A stretch of 64,000 bases of DNA from Myxococcales bacterium. GTDB lineage: Bacteria > Desulfobacterota > Binatia > HRBIN30. A program made the translations under genes and the position numbers. Below the pieces are notes generated by a model. That model had not been told where the DNA came from and did not search any database. It saw only the letters and a program-made list of their open reading frames with translations. Shown here one piece after another: positions 1-64,000 of this stretch (position 1 is the stretch's first letter; each line of letters starts with the position of its first letter). Location: positions 64,001-128,000 of the forward strand of contig JBBILD010000008.1 of NCBI GenBank assembly GCA_037445065.1, in the 5' to 3' direction.

Positions 1-1
1 C

Positions 2-760
2 GGTTGGGATTATGTGCGCTGCGTCGGCCTCGGCAACTACGGATCGTTGCTCGCGGATCCACTTTTTTGGCGGGCATTGGTGAACACTCTGTACTTCGTG
101 CTTGCAGGGGGAGCTTTGTCGCTGTTCGTCTCCCTCGCCGCCGCCCTGTTGCTCACCGCTGGAGATGTGTGCGGCCGAGCTGTGTGGCGCACGATGTTTT
201 TCGTGCCCGTGGTAACGACCGTGGTTGCGGCAGCGGTGGTGTGGCGCGCGTGGTATCACCCGCGGGTTGGTGTGTTGGCTGCTTTGCTAAGCGCTGTAGG
301 ATTCGAGCCCGTGGATTGGTTGGGGGATCCGCGTTGGGCTATGCCGGCCATCATTCTTTTCGCGGTGTGGAAAAATTTCGGCTTCAACATGGTGATCCTG
401 GTGGCGGCCCTCCAGAGCATCCCCAGTGCGCTCTATGAGGCTGCCAGTGTTGACGGAGCGGGGCGCTGGCAGCAGTTTCGCGCCGTCACTTTGCCCATGC
501 TGCGACCCGCCCTCTCGTTTGTGGTTCTGATGACCACGATCGGTTCCTTTCAGTTGTTCGCGGAGCCGTACGTGATGACCCAGGGCGGGCCGGCGAACGC
601 GACCCTGAGCCTTGTGCTGCTGATGTACCGGAACGGGTTTCAGTGGTGGAACGTGGGTTACGGGGCGGCGGTGGCTTGGGTTCTGTTCGCTCTCTTGCTG
701 TGCGTGACGGTGGTGCTGACGCGCTGGCGTGCCCTGGGCTGGCGAGGCGGAGGTTCTTGA
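2..760 (+). CDS. Carbohydrate ABC transporter permease (MalF/UgpA-like), 5' truncated by window edge
   Basis: Frame open from base 2; EAA loop LYEAASVDGAGRWQQFRAVTLP; MTQGGP motif; multiple TM segments. Confidence 0.93.
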   Translation, partial: GWDYVRCVGLGNYGSLLADPLFWRALVNTLYFVLAGGALSLFVSLAAALLLTAGDVCGRAVWRTMFFVPVVTTVVAAAVVWRAWYHPRVGVLAALLSAVGFEPVDWLGDPRWAMPAIILFAVWKNFGFNMVILVAALQSIPSALYEAASVDGAGRWQQFRAVTLPMLRPALSFVVLMTTIGSFQLFAEPYVMTQGGPANATLSLVLLMYRNGFQWWNVGYGAAVAWVLFALLLCVTVVLTRWRALGWRGGGS

Positions 761-1611
761 TGCAACGGTCTGCGTCTTGGCGGGTACGCTGCGGGCGGAG
801 CCTGCGCTGGTTGCTGCTCCATGGGTGCTTGGCGTGCTTTGCAGCGGCCACCCTACTGCCCCTGTTTTGGATGGTGGCCGCCTCCCTCATGCCATCAGGG
901 GAAGCGAGCCGCCTTCCTGTCCGCTGGTGGCCCAGCAGGGTCACGTGGGACCACTACGTCCAGTTGTTTGCCACGTTGCAGCTGGGGCGTAGCTTTTTCA
1001 ACAGTCTGTTCGTTTCCACCGCTGCAACGGTGATTTCCACGACCCTCAACGCCATGGCAGGATACGCGCTGGCAAAACTGCCGTTTGCGGGGCGCGACCG
1101 GATATTCCGTGGCCTTCTCGCGTTGTTGGTGATTCCAGGCCAGGTTGGAATGCTGCCTTTGTTCTTACTTCTCAAAGAGCTGCAGTGGATCAACACGTAC
1201 TGGGGCGTGCTGGTACCAAGTTTGGCGAGTGTTTTTGGCATCTTCTTGGTGCGGCAGTATGTGCTGGGTATCCCCGATGCGCTGCTTGACGCGGCGCGTG
1301 CCGATGGAGCGGGCGAGTTCCGAGTGTTTTGGTCGGTTGGCCTGCCATTGTGCCGGCCGATTCTTACGACTCTGGCCGTGTTTACATTTTTGGGTACCTG
1401 GAACGATTTCTTGTGGCCCTTGATTGTGCTTACGGATGACTCGATGCACACGTTGCCGGTGGCGCTCGCCAGTTTGGCAGGCGAGCACGTGCAGGATACC
1501 GAACTCATGATGGCCGGCGCAGTTCTAACGATGCTGCCGGCGATTCTGCTGTTTTTGGCGCTACAGCGGGCATATTTGAGCGGTCTGCTCGGCGGCGCGC
1601 TGAAGTTCTAG
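760..1611 (+). CDS. Carbohydrate ABC transporter permease (MalG/UgpE-like)
   Basis: ATG overlaps upstream TGA; EAA loop LLDAARADGAGEFRVF; WNDFLWP motif. Confidence 0.93.
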   Translation: MQRSASWRVRCGRSLRWLLLHGCLACFAAATLLPLFWMVAASLMPSGEASRLPVRWWPSRVTWDHYVQLFATLQLGRSFFNSLFVSTAATVISTTLNAMAGYALAKLPFAGRDRIFRGLLALLVIPGQVGMLPLFLLLKELQWINTYWGVLVPSLASVFGIFLVRQYVLGIPDALLDAARADGAGEFRVFWSVGLPLCRPILTTLAVFTFLGTWNDFLWPLIVLTDDSMHTLPVALASLAGEHVQDTELMMAGAVLTMLPAILLFLALQRAYLSGLLGGALKF

Positions 1612-1642
1612 CGCACCTGAAAACGAAGCGAAGCGGGACCAA

Positions 1643-2119
1643 ATGCACAGCCAGCAAAGCGCCGATCGGGTGAAAGACGTCGTGGTGAATCGCCGGGCGC
1701 GGCATGATTACCATATCGAGGAAACGATCGAGGCGGGGTTGGCCCTGGTGGGAAGTGAAGTCAAGTCGTTGCGCGCGGGTAAAGGCCAACTGAAAGATTC
1801 CTACGCGCGTATCAAGGACGGTGAAGTTTGGCTCGTCCAAGCGCACATCAGCGAGTACACACCGGCGGCGCGTTTTGGGCACGATCCGACTCGCCCGCGC
1901 AAGTTGCTGTTGCACAAGCGCGAGATCGTGCGCTTGGCGAGCAAAGTAAAACAAAAGGGCTTCACTCTGGTTCCTCTCCGGATTTACTTTAAGCGCAGGC
2001 GAGCGAAGGTCGAACTCGGCTTGGCGCGTGGCAAGAAACTGTATGACAAGCGGGCCACGATCCGTGCGCGGGAGGCGCAACGCGAAATCGAGCGAGCGCA
2101 GCGCGGGCGGAGGGGGTGA
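1643..2119 (+). CDS. smpB: SsrA-binding protein SmpB
   Basis: NRRARHDY, EAGLALVGSEVKSLR, RPRKLLLHKREI, ARGKKLYDKR. Confidence 0.98.
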   Translation: MHSQQSADRVKDVVVNRRARHDYHIEETIEAGLALVGSEVKSLRAGKGQLKDSYARIKDGEVWLVQAHISEYTPAARFGHDPTRPRKLLLHKREIVRLASKVKQKGFTLVPLRIYFKRRRAKVELGLARGKKLYDKRATIRAREAQREIERAQRGRRG

Positions 2120-2128
2120 GGGTCTGTT

Positions 2129-3175
2129 TCAGGATCGGCCAGGTTGCCGGTCTGTCGGCTGGCTTCTGCGGGGTCGAAGAGCGCGCGCTCGCAGCTTCAG
2201 TTCTTCTCGTGCCAACAGCGCCGCGATGTAGTTGTCGAGATCAAAATAATCCCGGTACTCGGGCAGATCTTTGAACGAACGATCGATGAGCATGTGGTAT
2301 CCGTCGGTATCGACTTCCAAAACCAGCGGCCCGGTTGCGTCTGTGCGGATAATATCCACGGCTGCCACCGCCGCACCGAGTACGCGCGCCGCTCGGAGAG
2401 CCGTTTTCTCGGTCTGTTCGCTCACGGATAAGAGAAAGCGATAGTAGGCTCCGCGACTCACGTTTACGATCCAATCCCCAGGGCGCCTGTAGACGCTACG
2501 TACTCGTTCAGTCCAAAATCGTAGCTCATTGTCCACTATGTAGGCACGCAGCACCTGCCCAGGGCGAAATTCCCCTTGTGCATGCGTGCCGATCATCTTC
2601 TGTACGTAGTACGGAGGAGGTAGGAAGAGCCGGTCCTGGGCAATGCGTTCCGGCCCACCGCTGAAGTCCAAACGATAAGCGTTGTACCCGTTGTCCGCCA
2701 TCAGGCCAGCCCCGTCTTGCCAAATTACCCAGTGCCCGCTGCCGCCGCACCCGAAGCGTTGTTTCAGGATGGCAAAGCCGTGCCTGTGGACAAAATCCCG
2801 TACCTCGCGACCATCGTGCGTCACCAGAGTTTCTGGCACCGGGACACCGCGATTAACCAAACGTTGTTGCGTGTCGAGTTTGTCCCAGCACAAATCTTGA
2901 ACGGTAAGCGGAATCAACGGGCGCCCGTTGGGGAAAACCTTAGCGAGTTTTTGCGCCGCCTCTGCCGCCGAAGCTGCGTCGAAAGGAAGTAGGTATAGGC
3001 GTTCTACGTACGGGTAAGAACGGTTGGAGGAAAGAGCCTCTTCGAGACACACTCCCTCTCCTGATGCGCGCTGGGACAAGCGCACGGCCGCGCATAGATC
3101 CTCCACGGCTTTGGCCACGAACGGCCAGTACGGTCTCCCATACACAACAGCGATCATCAGCGGAGTCGGGGGCAT
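2129..3175 (-). CDS. RimK-like ATP-grasp protein (divergent)
   Basis: DK..TQQRL...GVPVPET, LKQRFGCGGSG, YVQKMI, WIVNVSRGA, AAVDII, LVLEVD; start uncertain (3157/3175/3190). Confidence 0.75.
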   Translation of the reverse strand: MPPTPLMIAVVYGRPYWPFVAKAVEDLCAAVRLSQRASGEGVCLEEALSSNRSYPYVERLYLLPFDAASAAEAAQKLAKVFPNGRPLIPLTVQDLCWDKLDTQQRLVNRGVPVPETLVTHDGREVRDFVHRHGFAILKQRFGCGGSGHWVIWQDGAGLMADNGYNAYRLDFSGGPERIAQDRLFLPPPYYVQKMIGTHAQGEFRPGQVLRAYIVDNELRFWTERVRSVYRRPGDWIVNVSRGAYYRFLLSVSEQTEKTALRAARVLGAAVAAVDIIRTDATGPLVLEVDTDGYHMLIDRSFKDLPEYRDYFDLDNYIAALLAREELKLRARALRPRRSQPTDRQPGRS

Positions 3176-3215
3176 GGAGCGTCGAGGCAACGGTTCGGTA
3201 CCAAAAAGGGTTAGC

Positions 3216-4118
3216 TCACGAAAAGAACTTTTCTGCGTCGCCTAGCTGGACGAGCAGGTCGTGCACCTGCCTGTCACGGTACACGCGCAAGCGCACGTGT
3301 TCGCCAGGTGATCGGGCCCAGAGTTCATCGTACAGCTCGTCTCGCTCATGAACGACTCGGTCTTCGATGGCAAGTAGGACGTCTCCGGCCCGCAGACCTG
3401 CGAGTTCCGCGGGACTTTCCGGCACGACTCCAGCCACCACCAAATGGTTTCGCAGCGCGTAACAAAACAGGCCGAGCCACCCACGCGGCTTGCGTCCGAG
3501 CGCTTCGCGGTTGTGGAGGAACTGTTCGCGCTTCTCGGCAAGCTCGTCGACCGGAGCGATCAACGAGAGACGGCCGATTTCGCCAACGTCCAGTAGAACG
3601 ACACCGCGCACTTGACCGTAGCGGTCGAGCAGGGCACCACCGCCAAAGCCAGGATTCGGGGCTGTGGTAAAGATGGCTCGTTGTAAACGGTATTCCCAAA
3701 ACGCTGTGAACGGTTCGATCGCGGATACCACGCCGTCGTGCACTCGCCGCCCGTTGTCTGTCACGGCAGCAACCAGGAAAATATCCTCTCCCTTCTGCAA
3801 TCCAGCAGAGGACGAAAGCGGCAAGGCCGGAACGGACGCCTCGTGGTCGATGCTCACCACAGCAAGCCCGGTCAGGAAATCTTGTACCACCTTACGGCCG
3901 CTCCATTGCTGGCCGTCAGCCGTACGCACCGTGATCGAGGACCCGCCGACAACGACGTAGTTCGCAGTCAGAATCAACCCGCTAGCATCGAAAAAGACTC
4001 CGCTACCGTGGCGAGTGGTCCCCAACAGTGCCGCCGAAGGGTGTCGGGCAGGAACTTCCACTTCGAGTTCGACGCTTGCTGGGATTACGGTTTCGAGCAA
4101 TTGAACTGCTGCGTTCAT
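3216..4118 (-). CDS. S1C/HtrA-like trypsin-fold plus PDZ protein, catalytic residues apparently substituted
   Basis: GSGVFF...LILTANYVV, NPGFGGGALL, C-terminal PDZ (SPAELAGLRAGDVLLAI). Confidence 0.85.
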   Translation of the reverse strand: MNAAVQLLETVIPASVELEVEVPARHPSAALLGTTRHGSGVFFDASGLILTANYVVVGGSSITVRTADGQQWSGRKVVQDFLTGLAVVSIDHEASVPALPLSSSAGLQKGEDIFLVAAVTDNGRRVHDGVVSAIEPFTAFWEYRLQRAIFTTAPNPGFGGGALLDRYGQVRGVVLLDVGEIGRLSLIAPVDELAEKREQFLHNREALGRKPRGWLGLFCYALRNHLVVAGVVPESPAELAGLRAGDVLLAIEDRVVHERDELYDELWARSPGEHVRLRVYRDRQVHDLLVQLGDAEKFFS

Positions 4119-4258
4119 TCGAGACCGTTCCTTCGCTGAGATTGCGGACCACGTTGCGCCCTCGGGGTCCTCTGGTTAGCTCGACGCAAAGCAGGAATCG
4201 GATGGGCAAGCAAGAAGCGATGTTGTGCTCGGCTTGGGACACCGCGCAGGGGGAGACG

Positions 4259-5527
4259 ATGTCTCCTTACTCCGCCATCCTGGATGGTCAAGGGCCGGCC
4301 TCTTGGGGCTGTGGGCGAACGCTGCTTGCCCGGAAACCTTCCGCGCTCCTGTGGGTTGGTAGCAGCGGGGAGGTTTTGTGGCTCGAGGGCAAGCATCAAC
4401 GTAACGTTTCGGGAGCGCTTTTCGAGCTACTGGAGCACTTTTGTGAAGAGCACCTGGGGGAAGAAGCGGACGGGCGCCATGTGGTTGCGGCGATCTCTTA
4501 CGAGGCTGGTCGAGCTGGGAACCTGCTTCCGCCTGCAACAAGCAATCGCTGGCCGCTTCTGCTGGCGGCAGCGTATCAGCCACCGGAGGTGATCGAGGCA
4601 GTATCGTGCAAGGTGGAACCTCGCGGGCTGGTCTGTGCCGATCCGGGAATGCAAGGGCCTGGCCCGCGGTTGCATGGCTTGGCGGCGGAACTCAAGCCAA
4701 CGTGGGATGCGGAGCGACACTGTAATGCAGTGCGTCGAGCGTTGGAATATATTGCTGCGGGTGACGTGTATCAGGTGAATTTGGCGTACCCATGGCGATG
4801 CGCGGAGAGGGTCCCTCCGCTCGCTCTTTTTGAAACCCTGCAGCGGGGAAATCCGGTCCCTTACGGTGCGTACTTCCGTTGCGGGCCATTCGAGCTGGTG
4901 GTCAACTCACCCGAGTGCCTGCTGCGGCGCCGCGGGCGGTGGGTGGAGACCTGGCCAATCAAAGGGACCCGGCCGCGCGGAGCGAGCATCCACGAGGACG
5001 AAGCTTTGCGTGAAGAACTGCTTGCCGACCCCAAAGAACAGGCCGAACTCGTCATGATCGTCGACTTAGAGCGGAACGACTTGGGACGTGTGTGCGATAC
5101 GGGCTCTGTGCAAGTGATCGAGCACGCCAAGGTGTGCAGCTTCGAGCGCTGGCACCACCTCCAGTCGGTAGTGCGGGGCCGTTTGCGAGCAGACGTCAGT
5201 TGGAGTGCCGTCCTTGCTGCGCTTCTGCCAGGGGGCTCGGTCACGGGTGCGCCGAAACGACGAGCGATGCAAATTATTGACGAACTCGAAGGCGAACCGC
5301 GCGGATTTTATACCGGCGCTCTGGGGTGGTTCCGATCTCGGTGTGACGCGGACTTCGCGTTGACCATTCGCACCGCGATCGTGGGTTCGGCAGGGCTCGA
5401 GTACTGGACCGGAGGAGGGATCGTGGCCGACTCGGTCCCGGAAAGAGAGTACGCAGAGACTTGGCTCAAGGCACTCCCACTGCGGAACGTACTCGAGGCT
5501 TGGAGAGGAGAGGAGGCCCGATGGTAG
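4259..5527 (+). CDS. pabB: Aminodeoxychorismate synthase component I / anthranilate synthase I family
   Basis: GDVYQVNLA, PIKGTRPRG, MIVDLERNDLGRVC, GGSVTGAPK, GGGIVADS; GGGGAG SD before ATG 4259; followed by pabC-like gene. Confidence 0.88.
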   Translation: MSPYSAILDGQGPASWGCGRTLLARKPSALLWVGSSGEVLWLEGKHQRNVSGALFELLEHFCEEHLGEEADGRHVVAAISYEAGRAGNLLPPATSNRWPLLLAAAYQPPEVIEAVSCKVEPRGLVCADPGMQGPGPRLHGLAAELKPTWDAERHCNAVRRALEYIAAGDVYQVNLAYPWRCAERVPPLALFETLQRGNPVPYGAYFRCGPFELVVNSPECLLRRRGRWVETWPIKGTRPRGASIHEDEALREELLADPKEQAELVMIVDLERNDLGRVCDTGSVQVIEHAKVCSFERWHHLQSVVRGRLRADVSWSAVLAALLPGGSVTGAPKRRAMQIIDELEGEPRGFYTGALGWFRSRCDADFALTIRTAIVGSAGLEYWTGGGIVADSVPEREYAETWLKALPLRNVLEAWRGEEARW

Positions 5528-6399
5528 GCGCTCAGACGACAGTCTTTCCCCGCTACGTGTGGTTCCAGGGGCGTGTCGTGAAGAGCACCCAGGCGCGCGT
5601 CAGCGTCTTTGACCGAGGGCTACTTTATGGGGACGGCCTGTTCGAGACCTTGCGATCTTACGATGGGCGCATCTTTGCTCTCCGCGAGCATTTGGTCAGA
5701 ATGAGGCGATCTGCTCGCGCATTGGGATACCGGGTACCGCTCCTGGATTGGGAGGCAGGGCTTACGAAGTTACTGGCGGCGAACCGGCTTGCCGACGCGT
5801 CAATAAGGATCACGTTGACCCGTGGCGCTGCCCCGCCAGGACTCCTTCCCCCTGCCCGTTGTGATCCTTCGGTCTTTGCTTTCGCTCTGCCTTTGCCCTC
5901 TTCTCTGGTTAGGAACCAGCAGCGAGGGATCTCCGTGATTTCTGTCCCTTTTTCCCGCTTGCCCGCTTTTGCCGCGTTCAAATTGCTGGATTACGTGCCT
6001 GCCCTTATGGCCCGGAGGGAAGCGGCAAAGCGGAAAGCGCAAGAGGCGCTCTACACGTCGCAAGGTTATGTTCAGGAGGCCACCACCGCGAACGTGTTTT
6101 GGGTAACGAATCGGGTACTGAAAACGCCGCCGCTAAACGGGCCCTTACCCGGGGTCACGCGAGAGCTAGTCTTGCGCCTGGCACGCGGATTGGGGATGGC
6201 GGTAGCAGAAAGTCGCTTGGCAGTGGAAGAGCTGGCCGAGGTGGACGAGCTATTCCTGACCTCCTCTGTGGTAGAAGTGCTGCCAGTGGTCCGCGTTGAC
6301 GGCCGCAGGGTGGGCGAAGGCGTTCCGGGACCGTTCACCCGCGCTTTGCAACGAGCCTACCGCCAATTCGTTGATCAGACACTTCAAATCCGCCGGTAG
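5521..6399 (+). CDS. pabC: Aminotransferase class IV (4-amino-4-deoxychorismate lyase / BCAT-like)
   Basis: DRGLLYGDGLFET, EATTANVF, LPGVTR, ELFLTSS; overlaps pabB end. Confidence 0.8.
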   Translation: MVGAQTTVFPRYVWFQGRVVKSTQARVSVFDRGLLYGDGLFETLRSYDGRIFALREHLVRMRRSARALGYRVPLLDWEAGLTKLLAANRLADASIRITLTRGAAPPGLLPPARCDPSVFAFALPLPSSLVRNQQRGISVISVPFSRLPAFAAFKLLDYVPALMARREAAKRKAQEALYTSQGYVQEATTANVFWVTNRVLKTPPLNGPLPGVTRELVLRLARGLGMAVAESRLAVEELAEVDELFLTSSVVEVLPVVRVDGRRVGEGVPGPFTRALQRAYRQFVDQTLQIRR

Positions 6400-6458
6400 G
6401 AAGCGGCACGGTTTTTTCGTTGGTTCCCGGCAAGCTGCTTGGGCTGAACGGACTCAAT

Positions 6459-6475
6459 CTGGCAAGGGCCTTGCT
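6459..6475 (+). promoter_or_regulatory. Sigma54 (-24/-12) promoter
   Basis: CTGGCAAGGGCCTTGCT with exact GG-N10-GC spacing, about 30 nt upstream of ATG 6505 (GGAGG SD). Confidence 0.7.
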
Positions 6476-6504
6476 TCGAATCGCGAGATGTCTGGAGGTC
6501 AGCC

Positions 6505-6888
6505 ATGGACACACGCGATTGGGGAGCGGCGAGCCTAGTGGATTTGCTGGGAGCGGACGCGATCTTGCCGGAGCAGTTTTTTGGCAGAGGCTCGGCGTGC
6601 CAGGCCTCAGGTGAGCGAGCCCTTATGTGGGCGGTGTTTGCGGACGGCCTCGAATGCTACCGGAGGAACTTGGACGCCACCCAGGCGGCGGATCGCGTTG
6701 CGTTCTTGGAGGCGGAAAGCTGGATTTTTCGGAACGATTACGAGTGGCCGTTTTCCTTCGTGAACCTATGCGAGGCCTTCGGTTTTGATCCGAACGGCGT
6801 GCGGGCAGCACTCTTACGCTGGGCCCGGGCTCGTAATAAGCCATTGCGAAGACAGCGTTTTCGTCCCGCCGCGCTGCGCGCTGCTTGA
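6505..6888 (+). CDS. Conserved hypothetical helical protein (ILPEQF...ERALMWAVF...WPFSFVNLCEAFGFDP type)
   Basis: GGAGG SD; protein-like composition; motif pattern recalled from small uncharacterised proteins. Confidence 0.8.
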   Translation: MDTRDWGAASLVDLLGADAILPEQFFGRGSACQASGERALMWAVFADGLECYRRNLDATQAADRVAFLEAESWIFRNDYEWPFSFVNLCEAFGFDPNGVRAALLRWARARNKPLRRQRFRPAALRAA

Positions 6889-7281
6889 CCGGACCAGTGA
6901 CCCACTGCGTTCGGGGGTGAAAGTTCCGAGAGGCTTTTGATCGGGGTGCCAGCGTTCGCTGGCAAAGACTAGCCGGCTCCGCTTGGCTGACTAGGGTCCG
7001 TAGGCCGCGGCTTTGCCATGGCAGAGCCGTGGGCGGCCCTCAGGGCTTTCTCGACACCGCGCTCAGCAGGAAAGAGCCGGTGTGCTTTGTTGGAGGATTG
7101 CCTTCGGAGCGGATGCGGCCTGGGCACTGCGCGGTGGGCAGAGAAGGCACGCCGAATTCAGGGGCGAGAGGCGGTTGGGTGTCGGTACGTACCGTTTAGG
7201 ACCGGGGCCCACGCACCACTGCTTCTCGGTTTGGGAGAGTTCTGTTATTCGGCTTGTGGTCGTTTCACGGAGGCAACTGGT

Positions 7282-7578
7282 ATGGGCGGGTCCACGCAAC
7301 ATTCCCGAGAGGCAGAGCAGCTTCGAGAAAAGCTGTGGGTGTACGCACAGCGAGTGGTGATCCTGATGGTGGTGCTGGGAGCCGGCATCCTGATCGGGTA
7401 CCAACTTTGGGGGGAGGCAGAGGAGCTCCGCCAGCAGGTGCAGGATTTGCGCGACCGGGTGGTGGCTCGCGAAAAAGAGCGAGACACCCTGAAAAGCCAA
7501 ATGGCCTTGATGGATCGGGATAAGAAAGAGTTAGAAAAGCGGTTGCAAGACGCCTTGGCGCGATGCGGGGTAGAGTGA
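7282..7578 (+). CDS. Small single-TM membrane protein with C-terminal coiled coil
   Basis: GGAGG SD at 7269; TM VVILMVVLGAGILIGYQLW then heptad-rich segment. Confidence 0.75.
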   Translation: MGGSTQHSREAEQLREKLWVYAQRVVILMVVLGAGILIGYQLWGEAEELRQQVQDLRDRVVAREKERDTLKSQMALMDRDKKELEKRLQDALARCGVE

Positions 7579-7599
7579 TTCGGCCACCGGTTGCGCGAA

Positions 7600-7628
7600 T
7601 TGACAGGGCAGAAGCCCTTCGGTACTCT
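7600..7628 (+). promoter_or_regulatory. Sigma70 promoter of ffh operon
   Basis: TTGACA-17 nt-TACTCT upstream of ffh. Confidence 0.7.
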
Positions 7629-7681
7629 GTGGGACTTCGAATTAGCCGCGGTTCTTCGTCAGATAGGTTTTCCCACTTTCC

Positions 7682-9013
7682 ATGTTCGACTCTTTAACCG
7701 AAAAACTCGAGGCCACGGTACGCCGGCTGTGGGGAGTCGGCACGATCACCGAGCGCAACATCGAGGATACTGTGCGCGAGGTGCACTTGGCGCTGCTCGA
7801 AGCGGATGTGCACTTCGAGGTGGTCAAGGAGTTTACGGAGAAGGTGCGGCAGAAGGCGTTGGGGCAAGAGGTTCTTAAAAGTCTAACCCCAGCGCAGCAA
7901 TTCATCAAAATCGTCGACGCTGAGTTGACCGCGGTGATGGGGGGCAGGGCCGTTCCCTTTGAGCTGGGTGGGCCTCTGGCGGTGGTCCTCATGGTAGGCC
8001 TCCAGGGTTCCGGCAAGACGACTACCGCGGCCAAGCTGGCGCGCTACGCGCGTGAGGAGTTGGGGCGAACGCCGTACCTAGTCCCAGCGGATGTGTACCG
8101 TCCGGCAGCGATTGAGCAACTCGCACTGCTGGCTCAGCAAGTCGGGTGCCCCTACTACCCTTCTGATCCCAAGCAATCCGCGGTTGACTTGGCCGCCAGC
8201 GGAGTCGCGCAGGCGAGAGCGCTGGGGTGTGACACGGTTATCATCGACACTGCGGGCCGGCTCCACATTGACGAGGCGCTGATGGAAGAAATCGAGCGCA
8301 TCAAGGCAGCGGTTCAGCCGCGACACGTGGTGTTGGTTGTTGACGCGATGACAGGTCAGGATGCGGTTCGCGTTGCCCAGGGTTTCCACCAGCGTCTGGG
8401 GGTCAGCGGCGTGATTCTAACGAAGTTGGACGGGGATGCGCGCGGTGGGGCAGCTCTTTCCGTACGAGCAGTGACCGGTGCGCCAGTGTTGTTTGTGGGC
8501 ACCGGCGAGAAGATCGAGGCTCTTGAGGTCTTCCATCCGGACCGCATGGCCCGCCGAATTCTGGGAATGGGCGACGTGCTGACCTTGGCAGAGCGGGCGC
8601 AAAAAGCGTACGACGCCAAGAGGGCTCTGGAACTGCAAAGGAAGCTGCGGCGAGACGAGTTCACCATCGAGGATTTCCGAGAGCAACTTCGGGTGATTCG
8701 TAAGATGGGCTCGATGGGGGAGTTGTTATCCTTGATCCCGGGGATGAAGAAGCTCACGCGTGGGGTGGATTTGAACGAAGCTGAGGGTGAGTTGAAGCGC
8801 ATCGAGGCGATTATCAACTCGATGACCAAGGAGGAGCGAGGAAACCCGGGAATTCTGAATGGCAGTCGGCGGCGGCGGATCGCAGCAGGCAGTGGTACTT
8901 CGGTGGCGGAGGTGAACCGCTTCCTCAAGCAGTTCGAGCAGACGCGTAAGATGATGAAGAAGATGTCGAAAGTGATGGGCCGCGGAGGTTTGCCCCCGGG
9001 CTTGGGTTTGTAG
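7682..9013 (+). CDS. ffh: Signal recognition particle protein Ffh
   Basis: GLQGSGKTT, DTAGR, TKLDGDARGG, Met-rich M domain. Confidence 0.99.
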   Translation: MFDSLTEKLEATVRRLWGVGTITERNIEDTVREVHLALLEADVHFEVVKEFTEKVRQKALGQEVLKSLTPAQQFIKIVDAELTAVMGGRAVPFELGGPLAVVLMVGLQGSGKTTTAAKLARYAREELGRTPYLVPADVYRPAAIEQLALLAQQVGCPYYPSDPKQSAVDLAASGVAQARALGCDTVIIDTAGRLHIDEALMEEIERIKAAVQPRHVVLVVDAMTGQDAVRVAQGFHQRLGVSGVILTKLDGDARGGAALSVRAVTGAPVLFVGTGEKIEALEVFHPDRMARRILGMGDVLTLAERAQKAYDAKRALELQRKLRRDEFTIEDFREQLRVIRKMGSMGELLSLIPGMKKLTRGVDLNEAEGELKRIEAIINSMTKEERGNPGILNGSRRRRIAAGSGTSVAEVNRFLKQFEQTRKMMKKMSKVMGRGGLPPGLGL

Positions 9014-9043
9014 TAATTCGACCAGGAAGGAGAACACGAAACA

Positions 9044-9337
9044 ATGGCAACCACGATTCGCCTGGCTCGGCATGGCGCAAAAAAACGCCCGTTTTATCGG
9101 ATCGTTGTCGCTGATCGCCGAGCACGCCGCGATGGTCGTCGGCTAGATCAGATCGGCTATTACGATCCCAACCGTGAACCCGCGGAAGTGCAGATTGACG
9201 AACAGAAATTGCAGCTTTGGCTCGCGCGGGGTGCCCAGCCGACGTTGATTGTGGAGCAACTGATGAAGCGCTGGCGTCAGGCCCGCAGTGGCGCTGAGGC
9301 CGGCAGTGTACCGGCACCAGAGAACGGGGAGGCATAG
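9044..9337 (+). CDS. rpsP: 30S ribosomal protein S16
   Basis: [30 protein letters not shown]. Confidence 0.99.
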
Positions 9338-9339
9338 TC

Positions 9340-9576
9340 ATGAAGGAACTGGTTCAACTCTTGGCAAAGTCCCTGGTGAGCAACCCGGACGCTGTGGAAG
9401 TGCGGGAAACGCAGGGGGAAACTGCTTCGGTCCTCGAACTCAAGGTGGCACGCGAGGACCTGGGCCGTATCATTGGTAAGCAAGGCCGTACCGCGAAGTC
9501 GATCCGCACGATCCTCAATGCGGCGGCGTCTCGTGCCAACCGCAAAGTCATTCTCGAAATCATCGAGGAGAAGTAA
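9340..9576 (+). CDS. khpA: KH-domain RNA-binding protein KhpA
   Basis: DLGRIIGKQGRTAKSIRT; position between rpsP and rimM. Confidence 0.95.
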   Translation: MKELVQLLAKSLVSNPDAVEVRETQGETASVLELKVAREDLGRIIGKQGRTAKSIRTILNAAASRANRKVILEIIEEK

Positions 9577-9610
9577 ACCGCAGTCGGGGGCTTACCGCCC
9601 AGGCGAGGAC

Positions 9611-10117
9611 TTGGGCTGGATTCGCCTGGGCCGACTTGTTCGCCCGCATTCTTTGTCGGGGGAAGTTTGTTTGTTGCCCGACAACCCCTCGAGTTCGACG
9701 TTGTCGAAAGGCACGGAAGTCGAACTCCGCCTGCAGGGGGACCGACAAATACGGCAGATCGCCGGTGTACGCCGACATAAGGTATTTTTGCTCCTGAGCT
9801 TTGCTGGGATCGAGGACCGGAGCGCAGCAGAGGCGTTAGTCGGCGCCGAGTTGTGGGTCAGAGTCGAGCAGCTCCCACCCTTGGGTGAGGGTGAGTTTTA
9901 CCTCCACGAGCTGCGCGGTATGGAGGTAGTGACCACGAGTGGGGAGAGGGTGGGAGAGGTCCTGGATGTGTGGCCAGCTCCAGCGGGCGATGTTTTGGTG
10001 GTGGGGTGTGGCGGCCGGGAAAGCCTGGTCCCGATGGTGGACACATTCATCAAGCAGGTTAATCGGCAGACACGCCAAATCCTCATTGATCCCATCCCGG
10101 GGTTACTGGGCGAATAA
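9611..10117 (+). CDS. rimM: Ribosome maturation factor RimM
   Basis: [41 protein letters not shown] start inferred. Confidence 0.95.
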
Positions 10118-10851
10118 TGCGGATTCACGTTCTCTCCCTGTTTCCGGAACTGTTCTCTTCGGTGTTGAACTCCACCATGCTCAAAAAGGCCCAGGAGCGG
10201 CGGGCCGTGGAGTTCTGTTTGGTGAACATCCGGGACTATGCCACCGATAAGCACAGAGTCACGGATGACACGCCTTACGGCGGTGGGCACGGGATGGTGA
10301 TGAAGGTAGAGCCCGTGGTTGCCGCCTTGGAGGCAGTGGGGGAAGGCTCGGAACGTCCGTACCGTGTGTTGCTGACGCCATCTGGCCGAGTTTTCAACCA
10401 AGACCGAGCCGTGGAATTGGCGAAAAAGCCGGGCCTCGCTTTGGTGTGCGGCCGTTACGAAGGCGTTGATGCAAGAGTCGCGTTCTTCGTTGACGAGGAG
10501 CTATCGGTCGGTGACTTCATTTTATCCGGTGGTGAAATCGCGGCACTCGTCGTCATTGACGCGGTTACCCGACTTCTGCCAGGCGCCTTGGGCTGTGAGG
10601 AGTCTTCACGGTCCGAGTCGTTCGCGGAAGGGCTGCTCGAGTACCCGCAGTACACACGGCCGGCTGAATTTCGCGGGCTTCGGGTTCCTGATGTGTTGCT
10701 CTCCGGTGACCACGAAGCGATCGCACGTTGGCGAAGAGAACAGGCGCTTCGGCTTACCTGGGAGCGGCGCCCGGATCTCTTATCTCGCGCTAGGCTCACT
10801 GAGCAAGACAAGGCGTTTTTAGCCACCCTCGTTGCGGCCTCACATGGCTGA
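10117..10851 (+). CDS. trmD: tRNA (guanine37-N1)-methyltransferase
   Basis: [41 protein letters not shown]. Confidence 0.99.
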
Positions 10852-11404
10852 TCTCTACCTCGCTCTGCTTCATCACCCCGTACTGGATAAAAACGGGCAG
10901 GTTGTGACCACTGCGCTCACGAACATGGACGTGCACGATATTGCCCGCTCCGCCCTAACGTACGGTGTACGCCGCTTTTACGTGGCGCACCCGGTGCGTG
11001 CCCTGCGCCTGCTGGCACAACGGATCGTCGAGCATTGGCAAACCGGCTACGGCGCCACGTACAACGTAACCCGTAAAGAAGCGTTGAGCATCGTGGCCCT
11101 CGAGGCGGATCTGGATGGTGTCCTCGTTGCGATCGAGCGTGAGACTGGCCAGTGGCCGCGATTGATTGCTACCTCGGCACGGGAGAGCCCCCAGCGCAGG
11201 ACCTTCGCGGAGCTTCGTGACGACCTGTGCCGGAGCACGCAACCCCAGCTTCTCCTGCTCGGTACAGGGTGGGGGTTGGCGCCCGAGGTGATCGCTCGAG
11301 CGGACGCTTTTCTAGAGCCGATCAGGGGTGTTGGGCCGTACAATCATCTATCGGTTCGTTCGGCGGCTGCCATTATGCTTGATCGGCTGAGGGGCTCGCG
11401 CTAG
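10844..11404 (+). CDS. SPOUT-family RNA methyltransferase (TM1570-like)
   Basis: [43 protein letters not shown]. Confidence 0.9.
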
Positions 11405-11434
11405 GGATCGCCGTTCGTCTTACGAGGGAAAAAT

Positions 11435-11791
11435 ATGAAAAGCGGCAAACAGGTGATCGAGCGCATCGAGCAGCGCCAGCTCCGGTCCGACCTTCCCGAG
11501 TTTCGCCCCGGTGATACGGTGCGCGTGCACGCAAAAGTGGTCGAAGGCGACAAGGAGCGCATTCAGGTGTTCGAAGGAGTGGTCATCCGGCGGACTCGCG
11601 GCGGTATTCGGGCCACGTTTACGGTGCGGAAGGTGTCTTATGGCGTGGGGGTGGAGCGGACGTTCCCGTTGCACTCCCCGCGTATCGATAAGATCGAGGT
11701 TGTCAGCCGTGGCAAGGTGCGACGGGCGCGGTTGTATTACTTGCGTGAACTGTCAGGAAAGGCTGCTCGCATCCAGGAACGATCGTCCTGA
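11435..11791 (+). CDS. rplS: 50S ribosomal protein L19
   Basis: [41 protein letters not shown]. Confidence 0.99.
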
Positions 11792-12628
11792 GTCAGTTCC
11801 TGGCGCTGACGGATCGTGGTGACTAGCTACGTACCGCTCCACGAATTCGTGTACGCGGGCCGCAACGATTTCTTTTTCGCAATCAACGCTGACAACGTGA
11901 AAGCTCCGTTCCAACCGAACGATTTCGACGCGCCCGGCGCCTGCTGCTTTTAAGAGTTCAATACCCTGCCAAGAGCAAGTGTGGTCCGCAGCGGACTGAA
12001 CCGCCAGGATCGGCTGTCTGAGAAGGGGCAACGCTTTGCGCACTTCGCGCTGTAAGCAAAGCAGCTCGTAGAGGGCGCGAACCGGGATCTGATCGTATCC
12101 ACGCCGCGCCGCTCTGGCTTCGGGGTCGGCGATGTCGCTCGGCCCTTTGCGTAACAACGGCCGCCAGCGGGCCAACAAAGGGAGCGCCGGCCGGAGCCAG
12201 TGTAGCCAGCGCGACTGTAAGACCAGCGCTGGGGCAAGCAGCACGAGTGCAGCCACTCTCTCAGCGCGATGCAACGCCGCCCACATCGCTAACAAGGCCC
12301 CAAGGGATTGTCCTACGACGATTGCAGGTTGTGCTGGGGTAGCGAAGGCAAGCAGTGTCTGTTCTAAGCGATCGTACCAATCACGCCACGCGACACGGTT
12401 CAGGTCCGCGGCTGAGCTGCCGTGACCGGGCAGCTGGACGGCAATTGCTTGCCTGCCCTTTTCCGACAGTTGGCGGGCGAGAAACGCCATCTCCTCGGCG
12501 GTGGCGGTGAAGCCGTGGACCAGCACGCACGCGGGCGAACGGCCGGGATACAATCTGATGGAATCACTTAGGCTGTCGCTTTGACCAGGTACGGGCAAGG
12601 ACCGAGAGAACGTTGTAGAAGCCGTCAC
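11753..12628 (-). CDS. Alpha/beta hydrolase (carboxylesterase / monoacylglycerol lipase-like)
   Basis: LVHGFTA, LPGHG, GQSLG nucleophile elbow, D (ADH) and H (SFHV). Confidence 0.9.
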
Positions 12629-12633
12629 CGAAG

Positions 12634-14565
12634 TCAGCGAGCGCCGGAGGAACGCGATGCTGCAGCCACTTCGACTCGGCCGAGGCGGATCTGCGCTTCC
12701 GCCTTAAGGCCGTTGAGAAACTTTTCCAACACCTCGGACCGCCGCTCGTTGGTCGCTTGCTGAATCAAGCGATCCTTTTCCTTCTGGAACTCTGCCCAGT
12801 CCGGCGCCAGCTTTTCTTTGAAAGCGACAACATAGAAACTGTCCCCACTGCTGAACACTTGCGATGGTAAGGGTGACTCAGCTGAAAGTGCGAAGGCGAT
12901 CTTCTTGAGTTCTGGCAAAGTCCCGATGTGAGGAACGTACCCCCCTTCAAACGTGAACGGACCGGTTTCCTGAACTTCGCGTTGCATAGATTGCGCCGTG
13001 GCTTCGAAGCCTTTCTCCTTCGCGGCGGACAAGAAGGCCTCTGCCTTCTCGCGCGCCAGCGCGCGCGCCTTCTCGAGCCGGGCCTCAGCCGCAACCCTTT
13101 CCCGGATCGCGGGAAGTTCGGGTACGAACGACTCCTGCCTTTCGAGGACGCGGAAGATTACGAAATGATTTCCCGACCTGACCACGGGCCCGACTTCCTG
13201 CACCTTGGTTTCAAACGCTGCCCGACTGAGCGGGTGTGCCCCTAATTTCTCGATCGGGTCGTTTTGGGCAAACGGCCCCGCCACGCGCACCTCGATGCCC
13301 GATGTCCCCGCCACCTGTGCGAGGGAGTCCCCACTGGCCACGCGCTCCCGGTCTTGCTCCGCTTGTATCTGCGCGAGCGCGCGCGCCCTTTCGCGTTTGA
13401 GTCGTTCAGAAAGCGTGGCCTTTACCTCGTCGAACGGGCGAGTGTGGGCAGGCAGCTTCTCTTCTACCTTGATGATGTGAAAGCCAAAAGTGGTTTCCAC
13501 GGGCTCGCTGACGCTCCCGGGTTCCAGACTAAAGGCGACTGCCTCGAAGGGAGCCACCATTTTCCCGCGCTCGAAAAATCCCAAGTCACCGCCCTGTTCG
13601 GCACTGCCGGGGTCCTGGGACAGCTCTTTCGCGAGAGTGGCAAAGTCCTCACCTTTACGGATGCGGGACAAGGCCTCTTCTGCCCGTTTGCGGGCTTCTT
13701 GTTTTTGCTCTGCCGACGCCGACGGTTCGAGCCGGAACAAGATGTGGCGGGCCCGGACCTTCTCAGGTGTAGAAAACTCGCTTTCGTGCTCTTCGTAGTA
13801 ACGGCGAATTTCTTCCTCCGTTACCTCGGCGCGAGGCAAGAAGGTTTGTTCGTCGTAGAGCGCGTACTCGACTTTGACTCTCTCGGGCTCGCGAAAGGAC
13901 TCGCGGTGCCTGTTGTAGTAATCTTGCACGTGGGCATCATCCACTGCCACTTCTCGGGAGAACTGGTGCGGGTCGAACTCCACGAAGGCCAAATTGACCT
14001 TTTCGTTCACGGCTAGGAACTGCTGGCGCGCGTCCTGCTCGGACACGTACACCCCCGCCAACGCGATATCCTGCACCTTACGTACAATAAGATCCCGCCG
14101 GACAGATTCTTCGAACTCACCCGGTGTTAGGCGATTGGCTCGCAGTACCCGCAGGTAGAAGTCCTTGTCAAATTGGCCTGCCTCGCTGCGGAAGGCTGGC
14201 ATCTGCGCGATTGCGTCACGCACCTCCTTATCTGTCGCGGTAAGGCCCCATCGCACCCCAGTTTGATACAAAAGCTCCGTCCGGATGAGCTGATCGAGTG
14301 CCTGACCGCGGGTGTCGACGCTTTGCAAGAGTTCAGGGCGAAATTGGTCTCCGTACAGGTCGCGGTAAAAGCGAACGAGATTCTCATGTGCGCGCTCGAG
14401 TTCCTTCTCGGTAATCGGCACCCCGTTTACAGTCGCGGCAGGACTGAAACGATCTGTTCCCTGCAAGCCCACGCCGATTCCCCAGTAAATGAACGTCGCC
14501 GCCAACAGCCCGAACAACAGTTTGATCCACAGAGAGGCGGCGTGGCGGCGCATGAACTTCAACAT
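12634..14565 (-). CDS. ppiD: Membrane-anchored periplasmic chaperone PpiD (SurA-N plus parvulin)
   Basis: N-terminal [32 protein letters not shown]. Confidence 0.93.
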
Positions 14566-14664
14566 ACGGGCGGTACCTCGAATGCCACGATAGACAAGCC
14601 TTCTCCTAGGCGCAATTCAAAGGCGACCGGCGACCGAACCGCGGGGGTGACTCTTCGGGAGCGT

Positions 14665-14961
14665 TTACGTGACGCGGCGCGTGTAAGCTCGCCACTCCTC
14701 CGGGGTGAGAGCTTCTACGGAGAGCGCGTGAATCCAGCTTCGCAACTCTTCCGCCAGGAGTGCGTATACAGCCCGATGGCGGTCGAGAGTGGACTGCCCA
14801 GAAAATCGTTGCGACACGATGCGAAGACGCAGGTGCTTTTTGCCCGGTTGCGCTTCTCGGTGTCCCCTGTGACGATTGCTCTCGTCCTCGAGTTCTAGGA
14901 ACTCGGGTGCAAAGTAGTTTGTTAGCTTAGTGCGTAGCTGTTCCAGGTTCGCCTCGGACAT
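14665..14961 (-). CDS. bolA: BolA family protein
   Basis: DESNRHRGH, HLRLRIVSQRFSG, RHRAVY, IHALS. Confidence 0.92.
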   Translation of the reverse strand: MSEANLEQLRTKLTNYFAPEFLELEDESNRHRGHREAQPGKKHLRLRIVSQRFSGQSTLDRHRAVYALLAEELRSWIHALSVEALTPEEWRAYTRRVT

Positions 14962-15433
14962 GTCGGGTCGGCCGCAAAGGAACCACTTCATTCATCTCTG
15001 TCCAATAAGCAATCAGACTTCGGACTACATGGCAAAACCGCTCGAACTGCGTCGGTTTGACTACGTAACTGTTCGCGCCCAAGCGATAGCACTCCTCGAT
15101 TTCTTCGGAATCACTGGAAGAGCTAAACACGACAACGGGGAGGAGGGCGGTGCCAGGGTGGGATCGAATTTTTTGCAGCAACTCTCGACCATCGGACCGC
15201 GCTAGGTGCAGGTCCAGAAGAACCAATCGAAGCCCGCTCTCGTCTCCAGAGGCTTCCTCTCCAAAAAGTACAGCTTCGGCTTCTCCCACCTCTGTGACTT
15301 GAAGCAATTTGTAGAGCCCGCGCCCATCGCTCAAGGCCGCGGCCAAGATCTCCTGATCGTAGGCGTCGTCCTCGACCACCAACACCACTGGCAATTGGGA
15401 TCCGCTCCGCCACTCCCACCGTTTCTTTTGCAC
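14927..15433 (-). CDS. Single-domain response regulator (Rcp1/CheY-like)
   Basis: VVEDD, LLDL, VFSSS, CYRLGANSYVVKP; GTG start inferred. Confidence 0.88.
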   Translation of the reverse strand: MQKKRWEWRSGSQLPVVLVVEDDAYDQEILAAALSDGRGLYKLLQVTEVGEAEAVLFGEEASGDESGLRLVLLDLHLARSDGRELLQKIRSHPGTALLPVVVFSSSSDSEEIEECYRLGANSYVVKPTQFERFCHVVRSLIAYWTEMNEVVPLRPTRHVRGEPGTATH

Positions 15434-15506
15434 TGCATCACCTGTATATCGTGTTGCTAGCGTCTCATTCTCTTTGCCAGATCGCAATAGAAAAGAGTCC
15501 CGGCCC

Positions 15507-17495
15507 TCAGACGGGAGGGACGGTGAGGACGCGCACGGAATGGGGCGGCATGAGACCTAGCTCGACCACGCCGTTGCGTACGGGCAGGATTGCGCCAGTC
15601 CAAAATTCGGGCACATGGGTCAGGCTCCTGGCGTGGGGCGCATACCGCAGGAGGTCGACATGTTTCGTCGCCGCGGTGTCCATCGGATTGAAGATGGCGA
15701 TCGAGAACTGCTCAGCGGAACTCTGTACCAAAATGTCCGGAAAGTCCCCGCACATTACGTCCACAAAAGTTGCGCTGCTGTCGGTGGCCAGTTCTAAGGT
15801 TTGTCGTAGTCGCTCGACCTCGGGCTGGGCGAACAGCGCAAGGCGATCGCTGAGGACAACGGACCCGCCGGTGAGGGCGATCGCGGTCGCCAACGTACGA
15901 AACTCCTCTTCGCTCAGGCGTGTGGACTGAGTACGAACCATCAAACAGTCAGGGTCATTGATCCACCAGCGCCGGTGCAAAAAGGCACGAGACAGAATGT
16001 TGCGCACGGCGTGTTTCGTTGCCACGCCGTGTAAGTCGCGCAGGATCACCCGGCTGATGGTGTCAGACCAATATGGCGCGACGTCCGGGCCAATGCGCAT
16101 GCTGTCTACGAGCCCGACCGCAGGTCCGAAAGGGCATCCACAGCCAATCAGGAACGTGTCCGGAGCGGCGCGGCGAATCGCCTCCAAGCCAATCCGAAGG
16201 GCCGCCGCGCGGGTAACGTCTTTCCGGTAGCGGTGCCCCGGCAAGGCGCCGGCGTAGAGAAAATCCAGCTTGAGCAGGTCGAAGCCCCATTTCTGTGTCA
16301 GAGTCGCGATGGTTCGTTGCAGCCATTCCAGGACGTCTGGGTGGGTGCAGTCGACCGCGTAACATGCCCGCCAGCCCCACAGCGGGTTCCTTAGCGCAAG
16401 CACCGGACGCCCTTCCTCGTCTTTGACGAGCCACTCCGGGTGCTCCCGAGCGAGGCGGGATGTGCTGCGGGCGAGAAACGGGGCCAGCCAAATTCCGGCC
16501 CCATAGCCCGCGCGGTGGATCCGCTCCGCCAAGTACTGCATCCCATGGGGAAATTTCGAGTTGGTGTCCAGCCAATCCCCTACATCGGCTTGGTAGCCGT
16601 CATCGATTTGCACGTAGTCGAGCCTCAAGAGGCCGCGCAGCTGCTGGGCATGTTCTAAATTTTCGAGAACGGCCCCCTCGTCAACATTAGTGAAATAGTA
16701 GTACCACGAGCACCACCCATGAGGTTTTTCCGCTGCAAGCCGGGCTTCCATGGTTTGCCCGCTGAGTTCTGCGTAGGCACAAAGTAGGGCGAATGGGTCG
16801 GATCCACAGCCAAGGGCGAGCGGGGGCAAAATCAGCTCTGCCCCAGGCTCCAGCCGCACGCCCTCATAATCCACTGCGGCGCGCCATTGGGTGCAGTGAT
16901 TTGCGTTGACCGCGATTTCGATGGCGGGAAACACGGTGCGCGCGTCCAAAAAGCCAGCGAGCAATGTGCACCCTGTAGGCCGGTGTTGGATGGCGGTGAA
17001 AATTTCGGAACGGAACTCCCCTGGGCGTTGTCGCGGCAGATGTTGGGGGTCGAGTACGCTGATTTGCACGAATGAAAAGCAGGGAGCAGGATCTATATCG
17101 GTCGCGGCGAAGCTCCGCGTGCCGGTCCAAGACTGGTATCCGTTCCGATAGATCATCCATTCTCTGGTTGGCCCGCGAACCGCTACCCTGCCAAAGTCGG
17201 GCAACCAGAGAGGAGCCACTTCATACATCCGAACCGAAGCAGTGCCCAAGTTGCGGAGCTTACCGTGGATCACGGCGAAATCTCTCTGCTGGGCAAGGGA
17301 AAATTCGAATTGCAGCCCATCGCCGTTTGGCTCGCACAGAATTTTGTCCGTCGTTCCTGGCAGGGCGGGTCGGTACGACTCGCTTCTGCCGCCGGCCAAG
17401 TAGCGAGCCGCCGGGCGTAAGTCCTGGAGGAAGATCCCGTGTTCCTCGCAGCGGAAGTGAAAACGCCCGTCCCGAACCTCGTACTGCAACCCCAC
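15507..17495 (-). CDS. Alpha-galactosidase, glycoside hydrolase family 36
   Basis: GWCSWY, QIDDGYQ, LLKLDFL, MRIGPDV, INDPDCL; GTG start after AAGGAG (ORF can extend to 17588). Confidence 0.88.
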   Translation of the reverse strand: MGLQYEVRDGRFHFRCEEHGIFLQDLRPAARYLAGGRSESYRPALPGTTDKILCEPNGDGLQFEFSLAQQRDFAVIHGKLRNLGTASVRMYEVAPLWLPDFGRVAVRGPTREWMIYRNGYQSWTGTRSFAATDIDPAPCFSFVQISVLDPQHLPRQRPGEFRSEIFTAIQHRPTGCTLLAGFLDARTVFPAIEIAVNANHCTQWRAAVDYEGVRLEPGAELILPPLALGCGSDPFALLCAYAELSGQTMEARLAAEKPHGWCSWYYYFTNVDEGAVLENLEHAQQLRGLLRLDYVQIDDGYQADVGDWLDTNSKFPHGMQYLAERIHRAGYGAGIWLAPFLARSTSRLAREHPEWLVKDEEGRPVLALRNPLWGWRACYAVDCTHPDVLEWLQRTIATLTQKWGFDLLKLDFLYAGALPGHRYRKDVTRAAALRIGLEAIRRAAPDTFLIGCGCPFGPAVGLVDSMRIGPDVAPYWSDTISRVILRDLHGVATKHAVRNILSRAFLHRRWWINDPDCLMVRTQSTRLSEEEFRTLATAIALTGGSVVLSDRLALFAQPEVERLRQTLELATDSSATFVDVMCGDFPDILVQSSAEQFSIAIFNPMDTAATKHVDLLRYAPHARSLTHVPEFWTGAILPVRNGVVELGLMPPHSVRVLTVPPV

Positions 17496-17696
17496 CCATT
17501 TCTCCTTTGACGTGGCGTGAAGCCGTTTGCTTTTGTCGTGAAAGGAGTAGGCTGTCAACTCCCGAACCAGCCTCAACAGTTGGTTCAATGCTTGGTGCGA
17601 GGCCCGGCGATCCCTCGTTTGCTGCTCAGCCGGGCCCAGGGCGTCCTCTTCCCGCCTCGGGATCCTAATCGCCGCACTTTCCGACCGGTATTTCCC

Positions 17697-19292
17697 TCAG
17701 GCAAAAGCTAGCCGCGTTCCGTGCTCATGGATCACTTGCAGAAACTCTAGCAGCAACTCCTCACGGATCGCGTTGAATTCCCCAAGGCTCGTCGTGCGCA
17801 CGTACGCCGAGATTTCGATATCGAAAGAGCGGGTGCCAAATCCGACGAGCGACACGCGCCCGGAGTCGGGAAAGACCTTTGGGTGGCTCGTTAGGGTCTT
17901 GCGCAAGTGATTGAGGACCTGGTGCAGCTGCTCGATGGTTGCATCGTGGTGCAGGTTCAAAGTAGTGGAGAAGCGCATTCGGTCCCGACGGCTGAAGTTC
18001 TCGATCTGCATCGAGGCAAACTGGCCGTTCGGAATCGATAGTAGGGTTCGGTCTGGGGTGCGCAGCCAAGTGGAACGTAAGCCGATGTCGATCACAGTTC
18101 CGACCTTGTCCCCGAAGCGGCAAAATTCGCCCACTCGCACCGGTTGATCCGCCACCAAGGTGATTCCGCCGAATAAGTGCTCCAAGGTCCGCTGGCCGGC
18201 CAAAGCCACGGCGAGGCCACCGATACCGAGCCCGGCCACAAGGCTCGTCACGTGGAAGCCGAGGTTCTGTAAGGCGGCCAGGCTGGTGAGAATGACTGCA
18301 AGGCTTTTTGCTGCTCGGCGGCCGAGTGGCAGGAGAGCAGCAACCACCTGACGGTTTGTGGCGCGCTCTTGAAGCATAAGGGCCATCCCGTCGATGGCAC
18401 GGAGGAAACACCAGGCCACGAGAATCCAGCTTCCGGCGCGGATCAAGGATTCCGCGATTTGCGTGGTGCGCACAGACAGGCTGAGCCACTCGATTCCCTC
18501 GCCGAAAAGCTGCGCCGCGATTAGCCAGTGGAGAGGCCGGCGTAAGCCCGCGACGGACTCTTCGCTGAGCGGCACCCACGACCGGGTGATGAGCAGGCGG
18601 CCGAAACGCACCAGAACGTTCGTGACGCCGATGGAGAGCGTCCACGCAATGACAGAGAGCGCAACCAAACTGATCCACTGCCAGGCTGGGACGCCGGCAA
18701 CCCGAGTCTCCAAGAACGACTCGGGCAAGTAATGCTCGAGGGGGCCGTAACCGAACTCCTGGTAAAGTTCTGGCACGCGCGCCACCGTGTCGGCCGCAAT
18801 CTTCCAGATCAACGCGCCATCTTCGCGGTGGATGCGTTCGAGCAACAAGCGCACGGGTTTTTCGCCAGGCTTGAGAAGCGCCACGTTTTCGCGACGCGGG
18901 GGCAGTCCGTCTTCCCGATCTCCTTCAGGGGAGTCACTGAGTAGCTCAGGGTCGATCCAAACCGTCCGCTCAATGATGATGCACAGTTGGCGAGCGAATT
19001 CGGGGCCGCGCACCGAGCGAGCCGCAGGCGGGATGCGGCGTAGGTCGAGGTAGTGTTGGCCTCGCTCATACTCGCTCCCGCTGCAAGTAGCGAGAAACGC
19101 GCGCATCGTGGAACGAGGAGTGCCGCGTTCGAAATCGTCGACCGGTCCTGGAGGCGAGGTCGCAACGGCGACCGGACTCGGCGCAGAACCCGGTGTCTCT
19201 TGGGCTGGCGCGATCGCTGCGCAGAAGCCAAACAGGCACGCGCACGCAGCGAGCAGACCATTGGTGGACCACCGGACCATACCCTTGCTCAT
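17697..19292 (-). CDS. MscS-family mechanosensitive channel with N-terminal periplasmic domain
   Basis: Signal peptide; AGLGIGGLAVALAGQ, DQPVRVGEFC, IGLRST, IPNG. Confidence 0.92.
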   Translation of the reverse strand: MSKGMVRWSTNGLLAACACLFGFCAAIAPAQETPGSAPSPVAVATSPPGPVDDFERGTPRSTMRAFLATCSGSEYERGQHYLDLRRIPPAARSVRGPEFARQLCIIIERTVWIDPELLSDSPEGDREDGLPPRRENVALLKPGEKPVRLLLERIHREDGALIWKIAADTVARVPELYQEFGYGPLEHYLPESFLETRVAGVPAWQWISLVALSVIAWTLSIGVTNVLVRFGRLLITRSWVPLSEESVAGLRRPLHWLIAAQLFGEGIEWLSLSVRTTQIAESLIRAGSWILVAWCFLRAIDGMALMLQERATNRQVVAALLPLGRRAAKSLAVILTSLAALQNLGFHVTSLVAGLGIGGLAVALAGQRTLEHLFGGITLVADQPVRVGEFCRFGDKVGTVIDIGLRSTWLRTPDRTLLSIPNGQFASMQIENFSRRDRMRFSTTLNLHHDATIEQLHQVLNHLRKTLTSHPKVFPDSGRVSLVGFGTRSFDIEISAYVRTTSLGEFNAIREELLLEFLQVIHEHGTRLAFA

Positions 19293-19518
19293 TCCAAACC
19301 TCCTCGCGGAGACCGGACCTAGGGGTGAGGCTGTCGTTGATGCAAGCGGATAGCGCTGCCGAGCATTAGGCTACTCGCAGGCTTCGTTCCCGTAAGATGT
19401 CGTTGGCCTTTTATGGTTCCAGGGCTGTGCTGTTATGTGCCAGTGTTTCGGAGACCACCTAGCAGGCTGCATGCAGTCCGCTGCTTGCCCGGTCGAACGT
19501 GCCCGCTAGAAGCGAGGC

Positions 19519-19842
19519 ATGCTGTCCATTGATGAATTTGGGAAGGTCGAATTGCGCGTCGGTACAGTTGTGACAGCCGAGGTACATCCAAACGCTGACC
19601 GGCTGCTGGTGTTGCAGGTGGATCTGGGAAGCGAGAAGCGGCAGATCGTGGCCGGGATCCGCAAGCATTACGCTCCCGAGTCCCTCTTGGGTAAGCAAAT
19701 CGTCGTGGTGGCGAACCTCGAACCCGCAACGCTGAGGGGAGTCGAAAGCCAAGGCATGCTGTTAGCGGCGAGCGACGAGGAAGGCCGTTTGGCAGTCATT
19801 TGTCCTGAGCGGGAGGTCGCGGCAGGCGCTCGTGTGAAATAG
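19519..19842 (+). CDS. Stand-alone tRNA-binding OB-fold protein (MetRS C-terminal / Trbp111 / CsaA-like)
   Basis: LRVGTV, HPNADRLL, RQIVAGI, NLEPATLRGVESQGMLLAA. Confidence 0.92.
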   Translation: MLSIDEFGKVELRVGTVVTAEVHPNADRLLVLQVDLGSEKRQIVAGIRKHYAPESLLGKQIVVVANLEPATLRGVESQGMLLAASDEEGRLAVICPEREVAAGARVK

Positions 19843-19951
19843 CTGCCGGCTCCACGCGCGGTGGCGGTTGCCCGAGCCGGTAGCCACGTTCGAGCGCTTG
19901 ACGTAGGGAACAGGAGCAGACAGCTCAGCCCAGTTCGGAGGAGGTGAAGCC

Positions 19952-21178
19952 ATGGCGATTGATTTCTCGTTCCCACCAGAGATCGAAGAGGTCCGGCTGC
20001 GGGTGCGGAGATTCGTAGAGGAAGTGGTACGCCCTGCCGAGAAGGAGATCGAGGCGCGGTCCGGAGATCGCAGCTTTCTGATCCGCAAGATCGTCGAGAT
20101 GCGGCAAGCGGCGCGGGCATGGGGCGTGTGGCTGCCACACATGCCAAAGGAGTATGGCGGCATGGGCTTGGGGCACGTCGCGATGGCAGCAGTGTCCGCG
20201 GAGGCGGCCAAGTCGCCCTATGGTCCGTTCGCCCTCAATGCACAGGCTCCGGATGAGGGCAACATGCACACCTTGTTGCATTGGGGAACCCAGGAACAGA
20301 AGGAGAAATATCTTCGCCCGTTGTGCGAGGGCGTGATTCGGTCTTGCTTTGCCATGACCGAGCCGGAAGTGGCTGGCTCCGATCCGACTTTGATCCAAAC
20401 TCGCGCGGTCCTCGAAGGAGATGAGTGGGTAGTCAACGGTCATAAGTGGTTTATCTCAGGAGCGCGCGGTGCAAAATTTGCGATCCTTATTGCACGCACG
20501 GAAGACAATCCCCCCATCCCGCAGGCGGCCAATTCTGCATTCATCGTGGATCTACCCGCCGAGGGCTGGACGGTTGTGCGCGATATCGAGACCATGGCTG
20601 GGTCGCACAATCACTGCGAGATCCGAATCGAGAACCTGCGCTTGCCACGGAACAGCTTGCTGGGGGAACGAGGTCAGGGGCACTTACTCGGCCAGTACCG
20701 GCTCGGGCCGGCTCGGTTGGCTCATTGTATGCGCTGGATCGGGCAAGCGGAAATGGCGTTGGACATGATGGTGGACCGAGCGCTGAAGCGGTATGCGCAT
20801 GGGTCGTACTTGGCGGAGAAGCAGGGGATTCAGTGGATGATCGCCGATTCAGCAATGGAGTTGTACCAGTGCAAGCTCATGGTTCTGCACGCTGCGTACA
20901 AGATCGACCGTCGCGAGGACTTCCGCAGCGAAGTTTCCATGGCCAAACACTTCGTTGCGAACGCACTGAACAGGATCATTGACCGTGCCATCCAAGTGCA
21001 TGGTGCCTTGGGGTATTCAATGGACACGCCGCTGGCGCGAATGGCGCAGCAGGCTCGGTGGGCGAGATTTGCTGATGGCGCCGATGAAGTGCATCAGTGG
21101 CGAATTGCTCTTCGCACCATCGAGGCGTACAAACGGGATGGCACGACCAAAGCTGCGACCGGCGGGCTACCACTTTGA
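19952..21178 (+). CDS. Acyl-CoA dehydrogenase
   Basis: APDEGNM, FAMTEPEVAGSD, NGHKWFISGA, IQVHGALG, DGADEVH. Confidence 0.96.
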   Translation: MAIDFSFPPEIEEVRLRVRRFVEEVVRPAEKEIEARSGDRSFLIRKIVEMRQAARAWGVWLPHMPKEYGGMGLGHVAMAAVSAEAAKSPYGPFALNAQAPDEGNMHTLLHWGTQEQKEKYLRPLCEGVIRSCFAMTEPEVAGSDPTLIQTRAVLEGDEWVVNGHKWFISGARGAKFAILIARTEDNPPIPQAANSAFIVDLPAEGWTVVRDIETMAGSHNHCEIRIENLRLPRNSLLGERGQGHLLGQYRLGPARLAHCMRWIGQAEMALDMMVDRALKRYAHGSYLAEKQGIQWMIADSAMELYQCKLMVLHAAYKIDRREDFRSEVSMAKHFVANALNRIIDRAIQVHGALGYSMDTPLARMAQQARWARFADGADEVHQWRIALRTIEAYKRDGTTKAATGGLPL

Positions 21179-21199
21179 CTGAGCGACCACAACGGCTGC

Positions 21200-22270
21200 T
21201 TAGCGCGCCCGTAAAGCGTGCCGTGCCGGTGTGAGGGGCAGATCTAGCCAAGTTTTTACGCCCGGGCTGGCTTGGCAAAGTTGAGGAATCGCGTTGACGA
21301 GTCGCATGGCTGTGGCCACGCAGCCATCAATATTATGATCCGTGCTGTGAAAGCCCACCTGCAGGTCACATCGTAACGAGGGCATTCCTTCGATAGTGAC
21401 CCGGTACGTTCCGGGGCCAACGCCCTGCGGCCAGTATGGCGCTAGGTCGTCGCGAAGCCGCGTCACGTGTTCCACCACGATTCGTGGCTCGCCATTCACC
21501 ATACCCATGACTTCGAAGCGCAGAGCCGCCACGGTCCCTTTGCGGATTTCGCCGCACGAGATGCGGAAGTCTTCGGGCGCCAGTTCCACTTCGTGTTTCT
21601 GCTCGATGCCATCGAGTTGCACGCCAAGTGCGTCGGCCACCATCCGTACCGACGCGCCCCAAGCCATGCTGAGGGCTCCCGGCATCAGGAGAGGGACCGG
21701 TGTGCCAGGCGGTTTGCCGAAGCCCATAACTTCGAACAGTGTCTCGGGTTGATCGTAGGTCGCGTAATTGAAAATTTCCTGGGCACGTATGCTCTCGATC
21801 CGTTCGCACAGGCTCGAGAGAGTGATGGGCAGCGCGTCTGGGGAAAAACCTGGATCGATCCCGGAGCAGTAAAAGCTGGTCCCCCCTTGCTCGCATGCGC
21901 GTTGCAACTGCTCGGCAAAAGCTGGCACAACCGTCCATGGATAAATGAGGGGAACGAAGGAGCTGGTCACCACGTTTTTGCCCGTTGCGAGCATGCGGCA
22001 CATGTCCTCGATGGCTTCGGTCGGACGGTAGTCGGTAGCCCCCGTGTAACACACGCAATCGGCGTCGAGACGCAAGAGCTTTTCGGCGTCGCGGGTCGCC
22101 GTGATTCCAACGGGGCCGAGACCGCATAGCTCGCCCACATCCTTGCCTTCCTTCGCAGGGCTACTGACCCAAACCCCAGCCAACTCGAGTTCGGGGTGTT
22201 GTATGATGCCGCGCAACGCATGTTTACCCACGTGCCCAGTAGCCCATTGGATCACTCGCCACTTCTTCAC
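21200..22270 (-). CDS. NAD(P)H-dependent amine dehydrogenase / dihydrodipicolinate reductase-like protein
   Basis: VIQWATGHVG Rossmann start, GKNVVT, SGIDPGF, ATAMRLVNAIP. Confidence 0.82.
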   Translation of the reverse strand: MKKWRVIQWATGHVGKHALRGIIQHPELELAGVWVSSPAKEGKDVGELCGLGPVGITATRDAEKLLRLDADCVCYTGATDYRPTEAIEDMCRMLATGKNVVTSSFVPLIYPWTVVPAFAEQLQRACEQGGTSFYCSGIDPGFSPDALPITLSSLCERIESIRAQEIFNYATYDQPETLFEVMGFGKPPGTPVPLLMPGALSMAWGASVRMVADALGVQLDGIEQKHEVELAPEDFRISCGEIRKGTVAALRFEVMGMVNGEPRIVVEHVTRLRDDLAPYWPQGVGPGTYRVTIEGMPSLRCDLQVGFHSTDHNIDGCVATAMRLVNAIPQLCQASPGVKTWLDLPLTPARHALRAR

Positions 22271-22375
22271 CGTTCCTCCCTCCACAAATCAGCGCTAACG
22301 AGAGTCGAGTTGCTTCCCTGCTCCGCTTGCGGGCATTTTGCAAGCCGCAGGTGCTTATTGGTCTAAGGCACAACC

Positions 22376-23461
22376 TCAAGGGGTCGGATCTACTCTGGCT
22401 TGTATCCCGGCCGTGGCCAAGGCTTTCATCAGTAACGAAGAACGCCCGATTTTCCCGAGTTCTTCAGGGCTGAACACCCTTCGCATACTGCCCGCAGGTG
22501 CGTCCTGAACGAGTTTCCGCAGCAACTTCGGAGGGAGTTCTAGGCGGAACACTTCGATTGCAAACACGCGATGCACAATGGCATGGCGGATCCGCCCGCA
22601 GAGAACTAGCTTGAGGTCGAATCCGAGTTTGAACGAGGAGTCGAGCGGCTCGCTGAGTGGGAGCCAAAGTGTCCGCAGGTAAGGGAATCGCCCGCGTTCT
22701 AGCACGATCCGTCGGCCCCCGTTCGTGACAACAAAGAGGGGAAGCTCGATGCGCGCTCGCTTTTTGAAGGGCGCTGCCTTTGGAATGGCTCTCGAGGTAG
22801 GGCGCCGATGCCATGCACAAAGGCGCCGTACAGGGCAGCAGCCGCAGCGCGGGCGCGAAGCGGTGCAGATCGTTTGGCCGAGTTCCATGAGCGCCTGGTT
22901 CCAGTCCCCCGGTCGGCGCCGATCGAGAAGCAGAGCCGCTAGCTCATCGAAGGTTTGTCTGCTCTCCCCTGGGAGTAATGCGAAAAAGCGGCGGAGAACC
23001 CGCCGTACATTGCCGTCAACAGCTGCGTAAGGCTTGTCGAAGGCAATCGACAGCACCGCCGCTGCTGTGTAGGGGCCCACCCCGGGCAAAGACCTGGCTT
23101 CGGAGTATTTGGTGGGAAAGCAACCGCCGTGGGTGCTGACTAGTAGTTGTGCAGCCCGGTGCAGGTTACGGGCACGATTATAATACCCGAGTCCTGACCA
23201 CGCTGCCAGCACTTGCTCCGGTTCAGCGTCCGCGAGATCCGCGATGGTGGGGAAGAGGCGCAGAAAGTCACCGTAGGCACGCGCGGCCACTGCCAGCCTC
23301 GTTTGCTGGAGCATGGTTTCGGCCACCCAGATCAAGTAAGGATCGCGGTGACCCCGCCACGGCCAGTCGGCGCGATGTTGATCGTACCAACCCAGAATCC
23401 GCTGGCGAGCGAGACGCGCCCGTCGCCGCAAGTTTGCGTTGAGGCTTCCCACCTTTTGCAC
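22376..23461 (-). CDS. mutY: A/G-specific adenine glycosylase
   Basis: ETMLQQT, WSGLGYYNRARNLH, LPGVGPYTA, VDGNVRRV, C-X6-C-X2-C-X5-C cluster. Confidence 0.95.
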   Translation of the reverse strand: MQKVGSLNANLRRRARLARQRILGWYDQHRADWPWRGHRDPYLIWVAETMLQQTRLAVAARAYGDFLRLFPTIADLADAEPEQVLAAWSGLGYYNRARNLHRAAQLLVSTHGGCFPTKYSEARSLPGVGPYTAAAVLSIAFDKPYAAVDGNVRRVLRRFFALLPGESRQTFDELAALLLDRRRPGDWNQALMELGQTICTASRPRCGCCPVRRLCAWHRRPTSRAIPKAAPFKKRARIELPLFVVTNGGRRIVLERGRFPYLRTLWLPLSEPLDSSFKLGFDLKLVLCGRIRHAIVHRVFAIEVFRLELPPKLLRKLVQDAPAGSMRRVFSPEELGKIGRSSLLMKALATAGIQARVDPTP

Positions 23462-23707
23462 AGTTTCTGTGTGCTATCAAAGACACCGCCAAAGAGCACG
23501 GCGGACGCCGGAGTCGAGAAAGGGGCAACGTAAAATTCAAGTGCATCAGCGATTGACAGAACTGCCAGCATCTGTTTGGCTGCCGACGTCCGACAACAAG
23601 TGATTTTTGGTTCCTCAGGGGTGGCCGTCGCCCCTAAGGAAGAGACAGCGCAGCGGCCGTCCGCGCGACACGGAGTTCGCGAATAGACATCGAGTAAGGA
23701 GGAACCA

Positions 23708-24130
23708 ATGAGCATCCAAGAAGGCAGTCACGTTTCCATCGAGTACACGCTGCTGCTCGAAGATGGCAGCGTTGTGGAAAGCAACGTCGGAGAAGCGCCC
23801 TTTGAGTACACGCACGGAAACTCGGAAATTATCCCGGGGCTGGAGCAAGGTCTCGAGGGCATGGAGGTAGGGGAACGAAGATCAATTCGGGTTCCACCGG
23901 AGCTTGCGTATGGACCAGTGCATCCCGAGGCTTTTTACGAAGTAGACAAAGATTTGGTACCGCAGAGCGCTTGGGCAGTGGGCACAGAATTGGTAGCGCG
24001 TGACTCGAACGGCCGAGAGCGGCCAGTGCGCGTTCACGAGGTACGTGAAGATACGATCGTCATTGACGCGAACCACCCCTTGGCGGGCAAAACGCTGGTC
24101 TTCAACGTTCGTGTCCTTGCGATCGACTGA
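23708..24130 (+). CDS. slyD: FKBP-type peptidyl-prolyl isomerase (SlyD/SlpA-like, no His-rich tail)
   Basis: IIPGLE, VPPELAYG, DANHPLAGKTLVF; AAGGAGG SD. Confidence 0.9.
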   Translation: MSIQEGSHVSIEYTLLLEDGSVVESNVGEAPFEYTHGNSEIIPGLEQGLEGMEVGERRSIRVPPELAYGPVHPEAFYEVDKDLVPQSAWAVGTELVARDSNGRERPVRVHEVREDTIVIDANHPLAGKTLVFNVRVLAID

Positions 24131-24173
24131 CGGTGATCGATTAAGGCGCGAATCCTGACGCTTCCGCGCTGGG

Positions 24174-24659
24174 CTATCCGTCGCCAAGCGCGCGATCGAG
24201 GGGCATTTCGCGAATCGTGGTAAACGCGATTACCGCAAGAACCTCTTCCGGGTCAAAGAAGCGTGTTTCGACGACCCGGGTCCGACCGCGACTTTTGATG
24301 AGCTGGCTTTCGATCCAGAAATTTGGCCCGACGATCGGTTCAAAGTAATCGAGACGCATGCTTGTGGTGGCAAGCCAAGTGCGCCAGCCATCTCGCGGTT
24401 GACCGGCACGCACGGTCAGCAGTGCGACGAGGTCTACGTACGTCGGGGTGAAGCCTCCGAACAATTGGCCGCGGGGGTTTTTGACATGCTCGGGTAAGTG
24501 GGCTCGTAAGCGCAGCTTGCCAGGAGCCTCCTCAAGCACGGTCCAGAGGTACGCTTCGAGGAAATCTCCGGCCGGATGGCCCTTGCCAATGAGCTGCCCT
24601 GGCTCGCGCTTAAGCCAGGGGCGAGAGAAGAACCCGGGTTGCCGCGATTCGTCGGTCAT
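24174..24659 (-). CDS. PaaI-family hotdog-fold thioesterase
   Basis: NPRGQLFGGFTPTYVD, ATTSMRLDYFEP. Confidence 0.82.
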   Translation of the reverse strand: MTDESRQPGFFSRPWLKREPGQLIGKGHPAGDFLEAYLWTVLEEAPGKLRLRAHLPEHVKNPRGQLFGGFTPTYVDLVALLTVRAGQPRDGWRTWLATTSMRLDYFEPIVGPNFWIESQLIKSRGRTRVVETRFFDPEEVLAVIAFTTIREMPLDRALGDG

Positions 24660-24799
24660 GCCGCTTGTAATACGGCGCCGCCGCGCGCGCGGCAACGTAG
24701 GGGCTGAAAGGGCGAGAACTTCCTTCCGACCTTGACTGGCGGCGGATTGTTTCCGAAATGCACTTTATTTTTTGACGTTTTTCCGACGGGAGGTCAAAC

Positions 24800-25075
24800 A
24801 TGAGCGAGAACGAACTGCCGCGACCCGAGCCCAAACCGATCGACGAGAAGCTCGCAATGGAACTCAAGCATTTGGCCGAAGATGCAATTTTACGTGGCCG
24901 GCCAAATGGGGAGGAGCGATGCCGGAACTGCTTGTATTATCTGAATCCGGACGAAGACATCGCCTACTGTTGGCACCCAAAGATTCGCATCCTGGTAGGT
25001 GAAAACTGGTGGTGTCAGTGGTGGGAGCCAATGGAAGAACAAACACCAGCCGAAACGGCCTCCGGCCAAGGGTGA
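24800..25075 (+). CDS. HiPIP-like small iron-sulfur protein without signal peptide
   Basis: GGAGG SD; RCRNCLYY...AYC...VGENWWCQWW four-Cys HiPIP pattern. Confidence 0.7.
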   Translation: MSENELPRPEPKPIDEKLAMELKHLAEDAILRGRPNGEERCRNCLYYLNPDEDIAYCWHPKIRILVGENWWCQWWEPMEEQTPAETASGQG

Positions 25076-25250
25076 GCAGCGATTGCCTGCGCAGAGCGCG
25101 CGCGTTTCTGTGGACTGCACCGCCAAAGGGCTCGCCCATTTTGCCACAACGGCGCGCCCACATTGGTATTAGAAGATCGACGACAACGCCTTGGTGGACG
25201 GCACACGGACTATGGCCGCAGGGGGAGGGTTCGCGACGGGCGGTGGTCAG

Positions 25251-26528
25251 TCAGTGAGCCGACTGGATCAGATGCCCGATGGTGAAAAACTCTTCTGTGA
25301 GGCCTGTCTTCTCTCCTTGGTTAAAGTACCACCCCTGCTCGCCTGTGTAACGATTGCTCGGTAACGCAGCGCGGGTGGCGTGATTGAGCTGCACATCCAC
25401 CATGGTGATACTCGGGCCGAAAGGCATTTCGCTCCTGTACTCGATTCCTCCGGGTAAGATTTGGTTGCGAAACGCGTACTGATTGATCCAGACCTTCCAG
25501 AGTTGGCCGGCGCGGTCGAAAATATCGGAGAATACGATTAGGAACGTTTCTTTGTCGACAAAAAGCAAACGCTTCCCATACGCGTACTGGGGCTGTTTGG
25601 GCGTTCCCTCGATCACCCAGACTTCTCGCTTCTCCCAGTTGTCGCAGAAAACAAAATCACCCTCTCCTTCGCAGTACCGGACGGGAAAATGCTCCGAGTG
25701 GAACGAGCCCAGAACCGTCTTTTCGCCCAGGAACTTCCATTGGAACCAGGGGATCTGGCCGGCGTAGCCCCCGTAGCTGTCCACGTCCGTGTCTTGGCCA
25801 AACAGTGCGTCGGAGCGTTGGGCGCTCGACAGACGGCGCACTCGCCTCAGGGAGGGCAGGTAAAGCCAAGTGTCGTCCTGCCGGTCTGGATCGAGATAAC
25901 GGATACTGGTGAGCCCAACCCCTTTGAGGTCGAATGGCTCCAGGATGGGGTGCATCGAAGCCTTGTACCGTACCCGATCGGGGTTCGGCAGCGCTGGTTT
26001 CGGCTCGACGATCAAGCGCCCCGTGTAAAAGAGGGTTCGGAAGTGATCTAAGAGAAAGTGCCGTTCGACGGACAGCGGAGCTCCTCGGTTTAAAGGCCCT
26101 GTGTCCGCGTCGAAGTTACGCAAATCGCTGTCATCGGTTACGAAGGGCTTGTACTCGTAATTCCACATGATTTTGACCGCGATCTGGGGGTCGTTGGGGT
26201 CGAGTTCGGGAAAGGGCAGGCCGGCGACGTAGTTTTCCAGGCGCCGACCATCGGCGGAGAGGCGGACTTGGCCCGAGTATCTCTCGGTCGCTTCTTGGTA
26301 CTCGGGGTTCCACTCGATTTTGCGGTAGGGCGCAATGCGAAGCTGCAACCCTCGCTCGACGCACCAGCGGACGCCCGGCGAAACTAAATCGCCGAGCTTC
26401 TCGAGGTTGTGCTTGTTGATCACATCTCCGGGACTCACGTCGGCTCTGGTTGCACGGGGGAGAGTGGGCAGGAGGAGCTTCGCTGCCGACAACGAGAGCA
26501 GCAAAAAGACGTATGTGGCGGTGCGCAT
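25251..26528 (-). CDS. DUF1329 / outer-membrane lipoprotein-sorting-like secreted protein
   Basis: Signal peptide; AGLPFP, KIMWN, WLYLPSLRRVRR, DRAGQLWK. Confidence 0.85.
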   Translation of the reverse strand: MRTATYVFLLLSLSAAKLLLPTLPRATRADVSPGDVINKHNLEKLGDLVSPGVRWCVERGLQLRIAPYRKIEWNPEYQEATERYSGQVRLSADGRRLENYVAGLPFPELDPNDPQIAVKIMWNYEYKPFVTDDSDLRNFDADTGPLNRGAPLSVERHFLLDHFRTLFYTGRLIVEPKPALPNPDRVRYKASMHPILEPFDLKGVGLTSIRYLDPDRQDDTWLYLPSLRRVRRLSSAQRSDALFGQDTDVDSYGGYAGQIPWFQWKFLGEKTVLGSFHSEHFPVRYCEGEGDFVFCDNWEKREVWVIEGTPKQPQYAYGKRLLFVDKETFLIVFSDIFDRAGQLWKVWINQYAFRNQILPGGIEYRSEMPFGPSITMVDVQLNHATRAALPSNRYTGEQGWYFNQGEKTGLTEEFFTIGHLIQSAH

Positions 26529-26685
26529 GTCTGGGAACGGTTGCAAGAACGAGCCCAGGACAGCGACTCTCACGCGGAGTGACCAATGGATCTGGGAACT
26601 CTCACCCTTGCGAAGCTCCCTCTGGTCCCGGGTGGCGACTACGGGACGGTGCTCGTCCGTGTCGAATGTGTGCTAGGGTTGTTTC

Positions 26686-28059
26686 ATGCCCAAGGGTTCG
26701 AAACCCCCTACCGAGCCGGACTTATTCACTGCGGCTTCGGAAACAGCCCGCCTGCAGCAGGCCCCGCTCGCTGAACGCATGCGCCCCCGGACCCTGGAGG
26801 AGTTTGTTGGGCAGCGCCACCTCTTGGCGCCCGGCCGCATCCTCTATGAAATGGTCGAGGCAGGCAAGTTGCAGTCCCTCATCCTCTGGGGGCCCCCAGG
26901 GAGCGGAAAGACTACGCTCGCGTTATTACTTGCGCAGCAAATGCGGGTTCGGTTTGTGCGTTTTTCCGCCATTCTTTCGGGGGTACGGGAACTCAGGCAG
27001 ATCATTGCGACTGCAGAAGAAGAGATTCGTCTGCACCGCCGGCCTACGGTTTTGTTCGTGGACGAGATCCACCGTTTCAACAAGGCACAGCAAGACGCTT
27101 TTCTCCCGTACGTCGAGAACGGCACAATTACCCTGATCGGTGCAACTACGGAGAACCCATCTTTTGAAGTCATCGCGCCTTTGCTCTCGCGTTGTCAGGT
27201 CGTGGTGCTGGAGCCACTCGGCGAGGAGGATTTGAAGATTTTGGTAGATCGCGCTCTTGCAGATCAAGAACGGGGGCTTGGCAAACGAGGCTTGAGGATA
27301 TCTGAAGAAGCTAAGGAGTTTTTGGCGTGGCATAGCCACGGGGACGCCCGAATTGCGTACAACGGTCTTGAAGCGGCCGCGGAATTCGCACAGCTGCGCG
27401 GGACGCAAGAGATTGACCTGCACATCGTCGAGGAGGCCGTCCAGCACCGCGCGCTTTTGTACGACAAAGCTGGGGAAGAGCACTACAACGTAGTTTCAGC
27501 ATTCATCAAGAGCTTGCGCGGCAGCGACCCGGACGCGGCGCTTTATTGGATGATGCGGATGCTGGAGGCAGGGGAAGATCCCCTCTTCATTGCGCGGCGT
27601 ATGATTATTTTCGCTGCTGAGGACATCGGCAACGCGGATCCCCAGGCTTTACTCGTGGCGGTCGCAGCAAAGGAGGCGTTTCACTTTGTGGGGCTTCCCG
27701 AGGGTCGCATCCCGCTCGCGCAAGCGGTGACCTATCTGGCCACAGCGCCAAAATCGAACGCTTCCTACAAGGCAATGCTAGCCGCGGCAGAGGATGTCCG
27801 GCAGTTCGGTCCCCTTCCCGTCCCTCTCCACCTGCGGAACGCTGCCACCCCGCTGATGCGGGAACTCGGGTACGGGAAAGACTATGAATACCCCCACGAC
27901 TCGCCGGATCACTTTACTCCGCAAACCTACTTGCCTTCTCGGCTGGGTGGTCGCCGCTATTATGAACCGACGGACCAAGGCGCGGAGCGAGAGATTGCTC
28001 GGCGACTTGCTGAGTGGCGAGCAAGACGCAGAACAGAGGAGGGGAGCGGTGATTCGTAA
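26686..28059 (+). CDS. rarA: Replication-associated recombination protein A
   Basis: PLAERMRP, WGPPGSGKTT, DEIHRFNKAQQD, SAFIKSLRGSD, PKSN. Confidence 0.98.
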   Translation: MPKGSKPPTEPDLFTAASETARLQQAPLAERMRPRTLEEFVGQRHLLAPGRILYEMVEAGKLQSLILWGPPGSGKTTLALLLAQQMRVRFVRFSAILSGVRELRQIIATAEEEIRLHRRPTVLFVDEIHRFNKAQQDAFLPYVENGTITLIGATTENPSFEVIAPLLSRCQVVVLEPLGEEDLKILVDRALADQERGLGKRGLRISEEAKEFLAWHSHGDARIAYNGLEAAAEFAQLRGTQEIDLHIVEEAVQHRALLYDKAGEEHYNVVSAFIKSLRGSDPDAALYWMMRMLEAGEDPLFIARRMIIFAAEDIGNADPQALLVAVAAKEAFHFVGLPEGRIPLAQAVTYLATAPKSNASYKAMLAAAEDVRQFGPLPVPLHLRNAATPLMRELGYGKDYEYPHDSPDHFTPQTYLPSRLGGRRYYEPTDQGAEREIARRLAEWRARRRTEEGSGDS

Positions 28060-28966
28060 GAGCGGCGGTCAAGCGCATTGGCCGATTGTTGTTGCTGTCG
28101 GTTTTTTGATGGTTGCTTTGCTGGTGGCTCCGTTGGTCCTGCACTTTACCCAGAAGCGGCACAATCAACTCGATTTCGATCTGCAGCGCGTTTTCCCAGA
28201 AGGAAAGCGGATTGTCGGCGGAGAAGTTTTGGCGAGCACGGTGATCGCGCTTGTGGAGCACGAACTCGAAGGAGGAACGGGCTGGAGGCCGAACGATTTC
28301 GTGCTTTGGGGGCCTTCAGTCCTGGCGGACAACAACGCCAATCGCCAGCTCGGGATTTTGCAAGCCGTGCGTGAGACCACGCGGGTATTCAAGGACCATT
28401 TGACCAAGGTTTCCAGCGATGAGTTCGACCCCAACCTCGTGCGCGCGGACACCGCGTTCCGGAACGACCCTACGAAATTTTGGTTGCCCTCGGCGGAATC
28501 GAAGCTGCGCGAGGGAGTCCAAGCGCTGCGGGCCTACAGAGATGGTTTTGACGCGTCGCCGCCCCGTTCGCGTCCGATCAACCAGCGCAATGTTGAACTC
28601 ATACGACTCTTTCAAGCCTGGACCGATTTGCTCGGCGACGTGCACGCTCGCTTGTACCGGAGCCAAGTTGGGTTTTTCCGAATTGACGACGAGTTCTATT
28701 ATTCTCAGGGCGTGGCTCACGCCCTTCATTTTCTTGTCAGCGCGGTTCGACTGGAATACCGAGACTTGTTCACAGGGCGGCCCGTACTGACTACGCTGAT
28801 CGACGAGGTAGCCGGAGCACTCGGGCAGGCGGCTCGGTTGAAGCCCCTCATCGTTCTCAACGGGAGCCCGCATGGTTTGCTGGCCAACCACCGCCGCAAC
28901 CAGGATGGTTTTGTCACCGAAGCCCGGCAGAAAATGTATTCGATCCGCGAGGAACTGGAGAAGTAG
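28049..28966 (+). CDS. DUF2333-family membrane-anchored protein
   Basis: N-terminal TM; GWRPND, DNNANRQLG, PSAES, IDDEFY, LNGS...ANH. Confidence 0.8.
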   Translation: MIRKSGGQAHWPIVVAVGFLMVALLVAPLVLHFTQKRHNQLDFDLQRVFPEGKRIVGGEVLASTVIALVEHELEGGTGWRPNDFVLWGPSVLADNNANRQLGILQAVRETTRVFKDHLTKVSSDEFDPNLVRADTAFRNDPTKFWLPSAESKLREGVQALRAYRDGFDASPPRSRPINQRNVELIRLFQAWTDLLGDVHARLYRSQVGFFRIDDEFYYSQGVAHALHFLVSAVRLEYRDLFTGRPVLTTLIDEVAGALGQAARLKPLIVLNGSPHGLLANHRRNQDGFVTEARQKMYSIREELEK

Positions 28967-29032
28967 GCGTTGGTCTGCTCTAGCGCATCAGCGAGCGCGC
29001 GACTAGGCAGTGCCCCGTCCCGGGGCTGGGCC

Positions 29033-30412
29033 TCACGTGGGCAAAGGCTCCAAGCTAGTGAGCACTGCCCCTTGTGGGGTAACGTAAGAGATCAAGAGAG
29101 AAAGCAAGTTGATACGGGCGTCGAGCTGCTTGCCAATCCCACTCAAGAGCCCCATGACCCGGAGCACCAGCAAGATATCGGAGGGAGCTTCGACGAGCGG
29201 GTTGGCACGCAGCGTTCGGGCGAGCTTCTCTTGTAGCTCCTCGATCAGTTCCCGATCTGCGTAGCCCTTTCCACTGCGTGCTACTTGCCCGAGAAAGGCT
29301 TCCCCTAACGTAATCAAACTGTCGGAGTCGGGGTTACGGGTGCGAAAGCCAAGCTCGCGGAAGGCAGCAACGATGCCCACTTTGTCTTGCAGCAAGATGG
29401 CGGCAGCGAGCCGAGCGATGCCTGCTCGGAACTCCTCCGGTAGCGCTTTGGCAAGACCAAAGTCCAGTAGCACAATCTGCGGGCCGGGACGCACAAAGAT
29501 ATTGCCAGGATGCGGGTCGGCGTGGAAGAAACCATCCACCAGAATCTGATGGCAGAAAATCTCGGTGAGTCGGCGGGCCACCTCTTGAGGATCGATGCCT
29601 GCGTTTTTTAAGCCGGCGAGGTCCGTAACTTTGGTACCTGGGGTGAACTCCAGCACCAGCAGTCGTTTCGTCGTAAACTGCCCGAATACCTGGGGCACGA
29701 TCACGTCATGGCGGTGGGCCAAGGCCGCACGGATGCGCTCTGCGTTACGGGCCTCATTGCGAAAATCAAGTTCGAGAGGGACATGGCGTCTCACCTCGCG
29801 CAAGACGATCCGTAAGTCGAGGCTCTTCTCGATGCGTGCGAGCAAGTTGATGAAGAAGGCCAAGTTTTTGAGGTCCGCGTGTACCAGCCGGGCGACCTCG
29901 GGGTACTGGATTTTCACCGCAACTTCTTCGCCGCTGTGAAGCCGTGCCCGGTGAACTTGGGCAAGGGAGGCAGAAGCAAGGGGTTGCTGGTCGAATTCCG
30001 CGAAGACGGTTTGCAAGGGGCGGCCGAGTTCACGCTCCACCTGCTCCCGAAGCTCGCGATCGAAGTCGCGAGGAGGTACGCGATCTTGAAGCTGTGAAAG
30101 GATTTCCACGTACTCGTCGGGCAGCAAATCGGCACGTGTACCTAGAAATTGGCAAGCCTTGATCAATAAGCCCTCGAGGTGAGTAGCGAGCCGGTAGATG
30201 GATTCGGCTGAACGCCGGTGCTGGCGCGAGTAAAGGGGGGCCACACGGTGCGCGCCGAGCGCCTTGCCAAGTAGCTGAATCCCCTTGTAACCCCCGTAGA
30301 TGCGAGCCACCATGCGCGCAACCAGAGCGAAGCGCAGCGGCGGGACGCGCAGTACGTGGATAGACGGGCGTCGACGTTCGCGGGCCCTTGCTGGGATGCC
30401 GATGGTCGCCAC
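29033..30412 (-). CDS. ABC1/UbiB atypical kinase
   Basis: LQDRVPP, LASASLAQVH, VAVKIQYP, ELDF, FHADPHPGN, LLDFG. Confidence 0.95.
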   Translation of the reverse strand: MATIGIPARARERRRPSIHVLRVPPLRFALVARMVARIYGGYKGIQLLGKALGAHRVAPLYSRQHRRSAESIYRLATHLEGLLIKACQFLGTRADLLPDEYVEILSQLQDRVPPRDFDRELREQVERELGRPLQTVFAEFDQQPLASASLAQVHRARLHSGEEVAVKIQYPEVARLVHADLKNLAFFINLLARIEKSLDLRIVLREVRRHVPLELDFRNEARNAERIRAALAHRHDVIVPQVFGQFTTKRLLVLEFTPGTKVTDLAGLKNAGIDPQEVARRLTEIFCHQILVDGFFHADPHPGNIFVRPGPQIVLLDFGLAKALPEEFRAGIARLAAAILLQDKVGIVAAFRELGFRTRNPDSDSLITLGEAFLGQVARSGKGYADRELIEELQEKLARTLRANPLVEAPSDILLVLRVMGLLSGIGKQLDARINLLSLLISYVTPQGAVLTSLEPLPT

Positions 30413-30445
30413 TGCTCGCGTTTCGTCTCCAGGAAAAGTTCTGTC

Positions 30446-31123
30446 TTAGCTCAACAAAACAGCCAGGATACCTGTTAGGAAGATTCCATCAAAGGTTCCA
30501 GCGCCGCCGATCGAGGCAACGGGAGCCCCTAGTCCCGTGACCCGTTTCAAGTTCAAAAGGTCGGCGCCGATCAGCGTTCCCAGCGTTCCAGAAACATAGG
30601 CCACTGCGGGGGCATGCTCCGACGAGAGAACAAGGCCTGTCAGCGCAGCTAGAGCCGGCGGGATGAACAATGGCATGGCAATGCCCAGGCCCGGTACGGG
30701 GCGAGCGAGACGGTGAACGACCGCGGAGACGATGCCGATTCCGATCAGAGATTCGATCCAGATGCCGGTTCGCAGTAACACGTACGTCGAAAGCAAGACG
30801 GGAATCAGTGCGCCACCAACATTCACCGCTAGGACGGTCCGCGGAGCCAAAGGTACTGGAATGCGATAACGAGTTCCGAAAAACACCACTTCGGTTGCCT
30901 CAACCATTTCCCCACCGGGCACCGTTCCGATGGGAATGTTGATGTAGCTTCCCAGCAGGGAAAGCAGGAGCAAGAACAGGATGTGTTCCTGTGGCACTCC
31001 GAGTTTCTCGTACGCGTAGGAAACGATCCCTACCTGAATGAGGAAAAGAACGGCCAGCGTGATGAACAACAGCGCAAAGAGAAGCGGTAGTGTCAGCGGC
31101 AGCAGAAAAACGAGCCGGCGCAC
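30446..31123 (-). CDS. DUF1614 membrane protein
   Basis: LGSYINIP, AVNVGGALIP, GTLIGADL, SIGGAGTFDGIFL. Confidence 0.9.
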   Translation of the reverse strand: MRRLVFLLPLTLPLLFALLFITLAVLFLIQVGIVSYAYEKLGVPQEHILFLLLLSLLGSYINIPIGTVPGGEMVEATEVVFFGTRYRIPVPLAPRTVLAVNVGGALIPVLLSTYVLLRTGIWIESLIGIGIVSAVVHRLARPVPGLGIAMPLFIPPALAALTGLVLSSEHAPAVAYVSGTLGTLIGADLLNLKRVTGLGAPVASIGGAGTFDGIFLTGILAVLLS

Positions 31124-31169
31124 GAGTCGTCCGCTCTCGAGTGCAACAAACCACAGGCGGCCGCGTTAC

Positions 31170-31775
31170 TCAGTCCGCTGCGGCCCGTTGGTACGCCGGC
31201 CTCTGCGTTAGGCGGGTCACGTAGTCTTGCAGCACTGGGAAGTCCGCCAACAAACCTAGAAGCGCTGCCCAAGCCAGCGTGGAGCCAATCATGATATCCG
31301 CAGCGGAAAATTGTTCCCCGAGTAGAAAAGGCCGCTTGTGGAGGGCTTCAGTGAGTACCCGGGCTACTTCCCCAAAGCGATTCTTGCCTTCAGCGAGCGA
31401 TTGGGGAGAACGTTTTTCCTCCGGCAGCATGACTGAGTGCTGAAAAATCTGGATCAGCGGCGGCTCCAGCGTAGCGATGGCATAAACCATCCACTGGTAG
31501 TACAGGCCTCGATCGGGCGTGCCTGGCAGCGGGCACAAGCGGTGCTCCGGAAACTTATCCGCCAAATACATGCAGATCGCGCTCGACTCGTACAACGCGA
31601 GTTCCCCGTCCACGAGAGCAGGGACCGCACCGTGAGGGTGGATGGCGAGATAGCTCGGCTGCTTATGTTCCCCCTTGCTCAAATCGATTCTCACAAGCTC
31701 GTATGGCACGTTCATTTCTTCGAGCAGCCAGCGCGGGCGCACAGAACGAGTGCGGGCAGCATGATAGAGCTTCAT
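31170..31775 (-). CDS. Glutathione S-transferase family protein
   Basis: RSVRPRWLLEE, HPHGAVPAL, ESSAICMYL, FSAADI. Confidence 0.95.
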   Translation of the reverse strand: MKLYHAARTRSVRPRWLLEEMNVPYELVRIDLSKGEHKQPSYLAIHPHGAVPALVDGELALYESSAICMYLADKFPEHRLCPLPGTPDRGLYYQWMVYAIATLEPPLIQIFQHSVMLPEEKRSPQSLAEGKNRFGEVARVLTEALHKRPFLLGEQFSAADIMIGSTLAWAALLGLLADFPVLQDYVTRLTQRPAYQRAAAD

Positions 31776-31848
31776 GTACTCCCTCCCAGAACTTTTTGCT
31801 GCATCTTGCCTGGAAAACGCCGTTGGGTCGAGAGGGTGCTGGGGTCAA

Positions 31849-31998
31849 TCATCGCGAAAAAGTCATGAAACCTTCGCCGATCTGTCACCCGCAGATGGTA
31901 GGCTCTTTCTACGGCACAACGATTGATTTCACGAAAATGTCACAATTCCTTTACGCAAAAGTCGTGAAAACCAGGTACGGTTGCCTCCACTTTGTCAT
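31849..31998 (+). promoter_or_regulatory. Pho-box-like direct repeat arrays upstream of porin-pst operon
   Basis: TC(A/G)(C/T)-type cores on an 11-bp register at 31852, 31863, 31874, 31885 (CTGTCAC), 31929, 31940 (ATGTCAC), 31951 (TTAC), 31962 and 31995 (TTGTCAT). Confidence 0.75.
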
Positions 31999-32014
31999 GT
32001 CGTGGAGGGAGCCG

Positions 32015-33466
32015 ATGGGGAGGAACGGTTACTGGGCGTTAGGGCTGTTTGCGATTCTGGCGTCCCGAGGTGCTGCTCAGGATTTTTGCCTGCTTCTGCA
32101 AGCAAAGGGCATTCTCACGAGCGAGGAAGTGACTTCGTGCCTGCAGGCGGTGCGCGGCGCCAATCCAGGAACAGGTGCGGACGATGAGCGGAGTGAAAGA
32201 ACCGCTGGCGGGTCTGGGAAGAACTCGTTTCTTCCGGCGAATTACAAGGTGGGTGCCGGGTTTTTGTGGGAAAGTGCAGAGAACGACCGTGCTGGCTATG
32301 GGGACTCTAGCCACAAGCCGAAGTTTTCCCTGGCAGTCGGGAACCGTTTGCAAGTGCGCTACACCTTCGCGGACCGAAACGAGCCCGGCGCTTCAGATAG
32401 TTCTGCCTTTCGGGTTCGCCGCTTCAAATTCTTCCTAAACGGGAACGCCTTTTATCCTTGGCTGCGCTACAAGCTGCAAGTTGATTGGGTGGGGGACCAG
32501 GAAACCGCCGGCAATCGGCCCGATTTGGACGATGCGTTGGTGGACGTGGTGTATTTCCCGTTCCTCTCAATTCAGGCTGGACAGTTCAAGGTTCCCTTCA
32601 ACCGGCAGGAGCTGAACTCTTCAGGAGCGCTGCAATTCGTTGACCGTGCGATAACAAATGCACGCTTCACGCTGGGTCGAGACCAAGGAGTGATGGTGCA
32701 TGGGACCCTTGGCGCACACGAGCGTCCTTGGCTGGAGTACGCCGCTGGCGTTTTTAACGGCAATGGCAAGAATCGCCTCGAAAAGGATAACGCAGACCAT
32801 ATGGGTGCGGCGCGTTTGCATTGGACGCCGCTAGGCCCCATGAAGTACAGCGAGTCCGATTTAGAGGGTTCGCCTACGCCGCGGCTAGGTCTAGGGGGCG
32901 CCTATGCTTTTAACGTGCTGCACGGAACCACAACTGCGCAGGCTCCCAAGACGGTACTTCTGCCTGATCCGTCAAACCCCACGCGCATGATCCCCGTTCA
33001 GGTGGGCACGGTGAGTACCGTCACGCGCCAAGATGCTGAGTACCACCGCGCAACTGCGGATGCCCACGTCCAGTGGCAGGGTGCTTCGGCTCTGGCCGAG
33101 TACTTTTTCGAGAGCCGCGACGACAAGACGCCGCAGGTGACCGAGACGGAGACGATCTTTGGCCAACTCCCGAGCACGATGACCTCGTCAGGAGCGAGAA
33201 GAGGAGTGGCCCACACCCACGGGATGAACTTCCAGGTGGGCTATTTCCTCTTGCCGCGCCGTGCGGAAGTCGCCGCGCGTTACGCTTGGGTGGATCCAGC
33301 CGGCCTGCGAAATCGTCAGGAGGAGTTGCGGGGAGCCGTCAGCTACTTTGCGCTCGGCCACGCTCTCAAGGTGCAAGCCGACGTCGGCCAAGTGGCGGTG
33401 CAACGGCCCGCGGCCGCAGATCGGCGAGACCTGGAATTCCGAACCCAGTTGCAGGTGATTTTCTGA
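32015..33466 (+). CDS. Phosphate-selective porin (OprO/OprP-like)
   Basis: GGAGG SD; signal peptide; FRVRR, GQFKVPF, LQFVDRA, RDQG, GVFNGNG, C-terminal RTQLQVIF; first gene of pst operon. Confidence 0.88.
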   Translation: MGRNGYWALGLFAILASRGAAQDFCLLLQAKGILTSEEVTSCLQAVRGANPGTGADDERSERTAGGSGKNSFLPANYKVGAGFLWESAENDRAGYGDSSHKPKFSLAVGNRLQVRYTFADRNEPGASDSSAFRVRRFKFFLNGNAFYPWLRYKLQVDWVGDQETAGNRPDLDDALVDVVYFPFLSIQAGQFKVPFNRQELNSSGALQFVDRAITNARFTLGRDQGVMVHGTLGAHERPWLEYAAGVFNGNGKNRLEKDNADHMGAARLHWTPLGPMKYSESDLEGSPTPRLGLGGAYAFNVLHGTTTAQAPKTVLLPDPSNPTRMIPVQVGTVSTVTRQDAEYHRATADAHVQWQGASALAEYFFESRDDKTPQVTETETIFGQLPSTMTSSGARRGVAHTHGMNFQVGYFLLPRRAEVAARYAWVDPAGLRNRQEELRGAVSYFALGHALKVQADVGQVAVQRPAAADRRDLEFRTQLQVIF

Positions 33467-33499
33467 TCGCGCTGTAGGTTGAAGGAAAGGAGTGAGGCA

Positions 33500-34480
33500 A
33501 TGAAGAAGGAGAAGATGGTCGTTGTTGGCCTGCTGATGCAAGTTGTCCTGCTGCTCGGGAAGGGGTTCGCAGCGGAATTGGTGCAGCTCGATCCGGCACT
33601 GCCCGTGTATGAAAAAGTCGGCGGAATTTCCGGTACACTGAACAGCATCGGATCCGACACCATGAACAACCTGATGACGTTGTGGGCGGAGGGATTCAAC
33701 AAGCATTATCCCAACGTTAAAGTGCAGGTTGAAGGAAAAGGGTCCAGCACGGCACCAGCGGCGCTCATCGCACAAACGGCGCAGTTAGGGCCGATGTCTC
33801 GCCCGATGAAAGAAAGCGAAAAGGATCAGTTCGAAGCGCGTTTTGGCTACAAGCCGGCGGAAATCCGCGTCGCCATCGATGCGTTGTCTGTGTTCGTGCA
33901 TAAGGACAATCCGCTCAGCGCCCTCTCCTTGCCGCAGGTAGATGCGATTTTCTCGAAGACGCGCCGACTTGGTTATCCCAGGGACCTGCGATTTTGGGGG
34001 GACCTGGGGCTCGAGGGACCTTGGGTTAATCGCCGCATCAGTCTGTACGGGAGAAATTCCGCGTCCGGTACATACGGTTTCTTCAAGGAACACGTCCTCG
34101 GCAACGGGGACTTCAAGGACGAGGTTAAAGAGCAACCCGGTTCTGCTTCTGTGGTACAAGGGGTAAGCGCCGATCCGGCTGGAATCGGCTACAGCGGGAT
34201 TGGTTATCGTACCTCTGGTGTGAAGGCGCTGGCTCTAGCAGAACAAGAAGGCGGCAAGCCGGTAGAACCGAGTCCAGAGAACGTGTACGATGGTTCGTAC
34301 CCGTTAGCGCGCTTCCTGTTCGTGTATGTGAACAAACCGCCCACTCAGCCGCTTCCGCCACTGGTACGCGAGTTTTTGCGATTCATTCTCTCGAAGGAAG
34401 GACAAGCGATCGTAGTCAAGGACGGTTACCTCCCCTTGCCCGCGAAGGTGTTGTTGGAGGAAAGGGCCAAGCTGAATTGA
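33500..34480 (+). CDS. pstS: Phosphate ABC transporter substrate-binding protein
   Basis: GSDTM, GKGSSTA, MSR, GRNSASGTYGFF, YPLARFL. Confidence 0.97.
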   Translation: MKKEKMVVVGLLMQVVLLLGKGFAAELVQLDPALPVYEKVGGISGTLNSIGSDTMNNLMTLWAEGFNKHYPNVKVQVEGKGSSTAPAALIAQTAQLGPMSRPMKESEKDQFEARFGYKPAEIRVAIDALSVFVHKDNPLSALSLPQVDAIFSKTRRLGYPRDLRFWGDLGLEGPWVNRRISLYGRNSASGTYGFFKEHVLGNGDFKDEVKEQPGSASVVQGVSADPAGIGYSGIGYRTSGVKALALAEQEGGKPVEPSPENVYDGSYPLARFLFVYVNKPPTQPLPPLVREFLRFILSKEGQAIVVKDGYLPLPAKVLLEERAKLN

Positions 34481-34523
34481 CTCGGCGCCAGGGCACAGGT
34501 CGGCACCACGCCGAAATTGTCGA

Positions 34524-36749
34524 ATGACTGAGTTCCGTGTTGCGATAGGCAAACGCCGCGCTTTTCGCCGACGCTTGGCTGACGCCCTTGCGCATGGGGT
34601 GGCCACAGCGGGCGGGCTCGCCACGGTGCTGGGCATCGGCACCATGCTGTTGTTTTTGACTGCAGAGGTGGCGCCTTTGTGGCAGGGTGCCCGTGTGCAG
34701 TTGGAAGGACGAGTGCCCCTGGGCGAGCAGCCGTCACTCTTGTGGGTCTCCACTGACGAATACCGCGAACTCGTTCAAGCGATTCGCGCGGATGGAAGCA
34801 TCGAGTGGAGGCGGGTGGCCGATGGTCGCGTGGTACACAACAGCCGGCTCCCCGGTACCGAGGGCTTGGGAGTGGAGGCCGTGCAAAGCCCGCGGTCCGG
34901 ACAAGTGGTGTACTGGCGTTCCGATGGTGTCCTGGTGGCCGCAAACGTCGTCACCCATACAGAATACACCGCGGCAGGACGCGCACTCAGGCCAGAGACG
35001 GCCGAACTCGGCCGCTGGAATCTACTGCCCCCTGGCCAGACTCCCCGTCTCTTTTCCACCGGCGCGTACACGGACAAGGGGATATCGGCTGCTTGGCTTC
35101 GTGCCGATGGTGCGGTCGAGTGGTGGAGTGTGCGCGAACAGCGCTCCCTGCTGGGCGGTGGGCGCCAAGTAGAAATGCGCGAAGTCATCCGAACTGCTGA
35201 TGGTGCCCGAGTGCAGTCGATGGTGCTCAACCATGCCGGCAACCAGTTGCTCATGGGCACCGATGAGGGAACTCTCGAAGTTTGGCAGAGAGGTCCATCC
35301 GCGAGCCAACTGATAGACCGGCGTAGGGCGGCGGATCGAGCGAGTATCTCCGTGTTGGCCTTTCTGCTGGGCGAGCGTGCAGTTGCGGTAGGCGACTCGG
35401 CCGGAGGCGTTTCGGTGTGGCAGTTGATCAGAGATCCGCAAACGACCACCGGTCATCGCCTGGTACGCATTCATTCCTTTCGTCCTCATCAGGCCCCGGT
35501 GGTGCAAATCGCTCGCTCGGAGCGAGACCGATCCTTTGTTTCCGCGGACAGCACCGGAACACTGCTTTTACGCCACTCCACTTCCGAGCAAACGCTGGCA
35601 GAAATTCCCGCCGGCTCGGTTCGATTTCTCGTTTTTGCTCCGAAGGGAGACGGGTTGTTGCAAATCACCTTGGGAAGCGAAGCGCGAGCGTGGCGCCTGG
35701 AGAACCCGCATCCCGAAGTTACGCTGAAAACCTTGTTCGGTAAGGTTTGGTACGAAGGTTACGATGAACCAGCGTACGTTTGGCAGTCGACTGGCGGAAC
35801 AGACGACTTTGAGCCCAAGCTCAGTCTCGTCCCGCTCGTATTTGGTACCGTCAAAGGAACGCTGTACGCGCTGCTCTTTTCGGTTCCCATCTCGTTGTTA
35901 GCGGCGCTTTACGTCTCGCAGTTCAGTCCGCCTCGGTTGCGCTCTGCGATCAAGCCGGTGGTGGAAATCATGGCGGCTTTGCCGAGCGTGGTGTTGGGCT
36001 TTGTCGCGGGGCTTGTGTTGGCCCCGGCAGTCGAGAAGCACATCGTTGGAGTACTGATGGCGTTGCCGCTGGCTCCCTTGAGCGTATTCTTGGCAGGGCT
36101 CCTTTGGCACGCTTGTCCTGCGGTCGTGCGGGCGAGAATGCCGCACGGGGGAGAGGTAGTTGTCGCCAGCGTGTTCTTAGCCATCACCGGGTACTTTTTC
36201 TGGGTGACGAGCGCCTACTGGGAGCAGCTCCTGTTTGCAGGCGATTTCCGCCACTGGATCTCAGAGGTCGGATTGGGGCGGTTCGATCAGCGCAATTGCT
36301 TGGTGGTAGGGTTGGCCATGGGGTTTGCGGTCATCCCCATCATTTTCACGATTGCTGAGGATGCACTGGCCAACGTTCCTCAGCGACTCGTGTCCGCATC
36401 TTTGGCCCTGGGTGCTACTCGCTGGCAGACGGCGGTACGTGTGGTGCTGCCTGCGGCGAGCCCGGGTATTTTCTCCGCAATCATGATCGGCTTTGGGCGC
36501 GCTGTGGGCGAGACCATGATCGTGCTCATGGCAACGGGCAACACCCCGGTTCTGGACTGGAGCGTGTTCACTGGCATGCGTACGCTTTCGGCAAATGTTG
36601 CGGTGGAGATTCCCGAAGCACCATTCGGTGGGACGCTCTATCGCGTGCTGTTTTTGGCCGCGCTCATGCTGTTCGTAATCACGTTTATCGCCAATACGCT
36701 CGCCGAGGTCGTGCGCCAGCGGCTGCGCGAGCGATACCAGCGACTCTGA
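34524..36749 (+). CDS. pstC: Phosphate ABC permease PstC with large periplasmic beta-propeller insert
   Basis: [33 protein letters not shown]. Confidence 0.95.
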   Translation: MTEFRVAIGKRRAFRRRLADALAHGVATAGGLATVLGIGTMLLFLTAEVAPLWQGARVQLEGRVPLGEQPSLLWVSTDEYRELVQAIRADGSIEWRRVADGRVVHNSRLPGTEGLGVEAVQSPRSGQVVYWRSDGVLVAANVVTHTEYTAAGRALRPETAELGRWNLLPPGQTPRLFSTGAYTDKGISAAWLRADGAVEWWSVREQRSLLGGGRQVEMREVIRTADGARVQSMVLNHAGNQLLMGTDEGTLEVWQRGPSASQLIDRRRAADRASISVLAFLLGERAVAVGDSAGGVSVWQLIRDPQTTTGHRLVRIHSFRPHQAPVVQIARSERDRSFVSADSTGTLLLRHSTSEQTLAEIPAGSVRFLVFAPKGDGLLQITLGSEARAWRLENPHPEVTLKTLFGKVWYEGYDEPAYVWQSTGGTDDFEPKLSLVPLVFGTVKGTLYALLFSVPISLLAALYVSQFSPPRLRSAIKPVVEIMAALPSVVLGFVAGLVLAPAVEKHIVGVLMALPLAPLSVFLAGLLWHACPAVVRARMPHGGEVVVASVFLAITGYFFWVTSAYWEQLLFAGDFRHWISEVGLGRFDQRNCLVVGLAMGFAVIPIIFTIAEDALANVPQRLVSASLALGATRWQTAVRVVLPAASPGIFSAIMIGFGRAVGETMIVLMATGNTPVLDWSVFTGMRTLSANVAVEIPEAPFGGTLYRVLFLAALMLFVITFIANTLAEVVRQRLRERYQRL

Positions 36750-36767
36750 AGTGAGGCCAGAGCCACA

Positions 36768-38384
36768 ATGCAGAGTAGGGTGTGGAAGTCAGGCGACCCT
36801 TTCATTTGGCTTGCCGCAGGAGCGCTGGGGACCGCCCTGTTGATGATCGGCGGGCTGTTCTGGCTCATCATTACCCGAGCCCTAGGTGTCTTCTGGCCGG
36901 CGGAACTCGTACTGCTCGAGCTTCGCACGGGAGAGCGATTCCTCGGCCACATTGGCGCCGTCGAGGCGAGTCCGGATCCGGAAAACAGCAAGACTCTGGT
37001 CAGGAGAATCCAGGTGCAAGTGGCCAACCGGGATCTGTCTTCCGCAGACTTTGTGTGGATCGATGAGGACCAGATTGCGAGCCGCACCCGGCCCACCGAT
37101 GCCATCGTCGTGGAACGCCAGGAATGGGGCAACCTTTTCGGGTGGTTGGTGGCTGTGACCGAGGATGGCGAGCCCATCGCCCAGGGAAGCGAACAGAGTT
37201 GGCAAGTCTTACAACAAATGCTTCCGCAGGTGGCAGCACAGAGAGGCAGAATTCGCCGGCTCGAGCAGCGGCAGCTTGGGGATATCAACTACCGAATGGA
37301 ACAGACTCGCCTCGAGATGAAGCGTTACGAACTGCGCGGGGACGACGCTGGCGCGCTCCAGGGTGTTCGCGAGCGGCTGACCCGGCTGCAAGCAGAGTAC
37401 GAGCAAGTGTATGCCCGACTCGAAGCCATGAAGCGGGAGGCGCAGCGCACGGTGGCGGTGTTTCAAACGGCCAGTGGGCAGGAAAAAAGCGTCCCTCTGG
37501 TACAAGTCGTTCGCGCATACTGGCCCAACCAAATGTCTACCTGGCAGAAGGTGCGTTTGTATTGCGCCAAGTTTTGGGAGTTTGTGAGCGGCGAGCCGCG
37601 CGAATCGAATACCGAGGGCGGAGTGTTCCCGGCGATTTTTGGAACCGTGCTCATGGTGCTGATCATGAGCTGCGCGGTCGTTCCCTTTGGAGTGCTTGCT
37701 GCGCTGTATCTGCGTGAGTATGCGCGCCAGGGGCCGGCGGTGCGCCTCGTCCGGATCGCCGTGAACAACCTGGCAGGCGTGCCCTCGATCGTGTTCGGCG
37801 TGTTCGGCTTGGGTTTTTTCATTTACTCGGTGGGCGGCAGCATAGACAGTTGGCTTTTCGCGGAGCGGCTGCCAACCCCGACCTTTGGGACAGGTGGAAT
37901 CCTGTGGGCGTCCCTCACGCTTGCGCTGCTCACGGTTCCGGTCGTAATCGTTGCTACCGAAGAGGCGCTTGCGGCTGTGCCCCGTGAACATCGCGAGGGC
38001 TCGCTTGCGCTCGGGGCCACGAAGTATGAGACGATCCGCAACGTCGTCTTGCCGAGTGCGCTGCCTGGAGTGTTTACTGGGTTGATCTTGGCCATGGCTC
38101 GTGGTGCCGGTGAAGTGGCTCCCCTCATGATCACCGGTGTTGTCAAGCTCGCCCCGAGCCTGCCGCTCGATCATCATTGGCCGTATTTGCACCTGGATCG
38201 GAAGTTCATGCACCTCGGTTTCCACATCTACGATGTCGGGTTTCAATCGCCGAACGTTGAAGCCGCTAAACCGATGGTGTACGCAACCACACTGTTATTG
38301 GTGAGTATTGTGGTATTCTTGAATCTTACAGCGATCTTTCTGCGCGCGCGGATTCGTAAACGCTTGCACGCCGGCGCTTTCTGA
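36768..38384 (+). CDS. pstA: Phosphate ABC permease PstA with periplasmic coiled-coil insert
   Basis: [37 protein letters not shown]. Confidence 0.96.
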
Positions 38385-38395
38385 GCGGGCCATTC

Positions 38396-39268
38396 ATGAA
38401 AGTGGGAAACCCAGGGGCCACGTTAAGCTTTCCTGTTTCCGACCGGGTTGTGCGCGAGCGCGTCTCGGAAGAAGGGCTAACGCAGGCGTTGGCGTCGAGG
38501 GGCGAACTCCCCGACGCGATTTTAAGCGTGCGGAACCTTTCATTGAGTTACGACGGACAGCATTGGGCGTTGCAAGACATTTCCCTGGATATCCCGCGCC
38601 ACCGTGTCACCGCGTTTATTGGCCCCTCCGGATGTGGCAAATCCACCCTTCTCCGCTGCTTTAACCGTTTGAACGACTTGATCGACGGAGTGCAGATTCG
38701 GGGTATGATCAACCTGGATGGGATGAACATTTACGATCCCAGGTTGGCCGTTACTTCGTTGCGCAAGCGCGTGGGCATGGTTTTCCAAAGGTCCAATCCA
38801 TTTCCGAAATCCATCTACGACAACGTGGCATACGGGCCGCGTCTGAGCGGCAGCCGCAATCGCCGCGAGCTGGATGAGATCGTAGAGCGAGGCCTGCGAG
38901 CGGCGGCTTTGTGGGACGAGGTCAAAGATCGGCTCGACGATAATGCCTTGAGCTTGTCTGGAGGCCAACAGCAGCGATTGTGCATCGCTCGCGCGCTTGC
39001 CGTGGAACCCGAAGTCCTCTTGATGGACGAGCCTTGCTCCGCGCTGGATCCGATTGCGACCGCAAAAATCGAGGCCCTCATTCACGAACTCAAGGGGCGG
39101 TATACGATCGTTGTGGTCACGCACAATATGCAGCAGGCTGCGCGCGTCTCCGATTACACTGCGTTTTTGTACCTCGGGCGCTTGGTGGAGTACGGTGCCA
39201 CGGATAAAATCTTCACGAATCCAGATCAAAAGGAAACGGAAGATTACATTACTGGCCGCTTTGGCTGA
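38396..39268 (+). CDS. pstB: Phosphate ABC ATPase
   Basis: [39 protein letters not shown]. Confidence 0.98.
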
Positions 39269-39288
39269 GTAGGGACGAGGAGAACGGC

Positions 39289-39978
39289 TTGCCGCAGCGC
39301 GCGCACACCGACCCGCACTTCGACGAAGAGCTGAGAAAGTTGCACGAGAAGCTTCTCGAGATGGGGGGCTTAATCGAAAACCAGATCGCCACAGCATTGG
39401 ACGCACTCGTGCAGCGAGACGATAGCCTTGCGCGGCTGACCATCGAGCAAGACCATGCTGTCAATCGGCTCGATGTAGAGATTGATGATATGTGCTTGCG
39501 TTTGCTCGCGCGTTACCAGCCGGCTGCCCGCGATCTTCGCTTGATTACGACTGCGCTGAAAATCACCACGGATATGGAACGCATTGGCGACATGGCAGTG
39601 AACATGTGCGAGCGGGCGTTGGAACTCAATCAGGAGCCCCCGCTGAAACCGTTCATTGACATCCCTCGCATGGTGGACATCGCGTTGGGAATGTTGCGGG
39701 AGAGCTTGAACGCCTTTGTCAGGGAGGACGTGGAACTGGCGCTCAAGGTGTGCCGCGATGACGATCAAATCGATGCCCTGACTCATCAGGTCTTTCGCGA
39801 ACTGCTCTCCTACATGATGGAAGACCCGCACTCGATCACTCGAGGGATTCGCTTGATGTTCGTGGCGAAGTATATCGAGCGGATCGCGGATCACGCGACC
39901 AATATCGGTGAGATGGTTGTGTTCATGGTGAAGGGAAAAAGCATCCGCCACTTGGATCGGATTCCCCCCTCGGTTTGA
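39289..39978 (+). CDS. phoU: Phosphate signalling protein PhoU
   Basis: QPAARDLR, ERIGD, ERIADHATNI; TTG start with GAGGAG SD. Confidence 0.97.
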   Translation: MPQRAHTDPHFDEELRKLHEKLLEMGGLIENQIATALDALVQRDDSLARLTIEQDHAVNRLDVEIDDMCLRLLARYQPAARDLRLITTALKITTDMERIGDMAVNMCERALELNQEPPLKPFIDIPRMVDIALGMLRESLNAFVREDVELALKVCRDDDQIDALTHQVFRELLSYMMEDPHSITRGIRLMFVAKYIERIADHATNIGEMVVFMVKGKSIRHLDRIPPSV

Positions 39979-39984
39979 GTTGTC

Positions 39985-40752
39985 ATGGGTGCGAGTGCGT
40001 CGAGTCGTAACTCAGTTGGCCCGGTCGCAAGACCCCGACCCCATATTTTAGTGGTCGAGGACGAACCGGACCTGGCGGAGTTGATTCGCTTCCATCTCGA
40101 GCAAGAAGGCTTCGCTGTCCGGGTTTGCGGAGCGGGAGACGTCGCCTTGGAAGAAGCGCGCCGCAGCCGCCCCGATGCCGTTTTGCTGGATTTGCTGTTG
40201 CCGGGAATCTCCGGCCTGGAGGTTTGCCGACGGATTCGAACCGACGCGCGGTTGGCAACGGTACCCGTGATCATGGTGACGGCGAAGGCGGACGAAGCGG
40301 ATCGGGTTATCGGCCTCGAGCTCGGTGCGGATGATTACATCACCAAACCGTTTAGCCCACGCGAACTTGTGGCTCGGGTACGCGCGGTTCTGCGGCGCGC
40401 ATACGCCGAGCAGCCAGCGCGCGCTCCTGACGTTTACGAGCGGGGTTGGTTGCGAGTGGACTTCGACCAGTACGAGGTCCAAGTTGCCGGGAAACCCGTA
40501 GAACTCTCGCGCAAGGAGTTCGAACTGCTCCGGTTTTTCCTTCGCCACCCGAATCGCGTGTTCGATCGCTTGCAGATCCTCGACTCCGTTTGGGGAGAGG
40601 ACACCCATGTCGAGGTGCGGACCGTGGACGTGCATATTCGCCGCCTGCGTCTACTGTTGGAAGAGGAACCGACCCCTCGCTTACTCGTGACTGTACGTGG
40701 TGTCGGTTATAAGCTCGATGAACGAGCTCTAGACCGGCCGCGGAATTCTTAA
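39985..40752 (+). CDS. phoB: OmpR-family response regulator PhoB
   Basis: VVEDE, LLDLLLP, GADDYITKPFS, RTVDVHIRRLR, TVRGVGY; context. Confidence 0.93.
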   Translation: MGASASSRNSVGPVARPRPHILVVEDEPDLAELIRFHLEQEGFAVRVCGAGDVALEEARRSRPDAVLLDLLLPGISGLEVCRRIRTDARLATVPVIMVTAKADEADRVIGLELGADDYITKPFSPRELVARVRAVLRRAYAEQPARAPDVYERGWLRVDFDQYEVQVAGKPVELSRKEFELLRFFLRHPNRVFDRLQILDSVWGEDTHVEVRTVDVHIRRLRLLLEEEPTPRLLVTVRGVGYKLDERALDRPRNS

Positions 40753-40798
40753 ATCGGTATTGCCTGCACTGGCTGCGAGGCAAAGCGGCGGACAAGAA

Positions 40799-42094
40799 GT
40801 GACTCCTCTCGAAATTGCATTGAGCGTACTTTGCGCGGGTTTGGTTGTGCTCGGATGGCGGACGTATCGTTTGGTTCGCTCGCTCGACCAAGGCCTCGCC
40901 AGTGTGCTCGACCGAGGCAGTCGCTTCGCAGTCTTGCCGCGGCGGCACTTGGTGCTGTCGCCGCTCGAGAGGAAGATACAGCTCGTCTTAGAGTCTTTTG
41001 AGCAACGCCTCGCCGAGGCGCAAAGGGAGCAAACCTGGTTTCGCGCAACTGTGCAGGCGATGCAGGAAGGGGTCCTGGTCCTCGACGAGCAAGGCGAGGT
41101 CCTCATGATGAACCCTGCCGCAGGCCGCTTGTTGCAAGTCGAGCAGGCGATCGAGGGGAAGACCTTGATCGAGGTGTGGCGAGAGCCTGCGGTGTGGGAG
41201 ATGGTCAAAGAATCGCTTCAGGCCGATCGCCGAAGCGAGGTTGAGATCGAAGCTGCGCCTGGTAGGCGGTACGTGCGAGTCAGCGCCAACTCGGTTCCTA
41301 CCGGTGAGCAAAGGCTCGTCTTATTGGTGTTGCGCGATGTGACCGCTGAGCGCCGTCTGGAGCAGATGCGGCGGGATTTTGTAGCCAATGTGTCCCATGA
41401 ACTCCGGACACCCTTGGCGGCGATTCAAGGATATGCCGAAACCTTATTGGAAGGTGCATTAGAGCGGCCGGATTCAGCGCGCCGATTCGTCGAGGTGATT
41501 GCTCGGCATGCCCGTCAACTGGCCCGCTTGGCTGAAGATCTGCTGACGTTATCGAACCTTGAGCTTGGGCGTACCCGGCTCGAGATCGGGCCGTGTGAAA
41601 GCGGAGCCGCGGTGGCAGACGCAGTGGAGGCTGTGAGCGCTTTGGCTCGCTCGCGAGAAGTGCACGTGGTGGTTGACTGCCCTTCGCCCTCTCCCACGAT
41701 GCTCGCAGACCCGGATCGGGTTCAGCAAATCTTGGTCAATCTGCTGGATAACGCCATTAAATATTCCCCGCAGGGGGCGACTGTCACCGTTCGAATCCGG
41801 GAGGTCAGCGAGGCTGCTGGTACTCATTTACTTGCCACAACCCCGGTTGGCCGCTGGGTGGAGATCCTGGTCGAAGATCGTGGGGAAGGAATTCCGAGCC
41901 GCGACTTGCCGAGAATCACCGAGCGCTTTTACCGAGTGGATCGAGCCCGCTCCCGCGCCAGCGGCGGGACCGGACTTGGCCTCGCCATTGTCAAGCACTT
42001 GCTACAGCTTCACGGGGGTGCCCTGCGCATCGAGAGCGAACTGGGCCACGGTACGCGCGTGAGCGCGTACCTGCCCGCAACTTTGGGGAATTGA
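40799..42094 (+). CDS. phoR: Sensor histidine kinase PhoR (PAS)
   Basis: DFVANVSHELRTP, NLLDNAIKY, ERFYRVD, GGTGLGLAIVKH; start 40760 or 40799. Confidence 0.93.
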   Translation: MTPLEIALSVLCAGLVVLGWRTYRLVRSLDQGLASVLDRGSRFAVLPRRHLVLSPLERKIQLVLESFEQRLAEAQREQTWFRATVQAMQEGVLVLDEQGEVLMMNPAAGRLLQVEQAIEGKTLIEVWREPAVWEMVKESLQADRRSEVEIEAAPGRRYVRVSANSVPTGEQRLVLLVLRDVTAERRLEQMRRDFVANVSHELRTPLAAIQGYAETLLEGALERPDSARRFVEVIARHARQLARLAEDLLTLSNLELGRTRLEIGPCESGAAVADAVEAVSALARSREVHVVVDCPSPSPTMLADPDRVQQILVNLLDNAIKYSPQGATVTVRIREVSEAAGTHLLATTPVGRWVEILVEDRGEGIPSRDLPRITERFYRVDRARSRASGGTGLGLAIVKHLLQLHGGALRIESELGHGTRVSAYLPATLGN

Positions 42095-42241
42095 CACGAG
42101 AACATCCCCTGCCCAGCAAAGACGGAGGCGGGGTTGCAGCCTAGCTTTTTGGAGCTGCACCGCGCAGACCGGGCCAAACCCCGATTCGTGCAGGTTGGAA
42201 CAGTCGCTCGGTGTAGTGCCGGTGCGACGGAGCGCTTGACG

Positions 42242-42257
42242 TGGAACGGAAGGTGCT
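42242..42257 (+). promoter_or_regulatory. Putative sigma54 promoter of hsp20 cluster
   Basis: TGGAACGGAAGGTGCT has GG-N10-GC spacing with two mismatches to consensus; overlaps a weak TTGACG..TACTTC. Confidence 0.45.
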
Positions 42258-42322
42258 TACTTCCCTTGCGTCGTCGCGCCAAGAAACGCGAGGCAAAAAC
42301 GATGAGCAAAGGAGGGATTGAT

Positions 42323-42778
42323 ATGGCCCGATGGGATCCGTGGCAGGAGATGGAAGCGCTGCGGCGCGAAATCGATCGTGCCTTCGAAAGCGCGGGGTTT
42401 CGTTTCCCGTCTTTATTGCGCACGAGCCTATGGCCGGCACGGGGCGAGCGAGGATTTCCCCCGGTCAACGTTTATGAAGACAAGGACAATTTCTATGTAA
42501 GCTTGCTCGCGCCTGGCTTGGAACCGCATTCCATCAATTTAAGCGTACTACGCAATAGTCTCACTGTTTCGGGCGAGCGGGCGCCTCAGGGGACGGGGAA
42601 GTTCGAGGCAGTCCACCGTCAGGAGCGCCCGGCGGGCAAGTTTTCTCGCCGCATCGAGCTTCCGGCTGAAGTGGACGAGAGCAAAGCCAGGGCTGAGTAT
42701 CGAAACGGAATTTTGACCGTCACCTTGCCCAAGGCTGCTCAGGCCAAGCCCAAGGAAATCACCGTTCAGGTAGGCTGA
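42323..42778 (+). CDS. Small heat shock protein (Hsp20) 1
   Basis: AAGGAGG SD; WDPW, FPPVNVYE, FSRRIELP, AEYRNGILTVTLPK, C-terminal ITV motif. Confidence 0.95.
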   Translation: MARWDPWQEMEALRREIDRAFESAGFRFPSLLRTSLWPARGERGFPPVNVYEDKDNFYVSLLAPGLEPHSINLSVLRNSLTVSGERAPQGTGKFEAVHRQERPAGKFSRRIELPAEVDESKARAEYRNGILTVTLPKAAQAKPKEITVQVG

Positions 42779-42813
42779 GGAAGCAACCGACCCATCGAGA
42801 GGAGGAAATCACC

Positions 42814-43212
42814 ATGGCAGAGAAAGCGGTATCTGCAACTGCAGCACAAGCACCGGGAAGGACGCGAGAGGCTACGCGTGCGGAGGATCGTTATGTGGCT
42901 CCCGCAGTGGACATTTACGAGACGCCAGAGGAGTTGGTGCTCCTCGCGGACTTACCTGGCGTAGGCAAAGATGAACTCGATGTCCGAGTGGAGGAAGATG
43001 TGCTCACCATCCGGGCGCTGAGCAAATATCCGGCCCCCGGCGAAGTGTTGTGGGAAGAGTTTGAGCTCCCCAATTACTTCCGCCAGTTCGAGTTGAGCGA
43101 GGCGATCGATCAGGAAAAGATCAGCGCGGATTTTAAAAACGGCGTGCTGACCTTGCACTTGCCGAAATCCCAGAAAGCTCGGCCGCGACAGATCGAGGTT
43201 AAAGTTTCGTAA
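42814..43212 (+). CDS. Small heat shock protein (Hsp20) 2
   Basis: PAVDIYET, ADLPGV, YFRQFEL, NGVLTLHLPK, IEV. Confidence 0.95.
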   Translation: MAEKAVSATAAQAPGRTREATRAEDRYVAPAVDIYETPEELVLLADLPGVGKDELDVRVEEDVLTIRALSKYPAPGEVLWEEFELPNYFRQFELSEAIDQEKISADFKNGVLTLHLPKSQKARPRQIEVKVS

Positions 43213-43214
43213 GA

Positions 43215-43255
43215 TTCAGCATGCAGGGGGGCTCTCTGCCTTCCTGCATGCTGGA
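43215..43255 (+). other. Strong intergenic stem-loop (mRNA stability or partial terminator)
   Basis: TTCAGCATGCAGGGGGGC-TCTCT-GCCTTCCTGCATGCTGGA, 18-bp stem with G-U pairs, no U tract. Confidence 0.65.
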
Positions 43256-43270
43256 AACAGGGGGTACGCG

Positions 43271-43738
43271 GTGAACGGATGGTTGCCCGCACAGTGGGTG
43301 CAAAAGCTCAAAGATCTGCGCACTGGAGTGGAGGGAGCGTTACGGCGGTGGTTTCAGCGCTACGTGGAACACTCTACCTCGCCCGGGCCAGTGCAGATCA
43401 CTAGGAAGGATGTCTGGGGCTGGCCTACGATTGACCTAGAGGACTACCCGGATCGCTTGGTGGTGAGAGCGGATATTCCAGGTCTCGAACCGGAGGACAT
43501 TCGGATCGAATTACTCGGCGATACGCTGGTCCTTCGGGGGGAGAAAAGGAGAGAACAGGAAAGCCGGGCCGATGGATACTTCTACTCTGAGCGCTGGTAC
43601 GGTGCTTTCGTGCGCCACCTCGCGTTGCCGGTGCCTGTGCGAGCGGATGAGGCGTCTGCGCGCTATCGAAGCGGACAACTGGTGATCGAGCTGCCCAAGC
43701 AGACCCCTGCTACGCGCGTCCCCATCCGCGCTGTCTGA
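43271..43738 (+). CDS. Small heat shock protein (Hsp20) 3
   Basis: WPTIDL, ADIPGL, SERWYGAFVRHLALP, ARYRSGQLVIELPK, VPI. Confidence 0.9.
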   Translation: MNGWLPAQWVQKLKDLRTGVEGALRRWFQRYVEHSTSPGPVQITRKDVWGWPTIDLEDYPDRLVVRADIPGLEPEDIRIELLGDTLVLRGEKRREQESRADGYFYSERWYGAFVRHLALPVPVRADEASARYRSGQLVIELPKQTPATRVPIRAV

Positions 43739-43853
43739 AGTCGGAGCGCCTCCCTGCAGGTCGGGCGAGTTTACAGTTCGAGCTGCACGGAGAGAGACTT
43801 CCGCGCAGGCTTGCAGGGTGTCGACCCGTGCTGCAGGGGAGGATTGCGTCACC

Positions 43854-44699
43854 ATGAGCTTTAGCGATGTTTTTTGGGTCTTCTTTATCGTTTCTGCGCT
43901 CCAGCCTGTGTTGCGCCAGCGGCTGCTGGAAGCATCCCGCCAGCGCTTGCTGGCACGCATCGAGCGAGAACGCGGGTCCCGAGTCATCTTGCTGGTCCAT
44001 CGCCAGGAAACCATGAGCCTGCTCGGCTTTCCGGTGATGAGGTACATCGACATCGAAGACGCCGAGGCGGTTATGCGAGCTTGCGAACTGACCGACCCGG
44101 AAGTTCCCCTGGACATTGTGCTGCACACTCCCGGAGGGTTGGTGCTTGCGTCCTTGCAGATTGCCCGCGCGCTCCGGCACCACAAGGGCAAGGTCACCGT
44201 GTTTGTTCCCCATTACGCGATGTCGGGAGGTACACTCATCGCCTTGGGCGCGGATGAAATCGTGATGTCGCCACACGCGGTTCTGGGCCCTGTGGACCCG
44301 CAACTGGGGCAATACCCGGCTGCCTCGCTCCTCAAGGTGGTTCGAGAGAAGCCGGTTGCTGAGGTTGACGATCAGACGCTGATCCTCGCGGATGTGGCGG
44401 AGAAGGCGATTCGGCAGGTGCGCGACAGCGTCACGGAGTTGCTTACGCGTACTCAGACTGCTGAGCGCGCTTCGGAGCTGGGCGAGATCCTTTCGACCGG
44501 AACCTGGACCCATGACTTCCCGATTACCCTCGAAAAAGCTCGAGAACTCGGCCTGCCGGTGCGGCAGGATATGCCCGCTGTGATCCTGGAGCTGATGGAA
44601 TTGTATCCGCAGCCGGTGCGTAGAGCCCCCGCCGTGGAGTTTTCTCCCGAGCCGCGCCGCGCCGACCGCGCCGCGAGGTCGGATGTCTTACTTCGTTGA
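43854..44699 (+). CDS. SDH-family ClpP-fold serine protease
   Basis: LHTPGG, PHYAMSGGTLIAL, LGPVDPQ, WTHDFPI. Confidence 0.9.
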   Translation: MSFSDVFWVFFIVSALQPVLRQRLLEASRQRLLARIERERGSRVILLVHRQETMSLLGFPVMRYIDIEDAEAVMRACELTDPEVPLDIVLHTPGGLVLASLQIARALRHHKGKVTVFVPHYAMSGGTLIALGADEIVMSPHAVLGPVDPQLGQYPAASLLKVVREKPVAEVDDQTLILADVAEKAIRQVRDSVTELLTRTQTAERASELGEILSTGTWTHDFPITLEKARELGLPVRQDMPAVILELMELYPQPVRRAPAVEFSPEPRRADRAARSDVLLR

Positions 44700-44747
44700 G
44701 CCAAGCGCGCCAGCGCTCTCGGCGAGAAAACGAGGTCAAAAGCGAGA

Positions 44748-45401
44748 GTGGTGAACGGAGTCGTGGAATATGCGGTGCTCGCGCTGAGCACCTTGTTCGT
44801 GATTGTCGACCCCATCGCCGTGGTGCCGGCGTTTCTGGCAATGACGCCGGATGACCCGCCAGCGGTGCGCCGCCGCACCGCGCGGCTCGCCTGCACTGTA
44901 ACCGCAGGTGTCCTGCTGGCGTTTGCTCTCCTGGGAGACTGGATCCTCCGTTACTTGCGGATCACGCCCGCTGCGTTTCAGCTTGCTGGGAGCCTTCTGC
45001 TTTTGCGCATCGCGCTGGATATGCTGCACGGGCGCCGCTCCGAAGCACAGGAAACCAACGAAGAGGTCTTGGCTGGCGCAGCCAAGCAGGAGATTGCGAT
45101 TAGCCCGCTGGCGGTGCCGATGATGGCCGGGCCAGGCGCGATTTCCATGACTCTGATCCTGGCCAATCAAGCCAGTACGGTTTTCCACAAAGCCGTACTG
45201 CTGACTGCAATTGCTTCGGTGAGTGCTGCAAGTTACGCGATTTTCTTGCTCGCGATTCGGGGCACGCACCGTTTGAGTCCAGTGGCGTTAAAACTGACCA
45301 GCCGCTTGATGGGACTTTTGTTGGCGGCCGTAGCAGTCCAGTTTGCCCTGGATGGTTTCGCTCAGGCCGGTCTGTCCCTACAAGCGCAACAATCCGGCTG
45401 A
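44748..45401 (+). CDS. MarC-family membrane protein
   Basis: LFVIVDP, PLAVPMMAGPGAI, RLMGLLLAAVAVQF. Confidence 0.93.
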   Translation: MVNGVVEYAVLALSTLFVIVDPIAVVPAFLAMTPDDPPAVRRRTARLACTVTAGVLLAFALLGDWILRYLRITPAAFQLAGSLLLLRIALDMLHGRRSEAQETNEEVLAGAAKQEIAISPLAVPMMAGPGAISMTLILANQASTVFHKAVLLTAIASVSAASYAIFLLAIRGTHRLSPVALKLTSRLMGLLLAAVAVQFALDGFAQAGLSLQAQQSG

Positions 45402-45419
45402 GGCAAAGGAGAGAAACTC

Positions 45420-46493
45420 ATGGCAGAGGAAGCCAAGGAGCTGACTCAGTTTTCCTGGAACCTGGTGACCCGAAACCTGATCGGTCACCCACTGTTACGC
45501 AAGCAACTTTCCCGGCGGGTACAAGCGCTCGGCAAGCTACTGCGTCATTACCCACCCGACGGAGTCCACTTGCACGTGCTGTTGGAAAAGAATCCGCACC
45601 GCGATTTGTTCACTGCTACCCTCACCCTACGTCTACCACGCCACATTTTGCATACGGAAAAAACTGCGCACGAGCCGATTCTTGCGCTCGACAAAGCGTT
45701 TAAAGCCTTGGCCCGTGAGATCGACAAACTCAAGGCGCACCAGCGACGTGAGGAGGAGTGGAAGCGCAAGGAGCGACGCGAGCGCCTGCATGTGCTCAAA
45801 GCCACCGGGTTTGCCAGCGAGCCGCTTCCTGAAAGCGAAGGGCCGCAAGATCGCTTGGCTGTGGTGGTTGACTTCCTGAAACGACACTACAGGCGCATGC
45901 TCGAGCATGTGCAGCGGCACATTCGGCACGATGAATGGAGTGGCGAAATTCCCCCGCATGCTGTGGACGCGCGCGGGGTAGTCGACGAGGTGGTCCGGAA
46001 GGTTCTGCGGGACTGGCGGCGGAAGCCCGCTGACACCGGGTGGCTGGTGTGGTTTTTTCGCCTCATCCACGAAGAGTGGGAGCGCAGGCGCCGAGAATTT
46101 CGCCGCGCCGCCCAGGAGCGGGTATCGGTAGATACTGACGTGAAGCGGCCCGACGAGGAAGACCTGACGGCGGGATTCGATGCGGAGCAACCGCTGGACA
46201 TCATTGTCCGCGAATATGAGCCAGTTCTCACCGAGCTGCGGGAACTCGTCCCTGATCCCAGTGCTCCCTCGCCAGAGGAAGAGTTGCAACGTCGAGAACT
46301 GCTGCAAAGCCTGCAAAAGGCCATTCAGGAGTGGCCGCGGTTGGAGAAAGACGTCTTCGAACTGTACTTCGCTCAGGGATTCGATGAGAGCGAGGTTGCC
46401 CAGATATTGCGGCTGGACGTGGCGAGAGTGCGCGAGGCGGTCGCCAAAATCCAGCAGCGTATCCGTATCCTTTTGTTTACCGGACAGGCGTAA
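45420..46493 (+). CDS. HPF/RaiA-like domain fused to ECF-type sigma70 domains 2 and 4
   Basis: AAGGAG SD; N-terminal beta-alpha-beta3-alpha pattern ending ALDKAFKALAREIDKLK; DARGVVDEV..WFFRLI; AIQEWPRLEKDVFELYFAQGFDESEVAQIL. Confidence 0.72.
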   Translation: MAEEAKELTQFSWNLVTRNLIGHPLLRKQLSRRVQALGKLLRHYPPDGVHLHVLLEKNPHRDLFTATLTLRLPRHILHTEKTAHEPILALDKAFKALAREIDKLKAHQRREEEWKRKERRERLHVLKATGFASEPLPESEGPQDRLAVVVDFLKRHYRRMLEHVQRHIRHDEWSGEIPPHAVDARGVVDEVVRKVLRDWRRKPADTGWLVWFFRLIHEEWERRRREFRRAAQERVSVDTDVKRPDEEDLTAGFDAEQPLDIIVREYEPVLTELRELVPDPSAPSPEEELQRRELLQSLQKAIQEWPRLEKDVFELYFAQGFDESEVAQILRLDVARVREAVAKIQQRIRILLFTGQA

Positions 46494-46534
46494 ACTACCG
46501 GTCGCAGGAAGCATCAGGGCGCATACCAGAGAGT

Positions 46535-48235
46535 TTGGCTGCCGAAGCGTTTATCCTGGTGGCCTCGAGCGCCCTGGGAGTGCTGGTGTGTGCTCGCTTC
46601 CGCGTTCCCGTGATCCTCGGGTACTTGCTGGCTGGCGCTGTTGTCGGCCCGCACGGTGCCGGGCTTGTGGGGGATACGCCGGGGGTAGCATTTCTGGCTT
46701 GGCTCGGTGTCTTGTTCTTGCTCTTCACGATTGGGCTCGAGTTTTCCTTGGCCAGTCTACGGAGCGCTCGGCGCACCGTGCTCCTCGCGGGCGGGCTGCA
46801 GGTAACACTGACCACTGCAGTGGCTGCAGCCGGCGCGTTCCTTGCCGGACTCGAGTTAGAAGCAGCGCTGGTGATCGGTGGCGCCCCCAGCATGTCCTCC
46901 ACTGCACTGGTTGCAAAACAGTTGGCCGACCAAGGCGAGTTGTTTACCCACCACGGGCGAGCTGCGGTCGGGATTCTTCTGTTCCAAGAGTTGGCCACCC
47001 TACCGTTTTTGACCCTCGTTGGTGCACGGGCTGCGACGGGCAGTCCGGAGGGAAACTCGTTAGTTGCTGCGCTGGGATGGACGACGGTGAGTTTTCTGGT
47101 CATCGGCTTGTTCGGTCGCCCGGTTTTGCACCGCCTTCTGGGATTTGTCGCGCGAACTCGATCGAATGAGCTGCTGCTTCTCACCACGATTTTATTGGCG
47201 CTGGGCAGCGGCTTTGGACTGCATGCCGTAGGCGTACCCCCTTTGTTGGGCGCTTTCCTGGTCGGAATGATCCTCGGGGAGAGCGACTTTCGCTTTCAGA
47301 TCCAGGACGATTTGCGGCCGTTCCGCGAGACTCTGCTCGGCCTGTTTTTTGTGACCGTGGGGATGACCATTGACTCCGCAGTCATCCTCGCGCATTGGCC
47401 GGTTTTATTGGTTACGTGTTCGTTCTTAGTGCTGGGGAAAGTGGCGTTGCTGGTGTTGCTCGGCCTTCTGCTCGGTTGGACGAGGGCGATGGCACTCCGC
47501 ACCGCAGTGATCCTCGCACATAGCGGCGAGTTTGGCTTGCTTTTGTTGACGTAGGCTACCCATGCTCGCATGATCGAGCTGCAAACCGCGCAGCCTCTGT
47601 TGGGTGCCATGGTATTGAGCATGGCACTAGCGCCATTGCTGATCGCAAGGAATGAATCACTCGTGCACGGCCTGTTTTCTGCTCGCCGCACTGGCACAGA
47701 AGCGGAGCAGGAAGCTTGGCTTACGCGCGAAAGCGAAGCGCTGCAAGGGCACGTGCTGCTGCTCGGGTGCGGGCGGGTCGGTAGGCAAGTCGCTGCGGTG
47801 CTGGAAGCCGCAGGTGTGCCGTACATCGCGTTTGAGAATGACCCAGCAAGCTTCCAGGTTGCCAAGCACCAGGGGTACCGTGTGGTCTTGGCCGATGCGG
47901 GACGCTTGCGTTTGCTCGATGCGGCGGGCCTCAGCCGCGCCCGCCTCCTGGTGGCCACCTTTAGTTACGGAAGGCTGATTGAACGTATCCTACACCACGC
48001 GCGGCAGGTAAATCCCGCGATTCAAACGCTGGTGAGCGCCGCCGATGAAGCGGATTTGGCGCAGCTTGCGAGGGCCGGAGCAACTGCGGTTTTTCCCGAA
48101 AATTTGGCAGCCGGGCTTGCTTTGGGGAACCAAGCCTTGCTCCTGCTCGGCCGCTCGCACGAGGAGGCAGCCCGGGTTGTCACCGAATTGCGCGCTTTGC
48201 TCAATCCTGAGCTGGAGGGACACCTCGGGCTTTGA
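46535..48235 (+). pseudogene. Kef-type cation:proton antiporter (CPA2 plus TrkA-N) interrupted by in-frame TAG at 47552-47554
   Basis: ORFs 46535-47554 and 47570-48235 share a frame; GEFGLLLLT*ATHARMIELQTAQPLLGAMVLSM reads as one continuous Kef sequence; LLGCGRVG KTN motif. Confidence 0.82.
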
Positions 48236-48376
48236 TCTGCCCTGCGCCCCGCACGTTGACTTATCGCCGGGAAAAAACGAAACGATGCTTCTTGTGGGTG
48301 ACAGGACCGGCTTTCGCGCGGAGGCCGAATGCTCCCATGTTGCACGTTACAGAACATTGCTCGTGAGGGAGTCTAC

Positions 48377-49048
48377 ATGGAAACACGCGACCGCCGAATC
48401 GTGCTCATCGCTCCGCCCGGGGCAGGAAAGAGCACGCAAGCAACGCGCCTAGCGCAAGAGTTTGGGATCCCATGGATCTCTACCGGGGAATTGCTTCGCG
48501 CCGCTGTCCGGGAAAACAGCTCACTCGGGCAGCAGGCCCGGTCATACATGGAGAAGGGAGAGATGGTGCCGGATGACGTGGTCATCGCCCTCGTTCGGGA
48601 TCGCTTACAGCAGGCAGATTGCCAGCAGGGGTTTATTTTGGACGGCTTCCCGCGCACCGCTGTGCAGGCTCAAGCCTTGCGGGCCGCTGGTGTAGGGCTC
48701 GACTACGTCATCGAGCTAGAACTGGACGAACAAGAAGCAGTGCTTCGCTTGAGCGGCAGGCGCGTGCACCCAGCTTCGGGCCGCGTCTACCATGTGGTGT
48801 TTCAACCTCCGAAAGTTGCGGGCAAGGACGATGAGACCGGTGAGGATTTGGTCCAGCGCGAGGACGATCGAGAAGAGGCGGTACGAACCCGGCTGCGCGT
48901 CTATCGCCAACAAACAGAGCCGGTCGTCGCATTTTACCGGGAGTGGTCCGCGACAAACGGTCCCGGAGCGCCCCTGTTTTGCAAGGTGAGCGCCGCAGGC
49001 AAACCGGAAGAGGTGGGTGAGAGACTCCTGGCAATCCTGCGCGGCTGA
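48377..49048 (+). CDS. adk: Adenylate kinase (long, zinc-free LID)
   Basis: APPGAGKSTQA, ISTGELLR, GFILDGFPRT, GRRVHPASGRVYH, QREDD. Confidence 0.96.
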   Translation: METRDRRIVLIAPPGAGKSTQATRLAQEFGIPWISTGELLRAAVRENSSLGQQARSYMEKGEMVPDDVVIALVRDRLQQADCQQGFILDGFPRTAVQAQALRAAGVGLDYVIELELDEQEAVLRLSGRRVHPASGRVYHVVFQPPKVAGKDDETGEDLVQREDDREEAVRTRLRVYRQQTEPVVAFYREWSATNGPGAPLFCKVSAAGKPEEVGERLLAILRG

Positions 49049-49185
49049 GTGGGGCGCGCGCGGACCTGACTCTCCGCGAGCGCCGGCTGTACTTCTGCGG
49101 GCCAACCAGGGCGAGAGGTTTGCACGGTCTCTACGTGGGTGAACACCAGCAGACGCTACAAGCGGGCCGCCGAATCCCCGTTCCG

Positions 49186-50535
49186 ATGCTCGCTGCGGTG
49201 CTTCGGCTGGCTCAAGTCACCTGGGCTGGATTGTGCCTGGGCGCCTCCGTACCGCTGCAACTGTTGCGCGCACGCCGCGACCCGCCCCTCTTTTGGCGTG
49301 CTTTCGGGCGTGCAGTCGTCCGACATTGTACTCGCCTGGGCGCAACGTTCATTAAGATCGGCCAGATTGTCTCCGCGCGCCGCGACATCATCCCCGCAGA
49401 GTTTGCAGCCGAGTTGGCTGCACTGCAGGATCGCGTTCCTCCATTTCCCTTCCCCCAGGTGCGCCAGATCATTGAAGAAGACTTTGGGAAACCACTGCAC
49501 GAGCTTTTTAGCCAATTCCACGAAGAACCAGTGGCCGCAGCCTCGGTGGCTCAGGTGCATCGAGCGATCTGGCGGCAGACCGGCGCAGTCGTTGCTGTCA
49601 AAGTGCGCCGCCCGGATGTGCTGGAAAAGATCGAACTCGACCGCGCGGTTCTCTTGACTCTTGCGCGGGCGGCCGAACGCTTCGTTCCTTCGCTTCGCTT
49701 GGTCTCGTTGCACCGTGCCATGGAACGGTTCTGCGCGGCGGTCGAAGAGCAAGCCCACCTGCTGCGGGAAGCTGAAAACAACCGCAGGTTTCGGGAGAAT
49801 TTTGCCGGTGATCCTGACATCGTTTTCCCAGCCTTAATTCCGGAAGCTTGCTCGGACCGAGTACTAACGATGGAATTTGTCGAAGGTGCGCGGGAGGAGG
49901 CACTAGACGAAGTGCAGTTCGACCGGCGCCGCCTGGTTTCGGCTGGGGTCCGTTGCGTAGCCCGGATGGTTTTTGAACATGGGTTCATTCACGCCGACTT
50001 GCACCCTGGCAACCTCCGCTTCCTCCCTCCCCATCGCATTGCCCTTTTCGATCTGGGGTTGGTCGGCGAACTCAGTGACGCCGACCGCCTGATGACCGCG
50101 CGTACGCTTCTTGCCTTCGCCACTGGAGACGGAGCGACGGTTGCGAGGCTTTTTTACGAGAACGCACCGTATCAGGCAGTCCCCGACTATTCGGCATACG
50201 AGGCCGAGGTGATCGCCCTGGTGGAAGATTTGCGCCACAAGCAGTTAGGGGCCGCCGAGGTAAGCTTGGACATCGGCCGGATCTTCGACGTTCTCCGCCG
50301 CCACCGGATCCAAGCGCGCGCTCACATGACGATGGTCAATCTGGCGTTGGTAACTGCAGAAGGCTTGGGTAAGCGGCTCGATCCCGGGTTGAATCTCGCT
50401 CAGGCCGCTCTCCCGTACATTCGCGAGGCCCTCGACCGGGAGCGCGTCCAGCCTCTCGGCCCGCGGGGCCGGCTGTTCGAGGCTGAGAATCCGCAGAGGC
50501 CTTTGCCAAGGAACCTCGACAACAGTGAGCATTAG
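49186..50535 (+). CDS. ABC1/UbiB atypical kinase (second paralogue)
   Basis: GATFIKIGQ, LQDRVPP, AASVAQVH, VAVKVRRP, IHADLHPGN, FDLG. Confidence 0.93.
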   Translation: MLAAVLRLAQVTWAGLCLGASVPLQLLRARRDPPLFWRAFGRAVVRHCTRLGATFIKIGQIVSARRDIIPAEFAAELAALQDRVPPFPFPQVRQIIEEDFGKPLHELFSQFHEEPVAAASVAQVHRAIWRQTGAVVAVKVRRPDVLEKIELDRAVLLTLARAAERFVPSLRLVSLHRAMERFCAAVEEQAHLLREAENNRRFRENFAGDPDIVFPALIPEACSDRVLTMEFVEGAREEALDEVQFDRRRLVSAGVRCVARMVFEHGFIHADLHPGNLRFLPPHRIALFDLGLVGELSDADRLMTARTLLAFATGDGATVARLFYENAPYQAVPDYSAYEAEVIALVEDLRHKQLGAAEVSLDIGRIFDVLRRHRIQARAHMTMVNLALVTAEGLGKRLDPGLNLAQAALPYIREALDRERVQPLGPRGRLFEAENPQRPLPRNLDNSEH

Positions 50536-50954
50536 AAATCGCTGGGCGGCAAGCGGGCACGGAGCCTTGCCGCTAGGTCGGCGAGGTGCTCGGGCTTGCC
50601 CAGGATCCGTGAGTGCAGCCGAACGGGTTCGCCGGTGGCTCGTGGCATGAGATGCATGTGATAGTGGAAGACCGTTTGCCCGGCGGCTGCTCCGTTGAGC
50701 TGGAAGACCATCAAACCCTCGGGGCGCAATACCTCCCGTAGCGCGTGCGCGACACGTTTTGCCGCGCGAGCTACTGCCGCCAATTCTTCCTCCGAGGCTG
50801 AGAACAGGTTCTCATGATGATTGCGGGTCACCACTAAAGTGTGCCCTTCGCTGACCGGGTAAATGTCGAGAAAGGCAACGGTGTCGCGATCTTTATAGAC
50901 GAAGTGTGCTGGAGCCTCACCGCGGATGATTCGGCAAAAGATGCATTCGCTCAT
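50532..50954 (-). CDS. HIT-family hydrolase
   Basis: CIFCRI, AFLDIYP, GHTLVV, AGQTVFHYHMHLMPR. Confidence 0.95.
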   Translation of the reverse strand: MSECIFCRIIRGEAPAHFVYKDRDTVAFLDIYPVSEGHTLVVTRNHHENLFSASEEELAAVARAAKRVAHALREVLRPEGLMVFQLNGAAAGQTVFHYHMHLMPRATGEPVRLHSRILGKPEHLADLAARLRARLPPSDF

Positions 50955-51167
50955 AACCTCAGGCTGCCTACTCGGGAGCGGGATTCGTGTCCAGTCGCAG
51001 GCACTGCCCAGCGAGGTGGTGGCGAAATCCGACCGTTGACGCGTGGTTTGTTACCAGTCCGCGAAGTTTTTTCACTTCCGGGAAGGTTCTCGATTGCGGC
51101 AAAAATGGCACGCAGGTATGAGCGTATCTGGTCCGATAGATAAAACGGCTCTTAGAGGTGGACACGT

Positions 51168-53177
51168 ATGGGAAAGGGATACCGGGGCTTGTTCTTGGTG
51201 CTTAGCTGTTGCGCGTTGGGGTTAGCGGGTCTCACCGCCAGAGCCTCGGCGGAATCTTGCGACAACGGCTCGTTTTCGAGCACGTTTGAGCTCATCCAAA
51301 AGGCGATTTTCGAAAACTCAGGGTGCACGAACCAAGTCTGCCACGGCGAAGCCCGTGCCGGTGGGCTCGACCTCCGTGAAGGTCAGTCGTACGCGCAACT
51401 GGTGGACGTGGACGCGACCACGGTGCCTGGTGCGAAACGGGTCGTGCCAGGGCGTCGTGATCTCAGCCTGTTGTTCACCAACGTGGCTGCCAAGACCTTG
51501 CCTGGCCAGTACCGAGCCCCGTTGCGGCCGATGCCACTCGATCCGTTGCCCGCACTGAGCTTGGATCAGCTCGAGGCTCTGCGCCGATGGATCGAGGCAG
51601 GTGCGCCAGCCACGGGCGTGGTCGCCGGCACCGCGGAATTGTTGGACGCTTGCTTGCCGCCGCCGGAGCCGATCGCGATCAAACCGCTCGATCCGCCACC
51701 GGCGGGGACCGGTATCCAGTTGCGCATGCCCCGGTACGTTTTGGCTCCTCACTCCGAGCGCGAGACTTGTTTCGCCAGCTACTACGACGTCAGTGATCAG
51801 GTACCGCCAGAATTCCGCGGGCCAGATGGCAACACTCTCCGCTACTGGCGCAACGAGATCCGCCAGGATCCGCTCAGCCATCACCTGATCGTCAGCCTTT
51901 ACGCTGGCAACGCCTCGCCAGACGACCCTGCGTGGGGCCAGTTCTTCTGCCGGGGAGGGGAGCGCGATGGCCAGCCTTGCCGGCCTACGGACCTGGCGTT
52001 CTGCGGCGAGGGCATTTGTTCGACCACCCCGGTGAACAGTGTTGCGTGCATCGGCTTTGGCCCTCAGGATGCCGATTTGGGACTCGCCACTGCGGGCTTT
52101 ACGGGAACTCAAGAAACGGCCTCCGAGTTCAATTTTCCTCCAGGTGTGTACCGCGAAATCCCCATTCGCGGCATGGTCATTTGGAATTCTCATGCGTTCA
52201 ATTTGACCGACCAGCCTGGGAAACTGGAGGCCTGGCTCAATTTTGAATTCGCCCCGCCCGAGCGGCAAATCACGCCAGCACTGCAAATTTTCGATACCCG
52301 CACGATCTTCAAGATGACGTCGGTACCCCCCTTCCAAACGAAAGAGGTGTGTAGCCACTACGAGCTCCCTCGCTTCTCGCGTTTGTTCGAGTTGAGTTCT
52401 CATGCGCATAAACGCATGAAGCGATGGCGAACCTTCGAGGGCAAATTCGAGTGCCAGGCCCCCGAAGGACACCCGGCGCGGGGCCAGGCGTGTGAGCCCC
52501 TGGGCTACGACTTCACCAGCCCGGATGTGTGTGCTGGCTACCCGTGCAAGGCCTTCAAGCGAGTGAGAAGCGGTGACTGTGACGAAGACAATACCGTCAC
52601 GGTTGATGAGCTCGTCCGGGCCGTGAATATCGCCCTCGAGAGCCGCGAGATCGGTCGCTGCGTGGATGCCGATGTTGACGACAACGGAAGCGTTACGGTT
52701 GAAGAGATCGTTCGCGGCGTGAAGGCCGCACTCAATGGAGTGCCCGCTCCCTTGGAACGGGATCCGAATGACAGCCTACTGTATGTGAGCCTCATTTATA
52801 ATGACCCGGTGGTGCTGCGCTTCGACCCGCCACGGAAATACGATGCAAGAACAGCCTCGGAGCGGACGTTTACGTATTGCGCGCTTTACGACAATGGTTT
52901 CACTGACCCAGCCGAGGTCAAGCGTAAGTCAACCTCACCTACACCCCCAGTTCCGATCCCTGGGATCGGTGGGCCGTGCCAGGCGCCCACCCACTGCGTG
53001 CGAGGGAAAGTGGGCTCCCCCTGTTCTGGCAACAACGACCGGCAGCGGAATGCTTCCTGTGATTCCGCCGAAGGCGCGGGTGATGGTCTGTGCGATGCCT
53101 GCCCACTCACAGGAGGGGTCACCACGGAAGACGAGATGTTCATCTTGATGGGCCAATACTTCGTCCAGGAGCCCTGA
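51168..53177 (+). CDS. Secreted protein: CX4CH cytochrome c-like domain plus PHM/DBH-like copper monooxygenase fold with dockerin-like insert
   Basis: GAGG SD; signal peptide ending ASA; CTNQVCH...PMP..WIEAGA; SHH, NSHAFN, SSHAH, TTEDEM; GDCDEDNTVTVDELV / DVDDNGSVTVEEIV. Confidence 0.7.
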   Translation: MGKGYRGLFLVLSCCALGLAGLTARASAESCDNGSFSSTFELIQKAIFENSGCTNQVCHGEARAGGLDLREGQSYAQLVDVDATTVPGAKRVVPGRRDLSLLFTNVAAKTLPGQYRAPLRPMPLDPLPALSLDQLEALRRWIEAGAPATGVVAGTAELLDACLPPPEPIAIKPLDPPPAGTGIQLRMPRYVLAPHSERETCFASYYDVSDQVPPEFRGPDGNTLRYWRNEIRQDPLSHHLIVSLYAGNASPDDPAWGQFFCRGGERDGQPCRPTDLAFCGEGICSTTPVNSVACIGFGPQDADLGLATAGFTGTQETASEFNFPPGVYREIPIRGMVIWNSHAFNLTDQPGKLEAWLNFEFAPPERQITPALQIFDTRTIFKMTSVPPFQTKEVCSHYELPRFSRLFELSSHAHKRMKRWRTFEGKFECQAPEGHPARGQACEPLGYDFTSPDVCAGYPCKAFKRVRSGDCDEDNTVTVDELVRAVNIALESREIGRCVDADVDDNGSVTVEEIVRGVKAALNGVPAPLERDPNDSLLYVSLIYNDPVVLRFDPPRKYDARTASERTFTYCALYDNGFTDPAEVKRKSTSPTPPVPIPGIGGPCQAPTHCVRGKVGSPCSGNNDRQRNASCDSAEGAGDGLCDACPLTGGVTTEDEMFILMGQYFVQEP

Positions 53178-53208
53178 GAACTCTCCTGTCAAGGAATGGG
53201 TAGGAACC

Positions 53209-53234
53209 GGGGGCTTCTTGCACGAGAAGCCCCC
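53209..53234 (+). terminator. Stem-loop after gene 51168-53177
   Basis: GGGGGCTTCT-TGCACG-AGAAGCCCCC perfect 10-bp stem; weak U tail. Confidence 0.55.
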
Positions 53235-53308
53235 AATGTTGGCATTTGTATCCTCGCATTGCAGAGGGCTTGCACCGCCCGCCGCCGCACAGGTAGTCTT
53301 CCTTCCCA

Positions 53309-53539
53309 ATGGGGCGAACAAGCCGCGGAAAAAAGCAAAGGAAGGACCGGAAGACGTGCCGCCTTTGCGGCGAGAGGCCGGCAAAGTACCGCTACAGGGA
53401 TCGCGTTCGGTACGACCCGCGACATGATTTGTGCTTTGCGTGCTGGCGGTCAACCCGCGATCGAGCGCGCGTGTTGCCGCCGCATACCCGGGTCGTCGAA
53501 GAGCCAGCGACCGAGGCAGTAGCCCGAATGACCGCGTAG
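53309..53539 (+). CDS. Small basic Cys4 zinc-finger-like protein
   Basis: CRLC-X21-CFAC with HDL before the second pair; TTGCAC-18-TAGTCT just upstream. Confidence 0.62.
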   Translation: MGRTSRGKKQRKDRKTCRLCGERPAKYRYRDRVRYDPRHDLCFACWRSTRDRARVLPPHTRVVEEPATEAVARMTA

Positions 53540-53973
53540 CCTCATGGCGCTACGCAGCATCGGGACTCGATCTCCGTGCCCTCGGTGTTCGCCCTGCCCC
53601 CGCGCGGAAGAACTGGCTGATGAGGGTACGGAACCGGCGGCCTGGGGACGAGCGTAGCCGTTTGTGTGCACCGCGGTTGACCGTATCTCCGGTAGCTCGG
53701 GAGCGCTCCCCTCTCAGGTCTCGCCCTACGACTTGGCCGCGGGAGGTGGCGAAGAATGGATTGCTCCCGTTGCCCCACTCGCATCACTGCCGTGGCCGCG
53801 AAGTACATCACCCCTCAACCCGGGAGCATCGAGCACAGCCCGAGCGGGCAGTGCTTCGCTCCGGGTGGAGATGCGCAAGGCTCGGCTCGAGCAGTCTTGC
53901 GGCTTTGAACGGGCAAGTACGGGCAAGCCCAGGATCGTTGCTGGTGCGGGCCCGCGAAGTCTCGGACTCGCGG

Positions 53974-55362
53974 TTACATGTGCCGGATCACCGCTTCACC
54001 GAATTCCGAGCACTTCACCTTGGTTGCCCCCTCCATCAGGCGGTGGAAGTCGTAGGTCACGGTCTTGGCCGCAATCGCTCCTTCCATGCCTCGGATGATA
54101 AGGTCGGCGGCTTCGTTCCAACCGAGATGGCGGAACATCATCTCCCCAGAAAGGATCACGGACCCGGGATTTACCATGTCGAGGTTCGCATATTTCGGTG
54201 CGGTACCGTGCGTCGCCTCGAAGATTGCGTGCCCCGTGACGTAATTGATGTTGCCCCCCGGGGCGATTCCAATCCCTCCGACTTGCGCGGCAAGGGCGTC
54301 CGACAAGTAGTCCCCGTTCAGATTCAGTGTGGCGATCACATCGAAATCCCGCGGGCGCGTGAGCACTTGCTGCAGGGTGATGTCGGCAATGCTGTCGCGA
54401 ATGAGGAGCTTTTCCTTCCACTTGCCATTGCCGTGGCTAGCCCATAGCGCGAGCGCTGCCTCGACTTCGGCGCGAACCTTCGCCTGCTGTTCTGCCGTCA
54501 TCATGTCGTAACCAGGATCAATGGCGCGCGCGTTTTCCTCGATGCTGAGATTAGGATTTTGTTCCTTGTTGGCGAGAATCCAGCTCTCCCGCTCGGTAAC
54601 GATGCGATCACGAAATTCTCTTTTCGCCAAAGCATACCCCCAATCACGAAAGGCCCCCTCCGTGAACTTCATAATGTTGCCTTTGTGCACGAAGGTCACG
54701 CTACGCCGCCGGTAACGCAGGGCGTATTCGATCGCGGCCCGAACCAGCCGTTCTGTCCCTTCGCGAGACACTGGCTTGACGCCGATCGCGCTGGTTTCCG
54801 GGAAGCGGATTTTCCGCACCCCCATCTCTTCCTGCAAAAACTGGATGACCTTTTTCACTTCGGCTGAGCCGGCTGGCCACTCAATCCCGGCGTAAATGTC
54901 TTCTGTGTTTTCCCGGAAGATCACCATGTCCACCAGCTCGGGGTGTTTGACTGGGCTGGGTACGCCGGGGAAATACCGGACCGGGCGCAAGCACACGTAC
55001 AGGTCTAGCAATTGCCGCAGCGTCACGTTGAGCGACCGAATCCCTCCACCCACAGGGGTGGTAAGCGGCCCTTTGATTCCAACCACGTAATCCTGGAACG
55101 CTTGTACGGTTTCGTCCGGCAGCCAGGTGCCGAGCTGATTGAACGATTTTTCTCCTGCCAGCACCTCCATCCAAGCGATTTTCCGCTTCCCTCCATACGC
55201 TTTCGCCACCGCCGCATCGAATACCTTTTGACTTGCCCGCCAAATGTCAGGGCCAGTGCCATCTCCTTCGATAAATGGAACGATCGGTTGGTCCGGCACC
55301 TCTAACTTGCCAGCGACGCAGCGAATCTTTTCTCCGGCAGGAACTTTGAGCCAGCTTGCCAT
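53974..55362 (-). CDS. icd: NADP-dependent isocitrate dehydrogenase (homodimeric)
   Basis: [57 protein letters not shown]. Confidence 0.98.
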
Positions 55363-55400
55363 GCGGTTCACCTCGCGTTGTATTCACGGAATCCCTCGCG

Positions 55401-55429
55401 GCTATACCAAGCGACGCAAAAACTGTCGA
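55401..55429 (-). promoter_or_regulatory. Possible sigma70 promoter of icd
   Basis: Minus strand TCGACA-17 nt-TATAGC. Confidence 0.4.
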
Positions 55430-55600
55430 CGGCTGAGGTTGTGAGGGGCTGCTTGGTTTTCGCTTCGTCTTAAGCACTGCGGTTCTTTCCCCCTCCGAAC
55501 AAAGACTCGTGTGCGTCGCCCCGGTGGGGTGCGGAAGCCGGTGAACGGCTGGGAACTGGAACGCGATTCTCCGGCCGGTCTTGCGACCTGCTCGACGTGC

Positions 55601-57061
55601 TCACCGAAACCCGGCCGCCTGGTGCGGGTGAACAGCTTGCTCGTTCTGCCTGAGTTCGTTCCAGATCTTCTCCACCGCTTGCTGCCCGGAACGAACGCAA
55701 TCCGGGATGCCCACACCCTCGTATGAATTTCCGGCCAGCGCGAGCCCCGGGACGGCGGCTACAGCATCGCGAATGCGTTGCACTCTTTGCAGATGGCCCA
55801 CTCGGTACAGCGGCAAGCCAATCGGGTACCGGCGCACGATCGCGAGCTCTGGCGTTCCGCTCAGCGGGATCCATGTGCCAATCTCACTGATGGCAAGCTG
55901 GATCAGTTCGGCGTCCTCGCGCCCCAACAGCTCTTCTTGATCCGCGCCCCCATAAAAGGCCCGAAAAAGAACCTTACCGGACGGTGCGCGACCCGGGTAC
56001 TTCCGACTGGAAATGGTGCAGGCCCACAAGTGCTGCTTCTCGGTACGCGGCACGACGAAACCAAAGGTCTCCGGCATCTTCCCGACCTGTTCCGATGGGA
56101 ATGCCAAAGAGATGGTGAGGGAGGGAGTGGTCTCGATCCCAGCGAGCTCGGCGCGCAGCCGTGAGCAGGAGTCGTCCAACAACACCCCTGCTCTCCGGGC
56201 CGGCGTGGCCAAGATCACCGCGTCGGCGAGGAGGCAGCTCCCGTCATCCAAAACCACGCGCCAGCCTTTCCCGCGCTCGAGGCGACGGATCCCGATTCCG
56301 AGGGTAATCCGGGTGCGCCGCAGCGACTGCGCCAAGGCATCCACCAGTACCTGTAGGCCGCGGTCGAAACTCGCAAACAGATTCCAGCGCGCTCCGCTCT
56401 GGCGTGGGCCAGTGCGTTGGGCTTCTCGTCGCATGGCGAGAATCACACTGCGGTGCTCCTGCTCCATTTCTAAGAACCGAGGCATGGTTGCGGCGAGACT
56501 GAGCTCCTCAGCCTTGGCCAGATAGATGCCACCGATCAACGGTTGCGCCACGCGCTCGAGGGCTTCGCGGCCAAACCTGCGGGTTACGAAAGAGGCCAGA
56601 CTCTCGTCTGGTTGTCTCTGCGCGCGAGGTAAAAAGAGTTCGAGAGCCATGCGCGCCTTCCCGGCGAGGGTGAATAAACGACTGCCGAGCAGTGGGCCGA
56701 ACGCTGTCGGGGCCAGCAAGAGAAAGCCCGCGGGCAGCGGGTGCAATTTGCCATCTTGCGCCACGAACGTACGCCGGAACCTTTCCTGGGTGTGAACGAT
56801 GCGTGACTGGAGGCCCAGTTCGCTAGCGAGCTCGAGCGCCCATGGTTTGGCGGTGAGGAAAGAATCCGGCCCCGCCTCGACCAAAAATCCATCATGCTCC
56901 TCCGAGCGAATGGCGCCGCCCAGTCGCTGTTGCCTTTCGAAGAGTTGCACTTCGACGTCTCGCCCGTGTGCTTGGCACAACCTTTCCAGCCGGTAGGCGG
57001 CGGCAAGCCCAGCGATCCCTCCCCCGACGATGGCGACTCGCAAACGGGCCTCGGTCATCAC
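55601..57061 (-). CDS. hemY: Flavin-dependent proto/coproporphyrinogen oxidase (HemY/CgoX)
   Basis: GGGIAGLAAA, EAGPDSF, PLYRVGH, AGNSYEGVGIPDCV. Confidence 0.95.
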   Translation of the reverse strand: MMTEARLRVAIVGGGIAGLAAAYRLERLCQAHGRDVEVQLFERQQRLGGAIRSEEHDGFLVEAGPDSFLTAKPWALELASELGLQSRIVHTQERFRRTFVAQDGKLHPLPAGFLLLAPTAFGPLLGSRLFTLAGKARMALELFLPRAQRQPDESLASFVTRRFGREALERVAQPLIGGIYLAKAEELSLAATMPRFLEMEQEHRSVILAMRREAQRTGPRQSGARWNLFASFDRGLQVLVDALAQSLRRTRITLGIGIRRLERGKGWRVVLDDGSCLLADAVILATPARRAGVLLDDSCSRLRAELAGIETTPSLTISLAFPSEQVGKMPETFGFVVPRTEKQHLWACTISSRKYPGRAPSGKVLFRAFYGGADQEELLGREDAELIQLAISEIGTWIPLSGTPELAIVRRYPIGLPLYRVGHLQRVQRIRDAVAAVPGLALAGNSYEGVGIPDCVRSGQQAVEKIWNELRQNEQAVHPHQAAGFR

Positions 57062-57996
57062 TCCCGCTCTGCAACGGCGTGGAACGCCTCGCAGACCAGA
57101 TCGGCGAGCATCCCGATAAACGCGGGATGGTCGTTCACGGTCTGCGCTCGAACGAAGTTCACTCCGACCTCCGCTGCGGTTCGGCGAGCGACAATGTCGA
57201 GGTCGTACAACACCTCGACGTTGTCACAAACGAATCCTACTGGCGCAACCACCACATCGGTGCTCCCTTGCTGGGCAAGGGCGGGCAAGAGCGCGTTGAT
57301 GTCCGGCTCGAGCCAGGGCTCTTGTGGATTTCCGCTCCGGCTTTGGTAGGCGAGGTGAAAGCGCGCGTGACCGAGGCGGGTCGCCACTGTTCGTGCCACG
57401 TCCAGCAACTCGCGTTCATAAGGAGCGTCTGCCGCCATTTCGAGTGGGAGAGAGTGTGCTGTAAAAACCAGTTCCGTGCGTTCCCACCGTTCGTGGGCAA
57501 TGGTCAGCAAGGCTTGCGCGACGCGGCAGGCGACCGCGTCGGTGAACCCTGGTTGGGTGGACCATGGAGGAACGTACTCGACCTCTGGGCAGCTCCCCTC
57601 CAACTGCTGGCCTGCCGCTTGCACGTCCGCCATGTAGCGATCCCAACTCGCAGTGCTGCGCAACGGCGAGAGAATCACTCCCACCGCGCGCCGCACGCCA
57701 TCCTGCCACATCTGCCGTAAGGTGTCGGAGATCCACGGGAACCAGTTGCGCATGCCAATATACACGGGGAGCGGCAAATCCCTCGAGGCGAGCTCCCAGC
57801 GTAATCGGTGAGCTTGCTTTTGCGTGAGCTCGAGCAGCGGAGAGCGTCCGCCGATCTGCGCGTAGTTTTGCTCTACTTGCGCCAGTCGTTCGGGCGGTAT
57901 GTTCCGGCCGCGCGCCACGCTCTCGAGGAACGGGCGAACTTCCTTGGGCGTTGTGGGGCCGCCGAAAGCGATCAACAAAACGGCGTCGTATGACAT
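57058..57996 (-). CDS. hemH: Ferrochelatase (HemH/CpfC)
   Basis: AFGGP, IGGRSPL, GMRNWFP, FTAHSLP, AYQSRSG..WLEP, EVLYDLD. Confidence 0.95.
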   Translation of the reverse strand: MSYDAVLLIAFGGPTTPKEVRPFLESVARGRNIPPERLAQVEQNYAQIGGRSPLLELTQKQAHRLRWELASRDLPLPVYIGMRNWFPWISDTLRQMWQDGVRRAVGVILSPLRSTASWDRYMADVQAAGQQLEGSCPEVEYVPPWSTQPGFTDAVACRVAQALLTIAHERWERTELVFTAHSLPLEMAADAPYERELLDVARTVATRLGHARFHLAYQSRSGNPQEPWLEPDINALLPALAQQGSTDVVVAPVGFVCDNVEVLYDLDIVARRTAAEVGVNFVRAQTVNDHPAFIGMLADLVCEAFHAVAERE

Positions 57997-58014
57997 AGGA
58001 TGTCGCAGCTCTGT

Positions 58015-59055
58015 TTATCTTACTCGTCTGGCATTGGCAGCGCTCACGTTGTGCACAAGGTCGACGAGATAGCGGACGTGATCCACCGGTGTGACGGGCA
58101 AAATCCCGTGTCCCAGATTAAAAATGTGTCCGTGGCGGCCCGCAGCTTGGCGCAGAATCTCGTGAACGTGGTCGCGGATACTGTCTCGGTCCGCCAGAAG
58201 CACAACCGGATCCAAGTTGCCTTGGATAGCCCGGTCGTAGCCTATCCTCTGCCAAGCCACGGCTAAGTCGATGCGCCAGTCCACGCCAATCACACTTCCG
58301 CCTGCAGCGCGCATGGATTCGAGAAGGCCGCTGGTGCCAGTGCCGAAGTGAATGGCCGGCACTCCCTCCGGTAATGCCGCGAACAAATCCCGCATGTGCG
58401 GGAGCACGAAGCGCCGATAGTCCCACGGCGTGAGGCAGCCCACCCAGCTATCGAACACCTGCACGGCTTGTGCCCCTGCTGCAATTTGCTCGCGGAGGTA
58501 CGCGGCCACTGCGTTGACGAGTTTTTCCATTAAAGCATGCCAAGCTTCCGGGTATCGGTGCATGAGGTTTTTGGTGTGGATGTACGTGCGCGACCCACCG
58601 CCCTCGATTGCATAAGAGGCAAGGGTGAACGGAGCCCCGGCAAAGCCAATCAGCGGGATATGGAGGGCGCGGCGTGCGAGACGAACCGCGTCGTATACAA
58701 ACGAAAGCGCGGCGGGGTCGAAATCTGGCAAGCGGGAGACGTCGTCGGGTGTGCGCACCGGCCGGGTGAGTACAGGACCGTCCGCCGGAGTGAACTGAAG
58801 GCCCAGGCCGAGAGGCTCGAGCACCAAAAGGATGTCAGCAAACAGAATCGCTGCGTCTACCTCGAGGCGCTCGGCTGCTGTCACCGTCACTTCCGCTGCC
58901 GCTGCCGGGTCGTGGCAAAGTTCGAGAAACCCTAGCCGCGCGCGAATGGCTCGGTATTCGGGCATGTAACGGCCCGCTTGGCGCATGAGCCAGACCGGCG
59001 TGTAGGGCACCGGGTCGCGCCGGCAGGCTCGCAAGAATGTGTCGTTGTACGGCAA
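58015..59055 (-). CDS. hemE: Uroporphyrinogen decarboxylase
   Basis: [40 protein letters not shown]. Confidence 0.98.
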
Positions 59056-59136
59056 GGTACCTCTACAGCTACTCGCCTTTTGCGAGCCGGTAAAGGGCTG
59101 CTGGGCTTCTCAAACCTTTTGGCGCTCTGCCTCTGC

Positions 59137-59988
59137 CTAAGCCTGATTTTTCGTGGCCCACAGTCGGCGGCCGTGCTCGGCAACGAGTTGCACCAATGGC
59201 CCCATTCTCGGTGGGTCGGCTTCTAAGTCCGGTTCGATCCCGTGCGCCCGTAAGGCGGAAGAGCAAACAGGCCCCACAGAAGCGACCACGGAGCTCCGTA
59301 GGGCTCGGTTCCACGCCTGAGCACGTTCTGGCAGTTCTTCTTGCACAAAGTCGAACACCGCGTGGACTTGGTTGGCGCTGGTGAAGATCACGATTTCGAC
59401 CCTTCCGCTCAGCGCGGCTTCGACCCCCGCACGTAGCGCTTCGACGTCGCTGGGACGATCCCACTGGTACAAGGGAACACGCACCACGCGAGCCCCTTTG
59501 CTTGCAAGGCCGCGCAACAGCTCGTGGTTTGGAATTCCATACTCTTGCACTGCCACCGTTTTTCCAGTCAGTAGGTGTTCGCGTTCCATGAGTTCGAGCA
59601 ACTCGCGCCAGGTGTGGGGACTCGGGACGATATAGTCCGGGCTGAGCCCGAGCCCACGGAGGGCAGCGACCGGCTTGGGGCCGCGTGCCACCAGAACGGC
59701 GTGCCGCAGCGCTGCGGCCACTTCGCGGGCGCTCAATTCGGGCTCGACCTGCGCGACTAAAAAGCGAACCCCGACGCCGGTGAGGAGCACCACTACGTCA
59801 ATGCCTCCTCTCTCCAGCGTGGCGAGGTAGGAACGTAGCTCCTCTTTGCTCGCGGTGGCCACTTCGCGCATACTCGGTGCAGAAAGCGCTCGCCCGCCGT
59901 AGTGCTGTATCAGCTTGGCAAGCTCTTGCGCGCGCCGGCTTTCAAAAGCGAGTACGGTCAGCCCCTCTAGCCCACCGCCCTTTGGCAT
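59137..59988 (-). CDS. hemD: Uroporphyrinogen-III synthase
   Basis: ESRRA, LTGVG, ARGPKP, VPLYQW, FTSANQV, SVGPVCS; context. Confidence 0.9.
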   Translation of the reverse strand: MPKGGGLEGLTVLAFESRRAQELAKLIQHYGGRALSAPSMREVATASKEELRSYLATLERGGIDVVVLLTGVGVRFLVAQVEPELSAREVAAALRHAVLVARGPKPVAALRGLGLSPDYIVPSPHTWRELLELMEREHLLTGKTVAVQEYGIPNHELLRGLASKGARVVRVPLYQWDRPSDVEALRAGVEAALSGRVEIVIFTSANQVHAVFDFVQEELPERAQAWNRALRSSVVASVGPVCSSALRAHGIEPDLEADPPRMGPLVQLVAEHGRRLWATKNQA

Positions 59989-59997
59989 CGGTCCACG

Positions 59998-61164
59998 TCA
60001 GCTCCCGCTCGGCGGATCGGCAAGCGTGTCCATCACCCGTCCGCTTTGGGCGTCCACCAGCTCGAAGCGGACAGTCTCGCTTACCTTGAACCGCGACTTT
60101 TGTTCCCGCAACCGGCCGATCATGCGTTCCCGGAACAGGGCGCGCATCGAGTCTCCCATTTGCTCCATGGGGAAGTCCTTCAGATACACGCGGGCGGCGA
60201 ACTCTCCCTGCCAGTCAATGCGCTGCACGCGACTCCCCATCACCGGATTTTGGCGGAACAAGCTTTCTGCCGCGGCTCGGAAGGTGCCGGCCTCGTTCTC
60301 TGAGCGACCCGTTCCGGCTTGTACCTGCTCGGGTTGTGGCGCGCCTTGTACGCGAGCCAGTACCTGATCCACTTGCTCGCGGATCCTTTGGTCCGGGGCG
60401 AGGTCCCGTGCCTTCCGGAAGGCGGCGAGAGCTTCCTCGACCTTGCCCATGCCGTGATACGCCACTCCGAGGTTGAAGTGGGCTTGGAAGAATTCAGGGT
60501 TTTTCTCGATCACACTTCGATACGTTTGAACCGCCTCGTCCTGCTTGCCACTTGCCAGCAGCATCGTGCCGTAGTCGGTACGAACCTCGGGGTCCTCTGG
60601 TTTGACTGCCAGGTAGCGCTGGTAAAAACTGATCGCGACTGCTGGTTGCTGCCGCTCGTACGCAATGTTTCCTAAAGCCCGGAGCGCATCCAGATCCTCT
60701 GGCGCCTTCGCCAAGATGTGTTGGTAGGCGGTTTCTGCTCCGTCGAGATATTCGGGCTCTAATAAACCCGCACGGTACTGCGCTTGCGCTACCTGTCGCC
60801 ACAAATCGAGGTTGTCGGGCTCTGCTTTGGCTTTGTCCCGCAATTCGGAGATTGCCTTCTTGACTTCCTCTGGAATCCGGATCGGCGGGTGGTCTTGGGG
60901 CAGCGGCGCTGCTTCAGTGGGTTTGTTGCTCAACGTCGTTTTGGGCGCTGGGAACAGGAGTCCGGAAACGACCGCGGCGCCGATCGACACGACCACGACA
61001 CCGGCCACGAACAAAGGGGCGAGTTGGGGGCTCATTCTGGGCAGGCGCCCTGCCTTGCCGCTACCACTCGGCGCCGCCTCCAGCGGCGCGCCGCACTGGA
61101 CGCAATAGCGAGCCTGCGGTCCCCGTTCGGCGCCACAGTACTGGCAGAAACGTGGTGCATGCAT
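59998..61164 (-). CDS. Double zinc-ribbon, TM and TPR protein (CycH/CcmI-like periplasmic part)
   Basis: FCQYCG..YCVQCG, TM segment, LPQDHPPI, several TPR repeats. Confidence 0.75.
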   Translation of the reverse strand: MHAPRFCQYCGAERGPQARYCVQCGAPLEAAPSGSGKAGRLPRMSPQLAPLFVAGVVVVSIGAAVVSGLLFPAPKTTLSNKPTEAAPLPQDHPPIRIPEEVKKAISELRDKAKAEPDNLDLWRQVAQAQYRAGLLEPEYLDGAETAYQHILAKAPEDLDALRALGNIAYERQQPAVAISFYQRYLAVKPEDPEVRTDYGTMLLASGKQDEAVQTYRSVIEKNPEFFQAHFNLGVAYHGMGKVEEALAAFRKARDLAPDQRIREQVDQVLARVQGAPQPEQVQAGTGRSENEAGTFRAAAESLFRQNPVMGSRVQRIDWQGEFAARVYLKDFPMEQMGDSMRALFRERMIGRLREQKSRFKVSETVRFELVDAQSGRVMDTLADPPSGS

Positions 61165-61359
61165 TGCGTTGCACGCTAACGACCGCCCTTCGCGCGCGCA
61201 ATCATGGCTTCCTCACGGAGTCCTGGCGGTGTGTATGTGCCGCAAACGGGAGAAACTGGCCAGCTCCGTGGCGAGCTTCGACCGGGCGAGCCGAACGAGT
61301 TTTTTTCCTGAACGTGCGGGCTATACTGGCGGCATTTCCGCGAGGAGGAAACGCACTCG

Positions 61360-61917
61360 ATGGTACCCATGCGTGGACGGTGGATGGCAGTGTGGTTGTT
61401 GGCCATGAGCTTCTCTTCTTGCACCTGCGAACGTGCCTTGCCCCCTGTACCCAACGAAGAAACCACGGCTTTTCGCGAACGGGCTCGTAGCGTGACGACA
61501 GCGAGTCCATCTCCCGCCCAGGTTGCGGCAACCCCTACGCCGAAGAGCGAGGCGTTGGCAGCGGCATCGCCACCGCCAACGCCCGTGGAGCTGCCGCAGG
61601 ACTTTCCGGCCGACGTTCCTATTTACCAGGGAGCGCGCCTCGAGCAGGTGCATGAACTCCCCAACAATGCGCACAACGTGATCTTTCGCACTCCGGGCGA
61701 AGTAGACGAGATGAACCGTTTCTATCACGAGAAACTGCAGGCAGCGGGTTGGAATGTGGTACAGCAGTTCGCGCGCAAAAACCACGCGTTCATGACGTAC
61801 AAAAAGGGCAATTTGGTAGCCAACATCACCATTGCCGAGGACGCGCGTGATCCGAACAACAAGGTGATCGCAGTGATGTACGAAGAAGAGCAGCCGCTGC
61901 CATTCGAGGAGTTTTAA
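61360..61917 (+). CDS. Putative lipoprotein
   Basis: GAGGAGG SD; lipobox-like FSSC; Pro/Thr linker; LPQDFPADVPIYQGA...FYHEKLQAAGW. Confidence 0.75.
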   Translation: MVPMRGRWMAVWLLAMSFSSCTCERALPPVPNEETTAFRERARSVTTASPSPAQVAATPTPKSEALAAASPPPTPVELPQDFPADVPIYQGARLEQVHELPNNAHNVIFRTPGEVDEMNRFYHEKLQAAGWNVVQQFARKNHAFMTYKKGNLVANITIAEDARDPNNKVIAVMYEEEQPLPFEEF

Positions 61918-61941
61918 AGCAGCTCGCTGTTTCTTTGCTGA

Positions 61942-62805
61942 TCAGAAGCGCAGCGTCTGCAGGAAGTCGCAAACTGCCTGTGTGAACAGGTCGTTGCGGT
62001 CGCCTGCGATCATATGGCCCGCCTCGGCCACGTCCGCGTAGCGCGCATGCGGTACTGCAGCGAGGAATTCGCGAACGCTTTCCTCCGAGATCACGTCGCT
62101 CATTCTCCCTCGCACCAGAAGGGTTGGGATTTGCAGACGGCGTGCCGCGGCTAGTAGACGCTCGGGTTGCTGCGAGGCGTCCGGGCGCCGCTCACCGAGC
62201 ACGAAGCGCGGGTCCCAGTGCCACCGATAGCGTCCATCCTCCCCCCGCCGCAGGTTTTTCTCCAGCCCAGAGAAATCCTTTGGTGGCCTTCGGTGGGGGA
62301 GGTAGGCAGCAACCGCCGCCGCGGCCTCCTCAATCGAGGAGAAACCATCCAGGTGTCCGCGCATGAAGGCGACGATACGCTGCACCCCATTCGGATCCAT
62401 GCGTGGTGCAATATCAACAAGCACGAGGGCGCGCAGGGCCCGCGGTGCCTCTTCGCCTGCAGTAAGCAGGCCGGTGATGCCACCGAGGGAAGCACCGACG
62501 AGGACGGGAGCTTGGCGCAATTGTGCGAGTACACCCAACAAGTCCGCGACAAAGGCTTGCAGCGTGTAATCTCCATCCGGGGCCCATGCACTCGCGCCGT
62601 GGCCGCGCAGGTCGAGTGAAACCGCATACCAGTTCTGCTCAGCTAAGCGCGCGGCCGTGTCGCCCCACGCGTGCCGCGTCTGTCCACCGCCAGGCAGCAA
62701 GAGTACGGGCGGGTCCTGGGGGTTTCCCCAAGCGTCGGCCTGGAGACGAAGCCCCTGGTAGCCGCGAAATTCAATCGTTTGCAGCGTGGGCACGGCCACG
62801 CTCAT
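61942..62805 (-). CDS. Alpha/beta hydrolase
   Basis: GGGQTRHAW, DLRGHG, GASLGG, RGRMSD, AGHMIAGD. Confidence 0.92.
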   Translation of the reverse strand: MSVAVPTLQTIEFRGYQGLRLQADAWGNPQDPPVLLLPGGGQTRHAWGDTAARLAEQNWYAVSLDLRGHGASAWAPDGDYTLQAFVADLLGVLAQLRQAPVLVGASLGGITGLLTAGEEAPRALRALVLVDIAPRMDPNGVQRIVAFMRGHLDGFSSIEEAAAAVAAYLPHRRPPKDFSGLEKNLRRGEDGRYRWHWDPRFVLGERRPDASQQPERLLAAARRLQIPTLLVRGRMSDVISEESVREFLAAVPHARYADVAEAGHMIAGDRNDLFTQAVCDFLQTLRF

Positions 62806-62926
62806 GCGCAAGTGCGGGCGCTACTGCAAGGGCGTTCGGCATGCGGTGCAGGGGGGCTGTGCCGTCTTGCGCAACGAGTTCTGTGATGGGTTTGGGCTTG
62901 GATGATGGGGGTGTGTTCTGGCTCGG

Positions 62927-64000
62927 TCAGGGAGGCCCGCCAGCGGGTAGCTCGCCGACCGCGATGCGAGCAATATGTTCGCCGATGGCAAGGGAAGCGC
63001 TCGCCGCAGGAGACGGAGCGTTGAGCACGTGGACCGCGTGCGGCCGCGCCAGCACTGCGAAATCGTCAACCAGGCTTCCGTCTGGCGCCACCGCTTGGGC
63101 GCGCACGCCGGATCCCCCCGGGATGAGATCCTCTAAGCCGATGTCTGGCACCAGTTTTTGCAGTGCGCGCCAGAACGCCCGCTTGCTGAGCGAGCGATGG
63201 AGCTCCGCTAGTCCGGTTCGCCAATGGCGGCGCACCATGCGCCGAAACCCCTTGTATGTCAGCATTTGGCCGAGCTCTCGCATGCAGACGTCACGCAGCC
63301 GGTAGCCTTCGCGTGCGAACGCCAACACCGCGTTCGGTCCGGCTTCGAAGTCCCCGGTAATCCGTTTCGTAAAGTGCACCCCAAGAAAAGGAAAGCGCGG
63401 GTCCGGAACAGGATAAATCAAGGCTCGCACCCACTGCTGGCCCGGGCGAAGCAGGTAATACTCCCCACGGAAAGGCAGGATGCGTACGGTGGGCGTCTCT
63501 CCGAGAAGCTGGGCGACACGATCAGCATACAACCCGGCACAGTTGATCACGCGGTGCGCTCGTACCTCCCGCCCAAACCTGTCCGTCAAGAGGACCGTGC
63601 CTTCCTCGATCCGCGCTGTTTCAACCTTCATTCCGAGATGGAAGCTGACTCCCTGGCGGCGCAGAACCTGCGCCAGGGTGCGAGCGACCTGGGCAAAATC
63701 GAGCACGGCGGTGAACGGAGAGTGAATAGCCCGCAACCCGCGCGCATATGGTTCGATCTCCCGTAGTTCCTCCGGACCGATCATGCGCAATCCCGGCACG
63801 CTGTTGGCCCGGCCTCGATCCATTAATTGCTCCAGGCGGGCTAGCTCGTCCTCATTGGTAGCAACAATCACCTTCCCGCAATCGTCAACGGGAATCCCCT
63901 GCTCTGCGCAAAACTCGCGCATCCGCGCCACGCCTTCGACGCACAGGCGAGCCTTCAAGGAACCCGGTTTGTAATAGATTCCGGCGTGCAGTACCCCGCT
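62927..64000 (-). CDS. lhgO: L-2-hydroxyglutarate oxidase, 5' truncated by window edge
   Basis: SGVLHAGIYYKPGSLKARLC, PFRGEYY, YPVPDPRFPFLGVHFT, GVRAQA, NAPSPAASAS. Confidence 0.93.
   Translation of the reverse strand, partial: SGVLHAGIYYKPGSLKARLCVEGVARMREFCAEQGIPVDDCGKVIVATNEDELARLEQLMDRGRANSVPGLRMIGPEELREIEPYARGLRAIHSPFTAVLDFAQVARTLAQVLRRQGVSFHLGMKVETARIEEGTVLLTDRFGREVRAHRVINCAGLYADRVAQLLGETPTVRILPFRGEYYLLRPGQQWVRALIYPVPDPRFPFLGVHFTKRITGDFEAGPNAVLAFAREGYRLRDVCMRELGQMLTYKGFRRMVRRHWRTGLAELHRSLSKRAFWRALQKLVPDIGLEDLIPGGSGVRAQAVAPDGSLVDDFAVLARPHAVHVLNAPSPAASASLAIGEHIARIAVGELPAGGPP

Follow-up and report, generated by a model that had tools for sequence, protein, structure and literature searches.

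Can a single protein carry both a ribosome hibernation domain and a sigma factor, and what would such a protein do? The question is raised by an open reading frame (ORF) of 357 amino acids plus stop, beginning with ATG, at 45420..46493 on the plus strand of the window, by which we mean the whole stretch of 64,000 nucleotides analysed here (positions 64,001 to 128,000 of contig JBBILD010000008.1 from Myxococcales bacterium, assembly GCA_037445065.1, assigned by GTDB to the Binatia). The frame was taken from the ORF list with its translation, and a Shine-Dalgarno-like AAGGAG, read from the sequence, lies at 45406..45411 on the same strand, 8 nt 5' of the ATG. Our analysis confirmed that this ORF joins an HPF/RaiA-fold domain to a sigma2 plus sigma4 (ECF/EcfG-like) domain. 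We tentatively explain the fusion as a stress-cluster protein made of two working modules. If both halves work, the state of the translation machinery would be tied to the transcription machinery in one polypeptide; we know of no characterised factor that does this.

Domain architecture of the fusion

The HPF/RaiA-fold domain (45444..45743, plus strand) was delimited by PF02482, AF2 secondary structure and superposition on 4hei_A. Pfam PF02482 (Ribosomal_S30AE) matches residues 26-107 with 27.1 bits (cut-off 23.7), and the domain superposes on Vibrio cholerae HPF (4hei_A) with Z 13.3 and an rmsd of 1.3 Å over 92/92 residues, and on HPF/YfiA in 6h4n_x with Z 13.0 and 1.7 Å over 95/95 residues. 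The HPF/YfiA topology is seen in the AF2 secondary structure of the N-terminal half, and Foldseek comparisons with HPF/YfiA structures gave target TM-scores of 0.80-0.87. The yfiA equivalog TIGR00741 reaches 23.6 bits, below its cut-off of 40.9. The C-terminal dimerisation domain of long HPF is absent from the fusion in the Pfam scan, residues 146-355 having a sigma fold.

Residues 109-144 (45744..45851, plus strand) comprise a basic tail (W114, K115, R116, R119 and R120) and a docking linker (F131, A132, P135, G141, P142 and Q143), which are invariant in A2, an alignment of 33 sequences. They lead to a sequence-divergent, sigma2-like three-helix domain (residues 145-233; 45852..46118, plus strand), delimited with TIGR02937, AF2 and superposition on 5uxx_A. 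A long acidic linker of low model confidence (residues 234-284; 46119..46271, plus strand; pLDDT 52-73) then connects to a sigma4 helix-turn-helix domain (residues 285-357; 46272..46490, plus strand), recognised by Sigma70_r4_2, profile search and 3mzy. The NCBIfam model TIGR02937 (sigma70-ECF) scores 45.8 bits against a cut-off of 42.9 and spans residues 152-349 (model positions 6-162 of 165). In the sigma4 half, Pfam Sigma70_r4_2 falls just below its cut-off (22.6 bits against 25.7, residues 296-339), the family profile matches region 4 of ECF sigma factors among solved structures at E 1e-15 to 1e-12, and the domain superposes on 3mzy with an rmsd of 1.1 Å over 71 residues. Residues 146-355 as a whole superpose on the EcfG-type sigma 5uxx_A with Z 14.6 and 3.2 Å over 149/160 residues. 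There is no sigma3 between sigma2 and sigma4, since residues 234-284 have no globular domain in the AF2 model.

The sigma2 region is the less typical part. AF2 places helices at 145-174, 184-197 and 208-233, and their order and fold, as modelled and superposed, fit sigma2. Pfam Sigma70_r2 has no match in the fusion and matches only two of 114 family members, and the sigma2 piece searched alone retrieved no solved sigma. Because this region is atypical, a plain sigma role for the fusion is not assured.

The first-pass annotation, made from the letters alone, had described an HPF/YfiA pattern at the N-terminus followed by a sigma2-like segment, an acidic linker and a sigma4 helix-turn-helix, and this order of parts is upheld by the S30AE match, the 4hei_A superposition, TIGR02937 and the 5uxx_A fold match. 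Of the three profiles it had named as checks, Ribosomal_S30AE is found above its cut-off, Sigma70_r2 is not matched and Sigma70_r4_2 stays below threshold.

A widespread family in protein-quality-control clusters

An exhaustive search found 598 relatives of the fusion. Full-length homologues of 320-410 aa, 114 in number, can be aligned end to end, and complete copies are present in Verrucomicrobiota, Binatia, Acidobacteriota and plasmids of proteobacteria. S30AE is recognised in 104 of the 114 (E <= 0.001) and Sigma70_r4_2 in 88; some members are already labelled 'sigma24 family protein/ribosome-associated ...' in IMG. Conservation across the 114 sequences spans both modules and the linker. 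In A2, residues E256, Q257, P258 and D279 of the acidic linker are conserved, as is P285. The sigma4 core is well conserved (W305, P306, E309/R310, F313, L315, G320 and E325), and the segment before and within the recognition helix varies among members. A tblastn search of plasmids with the window protein gave nothing at 1e-3; the plasmid copies were reached from distant family members only. The family is widespread.

The gene context, which was absent from the earlier annotation, is the most informative part. In the window, three co-directional sHsp20 genes (42134-42778, 42814-43212 and 43271-43738, together 42134..43738, plus strand; Pfam HSP20, 61-75 bits) are followed on the same strand by genes for an SDH-type ClpP-like serine protease (43818-44699, PF01972, 364.7 bits) and a MarC membrane protein (44748-45401, PF01914, 160.5 bits), then by the fusion and, directly downstream of it, by a KefB-like cation/proton antiporter (46535..48235, Pfam Na_H_Exchanger and TrkA_N). 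The first sHsp20 gene probably starts at the ATG at 42324, which is preceded by AGGAGG and is conserved as a start in two Binatia relatives. The antiporter gene is split by an in-frame TAG at 47552-47554. The gaps between the sHsp20, protease, MarC and fusion genes measure 19-80 nt, and a consensus promoter and terminator scan of 42000-48600 found no terminator-like intergenic site, nothing rising above shuffled sequence. A search of 41900-46600 with Rfam (E <= 1) returned one chance snoRNA-like match and detected no known RNA thermometer. The flanking genes (ORFs of at least 60 aa) include no anti-sigma family, in agreement with the initial observation that no anti-sigma gene is adjacent.

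Relatives in several phyla occupy the same kind of protein-quality-control cluster. The A2 alignment was used to find 40 further genomic loci (41 in all), and in 32 of the 41 the neighbours include one or more genes for chaperones or proteases (sHsp20, DnaJ-like, ClpB, FtsH, HtrA or Lon). Counted gene by gene, sHsp20 is present in 25 loci, DnaJ-like in 19, HtrA in eight, FtsH in seven and ClpB in six. No conserved anti-sigma cluster was found in the 41 loci (ORFs of at least 60-80 aa).

The fusion coexists with a canonical long HPF. The same genome has a canonical rpoN-hpf-ptsN-npr locus, with a true long HPF beside rpoN at L001:1495-2040, as well as a short HPF; with PF02482, better HPF copies in this genome score 81.3 and 47.6 bits.

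An HPF-sigma architecture has been described before. Under the name 'SigE-HPF', a 2025 preprint treats such chimeras as isoforms of HPF found alongside the canonical protein, within variable stress loci and also on plasmids, its example being plasmid pEc78 (bioRxiv 10.1101/2025.11.04.686544). In the text of that preprint, the chimeras resemble the window fusion in having an HPF/RaiA domain that lacks the long-HPF dimerisation domain and is joined to a SigE-type sigma part, in the presence of a canonical HPF in the same genome, in their stress loci and in the occurrence of the family on plasmids. The same text contains no experiment on a chimera and makes no tie to tLST orf11 or to sHsp/protease clusters. 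The initial statement that no characterised example was known holds for experiments; it fails for the architecture, which the preprint and the IMG names had recorded.

The tLST/LHR heat-resistance island of Escherichia coli and Klebsiella carries sHsp20, ClpK, YfdX1/2, HdeD, orf11, Trx, KefB, PsiE and DegP. Its orf11, described in the tLST literature as a protein of unknown function that is <30% identical to anything of known function, is shown by profile alignment to be a full-length homologue of the fusion (hhalign 99.7%, E 6.1e-26, 311 columns, residues 37-357 against 30-350). The two proteins are very divergent in sequence, and Pfam recognises no S30AE in orf11. Both belong to clusters with sHsp20 genes and are followed by a KefB-type antiporter; the window antiporter is 43% identical to KefB-GI of the island over 342 aligned positions. 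Compared with the island, the window offers the fusion, the KefB-like gene and a set of three sHsp20 genes; among the genes scanned, ClpK, YfdX, HdeD, Trx and PsiE are absent. In the available part of a study of E. coli MG1655 lacZ::LHR, the orf11 single deletion is not among the seven of 13 deletions that lower heat or chlorine resistance, and lipid oxidation is unchanged by it (PMC8407380).

Putative ribosome contacts, a predicted closed form and possible roles

According to the available part of a study of Staphylococcus aureus HPF, ribosome binding depends on residues K27, R30, K84 and R87, and K84 is also important for dimer formation (PMC4889938). The corresponding positions in the window fusion are A36, K39, A96 and R99, so that two of the four basic residues are kept. 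Across the family, lysine or arginine occurs at positions 36, 39, 96 and 99 with frequencies of 0.80, 0.80, 0.02 and 0.82, the K84-equivalent being lost family-wide. Other basic positions are also conserved, namely K105 (0.92), R109 (0.84) and tail positions 115, 116, 119 and 120 (0.75-0.83). In Thermus thermophilus, as far as the excerpted structural report describes it, the N-terminal domain of HPF touches h30, h31 and h44 through basic residues. The HPF linker extends to the anti-SD region, and the C-terminal domain is placed at uS2, which on the 30S subunit is also the RNA polymerase docking site (PMC6177447).

A closed form is predicted, in which the HPF domain sits on the conserved linker and the first sigma2 helix and the conserved basic helix is exposed. 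In complex models of the HPF domain with residues 126-357, ipSAE was 0.72 (0.70, 0.72 and 0.72 in the runs), the best of three controls reaching 0.01; the mark used is attained for 116 of 157 solved complexes and for two of 215 mismatched pairs, a calibration that is rough for the custom alignment employed here. Contact agreement between runs was at least 97% and partner pLDDT at least 84. The predicted interface is formed by residues 126-152, 207-209 and 322 on one side and by beta1, alpha1 and beta2-4 of the HPF domain on the other, residues 126-145 contacting beta1 and alpha1. In this model the linker and first sigma2 helix of the same protein lie over alpha1 and the sheet, and neither the basic helix alpha2 nor the basic tail takes part in the intramolecular interface.

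The fusion shares with long HPF (S. aureus, T. thermophilus and Lactococcus lactis) an N-terminal HPF fold with basic helices and a basic flexible linker of similar length leading to a second domain. It differs in that this second domain is a sigma2 plus sigma4 unit and not the dimerising beta-alpha domain, in that the KLERQ motif has lost its first lysine, and in that the predicted path of the linker turns back onto the HPF domain. Archaeal HibA (HPF plus CBS) and S. aureus HPF-YwlG, in the available parts of their descriptions, likewise have an HPF domain joined to or bound by a non-ribosomal module, with ribosome binding linked to a second activity; their partners, as described there, are others, none being from the transcription machinery.

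Ribosome state and transcription may be coupled through the fusion, as proposed from the sequence. We tentatively favour, as a plausible but still doubtful reading, that the fusion is a stress-induced physical link from idle ribosomes to the transcription machinery. The protein would be produced together with chaperones under proteotoxic stress. Like HPF itself, its HPF module would occupy the empty decoding region of the small subunit by way of conserved basic alpha2 and the basic tail, and from there a basic linker of ~20 residues would, by analogy with long HPF, run to the outside. The sigma module, displayed there, could then engage a sigma partner or the core of RNA polymerase. When not on a ribosome, the protein would adopt the closed form, with the linker motif extending the HPF sheet by one strand and the first sigma2 helix packed against that sheet. 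Control might run in any of three directions: ribosomes could sequester the sigma module, ribosome binding could free it, or polymerase could be tethered to dormant ribosomes.

Such a link is favoured by the apparent conservation of HPF-type basic positions in the family (three of the four canonical ones) and by the predicted location of alpha2 and the basic tail outside the interface. It also draws on the profile and fold matches of both modules, on their conservation together with the linker, on the path of HPF in T. thermophilus, on the coexisting canonical HPF, on the chaperone and protease neighbourhood and on the homology to orf11. Several limit it. The window fusion appears to keep just two of the four canonical basic residues, and its TIGR00741 score is below the cut-off. 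With alpha1 and the sheet covered, the closed model may not fit the narrow HPF site without an opening of the protein. Sigma2 is atypical, as its Sigma70_r2 record (2/114) attests; compact forms bound to an anti-sigma are the best structural match of the model, and PhyR sigma-like domains superpose well too, with Z 10-11.7. Finally, deletion of orf11 left heat and chlorine resistance without a phenotype, and no promoter motif was found for the sigma of the fusion, the promoters found before sHsp20 genes being sigma-54-type. For the family as a whole, the further reading of a ribosome-gated transcription factor, whose HPF domain would read vacant ribosomes in proteotoxic stress and whose sigma would be released, sequestered or positioned, seems to us rather improbable.

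Equally improbable is that the protein acts as an alternative sigma factor only, the HPF fold being an N-terminal regulatory or DNA-contacting domain comparable to region 1.1/1.2 or to the N-terminal extensions of some ECF groups, and the protein directing second-tier stress transcription without binding ribosomes. The TIGR02937 match across the whole sigma2-sigma4 span and the sigma fold match (Z 14.6) agree with this, as does the predicted fixing of the HPF domain to the first sigma2 helix by the invariant linker motif. N-terminal regions of other sigma factors sit at the first sigma2 helix in holoenzyme structures. Moreover, tLST orf11 heads an orf11-trx-kefB-psiE block and overlaps trx-GI, which may be likened to the layout of a sigma-led operon, and regulatory N-terminal extensions of ECF sigma factors are described in the available part of one account (PMC7826278). 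A pure packing domain, however, would have no need of the conserved HPF-type basic positions and of a tail outside the predicted interface. A working sigma is also at odds with the poor recognition of sigma2, the variation of sigma4 before and within the recognition helix, the lack of a recovered cognate promoter and the uneventful orf11 deletion.

It is unlikely that the fusion is a stress-specific ribosome hibernation factor only, its sigma half serving as a scaffold, stabiliser or dimeriser in place of the lost dimerisation domain and making no contact with polymerase. This is the reading of the preprint text, in which the chimeras are HPF isoforms (bioRxiv 10.1101/2025.11.04.686544), and of the Pfam signatures S30AE is conserved best, being recognised in 104 of 114 members (r4_2 in 88, r2 in two). 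The null result of the orf11 deletion in the 5-minute kill assays (PMC8407380) is what would be expected of a hibernation factor, because hibernation phenotypes show in long-term survival, in the part of the S. aureus study available (PMC4889938). A baeRF/Host_attach gene adjoins the fusion in five of the 41 loci, and Balon genes lie, according to the available text of their description, near Hsp20, DnaJ, HdeD, MarC, RaiA and 'alternative sigma70 factors' (PMC10901736). An annotation of Balon homologues as 'host attachment protein' is not borne out there, the phrase having 0 occurrences in PMC10901736. Against hibernation alone, a conserved sigma4 core that scores 1e-15 against real sigma factors is hard to explain for a mere spacer; furthermore, the long-HPF C-terminal domain is absent, and the equivalent of K84, important for the S. 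aureus dimer, is lost.

Very unlikely is a PhyR-like sigma mimic, whose sigma-like half would capture a small anti-sigma upon engagement of the HPF domain and would so act as an anti-anti-sigma without binding polymerase. PhyR_sigma-like (PF22233) is matched in 35 of the 114 members, the best sigma match is a NepR-bound EcfG-type protein (Bartonella quintana RpoE-NepR, 5uxx, matched by residues 146-355), and the sigma-like part is predicted to be held against a second domain, as in PhyR. The PF22233 match (13 bits in the fusion), however, falls on the region-4 helix-turn-helix only, which is common to any EcfG-like sigma; the TIGR02937 score exceeds the cut-off; a receiver domain is missing (no Response_reg match); and no NepR- or PhyR-type partner was seen near the fusion (ORFs of at least 60-80 aa). 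The fusion is like EcfG-type sigma factors in its two domains, the lack of sigma3 and a presumed general-stress role, and differs from EcfG and PhyR in its extra N-terminal HPF domain, its sigma2-sigma4 linker of ~50 residues and a sigma2 that is barely recognisable by sequence. The chance that two adjacent genes were joined by a sequencing or assembly error is negligible, because 114 homologues of 320-410 aa from several phyla and sources align end to end in the same order, the frame is uninterrupted in the 40 further genomic loci and the linker is the most invariant part of the protein.

Beyond what we found in print, with which the figures and supplements of the preprint may overlap, the present analysis finds the family to be a regular constituent of protein-quality-control clusters, in groups that range from Verrucomicrobiota and Binatia to plasmids of proteobacteria, assigns tLST/LHR orf11 to it on profile similarity, and predicts a conserved closed form with the linker and first sigma2 helix on the HPF domain. 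If the ribosome-gated reading is true, the family would be the first direct physical link from ribosome hibernation to transcription initiation, and such a device would be encoded by orf11 of the tLST heat-resistance island, which is of clinical and industrial importance. With an existing E. coli orf11 deletion strain and cultured carriers such as Limisphaera, the question is directly testable.

Promoters upstream of the clusters

The promoters found before sHsp20 genes are sigma-54-type. In the window, a conserved promoter-like block, GCTTGACGTGGAACGGAAGGTGCTTACTT, lies upstream of the first sHsp20 gene (42234..42262, plus strand) and is shared with two Binatia relatives. The block can be read in two ways: its GG-N10-GC spacing fits sigma-54 (the relaxed -24/-12 pattern matches), and its CTTG-N17-CTTAC fits a sigma-32-type promoter. 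A TTGA-N-CTTAC block seen in the window was rejected as a sigma motif: of its 11 matches in ~0.5 Mb, only those in the three Binatia loci precede sHsp20. Words containing TGGAATCC, which k-mer and bipartite enumeration found enriched upstream of sHsp20, turned out to be coding sequence for the conserved WNPF N-terminus. No promoter motif proper to the sigma module of the fusion was recovered upstream of the sHsp20, fusion and HtrA genes of the 41 loci, the HtrA upstream regions showing no clear motif. Upstream of the fusion genes there is mostly no free intergenic space. In Chthoniobacterales/Udaeobacter loci, a motif with the palindrome ACTTAAGT recurs upstream of the fusion.

Anatomy and conservation of the HPF-sigma protein

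The gene at 45420–46493 (+) starts with ATG, is preceded 8 nt upstream by a Shine-Dalgarno-like AAGGAG read from the sequence, and encodes 357 amino acids that the first-pass annotation had interpreted as an HPF/RaiA-type domain joined to an ECF-like sigma factor. The N-terminal part of that interpretation is borne out by Pfam, in which Ribosomal_S30AE matches residues 26–107 with 27.1 bits (cut-off 23.7), and by an AlphaFold2 model built on 114 aligned full-length homologues, with a mean pLDDT of 86.7 and a pTM of 0.78. The predicted strands (9–18, 50–57, 64–71 and 76–83) and helices (24–40 and 86–108) have the order of the HPF topology, and the modelled domain matches the solved structures 4hei_A (Z 13.3, rmsd 1.3 Å, 92/92 residues) and 6h4n_x (Z 13.0, rmsd 1.7 Å, 95/95), with Foldseek target TM-scores of 0.80–0.87 against HPF/YfiA structures. 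For the sigma half, NCBIfam TIGR02937 (sigma70-ECF) scores 45.8 bits (cut-off 42.9), aligning residues 152–349 to model positions 6–162 of 165, and predicted residues 146–355 superpose on the EcfG-type sigma 5uxx_A (Z 14.6, rmsd 3.2 Å, 149/160 residues). With the family profile as query, solved ECF sigmas match in their region 4 (E values of 1e-15 to 1e-12), and Listeria HPF matches at 6.5e-14. Among the Pfam profiles that had been suggested as checks, however, S30AE alone exceeds its cut-off: Sigma70_r4_2 falls slightly under it (22.6 vs 25.7), and Sigma70_r2 matches neither the fusion nor 112 of the 114 family members. The isolated sigma2 piece, used as a query, found no solved sigma. Because sigma2 has no sequence match of its own, its assignment rests on the full-length profile and the fold; given the Pfam, NCBIfam, profile and structural evidence for both halves, the anatomy proposed at first pass is right.

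This protein of HPF fold plus sigma fold is real and conserved. A word-indexed search with the fusion protein returned 45 clusters, nearly all of 340–370 aa and 94–99% query coverage, which the source records name now as 'HPF/RaiA family ribosome-associated protein', now as 'sigma-70 family RNA polymerase sigma factor'; an exhaustive search found 598 representatives at E <= 0.001, of which 222 reach 1e-10 and 60 reach 1e-30. S30AE is recognized in 104 of the 114 full-length members, Sigma70_r4_2 in 88 and PhyR_sigma-like in 35. In the ESM Atlas, clusters with the same domain pair are most frequent in Verrucomicrobiota (196 members), followed by Acidobacteriota (83 and 55) and Bacteroidota (52). 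The species-genome collection yielded 40 full-length loci, mostly from Verrucomicrobiota, including the cultured Limisphaera, the remainder being from Binatia plus a few labelled Acidobacteria, Methylomirabilota or Ignavibacteria. Six of 201 sampled genomes of the window's phylum carry a full-length copy, and another four an HPF-like match alone. Conservation spans both modules and peaks in the linker: invariant in the narrower 33-sequence alignment are W114, R116, R119, R120, F131, A132, P135, G141 and P142 of the tail and linker, R99, K105 and R109 of helix alpha2, and W305, E314, L315, G320 and E325 of sigma4.

The fusion is a paralogue that coexists with canonical HPFs. The window's assembly contains three S30AE matches, the fusion being one (30 bits). 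The best (81 bits) is a 181-aa long HPF, similar to solved long HPFs at 1e-19 to 1e-16, whose gene directly follows rpoN and precedes ptsN- and HPr-like genes, a textbook arrangement in this Binatia-type genome (L001:16–2878, contig C2); the other (48 bits) is a 106-aa short form. Stand-alone HPF-like proteins of 119–136 aa with the family signature F-x-A-D-S-V/I-H-L ... H-L-P were also seen (L011:1459–1869; L013:1498–1857), one of whose genes directly follows that of an NtrC-type sigma-54 activator (L011:34–1410); they may represent the unfused ancestor of the fusion family.

Genes of this kind are already known bioinformatically, and both domains are seen by automatic annotation. A preprint (bioRxiv 10.1101/2025.11.04.686544) reports HPF variants with no dimerisation domain that are joined to Csp, SigE or CBS parts, coexist with canonical HPF, sit in variable loci and also occur on plasmids, for which it cites 'a SigE-HPF fusion' carried by E. 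coli pEc78. The ECF reviews PMC7826278 (main text and one supplement) and PMC8999054 mention neither ribosomes nor S30AE nor hibernation, and a preprint from 2026 that deals with sigma domain fusions is silent on the HPF-sigma combination.

Proteostasis neighbourhoods and the heat-resistance island

In the window the fusion is gene 6 of a co-directional run (three genes for sHsp20, one for an SDH-type ClpP-like protease, MarC, fusion, KefB-like antiporter) with intergenic gaps of 19–80 nt and, in a scan of 42000–48600, no terminator-like site between its genes. The antiporter gene begins 42 nt after the fusion and is split by an in-frame TAG (47552–47554) into halves of the same frame, 46535–47554 (membrane part) and 47570–48235 (TrkA_N part); the TAG could be a pseudogene mutation, a sequencing error or a read-through site. 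Immediately upstream of the sHsp20 run lies a phosphate block (34524–42094). Its products are two large permeases of the PstC/PstA kind, of which the first carries a beta-propeller insert, together with PstB, PhoU, a regulator of PhoB type and a histidine kinase with a PAS domain; this pstCAB-phoU-phoB-phoR block appears unrelated to the stress cluster. The window ORFs at 51168–53177 (669 aa) and 53431–54447 (338 aa) gave no hit to Pfam at the thresholds applied.

Gene context was compared across 41 loci, namely the window and L014–L053, related fusion loci in other genomes (L054, matching residues 291–349 only, was left out), by grouping ORFs of at least 80 aa by all-against-all BLASTP and labelling the groups with Pfam. 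Conserved neighbours lie nearly always on the fusion's strand. They comprise sHsp20 in 25 loci (47 copies), DnaJ-like proteins in 19, MerR_2/CbpM-like proteins in 11, HtrA in eight, FtsH, Rhomboid and an unknown 128-aa protein in seven each, ClpB in six, MarC, SDH protease and a baeRF/Host_attach protein in five each, and Lon, GrpE, an M50-CBS peptidase and thioredoxin in four each, counts that are lower bounds because labels were given only to clusters found in at least four loci. At least one chaperone or protease gene is present in 32 of the 41 loci, and five of the other nine are on contigs shorter than 8 kb. Across phyla, the fusion is set within proteostasis clusters.

The Host_attach or bacterial aeRF1-like proteins (baeRF family 12/10; 150–190 aa) are encoded upstream of the fusion on its strand (L015:5315–5773, L028:5869–6387, L030:5073–5648, L032:6486–6965 and L049:6525–7010), adjoining it in four loci, whereas an M50 peptidase gene intervenes in L015. 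They are too short to be Balon, but share with it a superfamily of release-factor-like proteins that bind the ribosomal A site. DnaJ-like and MerR_2-type genes stand beside the fusion in L016–L019, L021–L023, L028, L030 and L038, a pair that we take to resemble the co-chaperone CbpA and its modulator CbpM; with FtsH directly upstream in seven loci, the setting resembles DnaJ/FtsH control of sigma-32.

The window fusion had no plasmid match at 1e-3. Two distant family members used as queries matched 174 and 99 plasmid records, those of the first query including Klebsiella (70), Acinetobacter (31), Enterobacter (19) and Escherichia (3); further carriers include Brucella anthropi, Cupriavidus, Burkholderia and Paracoccus. 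On K. pneumoniae plasmid NZ_CP056855.1 the match is a 381-aa 'hypothetical protein' in the order hsp20, clpK, hsp20-GI, yfdX1, yfdX2, hdeD-GI, this ORF, trx-GI, kefB-GI, psiE-GI and a trypsin-like peptidase gene. Flanked by hdeD-GI and trx-GI, it occupies the position of orf11, a gene of the transmissible heat-resistance island (tLST or LHR) of E. coli and Klebsiella. Pfam gives it only a faint region-4 signal (E 0.026), but comparison of profiles establishes at the sequence level that the fusion is its homologue (99.7% probability, E 6.1e-26, 311 columns, from residue 37 to the end). The same DNA is found in 152 of 5426 complete E. coli genomes; among the 12 records listed, 11 call the product a 'hypothetical protein' and one an 'RNA polymerase sigma factor'. 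The homologue on B. anthropi pOANT01, which carries a sigma-70 family annotation, has an FtsH/AAA-ATPase pair on one side and HdeD on the other, near PsiE, three Hsp20 genes, YfdX1/2, TrxC and an antiporter. The window antiporter has 43% identity to KefB-GI over 342 aligned positions, KefB-GI being a single 570-aa protein, and the fusion-then-KefB order is common to both clusters. The orf11 homology, the KefB-GI similarity and this order together suggest that the window cluster is an environmental relative of tLST.

No paper equating orf11 with an HPF-sigma fusion was found in literature searches; likewise, the cross-phylum context and the docking model described below were not found in print, in a comparison that took in text of the SigE-HPF preprint.

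Possible ribosome contacts, predicted docking and proposed mode of action

According to PMC4889938, S. aureus HPF has four conserved basic residues, K27 and R30 in helix 1 plus K84 and R87 in helix 2, and the quadruple mutant loses ribosome binding. Mapped through two alignments, one with E. coli YfiA and the other pairing the genome's own long HPF with that of S. aureus, these correspond to A36, K39, A96 and R99 in the fusion, two of the four being basic. In the 114-sequence alignment K/R frequencies are 0.80 at positions 36 and 39, 0.82 at 99, 0.92 at 105, 0.84 at 109 and 0.75–0.83 at 115, 116, 119 and 120, and 0.02 at 96, the first lysine of KLERQ being lost family-wide; the basic character of the HPF module therefore seems to be under selection. 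In T. thermophilus, PMC6177447 reports, basic residues of the HPF N-terminal domain touch h30, h31 and h44, the linker leads to the anti-Shine-Dalgarno region, and the C-terminal domain lies at uS2, also an RNA polymerase docking spot on the 30S. A sigma module replacing the C-terminal domain of long HPF would come out at this uS2 spot.

Co-folding of fusion residues 1–112 with 126–357, using a family alignment for each, gave a complex with ipSAE 0.72 (runs 0.70, 0.72 and 0.72), while the highest of three controls came to 0.01, with contact agreement between runs of at least 97% and partner pLDDT of at least 84. Of 157 solved complexes 116 attain the ipSAE mark, as do 2 of 215 mismatched pairs, a calibration that is only rough here, as our own alignment was used. 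The model lends support to a putative intramolecular binding between HPF and linker/sigma. Residues 126–136, 138 and 140–145, with the invariant F-A..P...G-P-Q motif, are predicted to run along beta1 and alpha1, residues 147–152 (the first sigma2 helix) to pack against the HPF sheet, and residues 207–209 and 322 also to make contact, leaving helix alpha2 and the basic tail outside the interface. The modelled sigma2–sigma4 arrangement is like the anti-sigma-bound compact sigmas 5uxx, 5wuq and 4cxf (Z 11.6–14.6) and unlike holoenzyme forms (rmsd about 26 Å), a likeness given little weight because predictors often return that state.

The mode of action that we infer, tentatively, has both modules active and vacant ribosomes linked to the transcription machinery, the protein being closed off the ribosome and open on it. 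We are more doubtful that it is a sigma factor whose HPF fold is a mere cis domain: TIGR02937 recognizes the sigma half, but the family retains a basic HPF module. The preprint's reading, a hibernation factor in which the sigma half is mere scaffold, fits the recognition of S30AE in more members than either sigma profile, but sigma4 has invariant residues of its own, and we consider it unlikely. A PhyR-like sigma mimic, to which the PhyR_sigma-like matches in a minority of members point, is improbable. Under the reading with two active modules the fusion would be a potentially new transcription-translation link, although the architecture itself is no surprise any more and one genetic test in a relative is negative. 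That test, in PMC8407380, deleted each of the 13 functional genes of E. coli MG1655 lacZ::LHR; seven deletions lowered heat or chlorine resistance, orf11 not being among them, and its loss left membrane-lipid oxidation unchanged. This argues against orf11 as master regulator of the island, but leaves room for a part in hibernation or fine-tuning, to which kill assays of 5 minutes would be blind.

Promoter-like and leader elements of the clusters

Verrucomicrobial loci have sigma-54-type −24/−12 elements approximately 130–170 nt ahead of their first sHsp20 gene (L017:1860, L019:1868, L021:3687, L026:263, L031:3085, L032:5017 on the minus strand, and L033:3090). The strict pattern TGGCAY-N5-YTGCW has 10 matches in the 41 loci (about 1.0 Mb, both strands counted), seven of which fall within the 1.9% of positions between −300 and +120 of sHsp20 starts. 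All five verrucomicrobial genomes tested have rpoN, and none has RpoH above the cut-off. A block conserved between the window (42234–42262) and two Binatia relatives has the GG-N10-GC spacing of a sigma-54-type element, and fits a CTTG-N17-CTTAC sigma-32-type promoter equally well. The window's genome has rpoN, and an RpoH-like gene in it scores 302.7 bits against a cut-off of 323.1; HrcA was not found in it. Its 17 enhancer-binding-protein matches (approximately 12 full-length) include none beside the cluster, and no such gene lies inside the fusion/sHsp20 clusters. Directly before the fusion gene no −24/−12-type element was found, which is consistent with its co-transcription with the cluster.

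A long 5' leader separates the sigma-54-type element from the sHsp20 start (L017:1880–2005, L019:1890–2019, and in L021, L032 and L035). Within this leader lies a conserved hairpin segment resembling GTTCGGGTGAGC, and its complementary GGCAGAC ... CAGTCTGC segments end beside the ribosome-binding site. The leader could be an RNA thermometer; Rfam gave no family match for the window's own sHsp20 leader. Chthoniobacterales/Udaeobacter loci without chaperone neighbours carry a motif of about 28 nt, GAAAAACG...ACTTAAGTTACC about the palindrome ACTTAAGT (L043:2785, L053:2427, L051:532, L045:6412 and 8040, and L047:1548). This motif sits close before the fusion gene, and in two loci close behind it, and may be an operator or promoter.
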